Shown here piece after piece: positions 1-64,000 of a DNA stretch of 64,000 bases. Both the position numbers and the translations under genes were made by a program. The DNA comes from a virus. How positions within the stretch are numbered: the stretch's first letter is position 1; the number at the start of each line of letters is the position of its first letter. The notes under the pieces were generated by a model, which was given only the letters and a program-made list of their open reading frames with translations, was not told the origin of the DNA and ran no database searches. The stretch lies in the IMG/VR virus record IMGVR_UViG_3300020455_000616. One strand, 5' to 3'.

Positions 1-153
1 TGCTAATCCATGACAATCAATAATGCATTGTGTAACTTGTAGTATACCATTATCTGCATCATATAAGTTCTCTTCAAAATGTCTTTCTAATTTGTCAATT
101 AGTTCTAATCTTATACCCTCAGAGAATAGATCACTTTTATTATAAAATTCCAT
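1..153 (-). CDS. hypothetical protein, 3'-truncated by window edge
   Basis: Hand translation: MEFYNKSDLFSEGIRLELIDKLERHFEENLYDADNGILQVTQCIIDCHGLA..., open to position 1; start overlaps the radical SAM stop. Confidence 0.6.
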   Translation of the reverse strand, partial: MEFYNKSDLFSEGIRLELIDKLERHFEENLYDADNGILQVTQCIIDCHGLA

Positions 154-952
154 AATGTTTAGGAGAATATAATGGAGATGGTTTTTTAAATCGACCTGAT
201 TTCTTGGGGCACATTGCACAAACAGTCTCTGCCTTTCTGGAGAAGAACTTCTCTATATCTCCATCAGGACTTAATGGTATGTATTTAAGATATGGTTCCC
301 ATTTATCTGAGAGATTATACTTTTCTTTTTGTAGAGGTAGGTATGCTAAAGGAGCACACTTATATATTTTATCTCTATACAGTTGGAAGTTCTCTTGTCC
401 TGTAGGACAATTATCCCAACTCTCTTTGAAGTCATCACTTCCTATTGGTTCAATCGTAGGACCATAACCTACATATGCCTTTAACCAATAGTCAACTGCA
501 TCATGTATAATATATTCCACACCCCAAGATTTAATTTTATCAATACATTTATCAAATAATTTTATATAATTATCATCATCAGAATGTTTTGTAATTGTAA
601 GAACACAATTAGTATCAGATAATGCCTTGGGAAGATCAGGATGTTTATCAATCAATAAAGCATTAGTTACCAATTCAAATAACTGATCAGATTCTATACT
701 CCAAATCTCTTTTGTCATATAGATGATTTCTATAATATCTTTATTCAATAATGGTTCACCACCAAGCATAGATAACTCCCTCGGTCTGATCTTATCAATC
801 CAAGGGAGATACCAAGACTTTAATTCATCTACTGTAAAATTTTCTTTATAACCATCGTTAGTAAAATGTCCACATCCCTGACAAGTAAAGTTGCAGGAAT
901 GTGTTACGTGCCATTCTAAATGTGGTACATCAATTACCTTGAACCTTTCCAT
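140..952 (-). CDS. radical SAM protein with C-terminal SPASM/twitch-like Cys cluster
   Basis: CxxxCxxC motif (CNFTCQGC), GGEPLL motif, C-terminal Cys (NCP..YKC..CAMCP). Confidence 0.9.
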   Translation of the reverse strand: MERFKVIDVPHLEWHVTHSCNFTCQGCGHFTNDGYKENFTVDELKSWYLPWIDKIRPRELSMLGGEPLLNKDIIEIIYMTKEIWSIESDQLFELVTNALLIDKHPDLPKALSDTNCVLTITKHSDDDNYIKLFDKCIDKIKSWGVEYIIHDAVDYWLKAYVGYGPTIEPIGSDDFKESWDNCPTGQENFQLYRDKIYKCAPLAYLPLQKEKYNLSDKWEPYLKYIPLSPDGDIEKFFSRKAETVCAMCPKKSGRFKKPSPLYSPKHYGIL

Positions 953-1535
953 TTTGTCCAGGTTTAAAATAATTCATACCACCATCTCCAGCATACCACC
1001 CAGTAGCAATATACTTAGTTTTGTTAGGTGGATTACCTCTATGTAAATGAGTAAAAGAACCTGGCCATATAGCGATCCTACCTTTCTTAGGAGTTACTTT
1101 AGTTTGTTGATATAAAAATTCTGTTTCACCACTATCATTAATATCATTAAAGTATACTGTCCAAGCAAGAGTACGAAGTTGTGCTTCCCATGTACTATCT
1201 TCAGCATGCCACGCATGATACCCTTCCATAGGTTCAGTCTTTTGAAGTAAAACTAATCCACTATAGAAATTGAAATTAGAAAGATATGGGTACTTATCCA
1301 TGTACATACCAAAGCAGTCATCAACACGTTCTTGTATATAATTTGCCTCACCAGGAGAAAAACTATTCAGTGCGATTTGTTTGTCTTGTTGTACTGGGTT
1401 ATTCCTATTAGCAATATATTTTGTAGTCTTCCAATAATCAATAATCCATTTAGAAAAATCGGGATCAAAGGCATTATCCCAGATCCCGATAAACTTATCC
1501 AAGTATGTTGTTTCTATCTCAGTTTTTTTATTCAT
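930..1535 (-). CDS. 2OG-Fe(II) oxygenase
   Basis: GYHAWHAED (HxE/D), GGETEF-like strand, THLHRG distal His/Arg; start moved to MNKKT (SD GGAGTG). Confidence 0.85.
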   Translation of the reverse strand: MNKKTEIETTYLDKFIGIWDNAFDPDFSKWIIDYWKTTKYIANRNNPVQQDKQIALNSFSPGEANYIQERVDDCFGMYMDKYPYLSNFNFYSGLVLLQKTEPMEGYHAWHAEDSTWEAQLRTLAWTVYFNDINDSGETEFLYQQTKVTPKKGRIAIWPGSFTHLHRGNPPNKTKYIATGWYAGDGGMNYFKPGQNGKVQGN

Positions 1536-1744
1536 ATCACTCCAATAAGATCCTCTGCAATACACTCCATAATATTATTGTAGTCTGCATCAGGATCTTC
1601 TCCTGATAATTCTACACCTTCACTCACATAATATCTCATAACTTTTTTATATAGTTTTGGATTTTTTATATCTAAATAAATTTCTTTGTTTGCAGCAGCA
1701 CGTAGAGTGCTTAGATCTTTTTTGAATTTAGAAGTGAGTGTCAT
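1532..1744 (-). CDS. small conserved-type cyanophage hypothetical protein
   Basis: ORF from MTLTSKFKKDL with SD GAGGAA; own sigma70-like promoter upstream. Confidence 0.7.
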   Translation of the reverse strand: MTLTSKFKKDLSTLRAAANKEIYLDIKNPKLYKKVMRYYVSEGVELSGEDPDADYNNIMECIAEDLIGVI

Positions 1745-1775
1745 TTCCTCGATGACTCTTTGTTTACTTTTATAT

Positions 1776-1804
1776 ATTATAGACGATACCGTTAGATATC
1801 GCAA
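1776..1804 (-). promoter_or_regulatory. sigma70-like (early) promoter TTGCGA-17-TATAAT
   Basis: -35 at 1799-1804, -10 at 1776-1781, 17 bp spacer. Confidence 0.6.
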
Positions 1805-2016
1805 GATGGTTCCCAACCCAAATGATTAGTATCTGCAGGTGGCCATTCTGGTTTTACTAATTTCCTTTCTACTACTCCAATGTTCCTCAACTCAAGGACT
1901 TCAAAGTCTCCTTCAATTTGATAAGTTCGTCCACGTCCACATTGACTCCATATTTCTTGGAAATTATCTTTGAAGTACTCCAAAGAAATTTTTTCAGTCT
2001 GTACTTGTGCGTTCAT
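1792..2016 (-). CDS. hypothetical protein
   Basis: 74 aa ORF, 4 bp overlap with upstream gene. Confidence 0.6.
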   Translation of the reverse strand: MNAQVQTEKISLEYFKDNFQEIWSQCGRGRTYQIEGDFEVLELRNIGVVERKLVKPEWPPADTNHLGWEPSCDI

Positions 2017-2738
2017 TGTTCGATCTCCTCATCGAGAACTTCCTGCATGCAGGAGTATTTACATTTTTGACCTAGGTACTCTGTACTATTCCAATCGACA
2101 GGTCGCCAATGGAAGTACATGTTCCTATAAAACTTACCCAAGAATGGTGTATTTCTTGAGTGAGGACATAAGCTTTCATAAAAAAGCATATCTCCTTTTT
2201 CAAATGTTACCCTATGTATAACTTTATCATGATCAACAAATTCCAAAGGCCACTTAGTTTCTTCAGGACTCTCATCAATAAAAATTATAATACTGATAAC
2301 ATGAGTCTCTGCCTTATCTCTATGAATTGATAGAATGGAATTTGGAATGTATTCCCTTATACCATATCCAGCAGAGAACTCAAGGTCTACCCCACTCCAC
2401 TCTTCCATTAATGGTTGTAATTGCTTACTCCATTTTTGAATAAGATCTTGTGGTAGTGTAGACCTCTTATAATACACCTCTTCTGGTTTTTTTGCAAACC
2501 TAACTGCTATAGATCCACCAACAACATACTCACCATAATCCTCATCAAATCCTCTCTCATCATTAATCTCTTCTCCAAACTTACACCTACTATAATGCTC
2601 CATGATATCTGCGTAGATATCATCAGGAATTTTTACTTTCTTAAATCCTTCTTTAGTAAACCGAGGCCATTTAACTGAAGGTCTCCAATTACTTTTTTTA
2701 CCTTCCCAACCTTGATTCTCACCAAAAAATTCAGGCAT
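2013..2738 (-). CDS. 2OG-Fe(II) oxygenase-like protein
   Basis: LSIHRD (HxD), GDMLFYES...CPHSR distal His, RNMYFHW. Confidence 0.75.
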   Translation of the reverse strand: MPEFFGENQGWEGKKSNWRPSVKWPRFTKEGFKKVKIPDDIYADIMEHYSRCKFGEEINDERGFDEDYGEYVVGGSIAVRFAKKPEEVYYKRSTLPQDLIQKWSKQLQPLMEEWSGVDLEFSAGYGIREYIPNSILSIHRDKAETHVISIIIFIDESPEETKWPLEFVDHDKVIHRVTFEKGDMLFYESLCPHSRNTPFLGKFYRNMYFHWRPVDWNSTEYLGQKCKYSCMQEVLDEEIEQ

Positions 2739-2740
2739 GA

Positions 2741-3355
2741 CTACCTCAACTTAGGACCATACATCCAAGTTACAAGAGACACTCTTCTACCTTTAGTTAC
2801 TTTCTTTACCTTATGAGGAACTCTAGAATCAAAAACTATAATAGTACCTTTTTCTTTTGGAGTATTAATTTCATTACCATGATAATCTATGAAGACTAAA
2901 TCACCACCATCATACTCACTAGGATCTGTTACTAAAACACTGGCACTTAACTTACGTGTCCAGTTCTGTTTAGTAGATGTTCCATAATCACTATGCCATC
3001 CATAGTGACCACCCTCCTGATACACAGAGATTTGAATACTCTCAAGAGTATTTAAATCGTATTGCCACGTTCTTTTATTTGCTAGATTTATATAATGTGA
3101 TATAACACTATTTGCCCAGTGATCTTCATACCACCAATTAACTTTAGAATTACGTACAGTAAGATCATTTCTTCCATACTGGTCACCACCAACACCAGCA
3201 TCCTCAAATGGAACTCTATCTTCTTCCATCTGTTTAAGTTCCTTTACCATGAGATCCACTAACTCAGGTGGAAGTTTCTCTTGCCAAAAAACTACTGGGG
3301 AATCCGCAACTACATGAGGCTCAATACTTAAACCATGCTCTCGATCACTTGCCAT
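2741..3355 (-). CDS. 2OG-Fe(II) oxygenase (PKHD/prolyl 4-hydroxylase type)
   Basis: YGWHSD, RKLSASV, YDGGDL, FDSRVPHKV, GRRVSLVTW. Confidence 0.9.
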   Translation of the reverse strand: MASDREHGLSIEPHVVADSPVVFWQEKLPPELVDLMVKELKQMEEDRVPFEDAGVGGDQYGRNDLTVRNSKVNWWYEDHWANSVISHYINLANKRTWQYDLNTLESIQISVYQEGGHYGWHSDYGTSTKQNWTRKLSASVLVTDPSEYDGGDLVFIDYHGNEINTPKEKGTIIVFDSRVPHKVKKVTKGRRVSLVTWMYGPKLR

Positions 3356-3394
3356 ATCATACCTTAATATAACGATATTTTACATTCAAGATTG

Positions 3395-3979
3395 TTACTT
3401 GTCAATCTCTGCTTTTATATATGAGACGATAAGGACTCCTCTTCTACCACTACTTTTATTATATGCATAATGCTCTCCTTCCTCATCAAATATATTTAAA
3501 TCACCGTTGCCTAGTAATCTAGTCTCACCACCACATATCAATGCACTATCACCATCCTCTGGTATGTCTAAAGATAGATGAAATTTATATACTGTAGAAT
3601 CCATATACTGAGGATCTATTCTCTTATCTCCATCAGCATGAGGATCTAACTCTGCACCTGGTTCTAGTATAGAGAAGACTGCAAGAATTGGTTTTATATC
3701 CTGTGCTAAGAGTAAATCAGTGGTAAAGGAATGTCTTACTTCTAATGGTGTAAGTTTGATTTCTTTACGACTAAAAACTAAAGGACATACTTGCCACATG
3801 TATCCAGTATACTCTGGAATAAAAGATTCAAAATCAGTAGCGTCGGCAGTAAGATTATAATTATGAGAGTAATCAAAAAAGTATTGCATATCCCTGAATC
3901 GGATATAGTCCTGTTTAATCTTGTCTAGATTATCGGTAAAGATCTTAGGATCTATTTTTGTTACTTCGTTAATAAACAT
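3395..3979 (-). CDS. aspartyl/asparaginyl beta-hydroxylase-like 2OG oxygenase
   Basis: FSILEPGAELDPHAD, FHLSL, FDEEGEHYAYN..RR; start moved to MFINEV. Confidence 0.8.
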   Translation of the reverse strand: MFINEVTKIDPKIFTDNLDKIKQDYIRFRDMQYFFDYSHNYNLTADATDFESFIPEYTGYMWQVCPLVFSRKEIKLTPLEVRHSFTTDLLLAQDIKPILAVFSILEPGAELDPHADGDKRIDPQYMDSTVYKFHLSLDIPEDGDSALICGGETRLLGNGDLNIFDEEGEHYAYNKSSGRRGVLIVSYIKAEIDK

Positions 3980-3980
3980 T

Positions 3981-4583
3981 TTAGATTGGTTGTAAATTGT
4001 AATCCTCATCATAGATGGCATACTGCATACCATCTTCTTTAACATCACCAAAATTGAATACTTTTTTTGATAGAACGCTTCTCTGAATAGTTCCTTGCTG
4101 TTCAGATTCTTTGGTGTGACCTAAATCAAATTTAATCCCAAGTGGATCAGAGACAATTATATCTCCAGGTTCTCCCTTAAGTCCTGCCATACCAGAGTCA
4201 GTTCCTATTAACAACTCTTTCATTTTTCTAAAACTACTGATAGCAATTTTAGCACGTTCTTTGGGGGTGAACTCCCTTGGATCTACAAGGTATTTAACAT
4301 CCCATCCAACGTCACCAACTCTACCTGGTTCTGGATACCTAATATTTTGGATTAGATGTTTAATCTTATCCGTAACTTTAGAAGGAGAATGTTTAGATCT
4401 TAACTGTTCATATTCAAGGTTGATATAAGTTAATTTATTCTTATACTCAATTACATAAGGACAAACAACTATTCCATTACCCCTAAACTCAAAGGCAAAC
4501 TTTGTCCCAACCTTAAGTTGAACTCCTTCAATTGGTGAATCATCTTCATACCCTAGGGTCTTTATATAATCATGAATATTCAT
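3981..4583 (-). CDS. hypothetical protein
   Basis: 200 aa ORF tightly packed between neighbours; no motif recognised. Confidence 0.75.
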   Translation of the reverse strand: MNIHDYIKTLGYEDDSPIEGVQLKVGTKFAFEFRGNGIVVCPYVIEYKNKLTYINLEYEQLRSKHSPSKVTDKIKHLIQNIRYPEPGRVGDVGWDVKYLVDPREFTPKERAKIAISSFRKMKELLIGTDSGMAGLKGEPGDIIVSDPLGIKFDLGHTKESEQQGTIQRSVLSKKVFNFGDVKEDGMQYAIYDEDYNLQPI

Positions 4584-4825
4584 CGTACTTCAAAATCCAA
4601 TCGTTTAACTTTTCTTCTCTTCCTATTTTCTTGCCACTCTAATTCTTCTTTACTGAGTGTGGTCTCTTCCACGCCATGAATGTGGTTAAGCATAACAACA
4701 CTACTAAGATCCTTAGCACTCACACTCTCGTCACTCACAATCATTTGATTGGAACAACCGCAGCACTGAGGTTTCTTAGAACTTGCTAATTCCACTCCAC
4801 ACATCTTACACCTAACTAACATCAT
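4580..4825 (-). CDS. putative Zn-binding hypothetical protein
   Basis: CKMC...CCGC cysteine pairs; basic C-terminus. Confidence 0.7.
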   Translation of the reverse strand: MMLVRCKMCGVELASSKKPQCCGCSNQMIVSDESVSAKDLSSVVMLNHIHGVEETTLSKEELEWQENRKRRKVKRLDFEVR

Positions 4826-5021
4826 CTTCTTCTACCTCCGTTTCAAACTCTGTGATAGCATCAACAGGAACTTCTGCTTTTCCTATACGATACCAATGAA
4901 CCATATCACCTGTTTTATAACTAGGACGCTCTCCAATATATTCTAAATCAGGAAAATTATTCTCCCTGAGTACTGCTTGAAGTCGGTAGTGTAGTAGATC
5001 TTCTCTTGTTGGCATACCCAA
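4812..5021 (-). CDS. hypothetical protein
   Basis: 69 aa ORF in operon context. Confidence 0.65.
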   Translation of the reverse strand: MGMPTREDLLHYRLQAVLRENNFPDLEYIGERPSYKTGDMVHWYRIGKAEVPVDAITEFETEVEEDDVS

Positions 5022-5457
5022 AACTCAAACTAATTCGTGGACCTTTATTACATATCGGATTATGATATGTATACGCAGGAATAAAAAGACTATCACCTGG
5101 TTCTAGATGTGCATATGTACCATCATCAAAACCATATGTCATTTTACCTCTTGCTTGTACTATAATAACATCCGTATCATCATTGTGTCTACCATAGGTA
5201 GGTGCTCCTCTAATGAATGAAGCGTACACATGCATGCTATTGATACCAGATTCCTGAAGATCAACCTCTTCAAGAGCAGGATAAAGTGTACCAGGAAAAT
5301 AATTCTCACTGAAAGTAAAAAGAGAAGGAAACGTACCGCTTCCTTCACCAACAATTCTACAACGATCAGAGGAAAGATCGTGATCCATTTTATCAATCAC
5401 ATCATCCCATGTTACCTTCTTACACTTTTGGAACCTATTTTTAGTTAGTTCGTACAT
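4957..5457 (-). CDS. cupin/JmjC-like 2OG oxygenase
   Basis: YGRHND (HxD), LEPGDSLFIPAYTYHNP, RISLSFG; paralogue of 20618..21076. Confidence 0.8.
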   Translation of the reverse strand: MYELTKNRFQKCKKVTWDDVIDKMDHDLSSDRCRIVGEGSGTFPSLFTFSENYFPGTLYPALEEVDLQESGINSMHVYASFIRGAPTYGRHNDDTDVIIVQARGKMTYGFDDGTYAHLEPGDSLFIPAYTYHNPICNKGPRISLSFGYANKRRSTTLPTSSSTQGE

Positions 5458-5467
5458 GTTTAAAAAG

Positions 5468-5667
5468 AGTGTGTGGGAGGTTGGATTTCTGTATTACCAA
5501 CAAAGAACGGGCATTACTACAGTAGTAAATTTTACGTCCTTGCTTGAGACCCGACTGGTAAGTCGATTCTGCTCTCGCAGCAGCACCACCTGTGTCTCAT
5601 CACCTTAACCAGCTATATGCCAGAAAGTTTATTCAGTCACTCCCTTGTCAAGACCGTCGCCTCAACA
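5468..5667 (-). ncRNA. structured non-coding RNA, probably manA RNA motif
   Basis: Intergenic with own promoter; stems GGGAG/CUCCC, GAGAC/GUCUC, CUGC-GAGA-GCAG (GNRA), CGACU-UACC-AGUCG, CAAGGACG/CGUUCUUUG, GUUGG/CCAAC; family name from recollection of the cyanophage manA motif. Confidence 0.7.
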
Positions 5668-5673
5668 AATGTA

Positions 5674-5702
5674 TTATATCAGGGTGTCTACTGGTTGTCA
5701 AG
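5674..5702 (-). promoter_or_regulatory. sigma70-like promoter CTGACA-17-TATAAT driving the ncRNA
   Basis: -35 5697-5702, -10 5674-5679. Confidence 0.75.
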
Positions 5703-5993
5703 CCATTCTTTTTTTTCACGTTTGGGCATGAAGTGATCTTCAAACTTCTGTGTCTTCTTCCTGCCTGTAGGCATTCCAGTGACAACATCTAGTTCTCCAC
5801 TATGTGCTTCAGAATGCTTGTATAAAAATTCCGATTGAGCATTCTTCTCCATTACCTGAGGTAAGATAGAATTCTCATCATCTCCAATCTGTTGTGCAAT
5901 ATATTTTTGGAACCCAGAAATATTATCAGCACCAAAATCTCCGAGGTCTTCCCTGTTGACGTGCTTAATACCTTGCTGTTTGTCTAAATCCAT
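5688..5993 (-). CDS. hypothetical protein
   Basis: 101 aa ORF in operon context. Confidence 0.65.
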   Translation of the reverse strand: MDLDKQQGIKHVNREDLGDFGADNISGFQKYIAQQIGDDENSILPQVMEKNAQSEFLYKHSEAHSGELDVVTGMPTGRKKTQKFEDHFMPKREKKEWLDNQ

Positions 5994-5998
5994 AATTG

Positions 5999-6403
5999 TC
6001 AGTGATGGTAAAAATTTCCATTAGGATGGAACATAGGGTCCTCTTCAGGAACCCTATTATATAGTAGTGATTGTCCCTTAAAATACTTACGTCCTTCCAA
6101 TTTATTCAGAGCATTACAAACACCGAGTTGTCCTTTAGGTGATGATAATTTTGCGACTAATTCTGGATCTATCTTCTTATTCGGAAATCTTTTTAATCCA
6201 TCGTATTGATGGGGTTGCTTGGTAACTCCCTGTATAGAATCTGGGAAGTCGTCAGATGCAACTCGGTTCATAATGTTAGCAGCAACACCGTATTCATCAT
6301 TAGAATGACGGTATGCCTCAACTTGTACTACTCTTGCTATTTCTACATACTCAGCGGGATCGAGAGTAGAGTACATTAAACATACTAAAGGAATTGGAAT
6401 CAT
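5999..6403 (-). CDS. cell wall hydrolase (SleB/Hydrolase_2 family)
   Basis: ARVVQVEA catalytic Glu, GVAANIMNRV...FP.SI..V..QPHQY signature; hydrophobic N-terminus. Confidence 0.8.
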   Translation of the reverse strand: MIPIPLVCLMYSTLDPAEYVEIARVVQVEAYRHSNDEYGVAANIMNRVASDDFPDSIQGVTKQPHQYDGLKRFPNKKIDPELVAKLSSPKGQLGVCNALNKLEGRKYFKGQSLLYNRVPEEDPMFHPNGNFYHH

Positions 6404-6415
6404 AACAAAAGAATT

Positions 6416-6625
6416 TTAAGGTGTTAGTTGACTTAGTGTGATAGCAGTCTTTTGTATTTTATTATACATGAAGATTAAATCTTCTGAAGAAACATGCTCC
6501 CATTTATGATACAAATCTTTGAGTTGACTGACATAGGTTTTGTTACCTATAGTTGATCCTATACCAGACATGTGATTTGCAACTATGGACTTGACTAGCA
6601 TGTCCCTAGTATACTTACTTGTCAT
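6416..6625 (-). CDS. hypothetical protein
   Basis: 69 aa ORF. Confidence 0.65.
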   Translation of the reverse strand: MTSKYTRDMLVKSIVANHMSGIGSTIGNKTYVSQLKDLYHKWEHVSSEDLIFMYNKIQKTAITLSQLTP

Positions 6626-6704
6626 TAAGTTGTACTAGTAACCCAACATAGAAAAATGCGTACATGAAACAGAAAATGTGGCAGCAAATAAGTTGCATCC
6701 ACAT
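6615..6704 (-). CDS. putative 29 aa hydrophobic microprotein
   Basis: Hand translation MWMQLICCHIFCFMYAFFYVGLLVQLNDK*; stop overlaps next start; downstream of late promoter; weak SD. Confidence 0.35.
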   Translation of the reverse strand: MWMQLICCHIFCFMYAFFYVGLLVQLNDK

Positions 6705-6751
6705 CGTCAAATTCTTCTACTTGGCTGGTTTTTACCTGTTAAGGTAGTAAT

Positions 6752-6758
6752 TATTTAG
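6752..6758 (-). promoter_or_regulatory. gp55-type late promoter (CTAAATA)
   Basis: TAAATA core at a gene junction upstream of the SleB hydrolase block. Confidence 0.55.
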
Positions 6759-7204
6759 GAAAAAAGAGTTCCTTCGTAGTAGTCTTTCTTGTAGTAGCGT
6801 CCTAAAACATTACTATTATAGTATGCAGGAGTGCCATCGTCAAGAGATTCTGTTAAGACATTATGTAAAAATAATTGTCTCGTTTCTTCGTAGTTTACTT
6901 TTCCTTGAGTTTTATAGAGTCCGAGGATTTCTCTTGAGAAGGAACTATTCCCCAGAAGTTTCCTGTCCTCGTTAAGTTCTTTAGAACTTCCGTAGTATGC
7001 TTTCCAGTTACTCTCACTCGTCCGTTTGCGTCTGCTACCTCTAGGCTTTCGATGCTGTTGGAAGTTCTTCCTTCCGATGTACTTCCTACCCGATTTAAGA
7101 TTAGTAATGAGGTAGACGAAACCGAACTGATCGCCAATATCGTCAGTAGTGAAAGGTTCACCCTCATATATCCAGGGGTTTTCATAAACTCCTGTTTTAG
7201 CCAT
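6755..7204 (-). CDS. GIY-YIG family endonuclease
   Basis: GFVYLITNLKSGRKYIGRK, YYGSS, conserved Glu (YEE) and YYNSN. Confidence 0.85.
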   Translation of the reverse strand: MAKTGVYENPWIYEGEPFTTDDIGDQFGFVYLITNLKSGRKYIGRKNFQQHRKPRGSRRKRTSESNWKAYYGSSKELNEDRKLLGNSSFSREILGLYKTQGKVNYEETRQLFLHNVLTESLDDGTPAYYNSNVLGRYYKKDYYEGTLFS

Positions 7205-7225
7205 GTCATAAATTTAATTTTCATA

Positions 7226-7930
7226 TCAAATATTTAGCAACAATTTTTGAGTCTCTTTATAGTCGCTTACATTGTAACAAGTTCCCATCATATTATCTAA
7301 TATTGCCATTGCTAAAGGATAATCATTCTGTCCTTCCTCCATCATGTCACCAAAGAAGTGTAGGTCATCAGTTTTATCAAAGTCTCTTAAGATTTGACTT
7401 TTGTTACTTCCCTTTGGTGCTAGATCTAATCCAGTCTGACCTCCTACCTGTACCTCTAGGTCTGGGAACTGGGTCTTAAGTCTCTCTGCTATATCAACTC
7501 TCTCTAATCTCTCCTTATCCCACTTAACATACTCTTCTCTTCCATTCAAGGTATCTTTACCTCTACCTAAAATGCTGAAGTTTACTCCACCAGGTCTTCT
7601 CTCAATGTGTAAACCATTCCTAATAGGGAAGCAACTATATGCTAACTCATCTTCTAAAAATTTTTCCACCTGCTTAGGTAGTTCCCAAGCATCCCTATAA
7701 ACATTTTTATTCTTTTCATATACATCACTACCAGAACAATTGTATACTCGTTTAGCAGTGTAGCATATATCAAGTCCTAACTGCTCTACAGTCTTCTCAC
7801 GGTCACTACCAGTAACCAGAGAGACGTGATTGTTACGACAGAATATAAGGAACGGAGCCCAAAACTCATGCTCAATTTTTTTGCGACTAGGAGTTAGAGT
7901 TCCGTCAACATCAAAAATATATTTACGCAT
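7226..7930 (-). CDS. pmm: phosphomannomutase, HAD-IIB (eukaryote-type PMM family)
   Basis: FDVDGTLTPSR motif I, VTGSD motif II, GGQTGLD, FFGDMMEEGQNDY motif IV. Confidence 0.85.
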   Translation of the reverse strand: MRKYIFDVDGTLTPSRKKIEHEFWAPFLIFCRNNHVSLVTGSDREKTVEQLGLDICYTAKRVYNCSGSDVYEKNKNVYRDAWELPKQVEKFLEDELAYSCFPIRNGLHIERRPGGVNFSILGRGKDTLNGREEYVKWDKERLERVDIAERLKTQFPDLEVQVGGQTGLDLAPKGSNKSQILRDFDKTDDLHFFGDMMEEGQNDYPLAMAILDNMMGTCYNVSDYKETQKLLLNI

Positions 7931-8000
7931 TGTTGATTGTATTTTTCAAAAATATGTACAACAGAATTGTAATACATACCCATACTATAAATGTGGTCAT
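7923..8000 (-). CDS. 25 aa single-TM microprotein
   Basis: MTTFIVWVCITILLYIFLKNTINNA*; ATGA overlap with nrdB stop and 8 bp overlap with PMM start. Confidence 0.55.
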   Translation of the reverse strand: MTTFIVWVCITILLYIFLKNTINNA

Positions 8001-9190
8001 AATTTAAATCCTGAGAAGGTGTCCTTCTTAACGTCTTGTTTAATACCACCAACAACATAAGACTCAACCTCAGTCTCTTGTGGTGCTACCTGTAATCCCT
8101 TAGAAGAGATCCAATGCTCTGTCCAAGGTAATGGATTGTTTTTAGCAGGAATGTCATACACTGGTTTTAAACCAATAGACCTCATGCGACGGTTTGCAAT
8201 CCACTCAACATACTTCTGTAAAAGTTTATCATTCAATCCAATCATACTTCCATCCTTAAATAAATACTCTGCCCATTTTCTCTCCTCATTCACAGCACGA
8301 TCAAACATTTGGTATGTCCAATCTTCTTCCTCCTTTGCAATCTGTGCCATCTCAGGATCATCATGACCCTTCCTCCAATAGTTTAATATGTTTTGGGTGA
8401 TGGCGAGGTGTTGATTCTCATCTCTTGCAATAAGGGATATGATCTTAGCTGACCCTTCCATAAGTTTAAGTTCACCAAAGGCAAAACTACAAGCGAAACT
8501 AACATAAAAACGAATACCTTCCAGTATATTGACATTGGCAACTGCTCTATAAAGTGAACGCTTTAAATCTTTTCTTGTCCATTGCGAATTGGGATGGTCT
8601 CTCATGTCATCTGTCCAAGCAGTGCTCTGACCATACTCCTGTGCATATGCAATGAAGTTATCGTAAGACTCAGTAACACTAGCAGCACGTTCTAAAATCT
8701 TTTCATCTCTAAGAATAGTATCAAATACATCAGAAGCCTTTGGATATACATTCTTAACAATATAAGTATATGATCTACTATGAATCATTTCCATAAAAGA
8801 CCAGCACTCCATGCATGCTTCTAACTCAGGTAAAGAACAATAAGGAATGAATGCCATACCAGGTGCTCTACCTTGAACTGAGTCAAGCATAGTCTGGTAC
8901 TTTAAGTTAGATGTAAATATATGTTTTTGTTCTGGACGTAAAGATTGGAAGTCTCCACGATCCTTTTGTAAGGATACCTCTTCTGGTCTCCAAAAATATC
9001 CTAACTGTTGCTTTGTTAAATTCTCAAACTGTGGATACTTAAAACTATCATATCTTTGAACCCCAAGAGGAGCACCAAAGAACATTGGTTGCTTTTTAGT
9101 ATCTACTTCATTTGTGTTGAAGACAGTCATCCCCTTCACTTTTTTATCCATAGTTGTACCTGATGACTGTTGAAAATTGAATTGATTCAT
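7997..9190 (-). CDS. nrdB: ribonucleotide reductase class Ia beta subunit
   Basis: FWRPEEV, EMIHSRSY, LEGIRFYVSF, DENQH diiron ligands; APQETEVESY C-terminus. Confidence 0.98.
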   Translation of the reverse strand: MNQFNFQQSSGTTMDKKVKGMTVFNTNEVDTKKQPMFFGAPLGVQRYDSFKYPQFENLTKQQLGYFWRPEEVSLQKDRGDFQSLRPEQKHIFTSNLKYQTMLDSVQGRAPGMAFIPYCSLPELEACMECWSFMEMIHSRSYTYIVKNVYPKASDVFDTILRDEKILERAASVTESYDNFIAYAQEYGQSTAWTDDMRDHPNSQWTRKDLKRSLYRAVANVNILEGIRFYVSFACSFAFGELKLMEGSAKIISLIARDENQHLAITQNILNYWRKGHDDPEMAQIAKEEEDWTYQMFDRAVNEERKWAEYLFKDGSMIGLNDKLLQKYVEWIANRRMRSIGLKPVYDIPAKNNPLPWTEHWISSKGLQVAPQETEVESYVVGGIKQDVKKDTFSGFKL

Positions 9191-9196
9191 TATACC

Positions 9197-11536
9197 TTAA
9201 ATTTTGCATGACTCACAATCATCATCATCAATCTCACATAACTCATTAAGTAAATCGTGTCCCTCACCTTGAATACCAACTTCCGATACATTATCGTGCC
9301 ATCCTACAGGATGTGATGGTTCAGTCTCATCATGTTTATTATCATAAGTATTCTGATAATAAGATGTCTTCCAACCTAATTTATAAGTCGTCAAAAGATC
9401 CTGTGCCATTTGTGATACAGGTACATCAGAGTCTTCAAAGTGAGTGGGATTATATGACCAGTTACCACTGATCGCCTGATCAAAAAACTTTTGCATTACT
9501 GCAACCACGTTGATATACCCATTGTTACTAGGCATATCCCATAATAAAGTATAGTTATTCTTCAGGGTGTTATAAGACGGAACAATCTGCTTAAGAGGTC
9601 CTTTCTTTGACTTCTTAATGGACAAGTAATCTCTAGGAGGTTCGATTCCATTGGTTGCGTTTGACACAACGGAACTGCTCTCCGAAGGCATTTGTGCGGA
9701 CAGAGTACTGTGCCTGAGTCCATGCTGCTTGATAGATGTCCTAAGACTATCCCAATCATGTGTAAGTGGTTGAGAACAAATCTCGTCTACGTCTTTTTTA
9801 TATGTATCTATTGGAAGAATTCCATCAGCATACTTAGTCTGACTAAAGTATCTACACTTACCTTTTTCCTTAGCAATCTCATTAGATGACTTAAGTAGAT
9901 AGTATTGGAATGATTCAGAAAGTCCATGAACAGCATCCCATGCCTCCTGTGAGTCGTAGTTAAAACCTAACTTAGCAAGATAATGTGCAAGTCCAATGAA
10001 CCCTACTCCAAGGGATCTACGTGCCTTGGTAGCAATCTCTGCTGCAATGACAGGATAATTCTGGTAATCAATTAATTCTTCTAGTCCACGAACTGATAGA
10101 TCACAAAGATCCTCAAGTTCAGTATCAGATCTTACCTTACCTACATTGACAGCAGAGAGAATGCAAAGGGCAATCTCTCCTTCTGGATCATCAATGTGTT
10201 GTAATGGTTTAGTAGGTAGAGTGATCTCTTGACAAAGGTTACTCATCTCAACCTTATCTTTAAATGAACTATGACTATTACAATGGTCAAGGTTCATAAT
10301 ATAGATACGACCAGTCTCTGCTCTCTCCTTAAGAAGATCAAGTATTAGTTCTTGTGCTGAGACGGTAGTTCTTGGGATTGATTCATCAGATTCGTAACGG
10401 CAATATAACTCATCAAACTCAGGGGTCCCAAAACTCTCAAACAAGTTAGGACAATTATGAGGGGAAAATAACGAGATTTCCTTATCTTGGATAAAACGTT
10501 CATAGAATATTTTACTTAACTGGATACTGTAGTCGAGTTTTCTGACTCTGTTGTCTTCGGTTCCTTTGTTGTTTTTGAGGACGAGGATGTCTCTGATTTC
10601 TTGATGCCAAATAGGGAAGTGGACAGTTGCTGAACCGCCTCTGATCCCGTTTTGAGTGCAGCATCGGACAGTTGACTCAAACTTTTTGAGAAAGGGGACC
10701 ACTCCTGTGTGTTGTACTTCGCCGCCACGGATTCTACTGTTGATCCCTCTGATTCGTCCTGCGTTAATGCCGATACCAGCCCTCTGTGCAACGTATTTGC
10801 CAATAGCCACATCAGAGCTAAAGATACTATCGAGGGTGTCATCAATATCAACCAGAACACAAGATGCAAATTGACGAATTGGGGTCCGTACCCCCGCCAT
10901 GATCGGGGTTGGGATGTTGATTCTGTGTTTTGAGATTGCGTTGTAGTATCGTTTGACATAATCGAGCCTCGTTTCTATAGGATATTTTGCAAAAATGGTT
11001 AGAGATATCATCATGTACATGAACTGAGGTGTCTCATAAACCTCATTAGTACTTCTATCTTGAACTAAGTACTTGTCAACTACCTGACGCAAACCTGCGT
11101 AGGTAAAGATATAGTCACGATCATGATCTATAAAAGAATTAACTAACTCAAACTCATCTTCTGTATAGTTATCTAAAATCGCAGGGTCATAGATACCTTT
11201 TTCAATACAGGTCTTAACATGTGGTAGTAAATCAGGGAGATCTCTAAGTCTACCAAAGATCTGTTTACGAACGGAGAATAGAAGAAGTTTTGATGCAACA
11301 AACTGATAGTTGGGATGATCTAAATCAATTAGATCACTAGCAGACTTAATAAGGATCTCCTGTATATCAGAAGTAGACATACCATCATAGAATTGAATCC
11401 CTGACTGTATCTCAACCTGACTCGCAGAGACACCTGCAAGACCCTTAGTTGCTTCTTCCACCATGACATGGATCTTGTTAAGATTAATAGGTTCTATATG
11501 ACCCTTTCTCTTAACTACCTTAATGCCGTTACTCAT
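9197..11536 (-). CDS. nrdA: ribonucleotide reductase class Ia alpha subunit
   Basis: ATP cone, PTPIMAG, FASC, SNLCQEI, C-terminal CESCKI; uninterrupted. Confidence 0.98.
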   Translation of the reverse strand: MSNGIKVVKRKGHIEPINLNKIHVMVEEATKGLAGVSASQVEIQSGIQFYDGMSTSDIQEILIKSASDLIDLDHPNYQFVASKLLLFSVRKQIFGRLRDLPDLLPHVKTCIEKGIYDPAILDNYTEDEFELVNSFIDHDRDYIFTYAGLRQVVDKYLVQDRSTNEVYETPQFMYMMISLTIFAKYPIETRLDYVKRYYNAISKHRINIPTPIMAGVRTPIRQFASCVLVDIDDTLDSIFSSDVAIGKYVAQRAGIGINAGRIRGINSRIRGGEVQHTGVVPFLKKFESTVRCCTQNGIRGGSATVHFPIWHQEIRDILVLKNNKGTEDNRVRKLDYSIQLSKIFYERFIQDKEISLFSPHNCPNLFESFGTPEFDELYCRYESDESIPRTTVSAQELILDLLKERAETGRIYIMNLDHCNSHSSFKDKVEMSNLCQEITLPTKPLQHIDDPEGEIALCILSAVNVGKVRSDTELEDLCDLSVRGLEELIDYQNYPVIAAEIATKARRSLGVGFIGLAHYLAKLGFNYDSQEAWDAVHGLSESFQYYLLKSSNEIAKEKGKCRYFSQTKYADGILPIDTYKKDVDEICSQPLTHDWDSLRTSIKQHGLRHSTLSAQMPSESSSVVSNATNGIEPPRDYLSIKKSKKGPLKQIVPSYNTLKNNYTLLWDMPSNNGYINVVAVMQKFFDQAISGNWSYNPTHFEDSDVPVSQMAQDLLTTYKLGWKTSYYQNTYDNKHDETEPSHPVGWHDNVSEVGIQGEGHDLLNELCEIDDDDCESCKI

Positions 11537-12519
11537 AACTTCTTCCAGTTGTTAAATTTAAGTTTTGCTTCTAAACCTTGATATGTATTAGATTCTACCA
11601 TATTCTGAACGTCATGCCCAGCTAATACCATATCATTTATATCTTTTTGTATCACATGACTTGGGAAGATGACAACTCTTCCACCTGCGTTGATGGTGTT
11701 GGAGATTCTTGTTGTAATCTCCTTATTCCTCGGCTCGTTATCATAAACCCAAATAGGATCGCTAACACCCCACTTCCTAACATCACCGTCTGCACCACAC
11801 ATAGCGATGCTATTGCAAACGAACGAGCTGTCGAACGGTCCTTCTGTAACGAAGACTGGAGCATCTGCTCTGATGTTATCCAGTCCGTAGATCTTTGGTG
11901 CTTCATCATCAATCATTATAGTAATGTATTTAACCTTGCTAGGAACCAGTGCTCTGCCTTGGAATCCAACTAGATTATTTTGATAATACAAAGGAATAAT
12001 TATCCTTGGTTCATCATATTTTAAATCACTCTGTCCAAAAGTATTACGAACTTTGGTATTAGTCCATCTTTTGAAATTGTCCGCATAATAAAATTTATTC
12101 GGATCAATCTTTCTACGCTCCAAGTATGTTGTTGCTGCAACATTTGCACTTGCTTTGGGTAGATCTAACTCAGGTGCTTTAGGTTTAAATTTTGGTTTCT
12201 CAAAATGAAAGTCGGGTTCCTTGACGACAAAATTGCCACCAGCGTTACCCGACTTAAACTTCTCTAGGACGTACTGTTTGTGTAGAGTAACATCCATCTC
12301 TTTGAGAAAATTATTTAAAGACAAACTTGCACCACAGTTATGGCACTTGAAGTTTGTATTATTTTTGACAGCATAAAGATAACCTCTAGCTTTATTCTTA
12401 TGCTTCTTTGAATCTCCACACACAGGACACCTGAAGTTATAAAGGTCAGGTTTAACCTTTTTAAACTTCTGCAATCTTGACGATACTAGATTTATAAACC
12501 TAGTGTCAATGTAATCCAT
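11533..12519 (-). CDS. g61: DNA primase (T4 gp61)
   Basis: Zn finger CPVCGDS...CHNC, EGPFD and DNE TOPRIM motifs. Confidence 0.95.
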   Translation of the reverse strand: MDYIDTRFINLVSSRLQKFKKVKPDLYNFRCPVCGDSKKHKNKARGYLYAVKNNTNFKCHNCGASLSLNNFLKEMDVTLHKQYVLEKFKSGNAGGNFVVKEPDFHFEKPKFKPKAPELDLPKASANVAATTYLERRKIDPNKFYYADNFKRWTNTKVRNTFGQSDLKYDEPRIIIPLYYQNNLVGFQGRALVPSKVKYITIMIDDEAPKIYGLDNIRADAPVFVTEGPFDSSFVCNSIAMCGADGDVRKWGVSDPIWVYDNEPRNKEITTRISNTINAGGRVVIFPSHVIQKDINDMVLAGHDVQNMVESNTYQGLEAKLKFNNWKKL

Positions 12520-12543
12520 TCAAATGCCAGTGTGTACCACTAG

Positions 12544-12572
12544 ATACTAGCACTGCCAAAACTTCCTGTCAA
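12544..12572 (-). promoter_or_regulatory. sigma70-like promoter TTGACA-17-TAGTAT upstream of primase
   Basis: -35 12567-12572, -10 12544-12549. Confidence 0.7.
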
Positions 12573-12669
12573 CGTTTGACTCCCATAAACAGGCAGTCAT
12601 AAGTCCAGTGTATAGTATGACTTGGTTTGTAACCGTTAACCAATGATATACACTCTCTGATCTAATCAT
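12547..12669 (-). CDS. putative 40 aa small protein
   Basis: MIRSESVYHWLTVTNQVILYTGLMTACLWESNVDRKFWQC*; follows late promoter ATAAATA at 12692-12698. Confidence 0.4.
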   Translation of the reverse strand: MIRSESVYHWLTVTNQVILYTGLMTACLWESNVDRKFWQC

Positions 12670-12694
12670 GGTTGCTCTATGCAATCAAGATTAT

Positions 12695-13072
12695 TTATTT
12701 TGATATATTTTCTACTTGCGTTGCTGGTAAAAAACCTTTGATAACTACTTGTCCGACTGGACTAACGATGAAAGATATAATACTAAGAGCACCAAATATA
12801 GTCCACATCTTCTTCTCCATGATACGGAGTCTGTCGTCAACTTTACGTATATCTCTTTCACATCCTTTTTTGATTTCATCTGTCTTACGGGTTACTTCTC
12901 TATGTAATGATTCCACCTTCTCAAATAATACAGCATCTATTCTATCTTGTTTATCTAACTTCTCATTATGAACCGCAAGCAGTTGCCCCATCTTCGTGGA
13001 ATTATCCTGAAGGGTGCTAACTACTTTTTCTAATCTCTCTAGGATAGCAGCGTTGATACTTTCGTCAGGCAT
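12695..13072 (-). CDS. coiled-coil protein with C-terminal TM helix
   Basis: Heptad-rich body then MWTIFGALSIISFIVSPV; start moved to MPDES. Confidence 0.7.
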   Translation of the reverse strand: MPDESINAAILERLEKVVSTLQDNSTKMGQLLAVHNEKLDKQDRIDAVLFEKVESLHREVTRKTDEIKKGCERDIRKVDDRLRIMEKKMWTIFGALSIISFIVSPVGQVVIKGFLPATQVENISK

Positions 13073-13281
13073 TATCCTACAGTCCAATTCTTACGGGTGT
13101 TCTTAGCATAGATATATCTCTTCTTCTTTTTACGTACTGGAGGATCATCTCCTGCCTGTATAGATCCAGCGATCTGACCACCACCAATACTATTAGTAAT
13201 AGCTCCTGCAGCACCACCTTCCTCTTCGACCTTACCGAGAGTCCTAATCATTTGGATTATGCGATCAAGGTTTGTCGCCAT
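13072..13281 (-). CDS. hypothetical protein
   Basis: Gly-rich centre, basic RKKKKR C-terminus. Confidence 0.65.
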   Translation of the reverse strand: MATNLDRIIQMIRTLGKVEEEGGAAGAITNSIGGGQIAGSIQAGDDPPVRKKKKRYIYAKNTRKNWTVG

Positions 13282-13657
13282 CTTTGTATACCTTATGTAA
13301 TTCTGCTAAACATTCCAAGTCAACTGGAATATCATGTATATGTGATTTAGGATAATCAGGCATTTTGTTTAAGAATATAACGAATGTCTTCATTACATCC
13401 CACAACTCTTTCTCAATTTTGTAAAACAACATAGGAGTTGTTGCATCACCAAATATATTATATAACACTATAAAGTGATTGATAAGTAAATGAGTCTTAA
13501 GTTGACCTGTATTCTTATATCTCTTTAATAGTCTTTTTATATACTTAAAATGATTTAGATCTTTATCGAAATCCTCTTTGGTCACTGCCTGAGGATTCTC
13601 ATAATTACGAATGGCAAATAATAAAAAATTACCGTCATTCAATTCATTAAATATCAT
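13265..13657 (-). CDS. conserved T4-like phage hypothetical protein
   Basis: 130 aa; FKYIKRLL..Y...G.LK.HLLINH pattern typical of cyanomyovirus core hypotheticals. Confidence 0.75.
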   Translation of the reverse strand: MIFNELNDGNFLLFAIRNYENPQAVTKEDFDKDLNHFKYIKRLLKRYKNTGQLKTHLLINHFIVLYNIFGDATTPMLFYKIEKELWDVMKTFVIFLNKMPDYPKSHIHDIPVDLECLAELHKVYKDGDKP

Positions 13658-13676
13658 ATCATATTAATGCAGTTTT

Positions 13677-14222
13677 TTAGACTGTTGGGTTTGTATCGTA
13701 TATAGGTACGTTACCAGTTGTAATTCCAGACATAGCAACTAGAGTCTCTTTCTTAACTCTTAGGTTACCGTGCTGATCGACATAAGTTGTAACACCAACC
13801 CATCCACCATGAGTTACTTCATAAGCAGAAGCAGCAGTATTAGTTACTCCTTCAGCAGCAACACCATATGTCAATGTATCAGTTACACCATAAGCAGTGT
13901 TCTCACTCTGGGTTGAATCGAGTACAGTATACTTAGGTTGTTGTGTTACAGTAAAGTCAGTATTTGCAATTGCAACACCGCTAAGACCAGCAGTAGATCC
14001 AATTGTTAATTGTGTAGCACTTGCGATGCTTACAATTACTGCGTCACCAAAATATGTACCAATACCCGTCTGGGTTATGTTACCAAATCTTATAACGTCT
14101 CCTTCCTGTGCTGAACCTGCTGCACCAAATGCTGTGCCAGTTGCAGTCACAATACCAGTGGCATAATTCAACCATACCTGTCCAGCAGAAGTCACGTTAT
14201 CGCTATTACCCCAGAGTGCCAT
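13677..14222 (-). CDS. putative virion structural (head/fibre-like) protein
   Basis: MALWG start, Thr/Gly/Ala-rich beta character, HGGWVG..GNLRVKKETLVAM C-terminus; late promoter upstream. Confidence 0.65.
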   Translation of the reverse strand: MALWGNSDNVTSAGQVWLNYATGIVTATGTAFGAAGSAQEGDVIRFGNITQTGIGTYFGDAVIVSIASATQLTIGSTAGLSGVAIANTDFTVTQQPKYTVLDSTQSENTAYGVTDTLTYGVAAEGVTNTAASAYEVTHGGWVGVTTYVDQHGNLRVKKETLVAMSGITTGNVPIYDTNPTV

Positions 14223-14261
14223 TTGTTTACGTCCGTAATGAAATTGTGTTTTGCCTGTTTT

Positions 14262-14268
14262 TATTTAT
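14262..14268 (-). promoter_or_regulatory. late promoter ATAAATA
   Basis: Intergenic, 40 bp upstream of the structural gene. Confidence 0.65.
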
Positions 14269-14277
14269 GTCTTGAGC

Positions 14278-14312
14278 AACCTTAGACTGGGCACAGTCTA
14301 AGGTTTTTTTTT
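14278..14312 (+). terminator. perfect 12 bp hairpin with T-tract on the + strand
   Basis: AACCTTAGACTG-GGCA-CAGTCTAAGGTT followed by TTTTTTT; no U-tract on the minus strand. Confidence 0.6.
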
Positions 14313-14322
14313 ACCTATAAGA

Positions 14323-14508
14323 TCAGGATAGAAGTGCTTTCTCTAAAGCTTCTACTAACTGATCATCTACCTTATTCCCTGACTTAGCAGCAGCCTTTTT
14401 GAGTAGTCCGATAACAAACTCTTTAAGTTTTGTCTCTAGATCCTCTGGGATCTTATCTACCGCTTTATTAATAACGTTGATAGCGATAGGAAGTAAAAAT
14501 TTAGTCAT
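14323..14508 (-). CDS. small helical hypothetical protein
   Basis: 61 aa amphipathic ORF; late promoter CTAAATA at 14530-14536. Confidence 0.7.
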   Translation of the reverse strand: MTKFLLPIAINVINKAVDKIPEDLETKLKEFVIGLLKKAAAKSGNKVDDQLVEALEKALLS

Positions 14509-14548
14509 AATAATACCATGTGCGTGTATTATTTAGCAATCAAAGCAC

Positions 14549-14875
14549 TTAATCATACTTCTTCTTGCCGCCCTTCATATATCCTGTTCCTTTTTTATCG
14601 TAAAATTTGACACCCTTCTCTGTCATTCTAGGTTTTTGTGTTTCCATTTCTGCTCTCCTTTTCTTCCAAGTTCTGTAAGTCTCACTGTCTTTTGATTGTC
14701 CAACCTTCTTCTTACCGTGCATCATACGGTCTTTATTATACTTATTCTCTGCCTCGTGATCGTCTCTCTTCTTCTTATCATTTTCATTATCAAAGGTATT
14801 ACCATACTTCGCTTCATCCAACCAAGGTTGGTGCTTACTGGCATAAAATGCATCTGGTAGGAATCTAAATGTCAT
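14549..14875 (-). CDS. highly charged protein, putative internal head protein
   Basis: Lys/Asp/Glu-rich, WLDE-A possible prohead protease site. Confidence 0.6.
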   Translation of the reverse strand: MTFRFLPDAFYASKHQPWLDEAKYGNTFDNENDKKKRDDHEAENKYNKDRMMHGKKKVGQSKDSETYRTWKKRRAEMETQKPRMTEKGVKFYDKKGTGYMKGGKKKYD

Positions 14876-15135
14876 GACGCAAGTTTGTTTGCAGTATTAT
14901 ACATGACATCCTTATGTCTTTTACCGTACAAATTCTTAAATCTTCCTAAAGATTTACGTTCCATACCCCTAACAATCCTTTCTGCCTCTGGACTATTTGC
15001 TTTTAGTTCAGGTTCGTCAGGTTTTGTAACGCCTCTTTTATTTTTAATGGCAGACTTATTCCTCTCAGCAGCGGCTGCTACCCTGTCTGCGAGACTCTCT
15101 TCTTGGAATTGTTTAAATGTTTTTAACACTTCCAT
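14872..15135 (-). CDS. putative internal head protein with capsid-targeting-like N-terminus
   Basis: LKTFKQFQEES resembles T4 IPIII MKTYQEFIAE. Confidence 0.6.
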   Translation of the reverse strand: MEVLKTFKQFQEESLADRVAAAAERNKSAIKNKRGVTKPDEPELKANSPEAERIVRGMERKSLGRFKNLYGKRHKDVMYNTANKLAS

Positions 15136-15503
15136 TTTCTTAATGCCAATGCTTTACGAGTTGGTTCACCATTTGGTTTTTTCATTGGTCCTTTTACACC
15201 ACCCATTCTAGCACAGAATGATTTCTTTCTAGGACCTCCCTCTGGTTGGGGTCTCTTTAAATCACTACCAGGATTCTCACGTTCATAGGACTTACGTCCC
15301 TTCTCGTTTAAACCACCTTCTTTATTCTTACCTGCTTTCTTTGTCCAAGCAGCACCTTCACTTGTTGTTGTGGTGTGCTTCTCATCAGGTTCATTCTTTG
15401 CAAGATTTTTCTTCAGTTTTTTTGCAGAGAGTTTAGGTCCACCAATTATATCACCATACTCATCTCTCTTAGTTGCTTCTTGGAATTCGTTAAAAGTCTT
15501 CAT
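15123..15503 (-). CDS. putative internal head protein (DUF6321-like)
   Basis: MKTFNEFQEA N-terminus; KEGGLNEKGRKSYERENPGSDLK..RKKSFCARM module. Confidence 0.65.
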   Translation of the reverse strand: MKTFNEFQEATKRDEYGDIIGGPKLSAKKLKKNLAKNEPDEKHTTTTSEGAAWTKKAGKNKEGGLNEKGRKSYERENPGSDLKRPQPEGGPRKKSFCARMGGVKGPMKKPNGEPTRKALALRKWKC

Positions 15504-15505
15504 GG

Positions 15506-18500
15506 TTAAGTTCCTAATCCTTTACCTTTTTTATAGTTGTCTTCACTACCATATCTTGCGACGGTATTAGTATAGTCTTGAGTATTTTTAAATCCTGCTT
15601 TTTTTGCACGATCAGCATACTCTTTCTTTGACTTCTGCTTTTCAAGGTACTTACCAGTTCCAGCAGTAGATTTAACACCCTTTGCTTTCTTCACTTGTCC
15701 CTCTGGTTTACCAGTGTCCTTACGGATACTAGTTCTAACTGCTCTCATTACACGACTGGAAGTTCCACCCTTCTCGGTTGGTCTACCTTTAGGCATGTTC
15801 ATAGAACCAGATGACTTACCAGTCTCCTTTTCATACCTGTTCAATTCAACTACTGTCTCTTCTTTAGATACTGTAGCACGTCCACCACCTTTTTTGATAC
15901 TGTCAGCAAATTTCTTCGCTGTCTTCTCATCTTGATAGGAGAACTGTGAAGGTTTATTGTCCTTATCAGTCTTAGCAAGTACTCTATATGCTTCAAAATG
16001 AGGGTTCTTCATCTTAGGACCTTTCATAAGATCCTTACGTGCCTTCTCATTATTTGCCTTACGCTTTTCCCAATTAGGTTCATCGTAAGTATCATCCTTC
16101 TTCTTACCTTCAAGAACTTGACCTTCAGGTTCAAAGTGAGCAACAACATCACCTCCAGCACCTGCCCTTACAGCCTGTACCTTTTTCTGAAGAATCTGTC
16201 GCTTCATTACAGCAACCTTCTTCTCCTTCCTTTCAATCTGCTTATTCATACCCTCTGCTTTTTTATCTGCAGGAGCAGAACCTGCATCATCCTTTTTTAA
16301 ATCTAATGCTTCGTTCGCTTTTTTGTTTTTTACGTATGCAGTATAGGTAGGACTCTTTGCCTTTACCTTTTCACCTGCTCTTCTCTTTGCTTTGTTACCT
16401 TCACCTCTATCAGAGTCTTCCCAATCACCAGTTGATTTTTGAGATGGAGGATGAATAGATGACTTCATAGCAGCTTTGGAATAACCTTTACCACCAAGTC
16501 TTTCATCAATTTCAACTTCTTCACGAGCAGTATGACCACTAGGTTGTCTACCCATTGATACGTCTTGTTGACGCATCTTTGCTAATAATTCACGTTGCTT
16601 GCGTATCTTTTCTCTTTGAGACTCAGTTTGTTTACGCTCAGTATTCTGTTGTTTATTAGACAAATCAGGGTTTACACCACCACCTTTGGGGTCTATGGCT
16701 TCTTTATTGAGTTTTTTTTTATTCCAAGAATCAAGTGCGTCTACTGGACGACCACCTTTAGCAAGAGTTGCTTTCTTATGTGCTTGGAATGCAGCAGCAC
16801 TTTTTTCTCTAGCAGACTTATCTGCAGAAGCTTTTGCTGCTTGCTTTGCTACGTTCGCTTTACTCATAGCATCAATTTTTTTGACACTTGGATGTAGTTC
16901 TTCACTTACTTCATCTTCTTTAACACAATTAGGAACAACCTTTCCACCCTTCTTCTTTGTACCCTTTGCCTTGTAACCATCCCAACAAGAGTCTGCACCC
17001 ACATTCTTACGTGCTTGCTTCATCTTACCTTCAACATTTAATGTCTTAGGATAGTCCTTGTCACCTTTCTTAGCAGGTGCTTCTCCTCTCTTTCTCTTAG
17101 CATGGATGTTATCCCAGAGACCTTTCTTCTCCTCGACTTCCTCTACTTCTTCCCTCTGCTGTCCACCTTCGATTGCTCGGATTGCTAGTTTACTACCTGC
17201 TTTACTAATTCCCTTTGCTCTCTTCCATGCTTTGTCACGTTTCTGTGTAGCTTTTTTACTATCTGCACCATCAAAAGCAGAATGAACACCACTACTAGAT
17301 GCTTTTTGTAAACTATCAGCAGTAGCTTTGTTGATATAACTTGATAGAGTTGTGGATTTTAGTTCTTCAATGTTTGCAACTTGTTCATTAGTTAATTCAT
17401 CAACACCTAATACGTATCCCCCAAGGGTTTCAATTCCTTCTTCTAGTTTAGGATTAATGATAATAGTGTTTTTACCCTTGAGTTCCTGTATCTTTTTTGG
17501 CGTAGACTCCTTCTTAATAATTTCAGTTAAGTCAAACTCTTCCTTCCAATTAGAGAACTCTTCCTTCTTAACCTTCTTACCCATTGCCTTTTTAATGGCT
17601 CTATCTTTAGAACCTTTATACTCTGCCTTTGGAGATTCTAACTTACCATCCTTATCGAAGTCCTTCTTCGCCTTTTTTTGTGCGGGGAACTTACCAGGAT
17701 TCTTTTTATCTTCAGGTTTCTCATCATATGTTGTACCATATGAAGTACCTGTTACAGAACTAATCTGAGGATTCTTCCGTAATTCATACTTCTTCTTGGC
17801 ATCTGCATACCTACGGTATTGCTTACCTTGACCTTTTACTGGGGTAACAAGAACTTTATCCTTACCCTTCTTTTTAGAAGGAGTTGATACTTTCTTTGCC
17901 TTTGCTTCTTCTATAGAACTAGGTGCAGTATCCTCTATATCATGCTCTATAACTTTACCTTCTGCATCCTTTTCATGATGCTCATTTGCTTTTCTTTGAC
18001 CTTTTTGAGCTTGCTTCTTAAGTCCTTTCTTAAGACCTGCAACATATCCTACCGCTTTAACTGGTAATTTAATTGCTGTATCAGCAACTTCACCTGCTGC
18101 ACTAAAAGTCTTATCAACTGCTGATCCAATGGATTCCTGTTGTGTCTCTTCGTTTGCTTTTCTTTGACCTTTTTGAGCTTGCTTCTTAAGTCCTTTCTTA
18201 AGACCTGCGACATATCCAACTGCCTTTACAGGTAGTTTAATTGCTGTATCAGCAACTTCACCTGCTGCACTAAAACTCTTATCAATTGCGGAACCGATAG
18301 ATTCTTTTGCAACCTTCTTCTTCATACCATATCCTTCCTTCTTATCTAAAGGTCCTGGTCTTGTATCACCTTTAGACTTACGCTTCTTCTCTAATCTTTG
18401 TAATGCTGCAAATACTTCAGGGGGAAGTTGTGGTGCTTCAGATATCCTTTCAACCTCTTCCTTCTGTCCACCACCAAAAAGCATTCCTTTAGCAAGTTCT

Positions 18501-18766
18501 TTAACAGGACTAGGCGCACTAGAATTTTGAAGGGTTTGTGTAAACGCCTTCTCCAAAGGAATATCATCCCGTCTTGCCTTATAACGAGTGTCATATGCTA
18601 GCTGTCTTGCAGCCTTTTTAGTTTGATCTTCCGCAGTACCACCTTCGCTACCACCAGATGCTTTAGAATCTGATCCAGCTCCAGCAGTAGATTTTGGCTT
18701 GATCTTTGCTTCCATCTCAGTAAGATATACTTTATGGAGATCTGTTACTACATGCTTTAAAGTCAT
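15506..18766 (-). CDS. 1086 aa Lys/Glu-rich mosaic protein, putative processed internal virion protein
   Basis: Low complexity, internal 56 aa repeat, many [ILV]-x-E junctions; late promoter TATAAATA at 18802-18809. Confidence 0.75.
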   Translation of the reverse strand: MTLKHVVTDLHKVYLTEMEAKIKPKSTAGAGSDSKASGGSEGGTAEDQTKKAARQLAYDTRYKARRDDIPLEKAFTQTLQNSSAPSPVKELAKGMLFGGGQKEEVERISEAPQLPPEVFAALQRLEKKRKSKGDTRPGPLDKKEGYGMKKKVAKESIGSAIDKSFSAAGEVADTAIKLPVKAVGYVAGLKKGLKKQAQKGQRKANEETQQESIGSAVDKTFSAAGEVADTAIKLPVKAVGYVAGLKKGLKKQAQKGQRKANEHHEKDAEGKVIEHDIEDTAPSSIEEAKAKKVSTPSKKKGKDKVLVTPVKGQGKQYRRYADAKKKYELRKNPQISSVTGTSYGTTYDEKPEDKKNPGKFPAQKKAKKDFDKDGKLESPKAEYKGSKDRAIKKAMGKKVKKEEFSNWKEEFDLTEIIKKESTPKKIQELKGKNTIIINPKLEEGIETLGGYVLGVDELTNEQVANIEELKSTTLSSYINKATADSLQKASSSGVHSAFDGADSKKATQKRDKAWKRAKGISKAGSKLAIRAIEGGQQREEVEEVEEKKGLWDNIHAKRKRGEAPAKKGDKDYPKTLNVEGKMKQARKNVGADSCWDGYKAKGTKKKGGKVVPNCVKEDEVSEELHPSVKKIDAMSKANVAKQAAKASADKSAREKSAAAFQAHKKATLAKGGRPVDALDSWNKKKLNKEAIDPKGGGVNPDLSNKQQNTERKQTESQREKIRKQRELLAKMRQQDVSMGRQPSGHTAREEVEIDERLGGKGYSKAAMKSSIHPPSQKSTGDWEDSDRGEGNKAKRRAGEKVKAKSPTYTAYVKNKKANEALDLKKDDAGSAPADKKAEGMNKQIERKEKKVAVMKRQILQKKVQAVRAGAGGDVVAHFEPEGQVLEGKKKDDTYDEPNWEKRKANNEKARKDLMKGPKMKNPHFEAYRVLAKTDKDNKPSQFSYQDEKTAKKFADSIKKGGGRATVSKEETVVELNRYEKETGKSSGSMNMPKGRPTEKGGTSSRVMRAVRTSIRKDTGKPEGQVKKAKGVKSTAGTGKYLEKQKSKKEYADRAKKAGFKNTQDYTNTVARYGSEDNYKKGKGLGT
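17985..18304. repeat. two 152 bp direct repeats (period 168 bp) inside the 1086 aa gene
   Basis: 17985-18136 and 18153-18304 both encode ESIGSA[IV]DK[ST]FSAAGEVADTAIKLPVKAVGYVAGLKKGLKKQAQKGQRKANE. Confidence 0.95.
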
Positions 18767-18800
18767 TATTCTTATTAAAGAAACCTACTTTTTCCTATAT

Positions 18801-19442
18801 TTATTTATAATTAGGGAAGTTGTGAATTTTTTTAGTGTTAGTTAAACGCATTACATACTTTCTGAATGCGTCAGTACCTACTTCTCTTTTACGAGAATCA
18901 GGTTCACCAGACTGATCAGTCCATTCTACAACATCTCTAATCCAACATTTAAACATTTCAGGGTCTGCACTCTCACTAAATCCAAACTCATCATATTCTC
19001 CAGGTTCTCCAGTAAGACATATCAAATGATTAGTTCCCCTGCGAATTACCTTACCAGACTGACCTGTTACAGTATGACGAATATAAGAACCTTCTTTAAA
19101 AATAGCACCAGAGATGTAGAGTTCTCTTAACTCATCTTCTCTTTGCCTATCTCTAAGTTCAATACTTTCTTTATTTGCCTTTGCCTTTTTCCTAAAAGTT
19201 TGAGTAGCAACTGGTCGTTGGTTTGCTGTGGTTCTAACTTGCTTTGGATCTTGTGCTCCAATAACTTGGTTCTGATTATAGAACTTCAGTTTACCATTAG
19301 AACTTTTTGCAATAAACTCACCAGTCTTTTTATCATGGTATCCACCATGACCATCAGGAACTAACCCAAGTCTTCTACCTTGTAATGCAGCAATAGACTT
19401 TATCTGCCCAGCTTCTTTTAAGAATTTGGAAAAAGTTTTCAT
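18801..19442 (-). CDS. homologue of cyanophage cytidylyltransferase-family protein lacking the catalytic domain
   Basis: N-terminal LGLVPDGHGG..GEFIAK..GKLKFY and C-terminal GKVIRRGTNHLIC..MFKCWIRDV modules present; no GRFNPPTxGH (HIGH-like) motif. Confidence 0.6.
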   Translation of the reverse strand: MKTFSKFLKEAGQIKSIAALQGRRLGLVPDGHGGYHDKKTGEFIAKSSNGKLKFYNQNQVIGAQDPKQVRTTANQRPVATQTFRKKAKANKESIELRDRQREDELRELYISGAIFKEGSYIRHTVTGQSGKVIRRGTNHLICLTGEPGEYDEFGFSESADPEMFKCWIRDVVEWTDQSGEPDSRKREVGTDAFRKYVMRLTNTKKIHNFPNYK

Positions 19443-19484
19443 AATACTAGATCTAGTTTTATCATCAATATAAGATATATTTAT

Positions 19485-20597
19485 TTATGTGTTGTTTGAA
19501 GTGCGTTCTTCAGACCCACGACGACTACTCATATACTCTTTAGTAAAGATACCACCACGGACACCTCTAGAACTACCACTTTTACCTGGTGCTTTTACAT
19601 CTGCACTAACTTTTCTATTTGCTTCTCCTTTACGAGCACCTAACGTAGGTGCATAATTACCTGTTAGATCACCTACATGATGTATACTATGCTTTGTAAA
19701 GTGAATATCTAATACATCAGAAGGACCACCACTAAAATTAATCTCACCCTGAGCAAAGACAGAACATTTATTCTTTCCTTGACTTGACTTATTACCAATT
19801 CCTTCATGACCAAAGACTGCCTTCTCCTTTAAACCTTTATCACTAATAGATCTATAAACATCATGACCTATATCATCCCAGTTATTACCAATAAGATTTC
19901 TCCAATCAACAACTTCCTTATGTTTATTAATACTAGAACCAGCATTAGCAGATATACCAGAATACTGTTGGAATGAAGTAGCACTCTCACCCTTCTTATA
20001 AGTTATGAATGCTTTCTCATCGCCTTTACTATTAACTAATATAATATCAGCATGCGATAATGATTCACCACCTATTGCTCCAATGATATCATCATAGGTT
20101 CCACTTGCTAATCTTACCTTACATGGTGCAATATCTTTTAACTTCTGATTAATCTTTGTTATTATATTAACTTCGTCTCTATTCCTAGGTGTTCTCTTTA
20201 ACTTAGGTTTACGTTTAAATACATTAAGTAATTGTTTATTCCACATTCTAGTAGTGTCAACAGATTTACCATCTGCATATTTAAAAAATATTATACATCC
20301 TACTTCATTCCTTCCTTCAGTAATATAACCAGTCACTAATAAAGACTCAAAAGTAGAACTTGCATGTTTAGTTTGTTTAACCTTTAACTTCAAGTCATTA
20401 GTCATTATAGATTTTACAAATCTCCTATTACCAGTACGATCATCACCCAATACTTTTATCTGAAGGTGTTTACCTGTATTAATATTACCAGGCATCTTCT
20501 CATATTTGACATCAAATATACCTTCGTCTTTAGAACCACTAATATTTTGTTTTAATATTTTAAAAATTCTATCTCTAGCAATAGTAGGATTTGCCAT
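19485..20597 (-). CDS. hypothetical protein, possible PD-(D/E)xK nuclease fold
   Basis: HADIILV....AFITYKK resembles a D..xK nuclease core; late promoter CTAAATA at 20619-20625. Confidence 0.5.
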   Translation of the reverse strand: MANPTIARDRIFKILKQNISGSKDEGIFDVKYEKMPGNINTGKHLQIKVLGDDRTGNRRFVKSIMTNDLKLKVKQTKHASSTFESLLVTGYITEGRNEVGCIIFFKYADGKSVDTTRMWNKQLLNVFKRKPKLKRTPRNRDEVNIITKINQKLKDIAPCKVRLASGTYDDIIGAIGGESLSHADIILVNSKGDEKAFITYKKGESATSFQQYSGISANAGSSINKHKEVVDWRNLIGNNWDDIGHDVYRSISDKGLKEKAVFGHEGIGNKSSQGKNKCSVFAQGEINFSGGPSDVLDIHFTKHSIHHVGDLTGNYAPTLGARKGEANRKVSADVKAPGKSGSSRGVRGGIFTKEYMSSRRGSEERTSNNT

Positions 20598-20617
20598 TCA
20601 TCTTCCCCCATACAAAT

Positions 20618-21076
20618 CTATTTAGAGAAGCTTAATGTAATTCTTGGATTACTTGCTATAGGGTTATGCCATGTTCCTTTATGAATACGAAGACTATCTC
20701 CAGGTTCTAGAGTTACAGTCTCTATCTCCCCAACTTCATATGGTGTTCCAATATCAAGTTCATATGTTATCGTACCATATGATTGAACAATCAAAACTTC
20801 TACAGGATCTTGATGTCTACCATAGGTTACAGACTTCTCTCCAAAAGAATAATATATGTGTAGTGTAGGTACATCATATGTCTGATTAACATAATCTCTT
20901 ACCTCACTAATAGTTCCAGGATAAAACTCACTAAAACAAATAAAAGTTGGCAATGTAGTCTCATCATACAATGCCGTTAAAGTATTATACTTATGCTCTT
21001 CACAAGTTTTTATTATAACATCTTCCCATGATACCATGTCGGATTTTGGGAATTCGTTTCTAGTTAAAGTATACAT
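20618..21076 (-). CDS. cupin/JmjC-like 2OG oxygenase
   Basis: YGRHQD, LEPGDSLRIHKGTWHNP, RITLSF. Confidence 0.8.
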   Translation of the reverse strand: MYTLTRNEFPKSDMVSWEDVIIKTCEEHKYNTLTALYDETTLPTFICFSEFYPGTISEVRDYVNQTYDVPTLHIYYSFGEKSVTYGRHQDPVEVLIVQSYGTITYELDIGTPYEVGEIETVTLEPGDSLRIHKGTWHNPIASNPRITLSFSK

Positions 21077-21693
21077 GTTGAATGTGATGGTACATAATCA
21101 AGACACAAAAGAGTCCTAGAAGACTTCATATTATTCTCAACCCTATGTTCTGACATAGGATGGAATATATAAAACTCTTTATTCTGCATCTTCTTAGTTT
21201 CAACTTGACCAGATTCATTCCTGATTTGAATAATAGAATCATTATCATCATCAGGATCAATATCTAATCCCCATAGTATACGTAGTAATTGTACACCAGG
21301 AATATAATCAGTATCTAAATGCCAATCTAAATTCTGACCAGCATCTAAAACATTTAAAGCACATACAGATAAGATACCAATCTCATATAAGGTATCAGCA
21401 AGGGTTGGTAATACCTCTGTGTTAGATCTGTATTCATTCTCCTCCACATATAAAGGGGCAATATGCCAACCCTTCTCACTAAAATTCCTATGCTTTGCTT
21501 TAGCATAGGAGTCATAGTTTATTGGGTATCCTCTAGAATTAGTTTCAATAAATCCTTTTTGTTCTTTAGTAAAATCCTTGAACTCCAAATAGGATTCATG
21601 ATTTTTATATTCAGTATGAATAAATTCATGCCTATCATTTAATAGAGATAGTTTAGGTTCTATATCTTGATAGTCTATGAATTTAGTCATCAT
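21064..21693 (-). CDS. aspartyl/asparaginyl beta-hydroxylase-like protein
   Basis: LDAGQNLDWHLD, FHPMSEHRVEN, RTLLCLD. Confidence 0.8.
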   Translation of the reverse strand: MMTKFIDYQDIEPKLSLLNDRHEFIHTEYKNHESYLEFKDFTKEQKGFIETNSRGYPINYDSYAKAKHRNFSEKGWHIAPLYVEENEYRSNTEVLPTLADTLYEIGILSVCALNVLDAGQNLDWHLDTDYIPGVQLLRILWGLDIDPDDDNDSIIQIRNESGQVETKKMQNKEFYIFHPMSEHRVENNMKSSRTLLCLDYVPSHSTCIL

Positions 21694-21742
21694 GCATTCC
21701 CCAATCCCAGATTTTTTTTAGGAACTCTAGTATTTTTTTCAT
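21683..21742 (-). CDS. 19 aa amphipathic micropeptide
   Basis: MKKILEFLKKIWDWGMHDD*; ATGA overlap with DUF1257 stop and overlap with the next start. Confidence 0.5.
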   Translation of the reverse strand: MKKILEFLKKIWDWGMHDD

Positions 21743-22122
21743 ACCCAAACAGTAGCAGTTATTTCAAGAGACATATCATCCATCTCCCATTCCTCCTCAA
21801 CTTGGAATCCCAGTTCTTTGACAGTATTATAAACTGTCATCCTAGCATACTGTTGAGTAACCTTATCAATAAACCTATTTACAGGAACATCCAAATTCCA
21901 AGTCTCTTGATCAGCAACTAACTCATAAGTTCCTGTGTTCTTATTCAATCTAAATCCAATATCATCACTAATAGCAACATCAACATTCCACTGTTTATGT
22001 TGATGATCAAGAGGATTTTCTAATTTAGAATCCTGAATTACATCATACTGTAGGAGTTCTAATGCTTCTATAAGTTCAGGTTTATTCTTGATTTTGGTCT
22101 TGATTGTGCTGAAGTGTGACAT
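21739..22122 (-). CDS. DUF1257 (Ycf35-like) protein
   Basis: MSHFSTIKTKI N-terminus, DIGF..N..GTYELVAD, QQYA. Confidence 0.85.
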   Translation of the reverse strand: MSHFSTIKTKIKNKPELIEALELLQYDVIQDSKLENPLDHQHKQWNVDVAISDDIGFRLNKNTGTYELVADQETWNLDVPVNRFIDKVTQQYARMTVYNTVKELGFQVEEEWEMDDMSLEITATVWV

Positions 22123-22297
22123 TTTTCTGTGTGTTTTGTTGATAGTATTCTGGTTTATGAACTCTATTTTCTAAAGTACCCAACTTCTTCTCAATCTCTG
22201 CAGTGAGATTCTCACAGACCTCACCAGTAAATCCTATAACTTCTTCAGTTACAGTACCGTCTTGTCTAATATTAAACTTAAGAATCTTCTTACTCAT
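22082..22297 (-). CDS. DUF2997 protein
   Basis: F.IRQDGTVTEEVIGFTGEVCENLTAEIEKKLG...PEYY. Confidence 0.85.
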   Translation of the reverse strand: MSKKILKFNIRQDGTVTEEVIGFTGEVCENLTAEIEKKLGTLENRVHKPEYYQQNTQKNVTLQHNQDQNQE

Positions 22298-22302
22298 TGA
22301 AA

Positions 22303-22713
22303 TCATAGATCCCCTTCTTTACGATTTTCTGATTTATGTACATCAAACTCTCCACCAGGATATCTAGATTTAAGTTTGTCTACATTCATCTCAATAATTT
22401 CATTAAAGTTAGTATTTAGTGCCATGCAAGCTTGAGCAAGATACCAACAAATATCTCCCAACTCTCTCTTCATATGGAAGACATTCTCTTCACTATAAGG
22501 TTTACCTTGGAAGATAATTTTTTTAACAACTTCAGTAAACTCTCCAGACTCAGCAGATAATCCAACAGCAGCAGTAAGGAGACGTTCAATATTAGCACTT
22601 TTACCATTCAATTCTTGAAGTCTATAAATGAATGCATCAAAGTCTTGTGATGGAGAACTTGTTACACCATCTACAAATTGAGCATATCTATCAAAATCAA
22701 TTTCTTTTGTCAT
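22303..22713 (-). CDS. mazG: MazG-like nucleotide pyrophosphohydrolase
   Basis: GLSAESGEFTEVVKK, KRELGDICWY, KLKSRYP. Confidence 0.92.
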   Translation of the reverse strand: MTKEIDFDRYAQFVDGVTSSPSQDFDAFIYRLQELNGKSANIERLLTAAVGLSAESGEFTEVVKKIIFQGKPYSEENVFHMKRELGDICWYLAQACMALNTNFNEIIEMNVDKLKSRYPGGEFDVHKSENRKEGDL

Positions 22714-23936
22714 CTAGTATTACCGTAATGAATAACCTTTAAAGTATCTGAACTAAACTTCCTCCAAGGATCAACAACTATACTACCTTCTGGAATCTCA
22801 CAATATAGTTCATCACTATCTGGATTGTCCCAATATCGGTAGGTTGTCGTTGCACTATGAGCAAGTAAAAACACAGCAGGTTTGTTGCTATCATACGTGT
22901 CTCCAGTGCATTTGTCAACGTAAGATACAGAAATATTCTCTGTGTACGGTGCTGCTACTTCTTTACAAAAATGACCAACTAATAAACTATAACTTCCTTC
23001 CGTATATGATACTCTTGGTTTATATGCTTTACCATGAATTACAATAGGCATATTATTATCCCATGCAAGTTCAACTAATTTTAATGCCATGTTCCTTGCT
23101 TGCTCTTCTCTAGATAACATAATACCGTTAAAGAAATCATATCCAAGTCTTAACTTCTTTGCTAAAAATCTAAGAGCAATATTATCTCTAGGATGACAAG
23201 CACCACCATCACCCATACCTGCCTTCATATAAGAAGAATTTATAATCCTAGTTCCTGCTTTACACAAAGCACCAGTTACAACATCAACATTGATATTCCC
23301 TTGCCTCTCAGCAACATCTTGAATCATGTTAACAAAACTAATCTTATTACTAATAAAGGTATTGTAAAAAACTTTTATACATTCACATTCATCCCATGTG
23401 CCAACAATATATGGGGGATCATTCTGTGCAATAGATTTATAAAGTTGAATCAACTCTTTAGCATCACCAGTCTCAGTACCATCTTCAGTACCAATCATTA
23501 CTATCTCTGGATTTGTAAAATCAAATGCAACAGTACCCATAGCAATTAGATAAGGATTATAAACAAACCTACCCTTCATTGGTGTAAATCTTTCTCTTGT
23601 AGTACCAGGTAAAACTGTAGAGATTAAAACAATTAATTGATTATCTACGTACTTATTAACTTCATCTAATACACTCTCAACAATACTATAATTAAAATCT
23701 TTTGGTTCCAAATTCATACATGGTTGACTACCATCATACTCCTTATCATGTGGTGTAGGAACAGCAATAAAAATTATTTGAGATTTACTTACAACATCTT
23801 TAATTGAAGATTGAATGTCTACTAAAGATGTATCTCTAGGTTCAACATCATAACCAAATACAAAATGACCTGCCTTAGCAATCTCCTCAGCACAAGGCAT
23901 GCCAAGTTTACCAAGACCAATAAAACCTATATTCAT
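22710..23936 (-). CDS. ugd: UDP-glucose/GDP-mannose 6-dehydrogenase family
   Basis: GFIGLGKLG Rossmann motif, FIAVPTP, KVFYNTF, GGACHPRD catalytic Cys. Confidence 0.9.
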   Translation of the reverse strand: MNIGFIGLGKLGMPCAEEIAKAGHFVFGYDVEPRDTSLVDIQSSIKDVVSKSQIIFIAVPTPHDKEYDGSQPCMNLEPKDFNYSIVESVLDEVNKYVDNQLIVLISTVLPGTTRERFTPMKGRFVYNPYLIAMGTVAFDFTNPEIVMIGTEDGTETGDAKELIQLYKSIAQNDPPYIVGTWDECECIKVFYNTFISNKISFVNMIQDVAERQGNINVDVVTGALCKAGTRIINSSYMKAGMGDGGACHPRDNIALRFLAKKLRLGYDFFNGIMLSREEQARNMALKLVELAWDNNMPIVIHGKAYKPRVSYTEGSYSLLVGHFCKEVAAPYTENISVSYVDKCTGDTYDSNKPAVFLLAHSATTTYRYWDNPDSDELYCEIPEGSIVVDPWRKFSSDTLKVIHYGNTR

Positions 23937-24943
23937 TCTCGCTCCAAATCAAGAGTTACACAATGGAATCCACCACTCAAAGTTCTTTGTTGTCTCATTG
24001 GTAACATTGCACATTCTATAGCATGACTCTCAAGTAACTTCCTAGTTGGTTCTTGATTCTCTTCAAGAGCAACTAAGTTTGGATTGATACTAAAAAGATT
24101 CATATTAGTCCACACTGACATATTATTATATCCATTATATGATCCAATATCAACTGCCTCTGGTGCATAGATAACATCCCATTTTTTAAATGGACCTGGC
24201 AACTGATCTTTATCTTTTAATCTAGAAGGATTTGCAAGTATAAGTCCTTCTCTCAAAAATACTAACGTAGTATCAATATGAGAGTATGAATAAACATCTC
24301 TGAGTAAATGAACATCTGCATCACATCCTGCGTCATGTAATTGTTGTTGCAATAACTCAGCACCTAATACATTACCACTATTAGATACTAAGTAGATAAT
24401 ATTATTATCTGCTCTAAGAGTATTAGCAGCATCAAATGCTGGAGTAACTTCATTCAATGCTAAGACATCTGGATTACCAATACAATCCTCATTATATAAT
24501 TCCTCAATATAAGAACAAGGTATCTCTACAGTCTCTGGTAGACAATGCTTCATTGCTCTCCAGTTACCTCTTCTAGATCTTAAAGGCATAGGAGTTGCTA
24601 AAGATAAATTCCTATGGACAAAAACACAATCTCTAGGACAGTAATTATAATATGTTGTTGGTTCTCTTTTTGGACGTACTACCTCTACACCTTCACCCTC
24701 TAAGAACTTAACAAAAACTTCTAAGTCCTCATTCGCTTCATCAATAACTTGTTCAGGAAATGCTCCAACTTTTATAGGTAGATACTCTTCATCACCATAA
24801 CCAAATAACTTCTTCTTTGGTTTAACACCAGCATAGTTAATAGTACGAGAAGACGTATCAACTGGTGGCATAACTGCATGGTCAGCAACACCAACTATAA
24901 CCTTCTTTAATTTTCCCCATTCATTAGAAGCAAGCATTGTCAT
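23933..24943 (-). CDS. amidinotransferase (glycine/inosamine-phosphate amidinotransferase family)
   Basis: SNEWGKLKKVIVG, CPRD, HIDTT, GGFHCVTLD with Asp-His-Cys triad. Confidence 0.9.
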   Translation of the reverse strand: MTMLASNEWGKLKKVIVGVADHAVMPPVDTSSRTINYAGVKPKKKLFGYGDEEYLPIKVGAFPEQVIDEANEDLEVFVKFLEGEGVEVVRPKREPTTYYNYCPRDCVFVHRNLSLATPMPLRSRRGNWRAMKHCLPETVEIPCSYIEELYNEDCIGNPDVLALNEVTPAFDAANTLRADNNIIYLVSNSGNVLGAELLQQQLHDAGCDADVHLLRDVYSYSHIDTTLVFLREGLILANPSRLKDKDQLPGPFKKWDVIYAPEAVDIGSYNGYNNMSVWTNMNLFSINPNLVALEENQEPTRKLLESHAIECAMLPMRQQRTLSGGFHCVTLDLERE

Positions 24944-25743
24944 AACGTAGAGATTACCATTTTGTGATCATTTTCTTTTCCATAGGTAAAGAACTCATCT
25001 AAACTAAATTTTTTATGTTCCTTCGCCCACCAATGATAATAAGCATTCCTAGACTTAGTATGGTGTATTCTGTTTATTGTAACACTATTTTCTCCACTTG
25101 TCAGTTTATCGTTAGTAGTAATTAGTGGAATAGAATATGTACGACCAGTATGACCTATAAAATAATCAACTGTAGCAGCAGTATTATTAAATTTACTATC
25201 ACCTATCTTACCTAAAAATCTCCACTTATCACCAGATGAATGAAGGTCTAATATCTTCTCAACATAATCTCTTTGTAAGATAACAGGTCCAAAATAACTA
25301 TGATTTAATTTTGGATGTAAAAAGAATGGTATAAACTTTGTGGACTCAAATCCAATTTGAAGACAGTCCCAATCATAAGGAACTCTATTCATCAAATAGT
25401 CCCAATTAAAATTCCAATATTGAATAAGATTTAAATCATAATCATCTTCCATTAAACACAAGAAAGGATCAGTTGATGTACTCAACCAATCCTTCATAAA
25501 CTCTAGATGTGTAATAGCATTACCAACAACATAGACTGGAAGATTTTTACACTTACCATCTATTTTATGAGACCAATCTTTTACTTTAGATTCTGCATAC
25601 TTACTTGAAGACACCCTAGTATATTCCAACCTCCATTGTTGGAATTGATCTTCCATATAAATTCTCCTATCTTTTCTATTATCAAGATTAACGTAATAGA
25701 TATGTGGAAAATTTCTTAATCGTCCTTTATCATACTCAAGCAT
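24940..25743 (-). CDS. GT25-like glycosyltransferase, copy 6
   Basis: IYYVNLDNRKDRR, LMEDDY, PYDWDCLQIG. Confidence 0.8.
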   Translation of the reverse strand: MLEYDKGRLRNFPHIYYVNLDNRKDRRIYMEDQFQQWRLEYTRVSSSKYAESKVKDWSHKIDGKCKNLPVYVVGNAITHLEFMKDWLSTSTDPFLCLMEDDYDLNLIQYWNFNWDYLMNRVPYDWDCLQIGFESTKFIPFFLHPKLNHSYFGPVILQRDYVEKILDLHSSGDKWRFLGKIGDSKFNNTAATVDYFIGHTGRTYSIPLITTNDKLTSGENSVTINRIHHTKSRNAYYHWWAKEHKKFSLDEFFTYGKENDHKMVISTL

Positions 25744-26554
25744 AATAATTCATGGTCTTCCTAACCATACTAATATCATTACCTTTACCATAAGTAAAGA
25801 TCTCATCTAATGAATACTTCCTAGCATCATTAGACCACCAATCATGATATGCTATTTTACATGCTCTAACCATTTTAAACTTCTTACTTTCTCTAGGATA
25901 AAACTTTGGATCACTAGGGAATAAAGGAATACAATAAGTCTTACCATTATGACCTATAAAATAATCAATCGTTCCTGACTTTAATCCAAAATTTAAATTA
26001 GCAATATTACCAGTTAAATCATACTTATCTTCTTTACAATGTAACCTAACAAGTTTTTTAACATACCTTCTATTCAGCAATGAAGGACCAAAGGTGCTTG
26101 CTGGCATTATTTGATGTAGATAAAAAGGAATATAATGTACATTCTCAAATCCAAATTGAAAGCAATCCCAATCATATGGAAGTCTTGTCATCATATACTT
26201 CCAATCAAAATCCCAATTATATTGTAGAGTAGTTGAACAAAGATCAAAGTCAACAGTATCTCTCATGATAACCAATTGATTATCATCAGTTGTGTTTAAC
26301 CAATCTTTTAAGAATTCAAGAACAGTTATAGAATAACCAGCAACACCAACAGGAAGTTTATAGTTATTCTTATTTGAAAGCAGATGCTTCCACTCACTAA
26401 CATTCTCTTGCGTATACTTAGATGTGCTTATTCTATCATAGTCAATATCTAAATTACTTAGACACCGATCCATATGTTCATTTTTAAAATCATCAGAATC
26501 TTTATTAAAATAATAGACTCTGGGAATACCAAATAACTTATCCTTTAATTCCAT
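25736..26554 (-). CDS. GT25-like glycosyltransferase, copy 5 (degenerate EDD)
   Basis: VYYFNKD, IMRDTV in place of MEDD, PYDWDCFQFG. Confidence 0.7.
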   Translation of the reverse strand: MELKDKLFGIPRVYYFNKDSDDFKNEHMDRCLSNLDIDYDRISTSKYTQENVSEWKHLLSNKNNYKLPVGVAGYSITVLEFLKDWLNTTDDNQLVIMRDTVDFDLCSTTLQYNWDFDWKYMMTRLPYDWDCFQFGFENVHYIPFYLHQIMPASTFGPSLLNRRYVKKLVRLHCKEDKYDLTGNIANLNFGLKSGTIDYFIGHNGKTYCIPLFPSDPKFYPRESKKFKMVRACKIAYHDWWSNDARKYSLDEIFTYGKGNDISMVRKTMNYYA

Positions 26555-27515
26555 GATTGTCCATCACCGCTCCATTTTCATAGAGAAAATCTCTTCTCTC
26601 TTGTTCAGCTTTATCTAAAAAATATTTATCACTCCACTGAGAGATATCTCTCTGCATAAGAATATCAGTATCTTTACCATAAGTGAAAAATTCATCAATA
26701 GTAAAATTATCTCTATCCTGAGTCCACCACTCAACATATGCTTTATAACATTTTAAAAAACTAGGTCTTGGTTGCCAAGAACCATCACTCTTACCACCAT
26801 GATCACTGACTCCAGAGAAGTATGGAACTATAGGTATCATAGGAATAGAATAACAATTACCAGACTGTGCTATAAAATAATCAGGTGATCCTGAAGTCTG
26901 ATCATAACTCATTCCATCATGTATTCCAGAATCTCTATTCATATACACAGAGTTGGCAATAGTATAATCAAACTTATACTTACCATTAATGTAATGCAGA
27001 TCTAATAATTTCTCAGCGTAATGCCTACTCATTAAAGTTGCACCTAAAGAATACTCAGGTCTAGTTGGATGCAAATAAAATGGAACTACATCTGGAGACT
27101 CAAAACCTAACTGAATACTATCCCATCCATATGGCAATCTCTCCATCATATACTCCCAACTAAAATGCCAGAAGTCTTGAAGTCTCAACTCATAATCATC
27201 TTCCATTAAAATGATATAAGGTTCACCAGTACCTTTAGTATCCTCCAACCATTTACGTAGAAGATCTAATAATTGAGATGAATACCAATTAATTATTATA
27301 GAACTTTTATCACAATAATCTCCAACTAACTTCTTATGAAAATCATTAGGCATCTCTCTAATAGGAGGTTGTTCTATCCTAGTAAATCTAATACCTTGAA
27401 CTCTCATATTATATTCCATCCAATGCTTTCTACCAGTTTCACCCCTCACATTGGTATACAATACATGTGGCATGTGCTTTAATTTATCAGCAAAAGCAAA
27501 TTTCTTAACAGTCAT
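26538..27515 (-). CDS. GT25-like glycosyltransferase, copy 4
   Basis: VLYTNV, LMEDDY, PYGWDSIQLG. Confidence 0.75.
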   Translation of the reverse strand: MTVKKFAFADKLKHMPHVLYTNVRGETGRKHWMEYNMRVQGIRFTRIEQPPIREMPNDFHKKLVGDYCDKSSIIINWYSSQLLDLLRKWLEDTKGTGEPYIILMEDDYELRLQDFWHFSWEYMMERLPYGWDSIQLGFESPDVVPFYLHPTRPEYSLGATLMSRHYAEKLLDLHYINGKYKFDYTIANSVYMNRDSGIHDGMSYDQTSGSPDYFIAQSGNCYSIPMIPIVPYFSGVSDHGGKSDGSWQPRPSFLKCYKAYVEWWTQDRDNFTIDEFFTYGKDTDILMQRDISQWSDKYFLDKAEQERRDFLYENGAVMDNHGIKG

Positions 27516-28417
27516 TTTGTCCTGTAACGGTTTAAATATGGTTCCCCGTAAAGTTTATACATTTCACCACTTATATCATAATGCAAAAACTTGTCTGTGT
27601 CTAGTGTCATCTTAGAATCTATAGCATTTCCATAAGTAAAAAAATCATCTAAGGTAAACCTATCTCTCTCATGTGTCCACCAAAAATAATAAGCATTCCT
27701 TGCTTTCAAATCTCCACCATCACGATAATAACTTTGAATTAAACTATTATCCTCAAAACTACCAAAACTTGTATTAATTGATATTAATGGTATGCAATAT
27801 GTTCTACCAGGATGAACCATAAAATAATCTACAGTTCCAGATCCAGCAACTGCTTCACCAGAATTCCAAGCAGCATTAGCAACAGTATTTAATAATGTAT
27901 ATCTATCCCCATCACAATGAAGACTCATAAGTTTTTCAACATATTCTCTATGGATTAAAATTGGTCCAAAATCATGTGCAGATTGTATGGGATGAAGATA
28001 CATTGGCAAACCTTCTGGATTCTCAAACCCCATATGAAGACAGTCCCAATCATAGGGAAGTCTCTCCATTAAATAATCCCAATCAAAATGCCACCTTGAT
28101 ATAAGACTTAGATCATAATCATCTTCCATTAATATTAGATGTGGTTCATCAGTCTCGTTATACCACTTCTTTAAAAACTCAAGATGTGATATTGCATTAG
28201 CAGCAATAGCAGGTAACAAAGTATATTCATCAAAATCCACAATCAAATGATTCCATTCATCTATCTTAGATCCCAAATACTTTGTGCCAGATAATCTACT
28301 ATACTCAATACCAAAATTATCAAACTGTCTCTCCATATACTTCCTTCTATCTGTTCTATTATCCAGATTAAAGTAATATACCTTTGGCATACTTTTTAAT
28401 TTATTATCTAAATCCAT
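27512..28417 (-). CDS. GT25-like glycosyltransferase, copy 3
   Basis: VYYFNLDNRTDRR, LMEDDY, PYDWDCLHMG. Confidence 0.8.
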   Translation of the reverse strand: MDLDNKLKSMPKVYYFNLDNRTDRRKYMERQFDNFGIEYSRLSGTKYLGSKIDEWNHLIVDFDEYTLLPAIAANAISHLEFLKKWYNETDEPHLILMEDDYDLSLISRWHFDWDYLMERLPYDWDCLHMGFENPEGLPMYLHPIQSAHDFGPILIHREYVEKLMSLHCDGDRYTLLNTVANAAWNSGEAVAGSGTVDYFMVHPGRTYCIPLISINTSFGSFEDNSLIQSYYRDGGDLKARNAYYFWWTHERDRFTLDDFFTYGNAIDSKMTLDTDKFLHYDISGEMYKLYGEPYLNRYRTK

Positions 28418-29310
28418 AACAATATCTTTTCTCTAGTCTTATGAACATGATCTGCTCTCATATCAAATGTCACTTCCATCTCATATTCATTATCTCTACC
28501 ATAGCTGAATTGCTCATCTAAAGAATAATTACCAGCAACTTGAGACCACCAATAATCAATAGCATCTGAGGATAATTTATCTCTACATAATCTTACATCA
28601 TATTCATTATCATACTGTAAAAAATTCTCATCCAAATTAAATAAAGGCAACAAATATGTATTACCTAAATTAAACAAAGTAGTTTCAATATTACCATAAT
28701 CATTAGCAGGAATTGATTTATCTCTACATCTATAATGAAGTTTAAATTTACCATCAGGATAATGGAATCTCTTAATCTTCTTAGCAAACAATCTACTAAT
28801 CATATAACATCTAGTAGATCTATGTTCACGTTGCCAAGGATGTAAATTCATAGGAATTTTCTGACTAGCAGAATTAACAAACAATTGAATACAATCCCAA
28901 TTGTAAGGAAGTCTTTTATATGCATACTCCCAATCAAACATCCAATAATTAGACGTATGTAATCTAACAATGTCATCCATTATAATACAGACTTCATCAT
29001 CAGTATTTTCATACCAATTAACTATTGCATCATAATTATCCAGAGTTAATGCAAGTTCATTTTCAAGTAAATATGAATGATCAAAAGACCCCGTAACAAA
29101 TCTACAAGCACCATCATCAGAATAATCATCTGATAATATATCATTCCAGTTTATAGAAGATGAATCTTTAACCTGAGTAGTATATTTCTTTTCATGTCTG
29201 ATATAATCTTTTATGCCATAATGATCAAAGTGCTCAATCATTAATTGATTTTGAGCACTATCTTGTTTAGCATTTAGATATACTATTTTTGGTAATCCTT
29301 TTAACTTCAT
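28408..29310 (-). CDS. GT25-like glycosyltransferase, copy 2 (altered EDD)
   Basis: IVYLNA, IMDDIV, PYNWDCIQL. Confidence 0.7.
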   Translation of the reverse strand: MKLKGLPKIVYLNAKQDSAQNQLMIEHFDHYGIKDYIRHEKKYTTQVKDSSSINWNDILSDDYSDDGACRFVTGSFDHSYLLENELALTLDNYDAIVNWYENTDDEVCIIMDDIVRLHTSNYWMFDWEYAYKRLPYNWDCIQLFVNSASQKIPMNLHPWQREHRSTRCYMISRLFAKKIKRFHYPDGKFKLHYRCRDKSIPANDYGNIETTLFNLGNTYLLPLFNLDENFLQYDNEYDVRLCRDKLSSDAIDYWWSQVAGNYSLDEQFSYGRDNEYEMEVTFDMRADHVHKTREKILLWI

Positions 29311-30179
29311 ATCTTCTTATCATACTGTGGTAGTTTTAATATCATTTCATTATGCACAGGAGAACCCCAACTTAAAATATCATCCGCATTAAATTTACTA
29401 CTCTGAGTTTCCCACCATTTTCTAGTACATGTTGTTGCCAGTATATCATAGATCTTATTATGATATTGAGCAACTACTTCATCATATACTTCTTCATCTT
29501 TATTTGCTTCTTGTCTATTATCTGGTCTAGTTGCAAGTCTTTGATTTAAAGCAAGAAGAGGTAATGTATATGACTTACCAACTTGATATATTAACCAGTC
29601 ATCACTACTATAACATTCTGGTGGAACAGTAACATCTCTTAGACTATTCTTCAATTTAAATGATCCATCTGGTTGAAGATGTAACTTCTTTAACTTCTCA
29701 ACAAAGTGTCTGTTAATAAGAATACATGCAGCAGATGAACTCTCACCAATCCTAGGTGATAAATGCATTCTTAGATAATCATTATGACAATAATATAGTT
29801 GTACTATATCCCAATCATACGGTAGATTATTATATAAAGTCTTCCAATCAAATGGCCAATGATCTATTAGATCCAATGCCAAGTCATCTTGTATTAGAAG
29901 CATATTTTCTGATATACCAGAATCATACCAATCAATAAATGTCCAGAACTCATTCATTACAATTGATGCATCAGATGGAGCAAGAAGCATCAAGTCTAAT
30001 TTTTTTCCCCACTCATTTATTTTACTAGTATGAAATCTATTAGCAGATACCCTAGTATAATCTGTGATATCCCACTTACTAAATTCATTCTCAAGGTGTG
30101 CCTTCCTCTCAGTTCTATGATCCATATTAAGATAATAGATGGGAGGTAGTCCCTTCAATTTATCATCAAACTTTGTCAT
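29307..30179 (-). CDS. GT25-like glycosyltransferase, copy 1
   Basis: IYYLNMDHRTERK, LIQDDL, PYDWDIVQL. Confidence 0.75.
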   Translation of the reverse strand: MTKFDDKLKGLPPIYYLNMDHRTERKAHLENEFSKWDITDYTRVSANRFHTSKINEWGKKLDLMLLAPSDASIVMNEFWTFIDWYDSGISENMLLIQDDLALDLIDHWPFDWKTLYNNLPYDWDIVQLYYCHNDYLRMHLSPRIGESSSAACILINRHFVEKLKKLHLQPDGSFKLKNSLRDVTVPPECYSSDDWLIYQVGKSYTLPLLALNQRLATRPDNRQEANKDEEVYDEVVAQYHNKIYDILATTCTRKWWETQSSKFNADDILSWGSPVHNEMILKLPQYDKKI

Positions 30180-30804
30180 GTTTAAATACTGTCAAACTTG
30201 GTAGATAAGGATAATCTAAAGAACACCATTTTAGAGTTGGTGCGTTTACTGCTGTTTGAAATTTTTCTAATCCCTCAGAAGCCTTCTCTGGTGTCATATA
30301 ATAATGATAACCCATAACATCTATATCTTGATCTCTCCAAGGTCTATAAAAATCCCTACCATCACATGACATCTTCTTTAGATAATAATGTGCTGTGGGA
30401 TTATCAGTAAGAATCATACCACCACGTCCTAATGATAAATGTTTTCTTTGTTGAAAACTTAAACAAAAATATGTATTAGGAATATAAGAATCCTTCTTCC
30501 AATAAACAGCAGCATCAATTATATTTGTCTCTTTAATATAATAAAAATCACTCCAAGTAGAATCATCCCACTTCCATTCAATACCACCTATCTTCTTCAT
30601 TATCAAAGGTACTGATAAGTAAGTATGAGTAGGAATAACAGCACGATCAAACCTCTCATATCTCATACACAATTCTATAGCATGAGTACATGAGTCAACT
30701 GCTATCGCATAAGGAGCACCATAAAAATTAGCAATAGTTTGTTCAAACTGATATACTGCTGAATCTCTTTCTACTTGATCATTCTGCGGAATTGTATAAC
30801 TCAT
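30166..30804 (-). CDS. DegT/DnrJ/EryC1/StrS-family PLP aminotransferase (compact, 212 aa)
   Basis: FEQTIANFYGAPYAIAVDSCTHA, DAA (PLP Asp), SFQQRKHLSLGRGGMI (Schiff-base Lys). Confidence 0.85.
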   Translation of the reverse strand: MSYTIPQNDQVERDSAVYQFEQTIANFYGAPYAIAVDSCTHAIELCMRYERFDRAVIPTHTYLSVPLIMKKIGGIEWKWDDSTWSDFYYIKETNIIDAAVYWKKDSYIPNTYFCLSFQQRKHLSLGRGGMILTDNPTAHYYLKKMSCDGRDFYRPWRDQDIDVMGYHYYMTPEKASEGLEKFQTAVNAPTLKWCSLDYPYLPSLTVFKHDKV

Positions 30805-31501
30805 AATCTAAAGAATAAAATTTATTAAAAGCATCCATGTCAGGTTCAATGTATCTATGGAATACCTTCTTAGCTAACATAGTACAATTTGGCACAAAAT
30901 ATTTAGAGTCTCTTAAATGACCTATATCTAGATCCTTATGTTGCCTACCTTTAAAACTTTTCAAAAAATTATTAACCTTTTCATTTAAATGATTATCTAA
31001 TTTTAATAACTTTATATTACCATTATAGTCTGTACATAGTCTTAAAAATAAATGCTGCGGAGCAGTATGCTCATCAAATACATACTTCTTATTTTGAACT
31101 TGTTTGATTACCCATTCAGTAGGTGCTTTATATCTACACATAAATTCATTAAGTCCAGAAATCCATCTACTAATAGGATCTCTAGACATTGAAAAAAATG
31201 TATATCCACTATCAACTAAAAAGTTTGCCATGTGGTCATAATCATTTGCTTTAGGAAACTTCTCAAGAGGAATAAAACTTTCTCCCTCCATTTTAAATGC
31301 TGATGTTATTGATGTACTACCACACTTATCAACATGCAAGTAAACTAATTGTCTTCTAACATCTAGATAACAATTAATAAAACCATCTCTATGAATTGCT
31401 TGATCTGGCAACCCCTTATGTAATTTAAAAGTAAAGGTAGAACAGTACTCAGGATACTCATCAACCAAATAATCAATAACAGCTTTTCTTAATTTAACCA
31501 T
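30779..31501 (-). CDS. sulfotransferase family protein
   Basis: YLHVDKCGSTSI 5'-PSB loop, RDPISRWISG 3'-PB motif, DEHTAPQ. Confidence 0.75.
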   Translation of the reverse strand: MVKLRKAVIDYLVDEYPEYCSTFTFKLHKGLPDQAIHRDGFINCYLDVRRQLVYLHVDKCGSTSITSAFKMEGESFIPLEKFPKANDYDHMANFLVDSGYTFFSMSRDPISRWISGLNEFMCRYKAPTEWVIKQVQNKKYVFDEHTAPQHLFLRLCTDYNGNIKLLKLDNHLNEKVNNFLKSFKGRQHKDLDIGHLRDSKYFVPNCTMLAKKVFHRYIEPDMDAFNKFYSLDYELYNSAE

Positions 31502-31842
31502 GGCTTAGGTACAGTCGGCATCTTCTTAACTGTATCTTGAATCAAAGGTAACATATCATTTTCAACTCTCTCTGCAATCTTATCAATAACATTAACATCT
31601 ATATCCATAAACGGTGGAATGATTCCTAAAATTCTTAATAAACCATCTACAAATAATGCTAATGCTGTAAACCCAAGTATCATACTAATAATAGTGGCAT
31701 CACGATTATGTTTTGCCATTGAAGCTTCATCAATTGCTTTTGCTTCGTCCACGGCAGACTTAATTAGGAGATCTACTTCTTTCTTTGTATAAAATCCACC
31801 TATTCCAGGTATGTCGTGTATGTCATATCTTCTTGGACTCAT
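31489..31842 (-). CDS. membrane hypothetical protein
   Basis: One TM (ISMILGFTALALFVDGLLRILG). Confidence 0.7.
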   Translation of the reverse strand: MSPRRYDIHDIPGIGGFYTKKEVDLLIKSAVDEAKAIDEASMAKHNRDATIISMILGFTALALFVDGLLRILGIIPPFMDIDVNVIDKIAERVENDMLPLIQDTVKKMPTVPKPWLN

Positions 31843-31851
31843 AAACCTCCT

Positions 31852-32151
31852 TTAGTATATTGGTGTAAGAGGATTCGTTGGGTGGTATAAAGCGTCCTCT
31901 CTTTCCCAAGAATCTATCATGTCGGGAATTTCTGATCTTGGCACATACATTGGATGATCATAAGGATCAGGTCCAATTAACTCAAAGCGAACAGCATCCA
32001 AAATTCTATTAAAAGATCTTGACATCTGACGATATCCAGATCCAACATATATTTGTCCAGCAAAAACGGATACAGTGGCTACACCCCAAAAGATGTAATA
32101 AAATTTAGACTTCACTTGGTTTCTCGCTTTAGTTATTTTTTGATTAGTCAT
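31852..32151 (-). CDS. membrane hypothetical protein
   Basis: Start moved to MTNQKI; TM FYYIFWGVATVSVFAGQIYVG. Confidence 0.7.
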   Translation of the reverse strand: MTNQKITKARNQVKSKFYYIFWGVATVSVFAGQIYVGSGYRQMSRSFNRILDAVRFELIGPDPYDHPMYVPRSEIPDMIDSWEREDALYHPTNPLTPIY

Positions 32152-32644
32152 GTGCAGTAATTTGCATAGTATATCTGTTGGTTGATCCAACGTTAGCCGC
32201 AATATGCGGAGTGTCACCTCGCCACATTATATATTCTCCCTTAGTCCAGTTTACTACAGGTTTTGTGTCAACCTCAAAGTAATGTCCTGATTCCCAATCA
32301 TTTAGGAATATTAATATTCTACAGATATTTTCTAGTTTGTCAAGATTATGTAATGACTTATACCGAGGATAAGTATCCCTATGCTCTGGCATAATAGTTC
32401 CTGGTGGCATACAATAAACAGATGAACAAGCATCTTGTAAATTATATTTACTAACAAGATGATCCTTAACATCCAGACACCACTCAGGTATTCCCCGATA
32501 TTCCTCTAATAATAATCCTGTATAGTTAACATAAAGATGTCCTATAGACTTCCATTTTTGTACAGTCTTATCACATGGGAATTGTCTTCTATCTGGGTAA
32601 TCAATCTCGGCAGGATCACCCATTAAATCTAGAGGTATATTCAA
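32144..32644 (-). CDS. 2OG-Fe(II)/AspH-like cupin oxygenase
   Basis: MPPGTIMPEHRD, WRGDTPHIAAN, RYTMQIT. Confidence 0.75.
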   Translation of the reverse strand: MNIPLDLMGDPAEIDYPDRRQFPCDKTVQKWKSIGHLYVNYTGLLLEEYRGIPEWCLDVKDHLVSKYNLQDACSSVYCMPPGTIMPEHRDTYPRYKSLHNLDKLENICRILIFLNDWESGHYFEVDTKPVVNWTKGEYIMWRGDTPHIAANVGSTNRYTMQITAHD

Positions 32645-34017
32645 AATGTAAACCCTCCAAATTTATCTTTAAATTTAGTTTCAGGAGTATCCTCTTTATC
32701 ATGACCATTATCATTTACACCTTCTTGTGCATTCTGTTCAACATCATATAATCTCATCTTGGCACGATCTATACCTACAATAAATCTCTTGAACATTGTA
32801 GGATCGTTGTAGCGATTTTTTAACTGCTTCACCATGATCTGATTCATACCTTCCAACTCTTCTGTAGAAATAAGGGCAAACATAAAGTCAGCAGTAGCAG
32901 GGAGTCCAAAAGACTCAGAGGTGTCAGTAAGGTCAACATCAGAACTACCAAACCCGCTACGAGTAGTTTGAGTGGCAGATATAATCGGAACGTTCGCCTC
33001 AACTGCGAGACCCCTAAGTTCCTCTGCGATTGCTTTGATATAGGAGTATGAGTTGACTGTTGAGTTTCCACGGTATCTTGATGACGCACAAATATTTAAG
33101 TAGTCTATGAATATTATATCAGGTTTAAATGACTTCTTCAATGCAAGTTCATTAAGCAATGCTTTAAAATGTCCTGAGTGTGCAGATGCAGTAGGATACT
33201 CTTTAATAATAAGTTGTCCCTGTGTCTTACCCATAAGATTATCAATCTTCCCTTGGAACATTAGTTTAGGGAGATCTGTTATATCTTGTATGTTGACATT
33301 AAGTAAATTAGCATCAATCCTCTCCGCAATCTTTTCCTCTGCCATTTCCATTGTAATGTAGAGAACATTTTTGCCTTGGAACAACACTGAGCTTGCCACA
33401 TGACACATGAATAAAGACTTTCCAACACCTGTGCCAGCAAGAGCAATGTTGAGAGTCTTATTCGGTACTCCACCTTTTGTAATCTTGTTAAAGTATTCAA
33501 GATCAAATGGAATTTTTTCTTCCTTCTTATGATAATACTCATATCGTTCATCAACATTACCAAAGTAATCGTGCCCTATATTATTATCGAAAGAAACAGC
33601 CAGAGCGTCAGACAAAATACTAGGAATAGCATCCCTTCCTTTCTTGTCATCTTGTCCATCTGCTATCCCTATTGATTCCATTAGTGCTAAGTATATAGCA
33701 CGTTCCCTACACCATTTCTCAGTGGAATCTAATAACCACTGTTCATCTTGAGGACTCTTTTCAAGATTACCAACTAAGATCTGAACATCTTTAAGAAGTT
33801 GTTCTGTAAGATCTTTACGATTTGATACCTCAATTAAAAGTGCTTCAACTGTTATCTGAGTATCATACTTAGATATGAATTGAACTACTTCTTCAAAAAC
33901 TAATTTTTGTCCTTGCTCTTGAAAATAATCAGGTTCAATAAAAGGAATTACCTTCCTAGAATAATCCTCATTATGTAAAAGATTCTGTAGGATAGTTACT
34001 TCTATAGTATCCATCAC
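32641..34017 (-). CDS. g41: replicative helicase (T4 gp41)
   Basis: LAGTGVGKS Walker A, FIDY Walker B, SESFGLPATAD, KNRY. Confidence 0.97.
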   Translation of the reverse strand: MMDTIEVTILQNLLHNEDYSRKVIPFIEPDYFQEQGQKLVFEEVVQFISKYDTQITVEALLIEVSNRKDLTEQLLKDVQILVGNLEKSPQDEQWLLDSTEKWCRERAIYLALMESIGIADGQDDKKGRDAIPSILSDALAVSFDNNIGHDYFGNVDERYEYYHKKEEKIPFDLEYFNKITKGGVPNKTLNIALAGTGVGKSLFMCHVASSVLFQGKNVLYITMEMAEEKIAERIDANLLNVNIQDITDLPKLMFQGKIDNLMGKTQGQLIIKEYPTASAHSGHFKALLNELALKKSFKPDIIFIDYLNICASSRYRGNSTVNSYSYIKAIAEELRGLAVEANVPIISATQTTRSGFGSSDVDLTDTSESFGLPATADFMFALISTEELEGMNQIMVKQLKNRYNDPTMFKRFIVGIDRAKMRLYDVEQNAQEGVNDNGHDKEDTPETKFKDKFGGFTF

Positions 34018-35018
34018 ATACCATAACTAAATTCTTCTTTTGCTATAACGTCTAATTTTTGTAATATATCTTCTGTAAAATACTCTTCAGGATCTTTGTA
34101 TATCGCTTTGGCATATACTTTCTTACCATTGATCTCGTATCTACCTGCTACATTTTTCCACAACCCTCCAATCTCACCAAGTTCAAGGAGACCATAGTAA
34201 CGATCTAGACCACGTTCATCGTAGTAAAGACGAATGGTTACTTCTTTGTTTTCTTTTGAGAGTCTTGATTTATGTGTCTTAGCTTTAATAAGGTTTCCAA
34301 CAACCTCGCTCTGATCCTTTTCCTTTTTTTTGCTGAGATAAATGATTGTAGACGAGGCATATTTGAGACCAGAGCCTCCTCCCATTTCTTTAGTTGGGAC
34401 ATAAGATCCGATAACATCGTAAGTGTGATTTGTGACTATAAGTGGTATTTTTGCTTGACCTAGTTTTAATGTTAGCATACGAAATGCTCCTTTGACAAGT
34501 TGAGATTTGGTCATGTCTCTAACCTGCTTATCATCTAATGCATCTCTGATTTCTTTTTCAGTAGATAACATACCCAGAGAGTCTAACACAAACATACATG
34601 GTTTGCGATCACTCTCATCCTTCTTTAAGTATATATCAACTGCTCTAAGTGCTTTACTTCTAAACTCTTCTATGGTTACTACATTCACCACTACGATTCT
34701 ATCTAAATCCACCCCACGGGACTCAAGTAATCCTTTATTAACAGCAGCTTCAGTATCGAAATAAAGACAGTAACCGTCAGGATTATTGTCCAAAAAGTTC
34801 TTGACAACTGCGAGGGAGAAGAAAGTTTTTCCAGTAGAGGACTCACCAGCAATAGCGGTAATACGACTACGAGACGCACCACCAAACACACTACCTGATA
34901 ACAAGCTATTAAAAATGAACGAACCCGTATCAATAAAAGATTCGGTGTCGTCGATGTCTTTTCCAAGTTGGGTGTACTCATCACCTATCTCCTTGACAAT
35001 CTCCTTCAAAAAATCCAT
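34014..35018 (-). CDS. uvsX: RecA-like recombinase UvsX
   Basis: GESSTGKT Walker A, LDSLG, MGGGSGLKY. Confidence 0.96.
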   Translation of the reverse strand: MDFLKEIVKEIGDEYTQLGKDIDDTESFIDTGSFIFNSLLSGSVFGGASRSRITAIAGESSTGKTFFSLAVVKNFLDNNPDGYCLYFDTEAAVNKGLLESRGVDLDRIVVVNVVTIEEFRSKALRAVDIYLKKDESDRKPCMFVLDSLGMLSTEKEIRDALDDKQVRDMTKSQLVKGAFRMLTLKLGQAKIPLIVTNHTYDVIGSYVPTKEMGGGSGLKYASSTIIYLSKKKEKDQSEVVGNLIKAKTHKSRLSKENKEVTIRLYYDERGLDRYYGLLELGEIGGLWKNVAGRYEINGKKVYAKAIYKDPEEYFTEDILQKLDVIAKEEFSYGM

Positions 35019-35020
35019 AA

Positions 35021-35323
35021 TTAATCTTCATGTTTGTGTTCGAGTTTACCAGACATCTTATATGCCTCTTTGTTTCCACCATGACCATGTGCAATGCCTA
35101 GTTCATGCATCTTAGAATGTTCATCTATCTGATCTCTTAGGTTCTTCTTACCTGATCCAAACGTAAGATAAAGACCATAAATCATTAAACCTAGAACAAC
35201 TAGACCAAAGAACAAAATGAATCCTTGATCAGGAGTAAGATTTAGATGATTAATTAATGGTTTTTTACAGTCTGTCCATGTGCCAGGTAAATGATACACT
35301 GGAGGGCATGATAGAAAAGTCAT
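35021..35323 (-). CDS. psbN: PsbN-like photosystem assembly protein with N- and C-terminal extensions
   Basis: TM followed by YGLYLTFGSGKKNLRDQIDEH, similar to PsbN Y.lYtaFG..skqLrDPfeeH; ends HKHED. Confidence 0.6.
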   Translation of the reverse strand: MTFLSCPPVYHLPGTWTDCKKPLINHLNLTPDQGFILFFGLVVLGLMIYGLYLTFGSGKKNLRDQIDEHSKMHELGIAHGHGGNKEAYKMSGKLEHKHED

Positions 35324-35345
35324 TGCAGTAAACTTAGTATAGGTA

Positions 35346-36005
35346 TTATAGCACGTCCCAAAGCATATTACCAGAAATGGTTACTCTCTCATCATCACAA
35401 TTATAATATGGATATACTTGATGACGTAGTGATGAAGGGAATACAAGCATAGTCCCTTGCATATCCTTATCTAGCCAGATTGGATACTCCCCAACTTCTC
35501 CTAAAATATTACTGTAAGCAAAAACAAAATCAGATGCTGCTGGACCTGCGGAATGGGAACTAAAAGGAAGTGCATGTTGATCTCTCCAATCAGTAGGAAT
35601 CTTCATAAAGATAACAAAAGAAAGTATACCACTATGACGATGACTAGGATTAAACTCAGTTTGATTTTGAAAATTAACCCACCAAGATAAACCGATATCT
35701 ATTAATTTTTCATTCATTAATGGGATTTGCCATCTTTTATCGGTACTCACTGCATTAGAATAAAATTCTTGTGTGAGTGGACCTATAACAGCATTTAAAA
35801 AATAGTTATCTCCCAAAGTTGAAGACTTATCTTCTAACGTTAAACTCTTTGAAATATTACCTGCTAAATGTTTATTACAATTTTGATCATCAATCTTTGC
35901 TTGTTCTATCCTTTCCCAGAGATAGTCCATAACCTCTGGTTTAAGTCTAGTTGAGTAAAGTTGAATATTTGGTAGATCAAACGCATTCCATTCAATACCT
36001 TCCAT
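35346..36005 (-). CDS. putative 2OG-Fe(II) oxygenase
   Basis: WVNFQ...FNPSHRH, LSFVIF, FPSSLRHQVYP, RVTISGN. Confidence 0.8.
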   Translation of the reverse strand: MEGIEWNAFDLPNIQLYSTRLKPEVMDYLWERIEQAKIDDQNCNKHLAGNISKSLTLEDKSSTLGDNYFLNAVIGPLTQEFYSNAVSTDKRWQIPLMNEKLIDIGLSWWVNFQNQTEFNPSHRHSGILSFVIFMKIPTDWRDQHALPFSSHSAGPAASDFVFAYSNILGEVGEYPIWLDKDMQGTMLVFPSSLRHQVYPYYNCDDERVTISGNMLWDVL

Positions 36006-36175
36006 TAGAACACCATTCCATATTTCTCTCTAATAATTTTTTTGTAAGGACCACCAGGATTCTCATCTCTAGTCTCTTTTACAATCTTCAACTTTTGAAA
36101 GAGTGATGTATCACCACCTAAGTGCAATGCATTTATAATAGTAGATAACTCTTTATCGTCGATAGGTAAGTCCAT
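36005..36175 (-). CDS. small hypothetical protein
   Basis: Start moved to MDLPID, abutting the g43 stop. Confidence 0.65.
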   Translation of the reverse strand: MDLPIDDKELSTIINALHLGGDTSLFQKLKIVKETRDENPGGPYKKIIREKYGMVF

Positions 36176-38673
36176 TAGGTAAAAAACGCCTCCAGCGTTG
36201 CTGTTTTCTCTACACTCCAACCAATTGCATTAAGAATTGCTTTGAGAGGTTCTATAAAAGACTTCTCAAATTGTAAGTCATAGTCCACGTAATTATTCAA
36301 TTCAAGTTCCTTAGGAAAATCTTGAATGAATGACATTACATTCTCGTGAATTGGATTGGGTAATTTTAAATAACAAAATTTAACTTTTTCACCGTTACCG
36401 ATGAGTGAGTACTTTTTGTCTAACTTTTTCTTCTTAACATAATAGTTAAACAGTAAAGACCCCCGTATATGTATAGGAGTTCCTTTTGCATAGATGGAAT
36501 TTACTGCTCTATACTTCTCAACATTACTTGCAGATCTTGGAAACGAGATATCTTCTGGTGGAAGTTTTTTAAATTCTGTCCTAGACTTCTCAATAAAATC
36601 TATCACATCATCTTCTGTTCCATTCATTATAAGTTTAAGTGCATTCTTAATTAATGTCCTACAAGGTGCAGGTGTAGAAGACTTAACTGCTTCAATACCC
36701 ATCATCTTTAGTTTAGGTTCTTCATATCGAACACCCTCACTATCCCATACATTCAGGATGTATCTCTTCTTAGCAGTCCATATACCTCTCTCTGCGATAT
36801 TCTCTCGCTTCATCTGCATCTTCTGATCATATGCACTTACGTAGTCGGCCAATTCTTGGTAAGCACTCTCAATATAAGGCTCAAGTTTAGTTTCACACAC
36901 CTTGTCAAGGAACCCAACAACGACTTCATTAGTTTTCTCTCTGCCCTTGTATACAGTCTCAACCAAATCACCCATATTAAGATAAATGGAATCAGTATCT
37001 GAAGCAATAACATAATCTACATCCTCTGTTTTCAAAAGTTTATTCATATAGGCATTCATCTTATTCTCTATCCATCGAATAGAGACTTGCCCAGACAAAG
37101 TAATTGCCTCAGCATTTGCTAATTTAAAATACCTGAAGTACTGATTGCCGATAGCACCATAAGCAGAATTAAGAGAGATCTTTTTCGCCATTTGGATGTT
37201 GTTGCATCTTGCAATTTCCTTTTCCAATAATTCAGTGGGGGTCTTCTCATATGCTTGCTTTGCCTCCAACATTTTTTTCTTGAAGATAACTCTATCTCCG
37301 TACATCTTGTCCATAAGTTCAGGCAAGAACCCACGCACATCCTTCCTATATTGTGCTCCATTCGCACAAACTGCGTAATCTCCATCAAACTCACACTCTT
37401 TATTTAAGATCCTTTCAACGCTCGAATCGGGATGTCTAGTCTCCCTGAGGGTTTCTGGACTGATATTATATTGCATAATAAGATGAGGGTACAGACTGTT
37501 GAGGTCAAAACTAACCACCCAATCATACTTTCCTGGAATCGGTTCTTTAACATAAGCACCTGCGTATTTTGCGTCCTTATCAGTTTTAATTTTGGGAGGT
37601 ATAACAATACCTCTTTTCTTTAGGTAGTTATATATGATTGTATCCCACATACGAACCTGATAGAATACATCCTCATAATTCACCTTGGCTTCATATGCCA
37701 TAGTGAGAGCAAGTTCAATCAACTTCATCTTGCCTTCCATACGGTCAACAAGTTCAACGTCAATTATATTATACTCTACAAATTTTTTCCACCCTTGTGT
37801 GTAGAAGTCTTTAAATGTGTCGAATTCAGAGTGATCTAATTTCTTCTGACCGAGTTCTACACTTGCAATATAATCCAACCTATAAGACTCCTGTGCCTTA
37901 TAAGTAAACTTTTTATAGAGATCTAGATAATCTAACTGAGATACACCACCAATATCATAAGCAATCTGTTTTCTACCAGCAATGAAGACCTCATCTTCAG
38001 TTACTAATCCCCAAGGTGACAATCTCTTCTTAAGTTTTTCACCTAAAATACGATCTATTCTACGAACAATATATGGTATATCATACAGTTTACTATTCCA
38101 TCCAGTAATAACTTCTGGTGTATTCTCTTCTATCATCCACCAATTGATAAAATCATTTAGAAGATCATACTCATTATTAAATTGCTTGTAATATAGATTC
38201 TCTTGATGTGCCTTAAATGGACCATTGCCCCAAGTAATAATCTCTTTGGTAGCATAGTCTTGAATTGATATAAGAAGTATCTCTTCAGCAGCAGATTCTA
38301 CATCAGGGAATCCTTGCTCAGATTTAACCTCAATATCAATAGTTACTAACTTAATTTTATTAATATCAAACTTGAGTTCATCAGCAGGATACTTCTCAGA
38401 TATGTACTGGTAAATAAATCTTTCATTACCATACACATCAAAACCTGGTACAGGTTCGTACTTCTTTATAAACTCTCTAGTCTCACGAACAGTTCCAGGT
38501 TTAACAGGTGCTACCTGCGTACCATCAAGAGTCCTATAGTGGGTTTTCTTCTTAGGTGATTCAACAAAAAGAGTTGGGTAAAACTTCTCACGGGTTGCGA
38601 AGTGTTTACCATCTTCATAACCACGAACAAGGAAGTTATCCCCAACCATTTGAACGTTCGTATAGAACCTCAT
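36175..38673 (-). CDS. g43: family B DNA polymerase (T4 gp43)
   Basis: DIE exonuclease motif, FDLNSLYP, KISLNSAYG, DTDS; no intein. Confidence 0.98.
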   Translation of the reverse strand: MRFYTNVQMVGDNFLVRGYEDGKHFATREKFYPTLFVESPKKKTHYRTLDGTQVAPVKPGTVRETREFIKKYEPVPGFDVYGNERFIYQYISEKYPADELKFDINKIKLVTIDIEVKSEQGFPDVESAAEEILLISIQDYATKEIITWGNGPFKAHQENLYYKQFNNEYDLLNDFINWWMIEENTPEVITGWNSKLYDIPYIVRRIDRILGEKLKKRLSPWGLVTEDEVFIAGRKQIAYDIGGVSQLDYLDLYKKFTYKAQESYRLDYIASVELGQKKLDHSEFDTFKDFYTQGWKKFVEYNIIDVELVDRMEGKMKLIELALTMAYEAKVNYEDVFYQVRMWDTIIYNYLKKRGIVIPPKIKTDKDAKYAGAYVKEPIPGKYDWVVSFDLNSLYPHLIMQYNISPETLRETRHPDSSVERILNKECEFDGDYAVCANGAQYRKDVRGFLPELMDKMYGDRVIFKKKMLEAKQAYEKTPTELLEKEIARCNNIQMAKKISLNSAYGAIGNQYFRYFKLANAEAITLSGQVSIRWIENKMNAYMNKLLKTEDVDYVIASDTDSIYLNMGDLVETVYKGREKTNEVVVGFLDKVCETKLEPYIESAYQELADYVSAYDQKMQMKRENIAERGIWTAKKRYILNVWDSEGVRYEEPKLKMMGIEAVKSSTPAPCRTLIKNALKLIMNGTEDDVIDFIEKSRTEFKKLPPEDISFPRSASNVEKYRAVNSIYAKGTPIHIRGSLLFNYYVKKKKLDKKYSLIGNGEKVKFCYLKLPNPIHENVMSFIQDFPKELELNNYVDYDLQFEKSFIEPLKAILNAIGWSVEKTATLEAFFT

Positions 38674-38948
38674 TACGAGTTCAGACTTTCATATGTGTCT
38701 TTTATTTTACCAAGTGGTTCACATATAGTCAAGATCTTTTCAGAACTAATCATAAATTCTTTTTGATTTGTTAGTTCGCCCATCCAAGGTTGTAAGGTAG
38801 CGTTACCGTTTGCTTGAGGAACAATATTGTATGGGTTCTTGATTTTACAATCAGGTTCTCCTATGTCTGCTCCAACTTCTTCAATTTCAGCAACGATTGT
38901 ACCTCCAGTATGGAATACAATTAATTGTGGTTTAAGTTCATCTGCCAT
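38673..38948 (-). CDS. hypothetical protein (small beta-barrel paralogue family)
   Basis: TGGTIVAEI...IKNPY...LQPW; similar to 38949 and 43091 ORFs. Confidence 0.7.
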   Translation of the reverse strand: MADELKPQLIVFHTGGTIVAEIEEVGADIGEPDCKIKNPYNIVPQANGNATLQPWMGELTNQKEFMISSEKILTICEPLGKIKDTYESLNS

Positions 38949-39293
38949 TTAATTATCCTCTTCAGGGATTACGAGTGTTTTTTCTTGGGTGTCTTCTTTT
39001 TCCTTTAGAACATCATTCATATACATTGATGATAGTTCATCAACTGGATCTATAAATGTAACAATCCAATCTAAAGGTACTGGGAACCTAGTTCCTTTAC
39101 CTAAAGGAATCCAAGGTGCTAATTTAATATCAAAAGAAGCACCACCACTTTCTTTATTAACGATAGGTTCTGATGTATTGACAACACATGGTTTGATAAA
39201 GAAGTATCCAACAACCTTATCTTCCAGTATCATTTCTTCTACCTTGGTAATAATCTGTTCACCAGTTTTTATTACTGCTAGTTTATTTGCCAT
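38949..39293 (-). CDS. hypothetical protein (small beta-barrel paralogue family)
   Basis: KTGEQIITKV...IKPC...LAPW...IVTFIDP. Confidence 0.7.
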   Translation of the reverse strand: MANKLAVIKTGEQIITKVEEMILEDKVVGYFFIKPCVVNTSEPIVNKESGGASFDIKLAPWIPLGKGTRFPVPLDWIVTFIDPVDELSSMYMNDVLKEKEDTQEKTLVIPEEDN

Positions 39294-39314
39294 AATGGTT
39301 TATCTTATATCGGT

Positions 39315-39343
39315 ATTATACTGCCAATAAAAAGGGGTGTCAA
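39315..39343 (-). promoter_or_regulatory. consensus sigma70 promoter TTGACA-17-TATAAT
   Basis: -35 39338-39343, -10 39315-39320. Confidence 0.85.
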
Positions 39344-39365
39344 CTGGATTTTGCCAGTACACCCC
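39329..39365 (-). terminator. intrinsic terminator after hsp20
   Basis: GGGGTGT-ACTGG-CAAAAT-CCAGT-TG-ACACCCC followed by TTTTT. Confidence 0.8.
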
Positions 39366-39392
39366 ATTGCGGCGAACGATATTCGTTTTTAT

Positions 39393-39821
39393 TTATAGAT
39401 AATCTTTCCGAGCATGATGATCAGGAATAACTTTTCCTAATTCTACAACCAGTAATCCGTCAGAGAATCCGACTCTTCTAATTTCGGTATCATCTGTGAT
39501 TGTCCAGACCCTAGAGAAAGACCGCTTGGCCAATCCTTTATGGACAAAGCTCTCATCTGTTTCTGATTCTTCTTTCTTGCCTTCCACATATAGTTTTCCA
39601 AACTCCGTGAAGACTTTAAGCTCATCTTTCTTAAACCCCGCAAGTGCGACTTCCAATCTTGATTCGACATTATTTACCTGTATTAAATTATATGGGGGAT
39701 AGTTTGATGTGGTCTCATTCATGAACCGATCAAAATAATCGTCCATCCCTATACTGTTCTTCAAAATTCTATCGAACAGTTGTGGCATATCTGCCGTATG
39801 AAAACGTGTTAGGTTAGTCAT
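39393..39821 (-). CDS. hsp20: small heat shock protein (Hsp20/IbpA-like)
   Basis: YPPYNLI, LEVALAGF, HKGLAKRSF, DGLL; SD AGGAG. Confidence 0.95.
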   Translation of the reverse strand: MTNLTRFHTADMPQLFDRILKNSIGMDDYFDRFMNETTSNYPPYNLIQVNNVESRLEVALAGFKKDELKVFTEFGKLYVEGKKEESETDESFVHKGLAKRSFSRVWTITDDTEIRRVGFSDGLLVVELGKVIPDHHARKDYL

Positions 39822-39927
39822 GGTTCTCCTTTAAAAGCGAGTGTGTTTTTTGTCCCCGAAGGCGACACTATTATTTAAACACAACCACTAAAAAGATACA
39901 ATCGGATAACCAGAATTTTTTATTCGG

Positions 39928-40479
39928 TTAAACGAATGGTGGACCCCAGACCCAAGTAATTAAAACTTTTCTACTACCTTTTTGTACGGTCTTTACCCTA
40001 TGATAAAGGTACGGTGGGAATATATGAACGAGACCACGTTCTTTAGGAACCTGTACATCTGGGAATAGTTCAAACTCTCCACCTTCATATTCTGAAGGAT
40101 CACTTAGTTGAACTACTACTGTAAATTTTCTAGCAGGGGTAGGGCAGTTAGTATAATCAATATGCCAATTATATTCTGAACCAACATCATAACAAGCATA
40201 CTGAATGATCTCATCAAGTTGATTTATATTAAACCTATAATACTCATTGTTTAATTGGTGAACAACTTTAACTAATTGAGAGAATAACCAATGACTATTA
40301 TCATTATAGTCAATATTAGTTGTCCAAGATTTTTTAACATCATCATTAAATTGTGTACCAGAATTCATATCAACCATATCTTCTATACTATCTAATTGTT
40401 CTTTAGTAAAAACATTAGATGCATAAACAAAGGGACATGTTGCTCCTTTTGGTGGATTTAATGGTGGTATAGGAATCAA
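39928..40479 (-). CDS. 2OG-Fe(II) oxygenase (PKHD type)
   Basis: YNWHID, RKFTVVV, YEGGEF, FPPYLYHRV, GSRKVLITW. Confidence 0.9.
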   Translation of the reverse strand: MIPIPPLNPPKGATCPFVYASNVFTKEQLDSIEDMVDMNSGTQFNDDVKKSWTTNIDYNDNSHWLFSQLVKVVHQLNNEYYRFNINQLDEIIQYACYDVGSEYNWHIDYTNCPTPARKFTVVVQLSDPSEYEGGEFELFPDVQVPKERGLVHIFPPYLYHRVKTVQKGSRKVLITWVWGPPFV

Positions 40480-40482
40480 AAT

Positions 40483-40719
40483 TTAATAATCAAATTCATC
40501 AAGTATATCTAGAGCATTATTCAATACACGTTGTGCTGCCCAACGTTCTTTATCATCCCATTCAGGATACCATACTTTATTATCAATCCCCTTTTTTATA
40601 CTAAGGAGTCTTGATTCCATGTCTACTTTTTTAAGTCTTCCGTTCATATATGTCCTGTATAAATTGTCTGGCCAAGAACAGGTTAATGGACAAGCTGATA
40701 CTGTCATGCTCGATACCAA
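40483..40719 (-). CDS. small hypothetical protein
   Basis: ORF ending LNNALDILDEFDY; true start may be 40707 or 40647 (MNGRL). Confidence 0.6.
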   Translation of the reverse strand: MVSSMTVSACPLTCSWPDNLYRTYMNGRLKKVDMESRLLSIKKGIDNKVWYPEWDDKERWAAQRVLNNALDILDEFDY

Positions 40720-40744
40720 TTATTATAACATATTTATTTTACAA

Positions 40745-41185
40745 TTACTCTTTAGTCTCTTCTTTTTTCTTGGAACCAATATTATATTTTTGTTCCAGGA
40801 TCCATTCACCCTTATCTTTATATGCTAATACCTTAATTTGATTTAACGGAGCAACATCTACTATAGACTCTGCGTTAACTACACTAATGAGACCCCAATC
40901 AGAAAGCAAGCGAGCGATACGATTCCGACGCTGAACGTCGTTAAGAGTAAGGTTAGCGTGTTTTCCATCTAATGCGAATAATTCTTTGAAGTGAGTAATA
41001 TAATATCTACCTTGCTTATGAAGAATATGGCAGGATTGATATAATTTTTTCTCCTTCCGAGATGCCACTCCGATTCTTGTTAAGGTCTCTCTAACCTTTA
41101 AAAAATCATCTGGTTCGTTAAGCATAACTTCCACCATCATTTCAGGTTTCCAGTTAACTTGTGGTTCAATAGTACTAGTAGTCAT
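40745..41185 (-). CDS. regA: translational repressor RegA
   Basis: DDFLKVRETLTRIG, LYQSCHILHKQGRYYI.HFKELF.LDG. Confidence 0.97.
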   Translation of the reverse strand: MTTSTIEPQVNWKPEMMVEVMLNEPDDFLKVRETLTRIGVASRKEKKLYQSCHILHKQGRYYITHFKELFALDGKHANLTLNDVQRRNRIARLLSDWGLISVVNAESIVDVAPLNQIKVLAYKDKGEWILEQKYNIGSKKKEETKE

Positions 41186-41565
41186 GTCATTCCACCAATG
41201 TCAAGTCGTTGTTTAATAAAATCGAGTTGTTGTTTAGACAAAATATTCAACGCTTGCATTGCTTTTTCATTACTATATCCATAGTATTGTTTAACAAGGT
41301 CAAGGTTACTAATCTTATCTTTTCGCATCCACGGAGAGAATCTCTTCCGTTTCCTCAGACTATTTAGATAAAATTTATATTGCATGTCCTTATCTATGGA
41401 AGGATATTTGTTCATTTCATTAGCAAAGAGTATGCAATCTAGGTGTCCAGATAAACATTTGTTGATAATAAATGGTGGATAAGATTTAATAGCATCAGGA
41501 TCTTCAGTTAAATTTTCTTTAGTATGATTAATTGAATTTAACCAATCCTTCAATTCAATCTTCAT
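41182..41565 (-). CDS. g62: clamp loader small subunit (T4 gp62)
   Basis: YPPFIINKCLS, LRKRKRFSPW, VKQYYGYSNEKA. Confidence 0.92.
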   Translation of the reverse strand: MKIELKDWLNSINHTKENLTEDPDAIKSYPPFIINKCLSGHLDCILFANEMNKYPSIDKDMQYKFYLNSLRKRKRFSPWMRKDKISNLDLVKQYYGYSNEKAMQALNILSKQQLDFIKQRLDIGGMT

Positions 41566-41713
41566 TAAATGACTCCATTATCGCATTAACACCTACGACT
41601 GTGGCATTTGGATTTCTTGCAAGAGCAACCTTTCTTGCTTCCTGATAATCTCTGGCATATACATCCTCATTAAAGAGTGTGCCAGCAACATACAATTGAA
41701 CTCTACATTTCAT
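41555..41713 (-). CDS. 52 aa hypothetical protein (missed by ORF track)
   Basis: MKCRVQLYVAGTLFNEDVYARDYQEARKVALARNPNATVVGVNAIMESFNED*; fills the gap exactly with overlaps at both ends. Confidence 0.75.
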   Translation of the reverse strand: MKCRVQLYVAGTLFNEDVYARDYQEARKVALARNPNATVVGVNAIMESFNED

Positions 41714-42573
41714 TTAAAGAACTCCATTAAACTACTCCTTTCATAATTTAGTAATAGTAACTCTTTACGAGTACTTTGATCACCCATGTAATCTCCTGTA
41801 GATCTCATGGTATATGTTAGTTCATATTCTGCTGCATCCCAACCAGCAAATCTATCCTTTACTAATTGAGAATTATTATATGATACTAATTGGTGAGACT
41901 CACATGCCTCACAATCTTCTGCAAATTTATCATGGTCGAATGTCTTATGCATTCCACCTTTCTTACCATATAGATTATCCTTAATATCATAAGGAGGATC
42001 TAAGTATATAAAAGAATCCATTCCATCTATCAACACCTCTTCATAAGAATAATTTGTTATAACCCAATTGGATATTAACTCTTGATATTCTGGAAGTTTT
42101 TCAATTCCTCTAACTGTAAAGTTGGAGGTACTTGCCTGAGGTGAGAAGGACGAGGACTCAGTAAGACCACTAAAACTGCACTTATTGATAATATAAAAAT
42201 TGATCGCAGTATCCAAGGCGGTAATTTCTTCTGCACTGATAGTCTCCTTTGCGTTCTTAAAAAGTTCTTTTGCTTTGTCTGGTGTATTGTGTTCCTCTTT
42301 GAGTTCTAACAATCTATCAGACATAACATCTCCAGATTCCTGAAGTTGCTGCCAAAATGTTGCTAATGGTTTGTATAAATCATTTACCCAGATAGGTAAA
42401 TTAGGATACAACTTAGTAACGTGTATAGCAAAAGACCCACCCCCAATAAAGGGTTCTCTATATTGCTCATAGGTTGCCAAGTTAGGTAGGTACTTCTCCA
42501 TCTTTATACAAGCACGAGACTTACCACCAGGATACCTTAGAGGTGTTTTAAGAGACTTCAGGGACTTATTCAT
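41710..42573 (-). CDS. dam: Dam-like DNA adenine methyltransferase (D12 class)
   Basis: LRYPGGKSR, EPFIGGG SAM motif, YLDPPY catalytic motif. Confidence 0.92.
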   Translation of the reverse strand: MNKSLKSLKTPLRYPGGKSRACIKMEKYLPNLATYEQYREPFIGGGSFAIHVTKLYPNLPIWVNDLYKPLATFWQQLQESGDVMSDRLLELKEEHNTPDKAKELFKNAKETISAEEITALDTAINFYIINKCSFSGLTESSSFSPQASTSNFTVRGIEKLPEYQELISNWVITNYSYEEVLIDGMDSFIYLDPPYDIKDNLYGKKGGMHKTFDHDKFAEDCEACESHQLVSYNNSQLVKDRFAGWDAAEYELTYTMRSTGDYMGDQSTRKELLLLNYERSSLMEFFK

Positions 42574-43091
42574 AGAATGCTATTTAAAGATTCTAGAAGT
42601 TCATCAGCAGTAATATTCTTTTCAGTTGGTTTAACATTCTCAGCAAGCATAGTGAAGTCACCTGCTTGAAGTTTAAATGTTGCACCTGCTCCATCAAGTT
42701 TGGATCTACTCTCAACAACATCCCATGTAGTAACACCAAGACTCATGTTCTTAGTATCAACTAAAAGCATATACTCAAAGGTTTTCTCCAAGTTTTGTTT
42801 GCTGCGACCAGGCATATTGTTCTTCAATATAACTTGTTTGCATGATCCATTCTTATTAAATAATCCCAAAGAACCTTTCATCTCATAAGGGACTCCATTA
42901 TTATCAACGAAGTCTTGACCATCTGCATAGTTACCAACATAAGTTAGTTGACCACCAGAATGCTTCTCAAAAGACTTCTCCTGTAGATAAGTCCTAAGAG
43001 GACGAAAGGCGTTAGTTTTTAGTTCTGTTGTATTAGTTGCATCAACACAACCAAAAAAACTATTCAAATCACAAAGGTTAATGTCAATCAT
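42570..43091 (-). CDS. hypothetical protein, candidate PD-(D/E)xK endonuclease
   Basis: QEKS helix, GQDF...YEMKG core, FEYMLLVD strand; adjacent to a methylase. Confidence 0.45.
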   Translation of the reverse strand: MIDINLCDLNSFFGCVDATNTTELKTNAFRPLRTYLQEKSFEKHSGGQLTYVGNYADGQDFVDNNGVPYEMKGSLGLFNKNGSCKQVILKNNMPGRSKQNLEKTFEYMLLVDTKNMSLGVTTWDVVESRSKLDGAGATFKLQAGDFTMLAENVKPTEKNITADELLESLNSIL

Positions 43092-43417
43092 TAGGGAACA
43101 ATAATACCGTCTTGTACGGAGTCAGGGGTTACAATTTTACTAAACTGATTTACGTAATGATCTATTAATGCAGGATTAGGATCACCAACATAAACAACAT
43201 TACTCTTGCTAATTGTTATATCCTCAACAGGACTAGCAAGAAGAGGAGTCCATGATGCAAATCCAATGTTACCATCCTTAGTTGGAACTGCTACGATTCC
43301 TCCACGAATAGTAACTGAATCATCAGTCTCTTCTAGTAAATCTGCTACAACATCTTCTGTTGTTGTTAGACGAACAACTTTAACGTTCATCTCTTTTCTT
43401 GATCTTGGTTCAGTCAT
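43091..43417 (-). CDS. hypothetical protein (small beta-barrel paralogue family)
   Basis: VVRLTTTEDVVADL...IGFASW...VVYVGDP. Confidence 0.7.
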   Translation of the reverse strand: MTEPRSRKEMNVKVVRLTTTEDVVADLLEETDDSVTIRGGIVAVPTKDGNIGFASWTPLLASPVEDITISKSNVVYVGDPNPALIDHYVNQFSKIVTPDSVQDGIIVP

Positions 43418-44358
43418 TTGAATTTACATTCACACATTAGTTCGGTTAATGCCGCTAAGAGATTAATCTCTTGATCTGCAACAAACGCTATCTGATATTG
43501 ATACTTTGCAATAATCAGAACTGCGGCAGGTATGCTGCTAGGTTCCAAAGAATCGTACATACAATCGTAGATTCTTCTAAGAATAAGAGCAGGGTCATTG
43601 TCTAAGTTTTGAACGACCCATTTACGGACTTCCGTAAAATTCTTAGTCTTTAAATGTTTAACTAGATCCTCAGTCTTTACATCCCCAAAGGTTGCAAGGA
43701 TTGCAGAATCTATCTTTCCACTTACAGAGTATCGTTGACACTCGTTGAGGACTCTTCTCCAGTCAGGGAAGTGTTTGTTGATAAGTTCAGCAAGTACTTT
43801 CTTATCAGCATCTACCTTCTCTAGTTCTAGAATAGTTACTAATCTTCCGAAGAATTTTGCTGCAATTTCTTGTTTAAGTTTACCCTGAATACCAAACTCC
43901 ACCACAGAACATCTCGAATGGAGGGGTTCAATGATTTTATTTTTGTAGTTGCAAGTGAAAATGAATCTGCAGTTGTTGGAGAACTCCTCAATAGACGCTC
44001 TAAGAAGGAGTTGTACGTCGGAAGTGGTATTGTCTGCTTCGTCGATGATGATGACTTTATGCTTTGCCTCAGACGATAAAGAGACTGTTGCTGCGAAGTT
44101 CTTTGCATTGTTCCGAACAGTGTCAAGAAACCTGCCTTCATCCGATCCATTAATGACATAAGAATCTACTCCTAATTGATCACACAGTGCTTTAGCAACT
44201 GTTGTTTTACCACACCCTGCGGGACCAGAAAGAAGTAAGTTTGGTACTTCTCCTGCGTCTAAGAACTCAAGAAAAGTTTTCTTAATACTCTCAGGTAAAA
44301 TACATTCTTCAATTGTCTTGGGTCGATACTTCTCAACCCAAAGGAATTCATCCCTCAT
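43414..44358 (-). CDS. g44: clamp loader large subunit (T4 gp44)
   Basis: WVEKYRP, GPAGCGKT, IIDEAD, SRC motif. Confidence 0.97.
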   Translation of the reverse strand: MRDEFLWVEKYRPKTIEECILPESIKKTFLEFLDAGEVPNLLLSGPAGCGKTTVAKALCDQLGVDSYVINGSDEGRFLDTVRNNAKNFAATVSLSSEAKHKVIIIDEADNTTSDVQLLLRASIEEFSNNCRFIFTCNYKNKIIEPLHSRCSVVEFGIQGKLKQEIAAKFFGRLVTILELEKVDADKKVLAELINKHFPDWRRVLNECQRYSVSGKIDSAILATFGDVKTEDLVKHLKTKNFTEVRKWVVQNLDNDPALILRRIYDCMYDSLEPSSIPAAVLIIAKYQYQIAFVADQEINLLAALTELMCECKFK

Positions 44359-44608
44359 AATTTCTCAATCTCACATAATATGGTGCTAGAGTCCAAGTAC
44401 TAAAAGTATCACCTGTAATACCTCTCTCTAGATTTAATTCTTGGAGCATACCCCAATCATCAGTGTCCCCAATAAGGATACGTACCCATTCTACACCATC
44501 TTCAAGCAATTGGACAGCTTTGTCTTGAGCATCTGTCCATTCATCATACTCTTGTTCACTTGTAATGTTCTTAGGATAAGAATCATCTAGTCCGCATACT
44601 TTGTACAT
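44348..44608 (-). CDS. hypothetical protein
   Basis: 86 aa acidic ORF in operon context. Confidence 0.65.
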   Translation of the reverse strand: MYKVCGLDDSYPKNITSEQEYDEWTDAQDKAVQLLEDGVEWVRILIGDTDDWGMLQELNLERGITGDTFSTWTLAPYYVRLRNYEG

Positions 44609-44780
44609 GATCAGGTGGGTTCCAATGACGGATTACTCCGCTAACAATAAAGCAATTAGTGACAAGATAAGAAAGAAAGATAATAGATCGTATAATGACA
44701 ATAATATCGTCATACTTCTTGGTCTTCGCATCAGAAAATGAACCTAATGCATACTTCCATATCTCCCATAATTTAATCAT
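44583..44780 (-). CDS. small membrane protein
   Basis: Start moved to MIKLWEIWKYALGSF; one TM; ends GVIRHW. Confidence 0.7.
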   Translation of the reverse strand: MIKLWEIWKYALGSFSDAKTKKYDDIIVIIRSIIFLSYLVTNCFIVSGVIRHWNPPDHVQSMRTR

Positions 44781-44896
44781 TTTAGAATTTCCATTATAGC
44801 ATAATAAACGAATACAAGTGATCCAAAACCACCTATACATAAAATCAATCCAAGAAATCCAAAGCAATCCAATTTAAATGGAGCATACTTTTTCAT
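44777..44896 (-). CDS. 39 aa single-TM microprotein (missed by ORF track)
   Basis: MKKYAPFKLDCFGFLGLILCIGGFGSLVFVYYAIMEILK*; ATGA overlaps at both ends. Confidence 0.65.
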   Translation of the reverse strand: MKKYAPFKLDCFGFLGLILCIGGFGSLVFVYYAIMEILK

Positions 44897-45822
44897 TTCT
44901 CAATCAATCCATCTAGAGATGGTATCTCTATTAAATCACGATAATCCTCATGTAGTTCACATCCAATGTAATCCCTACTTAATGACCTTGCTACCCTAGC
45001 AGTAGTACCAGATCCCATAAATGGATCTAATATAATATCTCCCTTTTGACTACCTGCCTTTATACATGGTTCAATAAGATCTGGTGGATACACTGCAAAG
45101 TGAGCACCTTTATAAGGTTTATTAGTTACCCTCCAAACAGATCTTTTATTCTTCTTAGCATACGATTTACTTAACCCAGTGTGAGGGGAAAGACCAGTGC
45201 CAGCATTATGATACTTACCTTTAGTACGATCTCTAGTACCCCAATCTTTTGCTGGTTCTTTGATTGCTTCATTGTCATAATAATACCTCTTGTTTTTACT
45301 TAATAGAAACAAATATTCATGGGATTTTGTACATCTATCCTTCACACTTTCTGGCATTGGATTAGGTTTATGCCATATAATATCTTGCCTTAAATACCAT
45401 CCATCTGCTCTTAATGCAAATGCTAACATCCAAGGTATTCCAATTAAATCTTTCTCTTTTAATCCTTCTAATTTATTACCTCTTTTATTGCACTTATCTG
45501 GTAGGTCTTGTTTAGTCTTGCTTACTGATTGTTTAGGATATGCCTGACCTTTACCAGGTCTATAGTTATAATAACTATCACCTATGTTAACCCATAATGT
45601 TCCATCATCTGTTAGGCAATCTCTTACCAATCCAAATACTTCAACTAAATTTTTTATGAAGTCTTCTGGTGACTGTTCCTGACCTATCTGGTTCTCTTCA
45701 CCACCATAGTCCCTAAGACCATAATAAGGCGGTGACGTTACACACATCCTCGCCTTATCTGTATATGAAGCAAACTGTTTTAACGTCTCTCTACAATCAC
45801 CATAGAGGATAGAATTTCTCAT
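44893..45822 (-). CDS. beta-class DNA methyltransferase, likely N4-cytosine
   Basis: TSPPY motif IV precedes LDPFMGSGTT motif I. Confidence 0.9.
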   Translation of the reverse strand: MRNSILYGDCRETLKQFASYTDKARMCVTSPPYYGLRDYGGEENQIGQEQSPEDFIKNLVEVFGLVRDCLTDDGTLWVNIGDSYYNYRPGKGQAYPKQSVSKTKQDLPDKCNKRGNKLEGLKEKDLIGIPWMLAFALRADGWYLRQDIIWHKPNPMPESVKDRCTKSHEYLFLLSKNKRYYYDNEAIKEPAKDWGTRDRTKGKYHNAGTGLSPHTGLSKSYAKKNKRSVWRVTNKPYKGAHFAVYPPDLIEPCIKAGSQKGDIILDPFMGSGTTARVARSLSRDYIGCELHEDYRDLIEIPSLDGLIEK

Positions 45823-46487
45823 TAACCAAAAGTTGAATCAGGTTCTAATGCAATAAAGTATGTAAGATCATAATCTTTACATTTAAACCTAGACAATAGT
45901 TTCTGAGATACAACAACCTCATAAGTACCAGGTATAATTTTAATATTTTCTACTTTAAAATTAAAGTTGAATACATCATTTGTCTCACCAACTGTAATAG
46001 CAAAGTCATTAGAAGTATCATTCTTCTTATCTCTAACAACAATCCTTACTACACCATTCTCACCAACGACTGCTAAGTCTGGTAACTGATAAATTGCTGC
46101 TGCCTTAAGCAAACGATCTAACTGTTGTGTATTCAATACAAATGATACATCCTCACTAGGAAGATCTAAATTCTTATCTGGTGGTGTAACTATTACGCTA
46201 GGATCAGCAAAGAAGTATTTGGATCTCATCCTACCTTCTTTAATAACTACATGACCTTCATTGTCAAAATCCAAATCAGGATTCTGATGTAGACCCATAC
46301 CATTAAGGAATTGATTCAAATCATATATTCCAAAATCTTTTGGGAATGATTCATTGACTTCTGCTTCTGCAAGAATATTCTTCATTACAGAGATTGTACG
46401 AAGTTTACTACCCTCTTTAAAAAGAATAGATTGATTGATGTTACTGAAGTTCTTAAGTAGATTAACAGTTTTATCAGAAAGTTTCAT
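45822..46487 (-). CDS. g45: sliding clamp (T4 gp45)
   Basis: MKLS.KT..LLKNFS.INQS, FGIYDLNQFL; start moved to MKLSD. Confidence 0.95.
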   Translation of the reverse strand: MKLSDKTVNLLKNFSNINQSILFKEGSKLRTISVMKNILAEAEVNESFPKDFGIYDLNQFLNGMGLHQNPDLDFDNEGHVVIKEGRMRSKYFFADPSVIVTPPDKNLDLPSEDVSFVLNTQQLDRLLKAAAIYQLPDLAVVGENGVVRIVVRDKKNDTSNDFAITVGETNDVFNFNFKVENIKIIPGTYEVVVSQKLLSRFKCKDYDLTYFIALEPDSTFG

Positions 46488-47148
46488 AACGAGTGTTAGT
46501 ATAATCAGTTTCTTTAGTGTTGCCACTGAAGTAATAGAGGAGTAAGCAATAATGCATTGCTTTTAGTATATCTTGTTTTGCAGTTCCCTTCTTATCATAG
46601 CGACTCAAATACTTAAGTGCATTAGATCGACAGAATGATTCTGCATCACCTACAGAGTGAATAAGATCAAGAGTTTGAGTATCTGAATTCTTATTAGTGT
46701 AGTGTCCTTGATAGGTAGAAGAGACATAAGTTTTTAAGTCTTCAATACCTTTATCTTCTTGATACTTGTGAGATTTATAGTTTAAATCTGGTTGAGGTTT
46801 TGGATCATGAGCATCAGCAAAAGTTACAGTATCCTCAGTATTAAAGGTTACAGTATCATAACCACTAGTGTCAATGTTGAGAGATTCTGCTGCACCAACC
46901 ATGTTGTCTATTTGAAAATCAAATGCACTAGCATAAGGATTAGTTTCTATGGTTTTTTCAAATGGATTTTCAGTTAATCCATTTCTATCCCAATCATAGT
47001 AATACTGAGAATGCTTTGGTTCAGGATTAATTAGGTCATAGTCCTCACTTTCTAATGAGGTGATCCTATCATCATCTTTTGACTTTGGAGGATCATACTC
47101 ATCAGACTCCTGAGGTGTTACTCTATTCTCGTCACTCATAGTAGACAT
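46474..47148 (-). CDS. DUF3310-like protein with long acidic N-terminal extension
   Basis: C-terminal TYQGHY..QTLDLI..FCRSNALKYLSRYDKKG..DILKAMHY; N-terminal half Asp/Glu-rich. Confidence 0.7.
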   Translation of the reverse strand: MSTMSDENRVTPQESDEYDPPKSKDDDRITSLESEDYDLINPEPKHSQYYYDWDRNGLTENPFEKTIETNPYASAFDFQIDNMVGAAESLNIDTSGYDTVTFNTEDTVTFADAHDPKPQPDLNYKSHKYQEDKGIEDLKTYVSSTYQGHYTNKNSDTQTLDLIHSVGDAESFCRSNALKYLSRYDKKGTAKQDILKAMHYCLLLYYFSGNTKETDYTNTRYETF

Positions 47149-47162
47149 TCTTTTCTCCTAAT

Positions 47163-47191
47163 ATTATACCAAGGATTCTTCTTCTTGTCCA
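47163..47191 (-). promoter_or_regulatory. sigma70-like promoter TGGACA-17-TATAAT
   Basis: -35 47186-47191, -10 47163-47168, SD AGGAG follows. Confidence 0.7.
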
Positions 47192-48318
47192 TCTTCTGCT
47201 GGTGCAAAATTAGGATCAACCTTGTCATAGAGTTCTAAGAAGGACTGCTTAGTCTCATCATCAAATCTATTGAGGCACATATTAACTGCCTTCTCCTTGT
47301 TATTGAAGATGCTATATGCACGGATGATGTGTGTCAAACGACGAGTACTAATAACTTCATCAATACCACCATCATAGAATGTCTTACGGATAATGTCTGC
47401 CCAGTCTACAAGACGCTGACAGAAGTCAGAGTGTTGATTAACTTCAGCATCACCATTAGCAAGACCAACTTCTATTGCCTTTGCTACAAGAATCTTAAAT
47501 TCAGTTGTAGGTGAAGGATACTGTTGTTCAAAGGTAACACAGAATCTTTCTAGGAATGCTTCATTAAGAACATTAGTTCCTATAAATCTACCATCATCAG
47601 ATCCCTTACCCTTTGTATTAGCAGTAGCAAGAATGTTGAATCCTTTAGCAGGTTTTACAAACTTACCAATCTTTTTAAGGAATACTCCTTTACCTTCTAA
47701 GATTGACTGGAGGCACAAGATTTTGTTAGAGGCAAGATCAACTTCGTCCAGAAGCAAGATTGCCCCTCTTTGTAATGCTTCGACAACAGGACCGTTGTGC
47801 CAAACAGTGCAACCATCAATAAGACGGAAACCGCCAATGAGATCATCTTCGTCCGTTTCGACTGTGATGTTGACACGAATTAACTCCCTTCCTAATTGAG
47901 CACACGCCTGTTCGACGCTAAATGTTTTACCATTACCAGATAGACCAGTAATAAATGTTGGATAAAACAACTTGGATTGAATAATTTTCTTAACGTCATT
48001 AAAGTTTCCAAACTTAACAAAAGTTGGATCTTTATCTGGGATAAGATTTTGAACTACAGAAGGAATTGCTGATGGAGCAGATGGAGCAGCAGGTGCTTTG
48101 AATGAACGCTCAATCTTCTCAACTGCTTTTGTAGTTACTTCCAAATTCCACTTACCCTTCTCTACTTTATGCTTAAGTAGTTTCTTAGTGACTGTTTGAT
48201 AACCAATATCATTCATGGCACAGAAGGCACGAATATCAGCAGCAGTAAATTGATTGCCGTATGTCTTCTTTAAACCATTTTTGATTTGGTCTTCGGTCAT
48301 TTTAATTTCAAAAGGCAT
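47164..48318 (-). CDS. cobS: MoxR/CobS-like AAA+ ATPase
   Basis: GLSGNGKT Walker A, LLDEVD Walker B, ATANT, LNEAFLERF. Confidence 0.92.
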   Translation of the reverse strand: MPFEIKMTEDQIKNGLKKTYGNQFTAADIRAFCAMNDIGYQTVTKKLLKHKVEKGKWNLEVTTKAVEKIERSFKAPAAPSAPSAIPSVVQNLIPDKDPTFVKFGNFNDVKKIIQSKLFYPTFITGLSGNGKTFSVEQACAQLGRELIRVNITVETDEDDLIGGFRLIDGCTVWHNGPVVEALQRGAILLLDEVDLASNKILCLQSILEGKGVFLKKIGKFVKPAKGFNILATANTKGKGSDDGRFIGTNVLNEAFLERFCVTFEQQYPSPTTEFKILVAKAIEVGLANGDAEVNQHSDFCQRLVDWADIIRKTFYDGGIDEVISTRRLTHIIRAYSIFNNKEKAVNMCLNRFDDETKQSFLELYDKVDPNFAPAEDGQEEESLV

Positions 48319-48345
48319 AATGATGTATTTGTGTTGTATGTATAT

Positions 48346-48404
48346 ATTATATACTCTTACAATATGGAAGTATATAATAAGTGGACAGTTTTTTAACTGG
48401 TTTT
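48346..48404 (-). promoter_or_regulatory. palindrome-associated early promoter, copy 1
   Basis: 24 bp element (..CCAGTTAAAAAACTGTCCAC), 29 bp spacer, TATAAT, then ATATACATACAA. Confidence 0.65.
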
Positions 48405-50613
48405 ATGCAATCAGGTCTACAAACTCTCCTAAGACTTTTTTGTTTAGTTTCTTAGTCTTAAGTGACTTAGTAAATGCCCTCTTGATCTCTGCCTTAGTTG
48501 CAAATTCTCCAACCTCAAACTCATCATCTTGAGCGAGAGTAGCAGAAGACAAACCAAAGTACTTATTGTATCCATCAAGTTCCATAGAGAAGCTCTTAGT
48601 CTTCTTCCATTGTGCTCTTGAACTAAGTGCTTCTGGACTATTCCATCCACAGTAACGATCAATAAAGTATCCAGCATCACGAGGAGCAAGAAGTCTAATA
48701 CCAATAAAGTTGATACCAGGATTCTCATCTTTTACATAGGTAATAAGAGTACCTGTAAAATCATTCCATGCATGCTTAACCCTATATGTTCTACCATTCT
48801 TACGGTTACGTAAATGATCACGCATTGCATGGATAGATGTTTGACCCAAATATGGTTTTGGTTCCCAATGACGTTCAACTGTTTTATGCTTAGGTAGATG
48901 ATTTGCTTCACCATCAGTAAGGATAACACATTGAACTTTTTGAACACCAGTCTCCTTTTTAAACTTTGGAAGAATCTGATTTAAAGCAACAATAGTCTCA
49001 TTTAAAGGTGTGCCAGATAGATTCAATCTTGGTGGAGTAGGATATGAGCAATAGTTCCTAGTTCCATATGCGATCTTCCAGATATTCATCATTTGCTTCT
49101 CAGACTCTTTACTGTTTGAATCACTAGTAAAGAATTCCATTAAAGAGAATCTATCATCTATAGCAAGCAATCCATCCTTTGGAGTATAGTGTGGAAGAGC
49201 GTCATACATTCCATTAGCATTTTGATGGAACTCATATGTAAATGCATAGACCTTAAAAGGAATACCAACCTTTCTACAAAACCATACAAGATTATATAAC
49301 TGCTTAATAGTATCCATTAAGCAAGTTGACATTGAACCTGACCAGTCAAGAATGAATACTAGACCATGATTCTTACCATCAGCAAGAGTTGTTACCTTTT
49401 TGAATAGATCTTCATTGTACTTGTAAGTATGAAGTTTAGTGCAGTCTAGAACACCAGTTTTAGATGTTGTAGCACGAGCATATGAGTCTGCTGCCTTCTT
49501 ACACTCAAATTCTTTAACAAGATAGTTGACTTCTTTTTGTGCAGACTTCTTGAACTTATTATATTCACTTAGTACTTCAGCATCATCCCTTCTCAAATAT
49601 TGAAGGTCTTCCTGATATTCTTTCTTGTCTGATTCATATTGATTCCAGAAGTCTTCTATGTATCCATGAACAGCAGCATTTGAATTGATAACAGTATTTA
49701 AATTTAGTTTAGGAAATTCAACATATTCATTTGGTTGTGCTTCATCATTAACTAAATCTTTAATTGCTTTTGCTAGTGCTCTATCAGTTCTAACTTGTGG
49801 TTCATCTGGTTCACCTTCAGGAGGACCACTTGCTTCATTACCTGCAACATCCTGACCAATCTCATCGTAAGGAATATCATCTTCACCTAAATCAGGACGA
49901 CCATCTTTTGTAGGTTCACCATCTTCTTCATCTTCTTCCATATTAGACTCATTATATGATTCAAATACATCCTCATTCAGATCGTCACCATCACCATTAT
50001 TACCTGCCATCTTCATGAACTCTTCAAACTCTTCCTCTTCCTTTGCCTCTTCTTCTTTTTGCTTCTCAAATTCTGCCTTGCAGTAGTTATACATCATCTC
50101 TGCTGCATATTCTGCATCTTCAAAAGTCTCAGCATCAGCAGTTAAATCAACAATCTTTTGCTCCTCTTCATTAAACTTGATTCCCATAAAAGGACCAATC
50201 TTAAAATGAATGTTGATTCTATCTGCAATATTCATCTCATCAATATTAACACCTTTAAGATCAAAGAAGTCATCTTTATATAATTGATTATAACCACCAT
50301 AGAATGTCTTAGGAAGACCTTCGTACTTACGCTTCATTAACTTCTCAATACGAGCATCTTCTGTAACATTGATAAATGCCTGAGGGAATTTTTTAGATGG
50401 ATCTCTATTAGGTGTGAATAATGCATGTCCTACTTCATGAGCAACTAACATATCATATACACTCTCTTCTGCATCCCACATTGGTAGAGTCAAGACACGA
50501 GTCTCAACATTGAACATTGCAGTCTCTACTTGCTTGTTCTCTATGATAAGATCTTCAGTAGCAAGTAACTTTGCTAGTTGACCTTTGATCTCTAGATTGA
50601 CTGTTTTGTTCAT
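48403..50613 (-). CDS. metallopeptidase-VWA (CobT-like) protein
   Basis: HEVGH HExxH motif, EDARIE, LDWSGSM MIDAS, GTPL, LTDG; acidic linker; start moved to MNKTV. Confidence 0.85.
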   Translation of the reverse strand: MNKTVNLEIKGQLAKLLATEDLIIENKQVETAMFNVETRVLTLPMWDAEESVYDMLVAHEVGHALFTPNRDPSKKFPQAFINVTEDARIEKLMKRKYEGLPKTFYGGYNQLYKDDFFDLKGVNIDEMNIADRINIHFKIGPFMGIKFNEEEQKIVDLTADAETFEDAEYAAEMMYNYCKAEFEKQKEEEAKEEEEFEEFMKMAGNNGDGDDLNEDVFESYNESNMEEDEEDGEPTKDGRPDLGEDDIPYDEIGQDVAGNEASGPPEGEPDEPQVRTDRALAKAIKDLVNDEAQPNEYVEFPKLNLNTVINSNAAVHGYIEDFWNQYESDKKEYQEDLQYLRRDDAEVLSEYNKFKKSAQKEVNYLVKEFECKKAADSYARATTSKTGVLDCTKLHTYKYNEDLFKKVTTLADGKNHGLVFILDWSGSMSTCLMDTIKQLYNLVWFCRKVGIPFKVYAFTYEFHQNANGMYDALPHYTPKDGLLAIDDRFSLMEFFTSDSNSKESEKQMMNIWKIAYGTRNYCSYPTPPRLNLSGTPLNETIVALNQILPKFKKETGVQKVQCVILTDGEANHLPKHKTVERHWEPKPYLGQTSIHAMRDHLRNRKNGRTYRVKHAWNDFTGTLITYVKDENPGINFIGIRLLAPRDAGYFIDRYCGWNSPEALSSRAQWKKTKSFSMELDGYNKYFGLSSATLAQDDEFEVGEFATKAEIKRAFTKSLKTKKLNKKVLGEFVDLIA

Positions 50614-50782
50614 TTTTTTCCTTTTGTATGTACACATTATAAAACCCCTTCCGTGGGGAAGAGGTGTTAAGTAGACGCTTTTTTAACTGTCTACGTCGTT
50701 CTCTTGCACTGCGTAATGCTTGAGGTTTAAGTGTACGCTTCGGTTCTTTGCCCGAATTGTGTTGCCAGTTAGGTAGTTTCAT
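50555..50782 (-). CDS. small basic hypothetical protein
   Basis: MKLPNWQHNSGKEPKRTLKPQALR.AR.RRRQLKKRL. Confidence 0.65.
   Translation of the reverse strand: MKLPNWQHNSGKEPKRTLKPQALRSARERRRQLKKRLLNTSSPRKGFYNVYIQKEKNEQNSQSRDQRSTSKVTCY
50636..50694 (-). promoter_or_regulatory. palindrome-associated early promoter, copy 2
   Basis: GTAGACAGTTAAAAAAGCGTCTAC, 29 bp spacer, TATAAT, then GTGTACATACAA. Confidence 0.65.
50642..50665 (-). terminator. intrinsic terminator embedded in the promoter spacer
   Basis: CCUCUUCC-CCAC-GGAAGGGG followed by UUUU. Confidence 0.5.
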
Positions 50783-50993
50783 CGAACTTTTTAAGTGAGT
50801 CCTTGAGATTGGATGAACAATCAGGAGGTTCAGGATCTACTATACCATAGATCTTCTTCCATTTGTTGTGCAATGCACCCATCATCCAAGATTGAGCAAG
50901 ACTATGAGGACCATTCTCAAGCAGATCTAACTCATACTTGCTATTGGTGTATGCCTTCATCTCCTCTCGCCAATTGGAATCATCCTTGTCCAC
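50769..50993 (-). CDS. hypothetical protein
   Basis: 74 aa ORF with overlaps at both ends. Confidence 0.65.
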   Translation of the reverse strand: MDKDDSNWREEMKAYTNSKYELDLLENGPHSLAQSWMMGALHNKWKKIYGIVDPEPPDCSSNLKDSLKKFDETT

Positions 50994-51888
50994 TGATCCA
51001 ATCCTCCAGTTCTACAGTTGGTCTCCACCCGAAGATAAGTCTCAGAAGAGTATTCTGTGCAAGAGTCTCTCTTGCTTCACCAGGTCTTTCTGGTATATAT
51101 GATAGTCTACTATCTAGACAAGTAACCATTCTTGCAACTTGATTAACAGAATAATTTTTACCATTACCTACATTGTAAACTTCTCCATAATCCTCATCTT
51201 TAATATCAGTAATCGCAGCAAGATAATTTGCATGGACTACATCAGATACATGTGTAAAGTCTCTACGTTGCTCACCATCACCCACAATAGTTAACTTTTC
51301 ACCTGCTGCTTTTTGACGTAAGAAGATGCCAATAACAGGAGCATACTGTCCTCTTAATGGTTGACGCTCACCATAGACATTAAAGTATCTAAAGATAACT
51401 GTCTTAAGTCCAAATAGTTCTGTATACATCTTACACAATTTCTCACCAGCAACCTTAGAAACTGAATAAGGATTTAAACAATCATCTGGGTCCATCTCAG
51501 CATTTGGTGTCTTACCCATACCATAAGCAGATGATGTAGATGAATACATTACCTTCTGTACACCTGCTTCCCTAGCACACTGTAAGACTGTTGTAGTACC
51601 TACACAGTTTATCTGAACTGCTCTTATAGGATTCTCAATTGCTGGTTGAATTCTTGCTTCTGCTGCAATATGGAATACGTAATCAATACCATCATATAAT
51701 GGTCGTGTATTCTCATAGTCACAGATATCAAACTTATGATTCTCTGCTCTCTCATTCCAGTAGAAATTATCATGAGCATCTGAATACTCATTGTCAATTA
51801 CAACTACCTCATGTCCTTCTGCGAGAAGTTTATCTACGAGGTTCGATCCTATGAATCCTGCACCTCCTGTTACTAATGATCTTGTCAT
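50980..51888 (-). CDS. NAD-dependent nucleotide-sugar epimerase/dehydratase (WcaG-like SDR)
   Basis: TGGAGFIG, SSTSSAYG, YSVSK YxxxK, FNVYG. Confidence 0.93.
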   Translation of the reverse strand: MTRSLVTGGAGFIGSNLVDKLLAEGHEVVVIDNEYSDAHDNFYWNERAENHKFDICDYENTRPLYDGIDYVFHIAAEARIQPAIENPIRAVQINCVGTTTVLQCAREAGVQKVMYSSTSSAYGMGKTPNAEMDPDDCLNPYSVSKVAGEKLCKMYTELFGLKTVIFRYFNVYGERQPLRGQYAPVIGIFLRQKAAGEKLTIVGDGEQRRDFTHVSDVVHANYLAAITDIKDEDYGEVYNVGNGKNYSVNQVARMVTCLDSRLSYIPERPGEARETLAQNTLLRLIFGWRPTVELEDWISGQG

Positions 51889-53600
51889 GATGTCATCCTG
51901 CTGAATCCTTTAATTTTTTCAAATCTAATTACATTGGTAAACTTATCTTGTAGACCCTCTTTATGAGAGATTACAAAGACGTTAGCGTCCTTAACCACAT
52001 ACCTAATAATCTTCAAAAATTCTTCAGTTCCAAATCCATCTAAGGAAGAATCAAAAGTCTCATCAAAGATAATCAAATTACAGTTAAGAGAATTTTTTAT
52101 CTTAGCAACTTCTCGCCATGTAAACAAGAGTGCTAAGTCAATTCTCATCTTCTCACCTTCTGAAAAAGAAGCATAAGAAAAATCCTCCTGAATGGGAGAT
52201 CTAATAGACTCATTGAACTCTTCATCCAATGCAAAGTTTATATAGAACTCCATCATTTGGAGGTATCTATTAACCTGTTGGTTAATCAACGGAAGATACT
52301 TCCTGATAATTTTGGTTTTAACACCACCATCCTTCAGAAGATCTGATACGAAGTTATATTTTATTATATCATCTTTCTTCGATTCTGCACTAGCGCAAGC
52401 AACTTCATATTGCCTTTTAAAGTCGGTTAACTTCTCATGCTCAGTATTTCTGTCTTCAAGTTGAGTGGTAATAGTTTGAATTTCTTGTTCAAGATCTCGG
52501 ACTTGTTTCTGATAACCAGAGACCTTTGTATTAACTTGAGAAATGCCATGCGTTAGATTAGTAACCTCTTCGGATAAACTGATAAAAGTGGACTCCCTCA
52601 ACTCTTCCTCTTTAATTGCATCTTCGAGTTCTTTATACCCAGATTGCAACTCTTTTGCTTTATTTTGGGAGTCCGTAATTTTATTTATCCTGAAGGTTTC
52701 TTCAATAGATTGTGTACATGTAGGGCAAACTGTATTACCTGTGAAGAACTTATGCTCTTCAGTAATCGTTGCTACTTTCTGAGATAATTTACCTCTCAAG
52801 TTACCCAACTTTTTAAGTTTTGCTCTAGAACCAGAATATTTTACAACCTCTTTGTTTTTATTACTTAACAAAGAATCTAGTTTTTTTTCTTCTTCTAATA
52901 AACTATCTTGCTGTTTAATTAAATCTTTAATACTTTTCTTTTTAGTATTAATATCCTTCTTACCTAATGCCTCAATCTCTTCCATAAAGGATTGTTGCAT
53001 CTCATACTTCTCCTGAAGAGTCATCTTTTTATAATCTAACTCTTTTATAGAATCCCTTACAACTTTAATCTTATCCTTAAGGACACTATTCATTGAAGAG
53101 AATATTTTAATATCTAAGATATCTTCAATAACCTCTCTCCTGTTAGGAGCATTCAGTTGCATAAACGGAACAAAGTTACTGCTACCTAAAATAACAATCT
53201 GTGTAAATGACTTGTAATTCATTTTAAGAACTACATTCTCTAACCAAGTCTGCTGTGCATTTGCATGAGCATCTTGATTTAACTGTTCATCATTTTTATA
53301 AATCTCAAACTTACTAGGTTTAATACCTCTTACAATTCTCCATTTAACAGTACCAATAAGAAAATTTATCTCAACTATAGTATCCTTCTCATTCATTGAG
53401 TTTACAAGGAGACTTTTAGTAACACCCCTATATGACTTACCAAACAAAGAGAATGTTAAAGCATCTAATAATGTAGATTTACCAGCACCATTATTACCAA
53501 CAATTAAAGTATTAAATGCAGATCCGTTAAAATTAACTTCAGTAAATTGATTACCAGTACTAAGAAAGTTTTTATATTTAATTGATTTAAATGTTATCAT
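51885..53600 (-). CDS. g46: SbcC/Rad50-like recombination ATPase (T4 gp46)
   Basis: GNNGAGKS, CPTC hook, FSEGEK signature, DETFD. Confidence 0.96.
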   Translation of the reverse strand: MITFKSIKYKNFLSTGNQFTEVNFNGSAFNTLIVGNNGAGKSTLLDALTFSLFGKSYRGVTKSLLVNSMNEKDTIVEINFLIGTVKWRIVRGIKPSKFEIYKNDEQLNQDAHANAQQTWLENVVLKMNYKSFTQIVILGSSNFVPFMQLNAPNRREVIEDILDIKIFSSMNSVLKDKIKVVRDSIKELDYKKMTLQEKYEMQQSFMEEIEALGKKDINTKKKSIKDLIKQQDSLLEEEKKLDSLLSNKNKEVVKYSGSRAKLKKLGNLRGKLSQKVATITEEHKFFTGNTVCPTCTQSIEETFRINKITDSQNKAKELQSGYKELEDAIKEEELRESTFISLSEEVTNLTHGISQVNTKVSGYQKQVRDLEQEIQTITTQLEDRNTEHEKLTDFKRQYEVACASAESKKDDIIKYNFVSDLLKDGGVKTKIIRKYLPLINQQVNRYLQMMEFYINFALDEEFNESIRSPIQEDFSYASFSEGEKMRIDLALLFTWREVAKIKNSLNCNLIIFDETFDSSLDGFGTEEFLKIIRYVVKDANVFVISHKEGLQDKFTNVIRFEKIKGFSRMTS

Positions 53601-53859
53601 CGTCAGGTGGTATCACAAGATCATTTTTAGTAATGACTGCATATTCATAACCATGCAGTTGGCAAGTCTTGACAATTAGGTTGTCATCAACCTCTAAGAC
53701 ATTTAGAACTGGAATTTCTTCCTCCTTCTCCTCTAGCATCATAGCAAATCTATCACAATCGTCTTCCTCTTCAAAAAGATAGAGAACTTGCCGACCTTCT
53801 TCATTTGTAACAGAGTACGCTCCTTGATCTTCACGACCTTCTAAAGTAAGAATATACAT
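53587..53859 (-). CDS. acidic hypothetical protein between g47 and g46
   Basis: 90 aa ORF, overlaps both neighbours. Confidence 0.75.
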   Translation of the reverse strand: MYILTLEGREDQGAYSVTNEEGRQVLYLFEEEDDCDRFAMMLEEKEEEIPVLNVLEVDDNLIVKTCQLHGYEYAVITKNDLVIPPDDDNI

Positions 53860-54893
53860 CAGACTAATTCACATGCCTCTCTATAGATATCATGAATTAT
53901 AGTCTGAATTTGTGACTTATTAATATTAGATTCAGATTCCTCAACATACCTGTTTAATAAGGCAATTGTATCTTCAGAGTCTATATCAATATTGTCATGA
54001 TTTATTTCTTCTTGGAAGTTCTCAACAATCTTAAGTTCAGCAACATCAGATGCATACAACTTATCTACAAATTTATCAAACTTCTTAGGAGAAGACTTCT
54101 GCTTTACTAATAATTTTACTATCTTATTGTCATATTGTCTAGCGTCAAATGTCTGATGGTCATTATCATCATAGTAAAGTGTATAGAATAATCTATAAGG
54201 ATTACGGATTTCTTCAGTCTCTAAAGTATCTGTATCAAATATATGGAATCCTCTCTTATCTCCAGTATCATTAGCAAACATCTCATAAGGATTACCTAAG
54301 TAATAAATCTTTCCATTATTAGACCTTGTATGATAATGTCCAGAGAATACTTTTGCAAAACTATCAAACATATCAGGTTTATATCCATCCATCATTACAT
54401 GCCCACGAGTAGCAGTAAATCCATTGAGTTCTAAATGACCCATACACATCTTTGCTTTTGATTTAGCAATCTTAGTCAGTGTCTTTTGTTCATTGTCACT
54501 ATTCATCCAAGGGACAAATAAAACTTTTAACTTATCAAACTTTACTTCAGTTGCTTCCGAATAACAAGTTATATTAGGGTACTCTTTGAGTAATAAATCT
54601 ATAGCATTTACTTCATTGGTATTCTTAAAATAAGCAGTATGATTACCAACAATAGTATGGATAGAATAGGATGTAAGTTTATCAAAATAATTCTCCTTTG
54701 CCCATTTTAAGGCAGCAAAATCTATACCCTTCCTATTATCAAAGGTATCTCCCATATCAATAATGGTATCAATACCTCTCTTCTCTAGTTCTGGGAAGAA
54801 TACATCATTGTAGAACTTTAAGAAATAGTCATGGAACAACTTGGAGTTCTTACGAGCACCAAAATGTTGATCGGTTATGATTGCGACCTTCAT
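53859..54893 (-). CDS. g47: SbcD/Mre11-like nuclease (T4 gp47)
   Basis: TDQHFG, MGDTFD, GNH, GHLE, SGHYH metallophosphoesterase motifs. Confidence 0.96.
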   Translation of the reverse strand: MKVAIITDQHFGARKNSKLFHDYFLKFYNDVFFPELEKRGIDTIIDMGDTFDNRKGIDFAALKWAKENYFDKLTSYSIHTIVGNHTAYFKNTNEVNAIDLLLKEYPNITCYSEATEVKFDKLKVLFVPWMNSDNEQKTLTKIAKSKAKMCMGHLELNGFTATRGHVMMDGYKPDMFDSFAKVFSGHYHTRSNNGKIYYLGNPYEMFANDTGDKRGFHIFDTDTLETEEIRNPYRLFYTLYYDDNDHQTFDARQYDNKIVKLLVKQKSSPKKFDKFVDKLYASDVAELKIVENFQEEINHDNIDIDSEDTIALLNRYVEESESNINKSQIQTIIHDIYREACELV

Positions 54894-55069
54894 TTTTTAC
54901 TAGTGCTGCTACGTGTACGATTAATAATAGTGATAAACTTATCACCAGCAAATGTGCCAGCAAGACAAACGTCTATGTCATCACCATCCTTCCAATTGAC
55001 ATCACCATTCATTTTAGTGTGAGTCATTGCAATTTGAATCTTGTCAATAACTTCTTGTGTTAATCTCAT
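54890..55069 (-). CDS. 59 aa hypothetical protein (missed by ORF track)
   Basis: MRLTQEVIDKIQIAMTHTKMNGDVNWKDGDDIDVCLAGTFAGDKFITIINRTRSSTSKK*; coupled to g55 and g47. Confidence 0.75.
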   Translation of the reverse strand: MRLTQEVIDKIQIAMTHTKMNGDVNWKDGDDIDVCLAGTFAGDKFITIINRTRSSTSKK

Positions 55070-55557
55070 TATGATCTAGACTTAGAATGAATTTGATCTT
55101 TAATACTATTATAGTCAGAATAGTTACTACCATCACTTGAACTATCATCGTAAAAGACTTCATCATATCCAGTCTTTTCAAGAATCTTATTCTTAATCTC
55201 TAATTGCTTCTTCTCTTTTTGAATCCTTCTGAGGAATGCATAATGAATAATTTGTGTAAAATATGCAAAAGGATTCTGAGATTTCTCAGGATTAAAGTTA
55301 TGTATGTACTGTACGCAATTTTCTATCCCATCAGAGATCATATCATCTTTGAAGATATAGTTAACGAAGTTTGGTTTAAATGATAAATGAGTAGCAATCT
55401 TTAAAAAGCACTCACCAAGATAATTTGTAATCCTAGGTTTATCTTTACCTAATTCTTCTGCTTCAGCAACATCTTTCTTGTATACAATTAAAGCAGCAAG
55501 AAACTCTTTATTGTTTACATAATGAACCGATCTTTTTCTTTTGGATACACCAGCCAT
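55069..55557 (-). CDS. g55: late sigma factor (T4 gp55)
   Basis: HYVNNKEFL, IATHLSFKPNF.NY...MISDGIENC, NPFAYFTQI. Confidence 0.96.
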   Translation of the reverse strand: MAGVSKRKRSVHYVNNKEFLAALIVYKKDVAEAEELGKDKPRITNYLGECFLKIATHLSFKPNFVNYIFKDDMISDGIENCVQYIHNFNPEKSQNPFAYFTQIIHYAFLRRIQKEKKQLEIKNKILEKTGYDEVFYDDSSSDGSNYSDYNSIKDQIHSKSRS

Positions 55558-55581
55558 ACGACTTTCCTTTGTGTTGAATTA

Positions 55582-55610
55582 ATTATAGCACCTCTGCATT
55601 GTTTAAACAA
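55582..55610 (-). promoter_or_regulatory. sigma70-like promoter of g55, TTGTTT-17-TATAAT
   Basis: -10 55582-55587, -35 55605-55610. Confidence 0.6.
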
Positions 55611-55611
55611 C

Positions 55612-55640
55612 TTGACAAGGTAGTCATACCAATGTACAAT
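55612..55640 (+). promoter_or_regulatory. plus-strand (antisense) promoter TTGACA-17-TACAAT
   Basis: -35 55612-55617, -10 55635-55640; no plus-strand gene follows. Confidence 0.6.
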
Positions 55641-55667
55641 AACCTTTGTAGAGGTTCAAGAGAAGTA

Positions 55668-56072
55668 CTAGCTATCCTCAAATAACTTCTCTAATATCTC
55701 CTTAGTATCATTAACATTAGCAATATACCCCATCTTTCTATTGATTTTTTTTCTAGTACCAGTAGGATCTTTAGGGAAGTCCTCAGCAGACTCTCTTATC
55801 CACGCTTGATACATCATAATCATTTCAATATCTTTAGACTCGCTCATAGTCAATACGTTCTCCATATCAATAACAAATATATCATCTTTAGTAGTCTTTA
55901 ACCAAGGTTCTAATTTATATCCTGTTAGACCTCTAGGTCCGTTGATCTGTTGCAATGTAATAGGATTAGTTACAAGTAAGATCGTTTTATTATTCTCAAA
56001 GCATGGGGACACCTTAGTGTATATCTCGTCACCACACTTAAGTTTAATTGTTGCGTAAAAGTCGTCTTCCAT
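55668..56072 (-). CDS. conserved cyanomyovirus hypothetical protein
   Basis: FYATIKLKCGDEI..NPI..LEPWLK; between uvsW and g55. Confidence 0.8.
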   Translation of the reverse strand: MEDDFYATIKLKCGDEIYTKVSPCFENNKTILLVTNPITLQQINGPRGLTGYKLEPWLKTTKDDIFVIDMENVLTMSESKDIEMIMMYQAWIRESAEDFPKDPTGTRKKINRKMGYIANVNDTKEILEKLFEDS

Positions 56073-56078
56073 ATTATC

Positions 56079-57539
56079 CTATTTTAAGTTTACATTTACA
56101 ATCTCATAGTTAAATTTTTCTTCGTTGTAGATTTTTATTCGTTCAATGAGGTGATTTAAGGTGTAGTTTTTCTGAGAGTTATGGGTACAATCATCAGAAA
56201 TGTCATACAGCATTGCTTTGGTTTTATCTTTACTTCTTCTCAAAACCCTTCCAATACTTTGCAAATTACGGATTCTAGATTTACTGGGAGAAGCAAAAAC
56301 CACATTATTCAGGTTTCTAATATTTATACCTGTAGAGAACACGCCATAAGATGCTACAATGATGGCATTGGTTTCTCTTTCTACTATTTCTCTTATGGTT
56401 TCCCGTTCCTCTGTACCTACTCCACCATGAACAAAGAATACTTTTCTATCTGGAACTGTGTTATCATTAATCAATTCATAAAGAGGTAGACCATGAGTTT
56501 CTACTCTTTGGAATAGAACTAAAGTATTACCTTTTAAATCTAATACTAAATTTTTAATGAATTTATTTCTTTGATCATGAGTTATAATATATTGAACTTC
56601 ATCTTCAAATACCTCAAACTTTTTAGGTGGATGTTTTAATACAATACAAGTAATATCTAACTTTGCTAGATGTCCTTTTTGCATCAATTCATCAGTCTTG
56701 GTTACTTTATATGCTGGACCAAACAACCCCTCTAACACCCATTTATGCGTCTGTGTGCCATCTAAAGTACCAGTGAATCCAAATCTATACTTAGCATTGT
56801 CAAGCTTTGTCATTATAGATATAAGAGACTTACTCTTAAAAAGATGTGCTTCATCTCCTATGATTACATCAAAGTCAACAAAGAAGGAACGATCTAATTT
56901 ATAGATAGATTGCCAAGTAGTAATAGTAACTGGAAATTCATTAGTCTTCTCTCTACCAGAATATATACGGTGACAATATGACTCAGCATCCCAACCATAA
57001 TCATCAAAGTCCTTATACATCTGCTCTACTAGAGATGTCGTCGGAACAACTAAGAGAATTTTTCGCTTTGTACTCACATAATACCTTACGACTCCGTAAA
57101 TCATCAACGATTTGCCAGAGGCAGTGGGTGATATCAATAGCCTTCTATTATGTTTTAGAGCATCGCATACTCCCTGAACTTGGTATTCTCTAGGTTTAAT
57201 CTTAGTAATGGAAGCATAGTAATCTTTTAAACCCTCTTCTGAGATCATTTCATTTATCTCAAAAGGTAATCCATAATATTTGTTATCTACAAACTCATAA
57301 GTATATTCCCTTCTCTCACAAAACGAAATTAATTTATCCAAGAGACCAATATAAAGTCTTTTAGATCTTAAATCATATAAGTGTATTTCTCCATTCCAAT
57401 TCCTACCACGATACTGTGGCATAAACTTAGCGTTTGGAACTTCAAAAGTAAAATAATCTCTTAGTTCATAGTCAATATGAGGTTCACATTTTAAAGTAAG
57501 GTGAACTTCATTTAACTTCTGAACAATTACATCAGCCAT
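56079..57539 (-). CDS. uvsW: SF2 helicase UvsW
   Basis: PTASGKS, DEAH, TGT, QSIGRVLR. Confidence 0.96.
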   Translation of the reverse strand: MADVIVQKLNEVHLTLKCEPHIDYELRDYFTFEVPNAKFMPQYRGRNWNGEIHLYDLRSKRLYIGLLDKLISFCERREYTYEFVDNKYYGLPFEINEMISEEGLKDYYASITKIKPREYQVQGVCDALKHNRRLLISPTASGKSLMIYGVVRYYVSTKRKILLVVPTTSLVEQMYKDFDDYGWDAESYCHRIYSGREKTNEFPVTITTWQSIYKLDRSFFVDFDVIIGDEAHLFKSKSLISIMTKLDNAKYRFGFTGTLDGTQTHKWVLEGLFGPAYKVTKTDELMQKGHLAKLDITCIVLKHPPKKFEVFEDEVQYIITHDQRNKFIKNLVLDLKGNTLVLFQRVETHGLPLYELINDNTVPDRKVFFVHGGVGTEERETIREIVERETNAIIVASYGVFSTGINIRNLNNVVFASPSKSRIRNLQSIGRVLRRSKDKTKAMLYDISDDCTHNSQKNYTLNHLIERIKIYNEEKFNYEIVNVNLK

Positions 57540-57969
57540 AACCTGCCTGGAATTTCATAAATTCGACAGCATTCTTAATTTGGTATGTTCTATTTTGAAT
57601 AACCTTAAGTATGCTCTCAATATAGTTCAAGATAGTATCGTAATAATCTATCTTTAAACTAACTGAAGATAAACTTTCATCAGAATCCAAATACTTTTGC
57701 ATCGTATCCTTATCCCTAATTTTTTTAGGAAAAGGATTCTTTACATAAACTTCTGGATCTGCCTTCCCAGAGAAGTATTCATACCTCTCGTGGCGAGTGT
57801 TTTTTCTTTGTTGTTCTGCTTTTTTCTTGAGAAGTACTATGTTATTGTATATCTCAAAATACTTAGCATGTAACTTAGGAATATTTATAGACTCTGTATG
57901 AAGGTTGTCAAGGTCAATTTTGGAGTCTTGCTCCCACATTTTCTGAATCATATCAAGATCAAGAACCAT
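57532..57969 (-). CDS. uvsY: recombination mediator UvsY
   Basis: SKIDLDNLH.ES..IPKLHAKY, NRTYQIKNA.EF.KF. Confidence 0.92.
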   Translation of the reverse strand: MVLDLDMIQKMWEQDSKIDLDNLHTESINIPKLHAKYFEIYNNIVLLKKKAEQQRKNTRHERYEYFSGKADPEVYVKNPFPKKIRDKDTMQKYLDSDESLSSVSLKIDYYDTILNYIESILKVIQNRTYQIKNAVEFMKFQAGYG

Positions 57970-58274
57970 TAACTAATTCCTCCATCCTTCATCCACCTTC
58001 TTATCCATCGTGGTAAGTAGAATATAACAAAAGAAAGACCCCAAAAAGTTGCTAACACTGCTAGGTGAAACAATCTATTGGGGTTTAATATTAACCCAAG
58101 ACTTACAAGTATCATCCAAACATAGTCTAATGTACCGTGGAATCTATACCATACATTAGCACCATACTTAGTAATAAATTTATCTCTTTGTCTTCCGAAC
58201 CACGGTGATACGTGCCTCATCATAACGAATCCTTCATTGAAGAACATGACAAAAAATCCAATCCAAAAAATCAT
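57969..58274 (-). CDS. multi-pass small membrane protein
   Basis: Several hydrophobic Trp/Phe-rich segments. Confidence 0.65.
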   Translation of the reverse strand: MIFWIGFFVMFFNEGFVMMRHVSPWFGRQRDKFITKYGANVWYRFHGTLDYVWMILVSLGLILNPNRLFHLAVLATFWGLSFVIFYLPRWIRRWMKDGGIS

Positions 58275-58831
58275 AAGCGATTACCTACATCATCAGTTAC
58301 ATTATAGATAGCATACTTGAATACTGCCTCTGCAGTAAAGTATTCCGTATCTGGATTTGTAGCATCAAATTGAAGTTCTGTCAACTGAACAGGGAACATG
58401 TCACTAAAAATAACTTGAAATTGTACTCTTTGATTGCTATTCAATGCTTGTAAGGTTCCATCAGAATATACATCCATTGATTTGGATTGTGGTTCATTCT
58501 GCTTATTTGTTCTCTGAAGTTTTTGAATCTCTTTAACAGACTCTGGGAATCCCAAACCACGCATCCAATTTTGGATTTGCATATAGTTTTCCAGATCTTC
58601 ATCAACAATAAACCTTAAAACAAAATCTTCAAAGTACATCTTATCACCAGGAAGATCTATATTCTTAAGGAAGGTTGGTTGTTCTGCTACACCAAGACTT
58701 ACTCCAGGTATATTCACAGAGTTAGAAAAGAATGATACTTGTCTTGCTCTACTTAATGTGAATTTAAAACCAATGGAAGATAGGAAGTTCCTATTCTTAA
58801 GTTGGTTTGTATATAGATTCCTAGAGTCCAT
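58271..58831 (-). CDS. g3: tail tube terminator/tail completion protein (T4 gp3)
   Basis: NFLSSIGFKF, VNIPG, FIVDEDLENY, FSDMFP..L..L.FD; canonical position upstream of uvsY. Confidence 0.85.
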   Translation of the reverse strand: MDSRNLYTNQLKNRNFLSSIGFKFTLSRARQVSFFSNSVNIPGVSLGVAEQPTFLKNIDLPGDKMYFEDFVLRFIVDEDLENYMQIQNWMRGLGFPESVKEIQKLQRTNKQNEPQSKSMDVYSDGTLQALNSNQRVQFQVIFSDMFPVQLTELQFDATNPDTEYFTAEAVFKYAIYNVTDDVGNRL

Positions 58832-59666
58832 CTTCTATATGGGGTGTTAAAAATTTAATAAAGTAGTCTCCAATAAATTTATATCCCGTTTTATAAGGAT
58901 GAAAACTATAAGGATTTACTAAATCATGTTCTTCAGCGTAACCAAAGCATGTACTATATTTATCTAAGAAGTTTGGATCATAATTTTCCCTACCTTCAAT
59001 CTTCCATTTTTCCACCTCTCCACTTAAATGATTTTTACATATCTGATATAATAAATCTCTTTTATCTTTATCACCGTCAATAAAATTGCGTATTTTTGTT
59101 GTATATTTTTTAGAACCAAAAATATCATACCAAAAATTTTTTATCTTTGGATATAGTCTAAAGTATTGATTCCAATGTAATATATCTGATTGTACTTCCC
59201 TAAGTGCTACGTCATCATCATAACAATACCTATAGATTGCTTTAGTCATTTTATCTTTATTAGTATTCCATCTAGTTTGAAAAACATTTTCTTCTTTTAA
59301 AAAGATGTTTTCATACATCTTAGAATCTTTAAAGTACATAAAGTTTCTACGTAATGTAGTGAGACCCCAAAGTACTATAATATGCTCATGATTTTTATAG
59401 TCCTTAGCAAATTTACTACTAAGGAAGTAGTTCTTTGCATAATGGAATTGTTTTTGATTACTAGAACCACTCTCACCGAGGTTTACATGATCTACATCAA
59501 AATGTTCAACAACATATCTTCTCCATCCAAAATCCCATGCATAGTCAGAACTATATCTAATTTTATCATACTCCTTAAGACTCATACCAGGTTCACATCC
59601 TGCACCTTCTCCAAAAGTCCAACTACATCCTAATGTAATAAGTAAAGTTTTCTTTGTAGTAATCAT
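58821..59666 (-). CDS. SGNH/GDSL hydrolase-like protein
   Basis: LITLGCSWTFG block I, NLGESGSSN, C-terminal FHP..TGY. Confidence 0.7.
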   Translation of the reverse strand: MITTKKTLLITLGCSWTFGEGAGCEPGMSLKEYDKIRYSSDYAWDFGWRRYVVEHFDVDHVNLGESGSSNQKQFHYAKNYFLSSKFAKDYKNHEHIIVLWGLTTLRRNFMYFKDSKMYENIFLKEENVFQTRWNTNKDKMTKAIYRYCYDDDVALREVQSDILHWNQYFRLYPKIKNFWYDIFGSKKYTTKIRNFIDGDKDKRDLLYQICKNHLSGEVEKWKIEGRENYDPNFLDKYSTCFGYAEEHDLVNPYSFHPYKTGYKFIGDYFIKFLTPHIEDGL

Positions 59667-60406
59667 GATAGTTTCTCAATAAGGTATTTGGCAATTAATT
59701 TATGTCCTTCTTTCTTAGGTAATAAACCATGTGGATTTATTATTTTATTATCTAATGCATATTCAAAAGGATCTTTTACCCACCCTCCAGTAGAATCACG
59801 ACTATTGACTGCATGATCAATACACAATAAAGATAATAGATCCCTATTCTTTGATCGTAAATCAAAAAAATTACTAGGTGCTATAGTATAATTTTTAGAA
59901 TTAAAACTATCAAACCAATAATTTTTAATACCAATTGCTTTAAAAAAAATATTCCAATGAATAATTTCTGCCTCAAGTTCTTTGGTTGCAATTACATCAC
60001 TATAACACCATTCATTTAACCCATATCCAATTCTATCTTTATTACTTTTAACATCATATTCTTCAGTTAAACTAATATCTTGATAAGTTTTACTATCTTT
60101 GCACCACTTATAATCTCTACGTAATGTAGTAAGACCCCATAAAACAATAGTATCCTTATGTATATTTTTTGAAAATCTTTTAGAGTTAAAATAAGACTTT
60201 GCTAAAGCAAATTGTTTTTGATTACTACTGTTAGATGCAGCAAAATTTATATGACTATCTTGACATCCAAAATGATCACGGACAAGTATTCTCCATGAAT
60301 CATCATAATTGACCTCTGTATTGTCATAGACAATTCTAGGCATGGCAGGTTTATACCATGCCCCAGTTCCTAAAGTCCAATCATCACCAAATGTAATTAA
60401 GAACAC
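59663..60406 (-). CDS. SGNH-fold paralogue lacking catalytic Ser/His
   Basis: LITFGDDWTLG, NFAASNSSN, GLLP..EGH; clear paralogue of the adjacent gene. Confidence 0.65.
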   Translation of the reverse strand: MFLITFGDDWTLGTGAWYKPAMPRIVYDNTEVNYDDSWRILVRDHFGCQDSHINFAASNSSNQKQFALAKSYFNSKRFSKNIHKDTIVLWGLTTLRRDYKWCKDSKTYQDISLTEEYDVKSNKDRIGYGLNEWCYSDVIATKELEAEIIHWNIFFKAIGIKNYWFDSFNSKNYTIAPSNFFDLRSKNRDLLSLLCIDHAVNSRDSTGGWVKDPFEYALDNKIINPHGLLPKKEGHKLIAKYLIEKLS

Positions 60407-61194
60407 TCACCCTCATCGGTATGCTCTTCACTATATTTTCCTGACATTGCACCCATTCCATGATGGTTTGGTGTTTTTGGATCATCAAATAATATCTGGT
60501 TTAGATAAGTATCTGCCCATTGTTCATTAAAACATTTTGAAAGAATTCCACGGGTCTTATCATTCCTCCTTTGTTGTTTACAGTACCAAAGTTGACCATC
60601 AAATCTCTTCATTACAGGAACCCAATTTGCATCATCTGCTTCCTTTGAGTTTTCCATTACCTCATGGCAGAATATATCAAGATAATCTTGTACCAGAGAT
60701 ACAAAACTATCTTCCTCTGTTTTATTTTTAAGACGAACAAATTTACAATATGGTGAGAATATTTCATCACCCCAAACAGGTAATGCTCTTACTTCTTTAA
60801 AAGTATACTTACCACTTAGTTTACTTAGTTTACTTGTGATTGTATCAGACAATCCAGTAACAGGTGATATATCAACAATAGCAGCCCCAACTCCTGCAGG
60901 AGTAGCGACGATATCAGCACCAAAGATTGGTAAATCATATTTGGGATTTGGAAAAAATACTGAATGTAAAATATCTAAATTACCCAATTTAGCAGTTTCT
61001 ATATGAATCTTACGTAAACCAGGACATTTAAAAAATTCGTTATGGATTACTAAGTTTTCATCATCAAAAACTGCATTAACTGTTCCATGCTTATCATGAA
61101 GATGATCAGTTAGTGGTTTTATTTTTGGTAATGCACTAACTGAAACACGTAAATTACTAGCAAGGGTTTGTACTAAAGGATGAAATTTACTCAT
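60397..61194 (-). CDS. pcyA: phycocyanobilin:ferredoxin oxidoreductase
   Basis: HIETAK..LDILHSVFFP...DLPIFGADIV, AAIVDISP, LPVWG.EIFSPYC.F, NDKTR; start moved to MSKFH. Confidence 0.88.
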   Translation of the reverse strand: MSKFHPLVQTLASNLRVSVSALPKIKPLTDHLHDKHGTVNAVFDDENLVIHNEFFKCPGLRKIHIETAKLGNLDILHSVFFPNPKYDLPIFGADIVATPAGVGAAIVDISPVTGLSDTITSKLSKLSGKYTFKEVRALPVWGDEIFSPYCKFVRLKNKTEEDSFVSLVQDYLDIFCHEVMENSKEADDANWVPVMKRFDGQLWYCKQQRRNDKTRGILSKCFNEQWADTYLNQILFDDPKTPNHHGMGAMSGKYSEEHTDEGECS

Positions 61195-61202
61195 AATTTG
61201 TC

Positions 61203-61796
61203 TTAACAATTTTCATTGAGTTCTTCTGCCATACCGCCACCAATGTTTGCACCTTGATTGCCACCAAACATAGCTACCCAACCTGCAGCAACCCAACCTA
61301 TGAATGGAATACCACTCACAGCAGGTGCAGCAGCAGCACCTACACTAGTTCCTACAAGTCTACCTGTTCCTTTTGCAGCACCAACTGCTTCGATACAGGC
61401 AACAGTTTTATCAGATACTTCACCACCACTACTACCTTGTGTCATAGTAGATGGATCTTGCCATGATCTCTTGTTAGAAACAGGTCCGCCCTGATTGGTC
61501 TTACCATCCATTACATACTCCTCAACAATCTGAGTTGTATTGTTTGCTAGTCCTAAGAAACCACCCTTCTTCTTGATGTCCTTAGTGATGTGCATTGTCT
61601 TGGGATCGTTAGCAGTGTAACTGATCTTATATCCTTCCTCATTTGCTGAGACAACATAAGAAGTATAGTCACCCACTGGTGGGTTTATATAAGGTACTTT
61701 ATTAGAATTCCTAGTTGCTAATAATCCTATCATACCAATATGTGATATACCAAAGACTGCTCCTAAACTAATTCCGATCCAACTTTTATAGTCCAT
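61203..61796 (-). CDS. membrane-anchored protein with glycine zipper
   Basis: N-terminal TM; C-terminal GRLVGTSVGAAAAP..GWVAMFGGNQGANIGG. Confidence 0.7.
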   Translation of the reverse strand: MDYKSWIGISLGAVFGISHIGMIGLLATRNSNKVPYINPPVGDYTSYVVSANEEGYKISYTANDPKTMHITKDIKKKGGFLGLANNTTQIVEEYVMDGKTNQGGPVSNKRSWQDPSTMTQGSSGGEVSDKTVACIEAVGAAKGTGRLVGTSVGAAAAPAVSGIPFIGWVAAGWVAMFGGNQGANIGGGMAEELNENC

Positions 61797-61827
61797 AAGT
61801 TTTATTGCTCCGTATTATATATAGGAC

Positions 61828-62706
61828 TTAACCTGCATTTAAGGTATCAAAATTGAGGTTTTTGTACGGATACTGCTCAATTAGTCGTCCATTATACCGA
61901 TTGAACCTCTCTCTACCTGGTAATTTCATATCAAGATCATGGTAAAAATATTGTCTACCAAATCTAGGAACCTTTGTTTTCCATCCAGTAAAGTCTAAAA
62001 CTCCACTCTCACTTGATGTAGGACACTCTTCTAACTTATCTTCTTCACCGTTCCAAGTCCAAGGAACACATGAATCAACAGTTAATAGAATTGCTTTACT
62101 TTTAAAAGCAGTCATTCTTAAAAATCCATCAGCGTAAGCATCAAATGCATCCCAACGCTTATCATGCTTAGAGAATTTTATTCCATTAGTTGCATGAAAA
62201 ATAAGTTCTATACTAAACTCTACAAGATGCCTTTCACAAAAACCTAAACCAATCTCATCTGCTGAACCCCACATATCATTACAAATCATCCCAACAGATT
62301 TATATTTACCATCTAAATTAAAATATTCTAATCCTTTACTCCAGACCTTACCTACACATCTATCTTGAGGAATACAATAAGTCTTATGAGTTACTGCAGA
62401 TAGACCTCCTTCCTTATTATAATGTCTTATCTCATTTCTATTAATATATCCTTTCTCTTCCTTCTCTTTTATAATAGTTCCTAGATGTAGACTTAAACCT
62501 CTAGCATGTAACTCTACTTCTTTTAATGCATCAACTAATTCTTGTTCTCTTCCATTTATATTTTGATACCCAGAAAGCGATCCTTCTGGGGTAAGAAGAT
62601 GGTCAACACCATTCTCTTTTGCCCAGTCAATCGCTTTAAAAAGTTCTATTTTGTTTAATTGTATATTAGATGCTACAGGTATCTGAGCACCAGCAAGTCT
62701 AAGCAC
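61828..62706 (-). CDS. carbon-nitrogen hydrolase (nitrilase superfamily)
   Basis: TPEGSLSGY (Glu), HKTY (Lys), ICNDMW (Cys) triad; GTG start. Confidence 0.85.
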   Translation of the reverse strand: MLRLAGAQIPVASNIQLNKIELFKAIDWAKENGVDHLLTPEGSLSGYQNINGREQELVDALKEVELHARGLSLHLGTIIKEKEEKGYINRNEIRHYNKEGGLSAVTHKTYCIPQDRCVGKVWSKGLEYFNLDGKYKSVGMICNDMWGSADEIGLGFCERHLVEFSIELIFHATNGIKFSKHDKRWDAFDAYADGFLRMTAFKSKAILLTVDSCVPWTWNGEEDKLEECPTSSESGVLDFTGWKTKVPRFGRQYFYHDLDMKLPGRERFNRYNGRLIEQYPYKNLNFDTLNAG

Positions 62707-62715
62707 TCGTATTTT

Positions 62716-62874
62716 TTATTCAGATATAATCTGATTATACCACTCTTCGCTCATTCCGACAATGATGTTATCAGCATCACTTTCAGTTTTTGCGTATTGC
62801 TCGGAGATTAAATGCTCAACCACCCTTTTGTAATCTTTGGCGATCTGATGAGCTTGTTTTGGTGATGGTTTCAT
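62716..62874 (-). CDS. 52 aa hypothetical protein (missed by ORF track)
   Basis: MKPSPKQAHQIAKDYKRVVEHLISEQYAKTESDADNIIVGMSEEWYNQIISE*; late promoter ATAAATA at 62893-62899. Confidence 0.7.
   Translation of the reverse strand: MKPSPKQAHQIAKDYKRVVEHLISEQYAKTESDADNIIVGMSEEWYNQIISE
62734..62762 (-). promoter_or_regulatory. sigma70-like promoter TTGTCG-17-TATAAT upstream of the nitrilase gene
   Basis: -10 62734-62739, -35 62757-62762. Confidence 0.5.
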
Positions 62875-62895
62875 CGTTTCAATCGTTTTGACTAT

Positions 62896-63333
62896 TTATC
62901 TTTGAGTAAAGTCAATACCTTCCATATGGTCATACTCATGTAAAAATATCCTAGCAATGAATCCTTCTAATCTTATCTTATGTAATTTCTTGCCTTCATC
63001 CTCATACTTAACAATAATAGACTCTGGTCTATCAACATCTAAAAATATATCAGGATAGGATAAACATCCTTCTTCTAATTTTACTCGCTTCTTAGATTCT
63101 TTTAATACCTTTGGATTAAAACAGGTAATAGTATCTAGAGACTCCATATCAGAGATCATTACAAATGCTCTTTCCTTTATACCTATTTGGTTTGCTGATA
63201 GTCCCACCCCATTATAGTGGAACATATTTTCATGCAACTGATACGACAACTTAGATCTATCTAAGTTATAACTACACTTATCTATTTTTGTGTGTAAGAG
63301 CGGATCGTCTGATGGTAGTAGATTTTGAATCAT
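62896..63333 (-). CDS. def: peptide deformylase
   Basis: GVGLSANQIG, EGCLS, HEYDH. Confidence 0.95.
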   Translation of the reverse strand: MIQNLLPSDDPLLHTKIDKCSYNLDRSKLSYQLHENMFHYNGVGLSANQIGIKERAFVMISDMESLDTITCFNPKVLKESKKRVKLEEGCLSYPDIFLDVDRPESIIVKYEDEGKKLHKIRLEGFIARIFLHEYDHMEGIDFTQR

Positions 63334-63430
63334 ATTCTATTAATGTTCTGAGGTACATAACCTCTTGCTTTAGGTCTTCATTCTCTTGTTCTAGTTCTTC
63401 AATGTGATCTAGGTAGATAATGACACTCAT
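63278..63430 (-). CDS. 50 aa coiled-coil hypothetical protein (missed by ORF track)
   Basis: MSVIIYLDHIEELEQENEDLKQEVMYLRTLIEYDSKSTTIRRSALTHKNR*; SD GAGGAA; GTAAATA at 63454-63460. Confidence 0.55.
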   Translation of the reverse strand: MSVIIYLDHIEELEQENEDLKQEVMYLRTLIEYDSKSTTIRRSALTHKNR

Positions 63431-63489
63431 GCAAATTCCTCAAGTTGAATAATTATTTACTGATTTAACATTTGCTTAATGTGTAAATT

Positions 63490-63569
63490 GTAAAGATGGG
63501 TTCTTCGCCCCTGGTATAGAACCCATCAAAGATTACTCCAGAGCAGTCATAGGTAGCGATGCCTTGACC
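63490..63569. ncRNA. candidate ~80 nt structured RNA downstream of the g23 terminator
   Basis: 10 bp stem 63495-63504/63518-63527, second hairpin 63546-63568, possible loop pseudoknot; strand ambiguous. Confidence 0.35.
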
Positions 63570-63584
63570 TGTATATTATGACAT

Positions 63585-63611
63585 AAAAAAAGAGACCCGT
63601 AAAGGGTCTCT
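63585..63611 (-). terminator. intrinsic terminator of g23
   Basis: AGAGACCC-TTTAC-GGGTCTCT followed by TTTTTT. Confidence 0.9.
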
Positions 63612-63633
63612 CTTAAGATATGTAATATCTGAA

Positions 63634-64000
63634 TTACATGAGGTTCTTAATTTGAACACGTCTGTAGTAGCGGTTCTGGTTAACCTTAAGTCTTCCAAGA
63701 CCTTGATCTGTACCTTCAGCGAATGGGTTTGCAACAAGACCATATCTTGTCTTAAATCCAATTTTTGGTTGGAAGGTGTTCTCTCCCACAGCACGAACCA
63801 TCTGTAGAGGCACGTAAGGGCAATAGAACAGTCCAGCATCATAAGGAGAAGATCCTTTGTATCCAACAACGTAGTACTGGTTAGCAGCAACGTTTGCTGA
63901 ATATGGGTCGATGTAAACTCTATACTTACCGAGTAGAACACCAGCAAATGTATTGCCTGTGTCATCAACGTTAAGGTTAGCGTTAAGAGCAGGTGTATAG
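63634..64000 (-). CDS. g23: major capsid protein (T4 gp23), C-terminal part
   Basis: Hand translation from 63999: YTPALNANLNVDDTGNTFAGVLLGKYRVYIDPY..GYKGSSPYDAGLFYCPYVPLQMVRAVGENTFQPKIGFKTRYG..KNLM*. Confidence 0.97.
   Translation of the reverse strand, partial: YTPALNANLNVDDTGNTFAGVLLGKYRVYIDPYSANVAANQYYVVGYKGSSPYDAGLFYCPYVPLQMVRAVGENTFQPKIGFKTRYGLVANPFAEGTDQGLGRLKVNQNRYYRRVQIKNLM

Follow-up and report, generated by a model that had tools for sequence, protein, structure and literature searches.

A conserved gene island in T4-like cyanomyoviruses that may assemble a sulfated glycan carrying a guanidino sugar

Streptomycin biosynthesis pairs, in its streptidine branch, a DegT-family PLP enzyme (StsC) with an amidinotransferase (StrB1), and the same pairing is found in the viral gene island described here, which lies within a 64 000 nt stretch of DNA from IMG/VR record IMGVR_UViG_3300020455_000616 (hereafter the window). 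The viral amidinotransferase keeps the Cys-His-Asp residues of StrB1 in a chain of 336 aa, compared with 348 aa for StrB1. Unlike the streptidine branch, however, the island contains no inositol dehydrogenase, kinase or phosphatase gene, its aminotransferase is a single domain of 212 aa, a small 2OG-type oxygenase stands as a third constant partner, and the pair sits within a set of viral GT-A transferases. These transferases resemble family GT25 (bacterial LOS beta-1,4-galactosyltransferases, human COLGALT1 and mimivirus R655) in their GT-A fold and in an acidic E/D-D-D motif that ends the central strand; they differ from it in falling under the Pfam threshold, in their only moderate structural match (TMq about 0.5), in a private Trp-rich C-terminal helical region, and in their occurrence as a tandem set of five or six paralogues, each conserved in its own right.

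By analogy only, the island also recalls the Ara4N lipid A pathway (Ugd, ArnA, ArnB), in which a UDP-sugar 6-dehydrogenase and a DegT-family aminotransferase lead to a cationic amino sugar; it has neither an ArnA-type decarboxylase/formyltransferase nor ArnC/ArnT, and its nitrogen would be amidinated, not formylated. Mycobacteriophage virion O-glycosylation, the glycans of chloroviruses and mimivirus, and the 'LPS gene clusters' of P-SSM2 type share with it virus-encoded soluble sugar-modifying enzymes and several glycosyltransferases (GTs) that would work in the infected cell's cytoplasm. Unlike these systems, for which a literature search and general knowledge gave no amidinotransferase or guanidino sugar, the island has an amidinotransferase and is not adjacent to structural genes. 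Similar gene content is present in ORF301–310 of Synechococcus phage S-SCSM2R (PMC12801897), the only cultured phage in our collection that carries the module, where GT25-like genes accompany a minimal DegT gene (mini-DegT), a small 2OG oxygenase gene and an amidinotransferase gene. The 195 aa 'AHBA synthase' of that phage is the mini-DegT (57 % identical), and its 'inosamine amidinotransferase' is 61 % identical to ours; unlike the island, the S-SCSM2R locus lacks a sulfotransferase and a dehydrogenase, carries a radical SAM enzyme as well as a GT2 in addition, and occupies a different genome position. Its authors assigned three of the genes to antibiotic synthesis and the GTs to the cell wall, at the level of annotation (PMC12801897), and this was the only published mention of the island that our literature search returned.

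Within the window, ten minus-strand ORFs run from 31501 to 22710 with overlapping starts and stops, as a preliminary description had stated; the overlap is 4–26 nt at each junction (ORF list), and the last ORF overlaps mazG within the same range. The flanking genes are uvsX, gp41 and mazG and, because just one gene separates gp41 from mazG in P-SSM2, the island is an insertion at this site, again as first described. The extent originally given, 22710–31501, holds for the ten genes but not for the start, as the island begins with a further conserved gene upstream, a small putative oxygenase gene that had been missed; two small genes are inserted between it and the sulfotransferase gene. The features are as follows.

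32144..32644, minus strand: small putative cupin/2OG-Fe(II) oxygenase, 166 aa; first conserved island gene
31852..32217, minus strand: small ORF, 121 aa, with a single stretch of moderate hydrophobicity; lineage-specific insertion
31489..31842, minus strand: small ORF, 117 aa, one predicted transmembrane segment; lineage-specific insertion
30779..31501, minus strand: PAPS-type sulfotransferase, 240 aa (Pfam Sulfotransfer_2)
30166..30804, minus strand: minimal DegT-like PLP enzyme, 212 aa, large PLP-binding domain only
29307..30179, minus strand: GT_a, position 1, 290 aa, GT25-like GT-A, motif QDD (phrog_2835, E 4e-33; clade support 99)
28408..29310, minus strand: GT_b, position 2, 300 aa, acidic motif variable (phrog_2835, E 2e-30; clade support 99)
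27512..28417, minus strand: GT_c, position 3, 301 aa, EDDYD (phrog_2835, E 2e-41; clade support 99)
26538..27515, minus strand: GT_d, position 4, 325 aa, EDDYE (phrog_2835, E 1e-23; clade support 99)
25736..26554, minus strand: GT_e, position 5, 272 aa, motif R/K-D-T-x-D (phrog_2835, E 1e-24; clade support 100)
24940..25743, minus strand: GT_f, position 6, 267 aa, EDDYD (phrog_2835, E 5e-45)
23933..24943, minus strand: StrB1-like L-arginine amidinotransferase, 336 aa (StrB1 match)
22710..23936, minus strand: NDP-sugar 6-dehydrogenase, 408 aa (UDPG_MGDP_dh domains)
22303–22713: mazG, downstream flank of the island
7226–7930: PMM, elsewhere in the window
50980–51888: SDR epimerase/dehydratase, elsewhere in the window

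The 121 and 117 aa ORFs (the latter with a maximum Kyte–Doolittle 19-residue window of 2.21) are not part of the conserved island; their homologues were found in the eight nearest loci only, and in more distant type-A loci the oxygenase gene is directly followed by the sulfotransferase gene. The island is located among replication genes, with no late-promoter motif nearby. No transmembrane segment was detected by hydropathy in any island enzyme, and all of them look soluble. Family and profile searches of the island revealed no gene for a lipid-carrier transferase, flippase, polymerase or ligase, nor was an initiating transferase or acceptor gene recognisable in it.

The enzyme families originally assigned were all borne out by Pfam, phrog and StrB1 matches. 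The amidinotransferase aligned with StrB1 (1bwd) over its full length (residues 5–335, E 8e-53), and far more weakly with glycine amidinotransferase (about 1e-24); its catalytic residues, reported as intact at the outset, were indeed invariant in an alignment of 18 homologues (C102-P-R-D105, D171 in FDAAN, H222-I-D224 and C328 in FHC). In nature StrB1 acts on a phosphorylated amino-cyclitol rather than on a sugar nucleotide. Cellular relatives of the viral enzyme are 36–39 % identical to it and have no mini-DegT neighbour.

For the DegT-type aminotransferase the family assignment stood (62 bits to Pfam DegT_DnrJ_EryC1), with the correction that the entire C-terminal domain of characterised DegT enzymes is missing. 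In the alignment with GDP-perosamine synthase K121 falls at the position of the PLP lysine, and D97, A99, S116 and K121 were invariant in an alignment of 47 homologues. An AF2 model (pLDDT 91, seven strands) had sugar aminotransferases as its top Foldseek matches (TMq 0.61–0.70), with ArnB among the structural matches. The homologous ORFs in the viral loci have a median length of 202 aa (n=76), and a wider collection comprised at least 7998 clusters at 90 % identity, the best 120 of which span 166–216 aa, nearly all of them 192–216 aa; the mini-DegT is thus a truncated-looking yet conserved minimal form. As we know of no enzyme this small with demonstrated activity, it may catalyse another reaction or require a partner. 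A mini-DegT of Flavobacterium phage immuto, 29 % identical to ours, is encoded between glycosyltransferase genes, beside an acetyltransferase-type gene and an SDR gene. This is the classic arrangement for keto-sugar, amino-sugar and N-acyl-sugar formation and would fit a nucleotide-sugar aminotransferase role for the mini-DegT, with the amidinotransferase of our island taking the place of the immuto acetyltransferase.

The sulfotransferase scored 32.9 bits to Sulfotransfer_2 (cut-off 22); K59-x-x-S62-T63-S64 and R107-D108-P109-x-x-R112-x-x-S115, which we take to be the 5'-phosphosulfate and 3'-phosphate binding motifs, were invariant in 15 homologues, and our search for a solved sequence relative returned none. 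The dehydrogenase matched Pfam UDPG_MGDP_dh_N (61 bits), the central domain (55 bits) and phrog_9148 (E 2e-86), and alignment to UDP-glucose dehydrogenase 2o3j showed the K-x-x-x-N motif and the cysteine motif GG-x-C-x-x-(K/R)-D to be conserved; it gave no Pfam match to the C-terminal UDP-binding domain, and its 142 bits to TIGR03026 lie under the cut-off of 189.8. The putative 2OG-Fe(II) oxygenase is assigned from an HxD...H...R pattern (H88-x-D90, H147 and R157, invariant in 35 homologues) and a weak, sub-threshold match to Pfam Asp_Arg_Hydrox (E 0.0065), and its role is a guess. Its Atlas neighbours were viral-only clusters, one of which has PF05118 on 19 % of its members, and profile search found no solved relative.

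All six GTs matched phrog_2835, 'glucosyltransferase' (E 1e-23 to 5e-45), whilst Pfam GT25 was hit for two of the six, below threshold only (GT_c, 19.8 bits against a cut-off of 24). The best PDB neighbours of the GT_f model (AF2, pLDDT 94.8) include COLGALT1 and R655, followed by beta-1,4-galactosyltransferases, and a profile of the GT family matched R655 across the acidic motif (E 1.4e-4). From tree and motif comparison, every GT position forms a separate, well-supported clade with its own acidic motif; this marks the paralogues as old and each of them as separately maintained, which is what one enzyme per linkage would predict. The QDD of GT_a and the altered motif of GT_e are each kept within their orthogroups. 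GT_b is the fastest-evolving paralogue (end branch of 0.49 for the window; the orthologue in locus L014 just 51 % identical), and the GT_d slot is optional, its clade having members only from six-GT loci. The separate clades favour an assembly line over redundancy.

The preliminary description had proposed synteny as a check, and the genes proved to be strongly co-inherited. We compared 60 viral loci that extend far enough beyond the amidinotransferase gene; they belong to related viruses and do not represent independent events. A mini-DegT was nearby in 59, a small oxygenase homologue in 57 and at least one GT25-like gene in 56, with five or more GTs in 37. All 27 loci with a sulfotransferase also had the dehydrogenase and the gene order of the window; gp41 was close by in 24 of these, and mazG lay downstream in all 23 that reached far enough. 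The invariant core of the module is thus the small putative oxygenase, the mini-DegT and the StrB1-like amidinotransferase, and the latter two remain paired across loci down to 58 % identity. Additional sugar-tailoring functions are encoded in related loci: radical SAM enzymes, a carbamoyltransferase and, immediately upstream of the amidinotransferase, a GDP-mannose 4,6-dehydratase. The genes are not private to this phage, given that 189 IMG/VR viral contigs encode amidinotransferase relatives (at least 58 % identity) and that the pathway has been noted, from annotation, in S-SCSM2R (PMC12801897).

The genes present, their intact residues for catalysis and cofactor binding, the folds and the shared inheritance in a fixed gene order, as established above, are best fitted by a conserved accessory island of T4-like cyanomyoviruses for soluble, cytoplasmic glycan building, in which a guanidino sugar would be placed in a short sulfated chain. 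We consider this reading probable by a small measure, and we infer substrates, order of steps, product and target from family chemistry. A nucleotide sugar would be oxidised, giving a keto sugar, by the small oxygenase or by an SDR/dehydratase encoded elsewhere; the mini-DegT would transaminate this to an amino sugar, and the amidinotransferase would transfer the amidino group of L-arginine to the amine, giving a guanidino sugar and ornithine. The adjacent dehydrogenase could supply hexuronic acid, five or six non-redundant GT25-like GT-A transferases would each add one residue to a short oligosaccharide, and the sulfotransferase would add sulfate from host PAPS. The PMM and SDR genes, earlier suggested as sources of precursors, are real; they are not tied to the island, as phages without it can also have PMM, and many cyanophages without it, P-SSM2 among them, have the SDR. 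Overall, the sequence observation in the preliminary description is confirmed and its interpretation as a whole partly supported.

The same chemistry might instead be directed at the host cell envelope, with the GTs elongating, on the inner face of the membrane, the lipid A-core or a different envelope glycolipid. Host-envelope modification is the usual reading of the 'LPS gene clusters' of large cyanomyoviruses, bacterial GT25 members are LPS/LOS galactosyltransferases, and beta-1,4-galactosyltransferases occur among the GT fold matches. The position among replication genes, away from any late-promoter motif, fits expression before virion assembly, and the cell-wall label given to the GTs of S-SCSM2R agrees with such a target (PMC12801897). 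Nevertheless, we regard an envelope target as rather unlikely, given the missing lipid-carrier transferase, flippase, polymerase and ligase genes, the acidic to neutral GTs (pI 5.0–7.7) without a membrane segment, which is a heuristic only, and the presence of the protein-modifying COLGALT1 and mimivirus R655 among the closest structural relatives. We lean slightly towards a soluble acceptor, for instance a protein of the phage or the host, rather than a membrane lipid.

That the island makes a free small molecule, an aminoglycoside-like or guanidino-cyclitol pseudo-oligosaccharide that is secreted or stays inside the cell, appears improbable. StrB1 is the best characterised relative of the amidinotransferase, the pairing mirrors StsC and StrB1, and the carbamoyltransferase and radical SAM enzymes of related loci are reminiscent of aminoglycoside clusters. 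However, beyond the absent streptidine-branch genes the island has no exporter or resistance gene, and to our knowledge aminoglycoside glycosyltransferases are GT-B enzymes rather than GT-A enzymes of GT25 type. Known pseudo-oligosaccharides need fewer than five or six transferases, each conserved on its own, and an antibiotic from a soon-lysed cell would bring little gain to a lytic phage, even though synthesis of an antibiotic is how the S-SCSM2R paper itself reads these genes (PMC12801897).

Hypermodification of phage DNA against restriction, by base glycosylation or amination, is highly improbable in our view. It would suit an island between the replicative helicase gene and mazG, and T-even DNA glycosylation is well known; moreover, Campylobacter phage CP220 has a distant amidinotransferase within a cluster of radical SAM and GT genes, and its phage group carries modified guanine. 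These CP220 neighbours, however, showed no homology to the island genes, the DNA glucosyltransferases known to us are GT-B enzymes whereas the island GTs fold like GT25 GT-A, and hydroxymethylase, base kinase and transglycosylase were absent among the scanned ORFs of island and window. The window encodes two ordinary DNA methyltransferases, and six sequential transferases with a sulfotransferase and a uronate-forming dehydrogenase would be without precedent in DNA modification, although the authors of the S-SCSM2R paper suggest a possible role of the many GTs of that phage in protecting DNA (PMC12801897).

Equally hard to credit is a stand-alone metabolic amidinotransferase acting on host arginine (guanidinoacetate/ornithine, nitrogen redistribution) as a chance neighbour of the GTs: amidinotransferases do release ornithine, picocyanobacteria are nitrogen-limited and there are reports of viral creatine-pathway genes in ocean viromes, but this gene almost always accompanies the mini-DegT and the small oxygenase, its stop overlaps the dehydrogenase start, and its product is much nearer to StrB1 than to glycine amidinotransferases.

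Were the envelope the target, the surface of the infected cell would be altered, for example so as to block superinfection. The block, carried here by a T4-like marine cyanophage, is common, in the same order, to dozens of its uncultured relatives, and the guanidino sugar that it would make is positively charged.

The island consists of ten ORFs on the minus strand, running from 31501 down to 22710, in which neighbouring genes overlap by 4-26 nt at every junction and the final gene overlaps mazG in turn. Both the ORF listing and the flanking gene assignments agree here with the preliminary description, which had placed ten contiguous overlapping genes between the gp41 block and mazG. The replication block shares 78% DNA identity with Prochlorococcus phage P-SSM2; as only one gene lies between gp41 and mazG in that phage, we regard the island as an insertion at the gp41-mazG site of a P-SSM2-like cyanomyovirus. 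We searched 50,697 phage records with the nucleotide sequence of the island and obtained no match. Since two of the small ORFs upstream of the sulfotransferase gene are confined to the eight nearest loci, the conserved island starts at 32644 and not at 31501.

Genes of the island and its flanks (coordinates, strand where assigned, product)
34014-35018, uvsX, upstream of the island
32641-34017, gp41, upstream of the island
32144-32644 (-), 166-aa ORF, putative small 2OG-Fe(II) oxygenase
31852-32217 (-), inserted small ORF (121 aa) between the small oxygenase and sulfotransferase genes, eight nearest loci only
31489-31842 (-), inserted small ORF with a membrane segment, also between these two genes and in the eight nearest loci only
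30779-31501 (-), sulfotransferase, Pfam Sulfotransfer_2 (PF03567) at 32.9 bits (cut-off 22)
30166-30804 (-), DegT-like PLP protein (mini-DegT)
29307-30179 through 24940-25743 (-), six GT25-like glycosyltransferases (GT_a-GT_f)
23933-24943 (-), amidinotransferase
22710-23936 (-), NDP-sugar dehydrogenase of the UDP-glucose/GDP-mannose dehydrogenase family, with Pfam NAD-binding (61 bits) and central (55 bits) domains both above their cut-offs
22303-22713, mazG

Cupin-type oxygenase genes were also observed beyond mazG, DUF2997 and DUF1257 (Asp/Asn-hydroxylase-like, 21064-21693; JmjC/cupin, 20618-21076), and the window carries two DNA methyltransferase genes, at 41710-42573 and 44893-45822, one of Dam type (MethyltransfD12), the other belonging to the N6_N4_Mtase family.

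Relatives of the amidinotransferase with at least 58% identity were found on 189 IMG/VR contigs. We fetched 80 such loci and based the co-occurrence counts on the 60 whose sequence extended 7 kb or more on the upstream side and 1.5 kb or more on the downstream side. The mini-DegT is present in 59 of these 60 well-flanked loci and a homologue of the 166-aa ORF in 57, whilst 56 contain at least one GT25-like gene and 37 contain five or more. Three architectures were apparent. Type A (27 well-flanked loci) has the order gp41, small ORF, sulfotransferase, mini-DegT, five or six glycosyltransferases, amidinotransferase, dehydrogenase and mazG, with proteins down to 50-65% identity with those of the window; the dehydrogenase is found in 27/27 and mazG in 23/23 of the loci reaching far enough. 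Type B, which includes the cultured Synechococcus phage S-SCSM2R, comprises a large 2OG oxygenase, three or four glycosyltransferases, mini-DegT, small ORF, amidinotransferase and another glycosyltransferase, and in some loci additionally a carbamoyltransferase, radical SAM enzymes or a GDP-mannose 4,6-dehydratase. Type C has the three core genes and no GT25-like genes, and lies among several radical SAM genes and an opposite-strand dehydrogenase. Thus the synteny of the island across relatives, proposed earlier as a check, shows its genes to be co-inherited, with a constant order in type A. In type C loci, proteins with C-terminal similarity to tail-fibre or virion-structural proteins are encoded a few kb from the core trio (18534-20012 in locus L070 and 12660-13772 in locus L084), which hints, weakly, at a link between the module and the surface proteins of the virion.

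The amidinotransferase aligns over its whole length (residues 5-335) with StrB1 (1bwd; E-value 8e-53), the inosamine-phosphate amidinotransferase of streptomycin biosynthesis. Matches to SxtG, HsvA and AGAT are weaker (1e-22 to 1e-27, with glycine amidinotransferase at about 1e-24), and Pfam gave no match, including none to PF02274 at an E-value of 0.01. Residues C328 (in GGFHC), H222 and D224 (HID) and D171 (FDAAN) align with the catalytic residues of StrB1, and the CPRD, FDAAN, HID and GGFHC motifs are invariant in 18 homologues, so the Asp-His-Cys set previously described as intact is indeed so.

Members of the DegT family are expected to carry a lysine that forms the PLP Schiff base and an Asp that binds the pyridine nitrogen. 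The mini-DegT matches Pfam DegT_DnrJ_EryC1 (PF01041) in two stretches at 62 bits (gathering cut-off 19.8), its K121 falls at the position of the PLP lysine in GDP-perosamine synthase, and 47 homologues retain D97, A99, S116 and K121 without exception. The two-domain architecture of the family (~360-400 aa, with a large PLP domain and a C-terminal small domain) was not found in this 212-aa protein, from which the whole C-terminal domain of characterised members is absent; an AlphaFold model (pLDDT 91) contains only the seven-stranded, PLP-binding large domain. The closest PDB structures to this model are sugar aminotransferases (a metagenomic sugar transaminase, GDP-perosamine synthase, BtrR, ArnB, WbpE and PseC), with TMq of 0.61-0.70 and TMt of 0.33-0.41 against the full-length enzymes. 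A median length of 202 aa was obtained for 76 homologous ORFs in the fetched loci, and a database search (E-value 1e-5 or better) placed at least 7998 clusters at 90% identity in the family, the best 120 of which span 166-216 aa, nearly all of them 192-216 aa. With uniform homologue lengths of ~200 aa, invariant residues and a confidently modelled fold, the mini-DegT is not a broken gene.

The third core gene encodes the 166-aa ORF product, in which H88-x-D90, H147 and R157 are invariant across 35 homologues. An HxD...H iron triad together with a basic residue for 2-oxoglutarate is the hallmark of 2OG-Fe(II) oxygenases, and on these conserved residues the protein is most likely a small member of that class. 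Its Pfam match to an Asp/Asn hydroxylase is weak and below threshold (E-value 0.0065), its neighbours in the Atlas are viral-only clusters, and a sequence search for a relative of solved structure returned nothing credible.

For the dehydrogenase, GG-A-C-H-P-R-D aligns with GG-S-C-F-Q-K-D of UDP-glucose dehydrogenase (motif GG-x-C-x-x-(K/R)-D), and the K...N pair is kept. Its C-terminal third is divergent, the UDP-binding domain PF03720 was not matched there, and NCBIfam TIGR03026 scored 142 bits, below the cut-off of 189.8. In the sulfotransferase, two motifs, K59..S62-T63-S64 and R107-D-P..R112..S115, show no variation among 15 homologues, and we interpret them as the PAPS-binding motifs expected of this fold.

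All six glycosyltransferases match phrog_2835 'glucosyltransferase' with E-values of 1e-23 to 5e-45, whilst the Pfam GT25 family (PF01755) gathering score of 24 was missed by two paralogues (19.8 and 18.4 bits) and the other four gave no match. A model of the last paralogue (24940-25743; pLDDT 94.8) adopts a GT-A fold, and among its ten best Foldseek matches are COLGALT1, a collagen galactosyltransferase of humans, and R655 of mimivirus, with beta-1,4-galactosyltransferases ranking next (E-values 1e-8 to 1e-10, TMq ~0.5). A profile of 111 glycosyltransferase homologues also matched R655 (E-value 1.4e-4) across the acidic EDD motif. This metal/NDP-sugar motif differs among the paralogues and is conserved inside each orthogroup (EDDYD in three, QDD in one and (K/R)DTxD in one, the second position being variable), and is degenerate in the copies GT_e and GT_b. 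The tree was built from 78 sequences, taken from the window and 14 loci, and in it every island position forms a separate clade (SH-like support 96-100), with the fourth position found in six-GT loci only; the duplications are therefore older than the divergence of these phages, and every copy has been retained. Such retention is more consistent with each linkage having its own enzyme than with redundancy or decay. The second paralogue (28408-29310) evolves much faster than the others, with an end branch of 0.49, 51% identity to its orthologue in locus L014 (79-86% for the other paralogues) and an acidic motif that varies between orthologues, and may be either a specificity determinant or a pseudoenzyme.

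Outside these viruses, a genome scan found only seven cellular relatives of the amidinotransferase (36-39% identical; Streptomyces and several MAGs). As these are distant and have no mini-DegT neighbour, we rejected cellular gene clusters as a functional guide. The one exception, L095, is the end of a 74.7-kb contig (CASIAN010000031.1) from a Rhodobacteraceae MAG, where a mini-DegT gene (49% identity) was found together with the first part of an amidinotransferase gene (about 56%); the contig may be viral and wrongly placed in a bacterial bin, or the genes may belong to a prophage. A search of the 50,697 phage records for the mini-DegT gave S-SCSM2R, the 'immuto' phages of Flavobacterium and two uncultured megaphages, and no others. 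The immuto protein (29% identical) is encoded between glycosyltransferase genes and adjoins an acetyltransferase-type gene ('pilin glycosylation protein') and an SDR gene. A dehydratase, an aminotransferase and an N-acyltransferase are the usual gene layout for amino-sugars; this resemblance provides the best indirect support for the mini-DegT aminating a nucleotide keto-sugar, and by analogy suggests that the cyanophage amidinotransferase would take the place of the N-acyltransferase. The glycan cluster of one such phage, vB_FspM_immuto_2-6A (L097, 49768-64364), was seen to combine a full-length aminotransferase of the WecE type with a mini-DegT of 214 aa, and also holds several glycosyltransferases. 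In Campylobacter phage CP220 (L098, 70914-81969), a 23%-identical amidinotransferase lies within a run of five radical SAM genes, and the cluster continues with a sixth, two GT-A-type genes and a PAP2 phosphatase. This layout resembles that of type C loci, with neighbouring genes not homologous to those of the island. We rejected it as an island homologue, as its small ORF and both glycosyltransferases had no profile similarity to the island oxygenase and glycosyltransferases, leaving the amidinotransferase alone as shared.

On the basis of families, residues, folds and co-inheritance, we infer that the island specifies a soluble pathway to a guanidino-sugar glycan, this being the best-supported reading. 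The preliminary description had interpreted the genes as building a guanidinylated, sulfated and uronate-containing glycan, and these same four lines of evidence support it in part, its substrates and product being predicted from them. A keto sugar would be formed either by the small oxygenase or by an SDR/dehydratase and transaminated by the mini-DegT, after which transfer of the amidino group of arginine would yield a guanidino sugar. The dehydrogenase would make a uronate, the GT25-like enzymes would build the chain stepwise, and sulfate from PAPS would be added to the product.

No membrane segment was predicted in any of the ten enzymes (glycosyltransferase pI 5.0-7.7), and family searches found no lipid-carrier transferase, flippase, kinase or exporter among the island genes. 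These absences make a soluble acceptor, for instance a protein, somewhat more likely. The hallmarks of Wzx/Wzy or ABC surface polysaccharide systems (initiating phosphoglycosyltransferase, flippase/polymerase, ABC exporter) are likewise absent from the ten island enzymes, and may be encoded elsewhere in the phage or by the host. A target on the cytoplasmic face of the envelope is possible. A streptidine-type guanidino-cyclitol pathway does not fit the gene content, with no inositol dehydrogenase, inosamine kinase or phosphatase family among the island genes. Collagen-type hydroxylysine glycosylation, an idea raised by the fold matches to COLGALT1 and R655, is disfavoured by the absence of Gly-X-Y repeats from the window and the fetched loci, which are parts of genomes.

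Two distant genes, PMM and SDR (50980-51888), had been proposed as suppliers of NDP-sugar precursors; both are real, and it is their linkage to the island that fails. PMM (7226-7930) is a eukaryotic-type phosphomannomutase (PF03332), rare in phages, whose only cyanophage relatives in the collection (P-TIM68, S-SSM7 and S-SSM6a) come from phages that lack the amidinotransferase, and the SDR, for which NCBIfam does not separate epimerase from 4,6-dehydratase, is common in island-less cyanophages such as P-SSM2. We therefore rejected both as dedicated suppliers. With regard to expression, the late-promoter motif TATAAATA is absent both from the island and from the operon upstream of it, with the closest same-strand copy at 39390, and sigma-70-like sites in the region fall below the shuffle mean; neither scan points to a time of expression. 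The best of them (32316-32343, minus strand; TTGACA, 16 nt, TAGAAT; 11/12) falls within the coding sequence of the small oxygenase, some 100 nt ahead of the 121-aa ORF, and, given fewer sites than in shuffles, may be due to chance.

In the description of S-SCSM2R, three genes, annotated as 'AHBA synthase', 'inosamine amidinotransferase' and radical SAM, are classed under antibiotic synthesis and said to be 'never reported in cyanophage genomes', and the adjoining glycosyltransferases are counted as cell-wall genes, by annotation without experiments on them (PMC12801897). Our literature search found no characterisation of the pathway and no virus-encoded glycan pathway with an amidinotransferase, other amidinotransferase reports being unrelated. 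Virus-encoded glycan pathways as such are already known; the island is predicted to be one of this kind, distinguished by its core enzyme trio and its predicted guanidino-sugar chemistry.

The module is abundant (the 189 IMG/VR contigs, and at least ~8000 mini-DegT clusters at 90% identity) and strongly conserved in phages of the dominant ocean phototrophs. It raises questions of enzymology, namely the activity of a 200-aa single-domain DegT protein, the role of the small oxygenase and the identity of the amidino acceptor, and as the cultured S-SCSM2R carries a variant of the module, experiments are feasible. We know of no guanidino sugar in any glycan; if made, such sugars would be a new monosaccharide class in these molecules. 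We consider it rather unlikely, taken as a whole, that the virus-specific trio of small 2OG oxygenase, single-domain aminotransferase and StrB1-like amidinotransferase makes guanidino sugars which, with uronate and sulfate, form a defined zwitterionic oligosaccharide on the virion proteins of marine T4-like phages. If true, such a virion glycan would be expected to change how an abundant group of ocean viruses adsorbs, which hosts it infects or how well it withstands grazers and enzymes.
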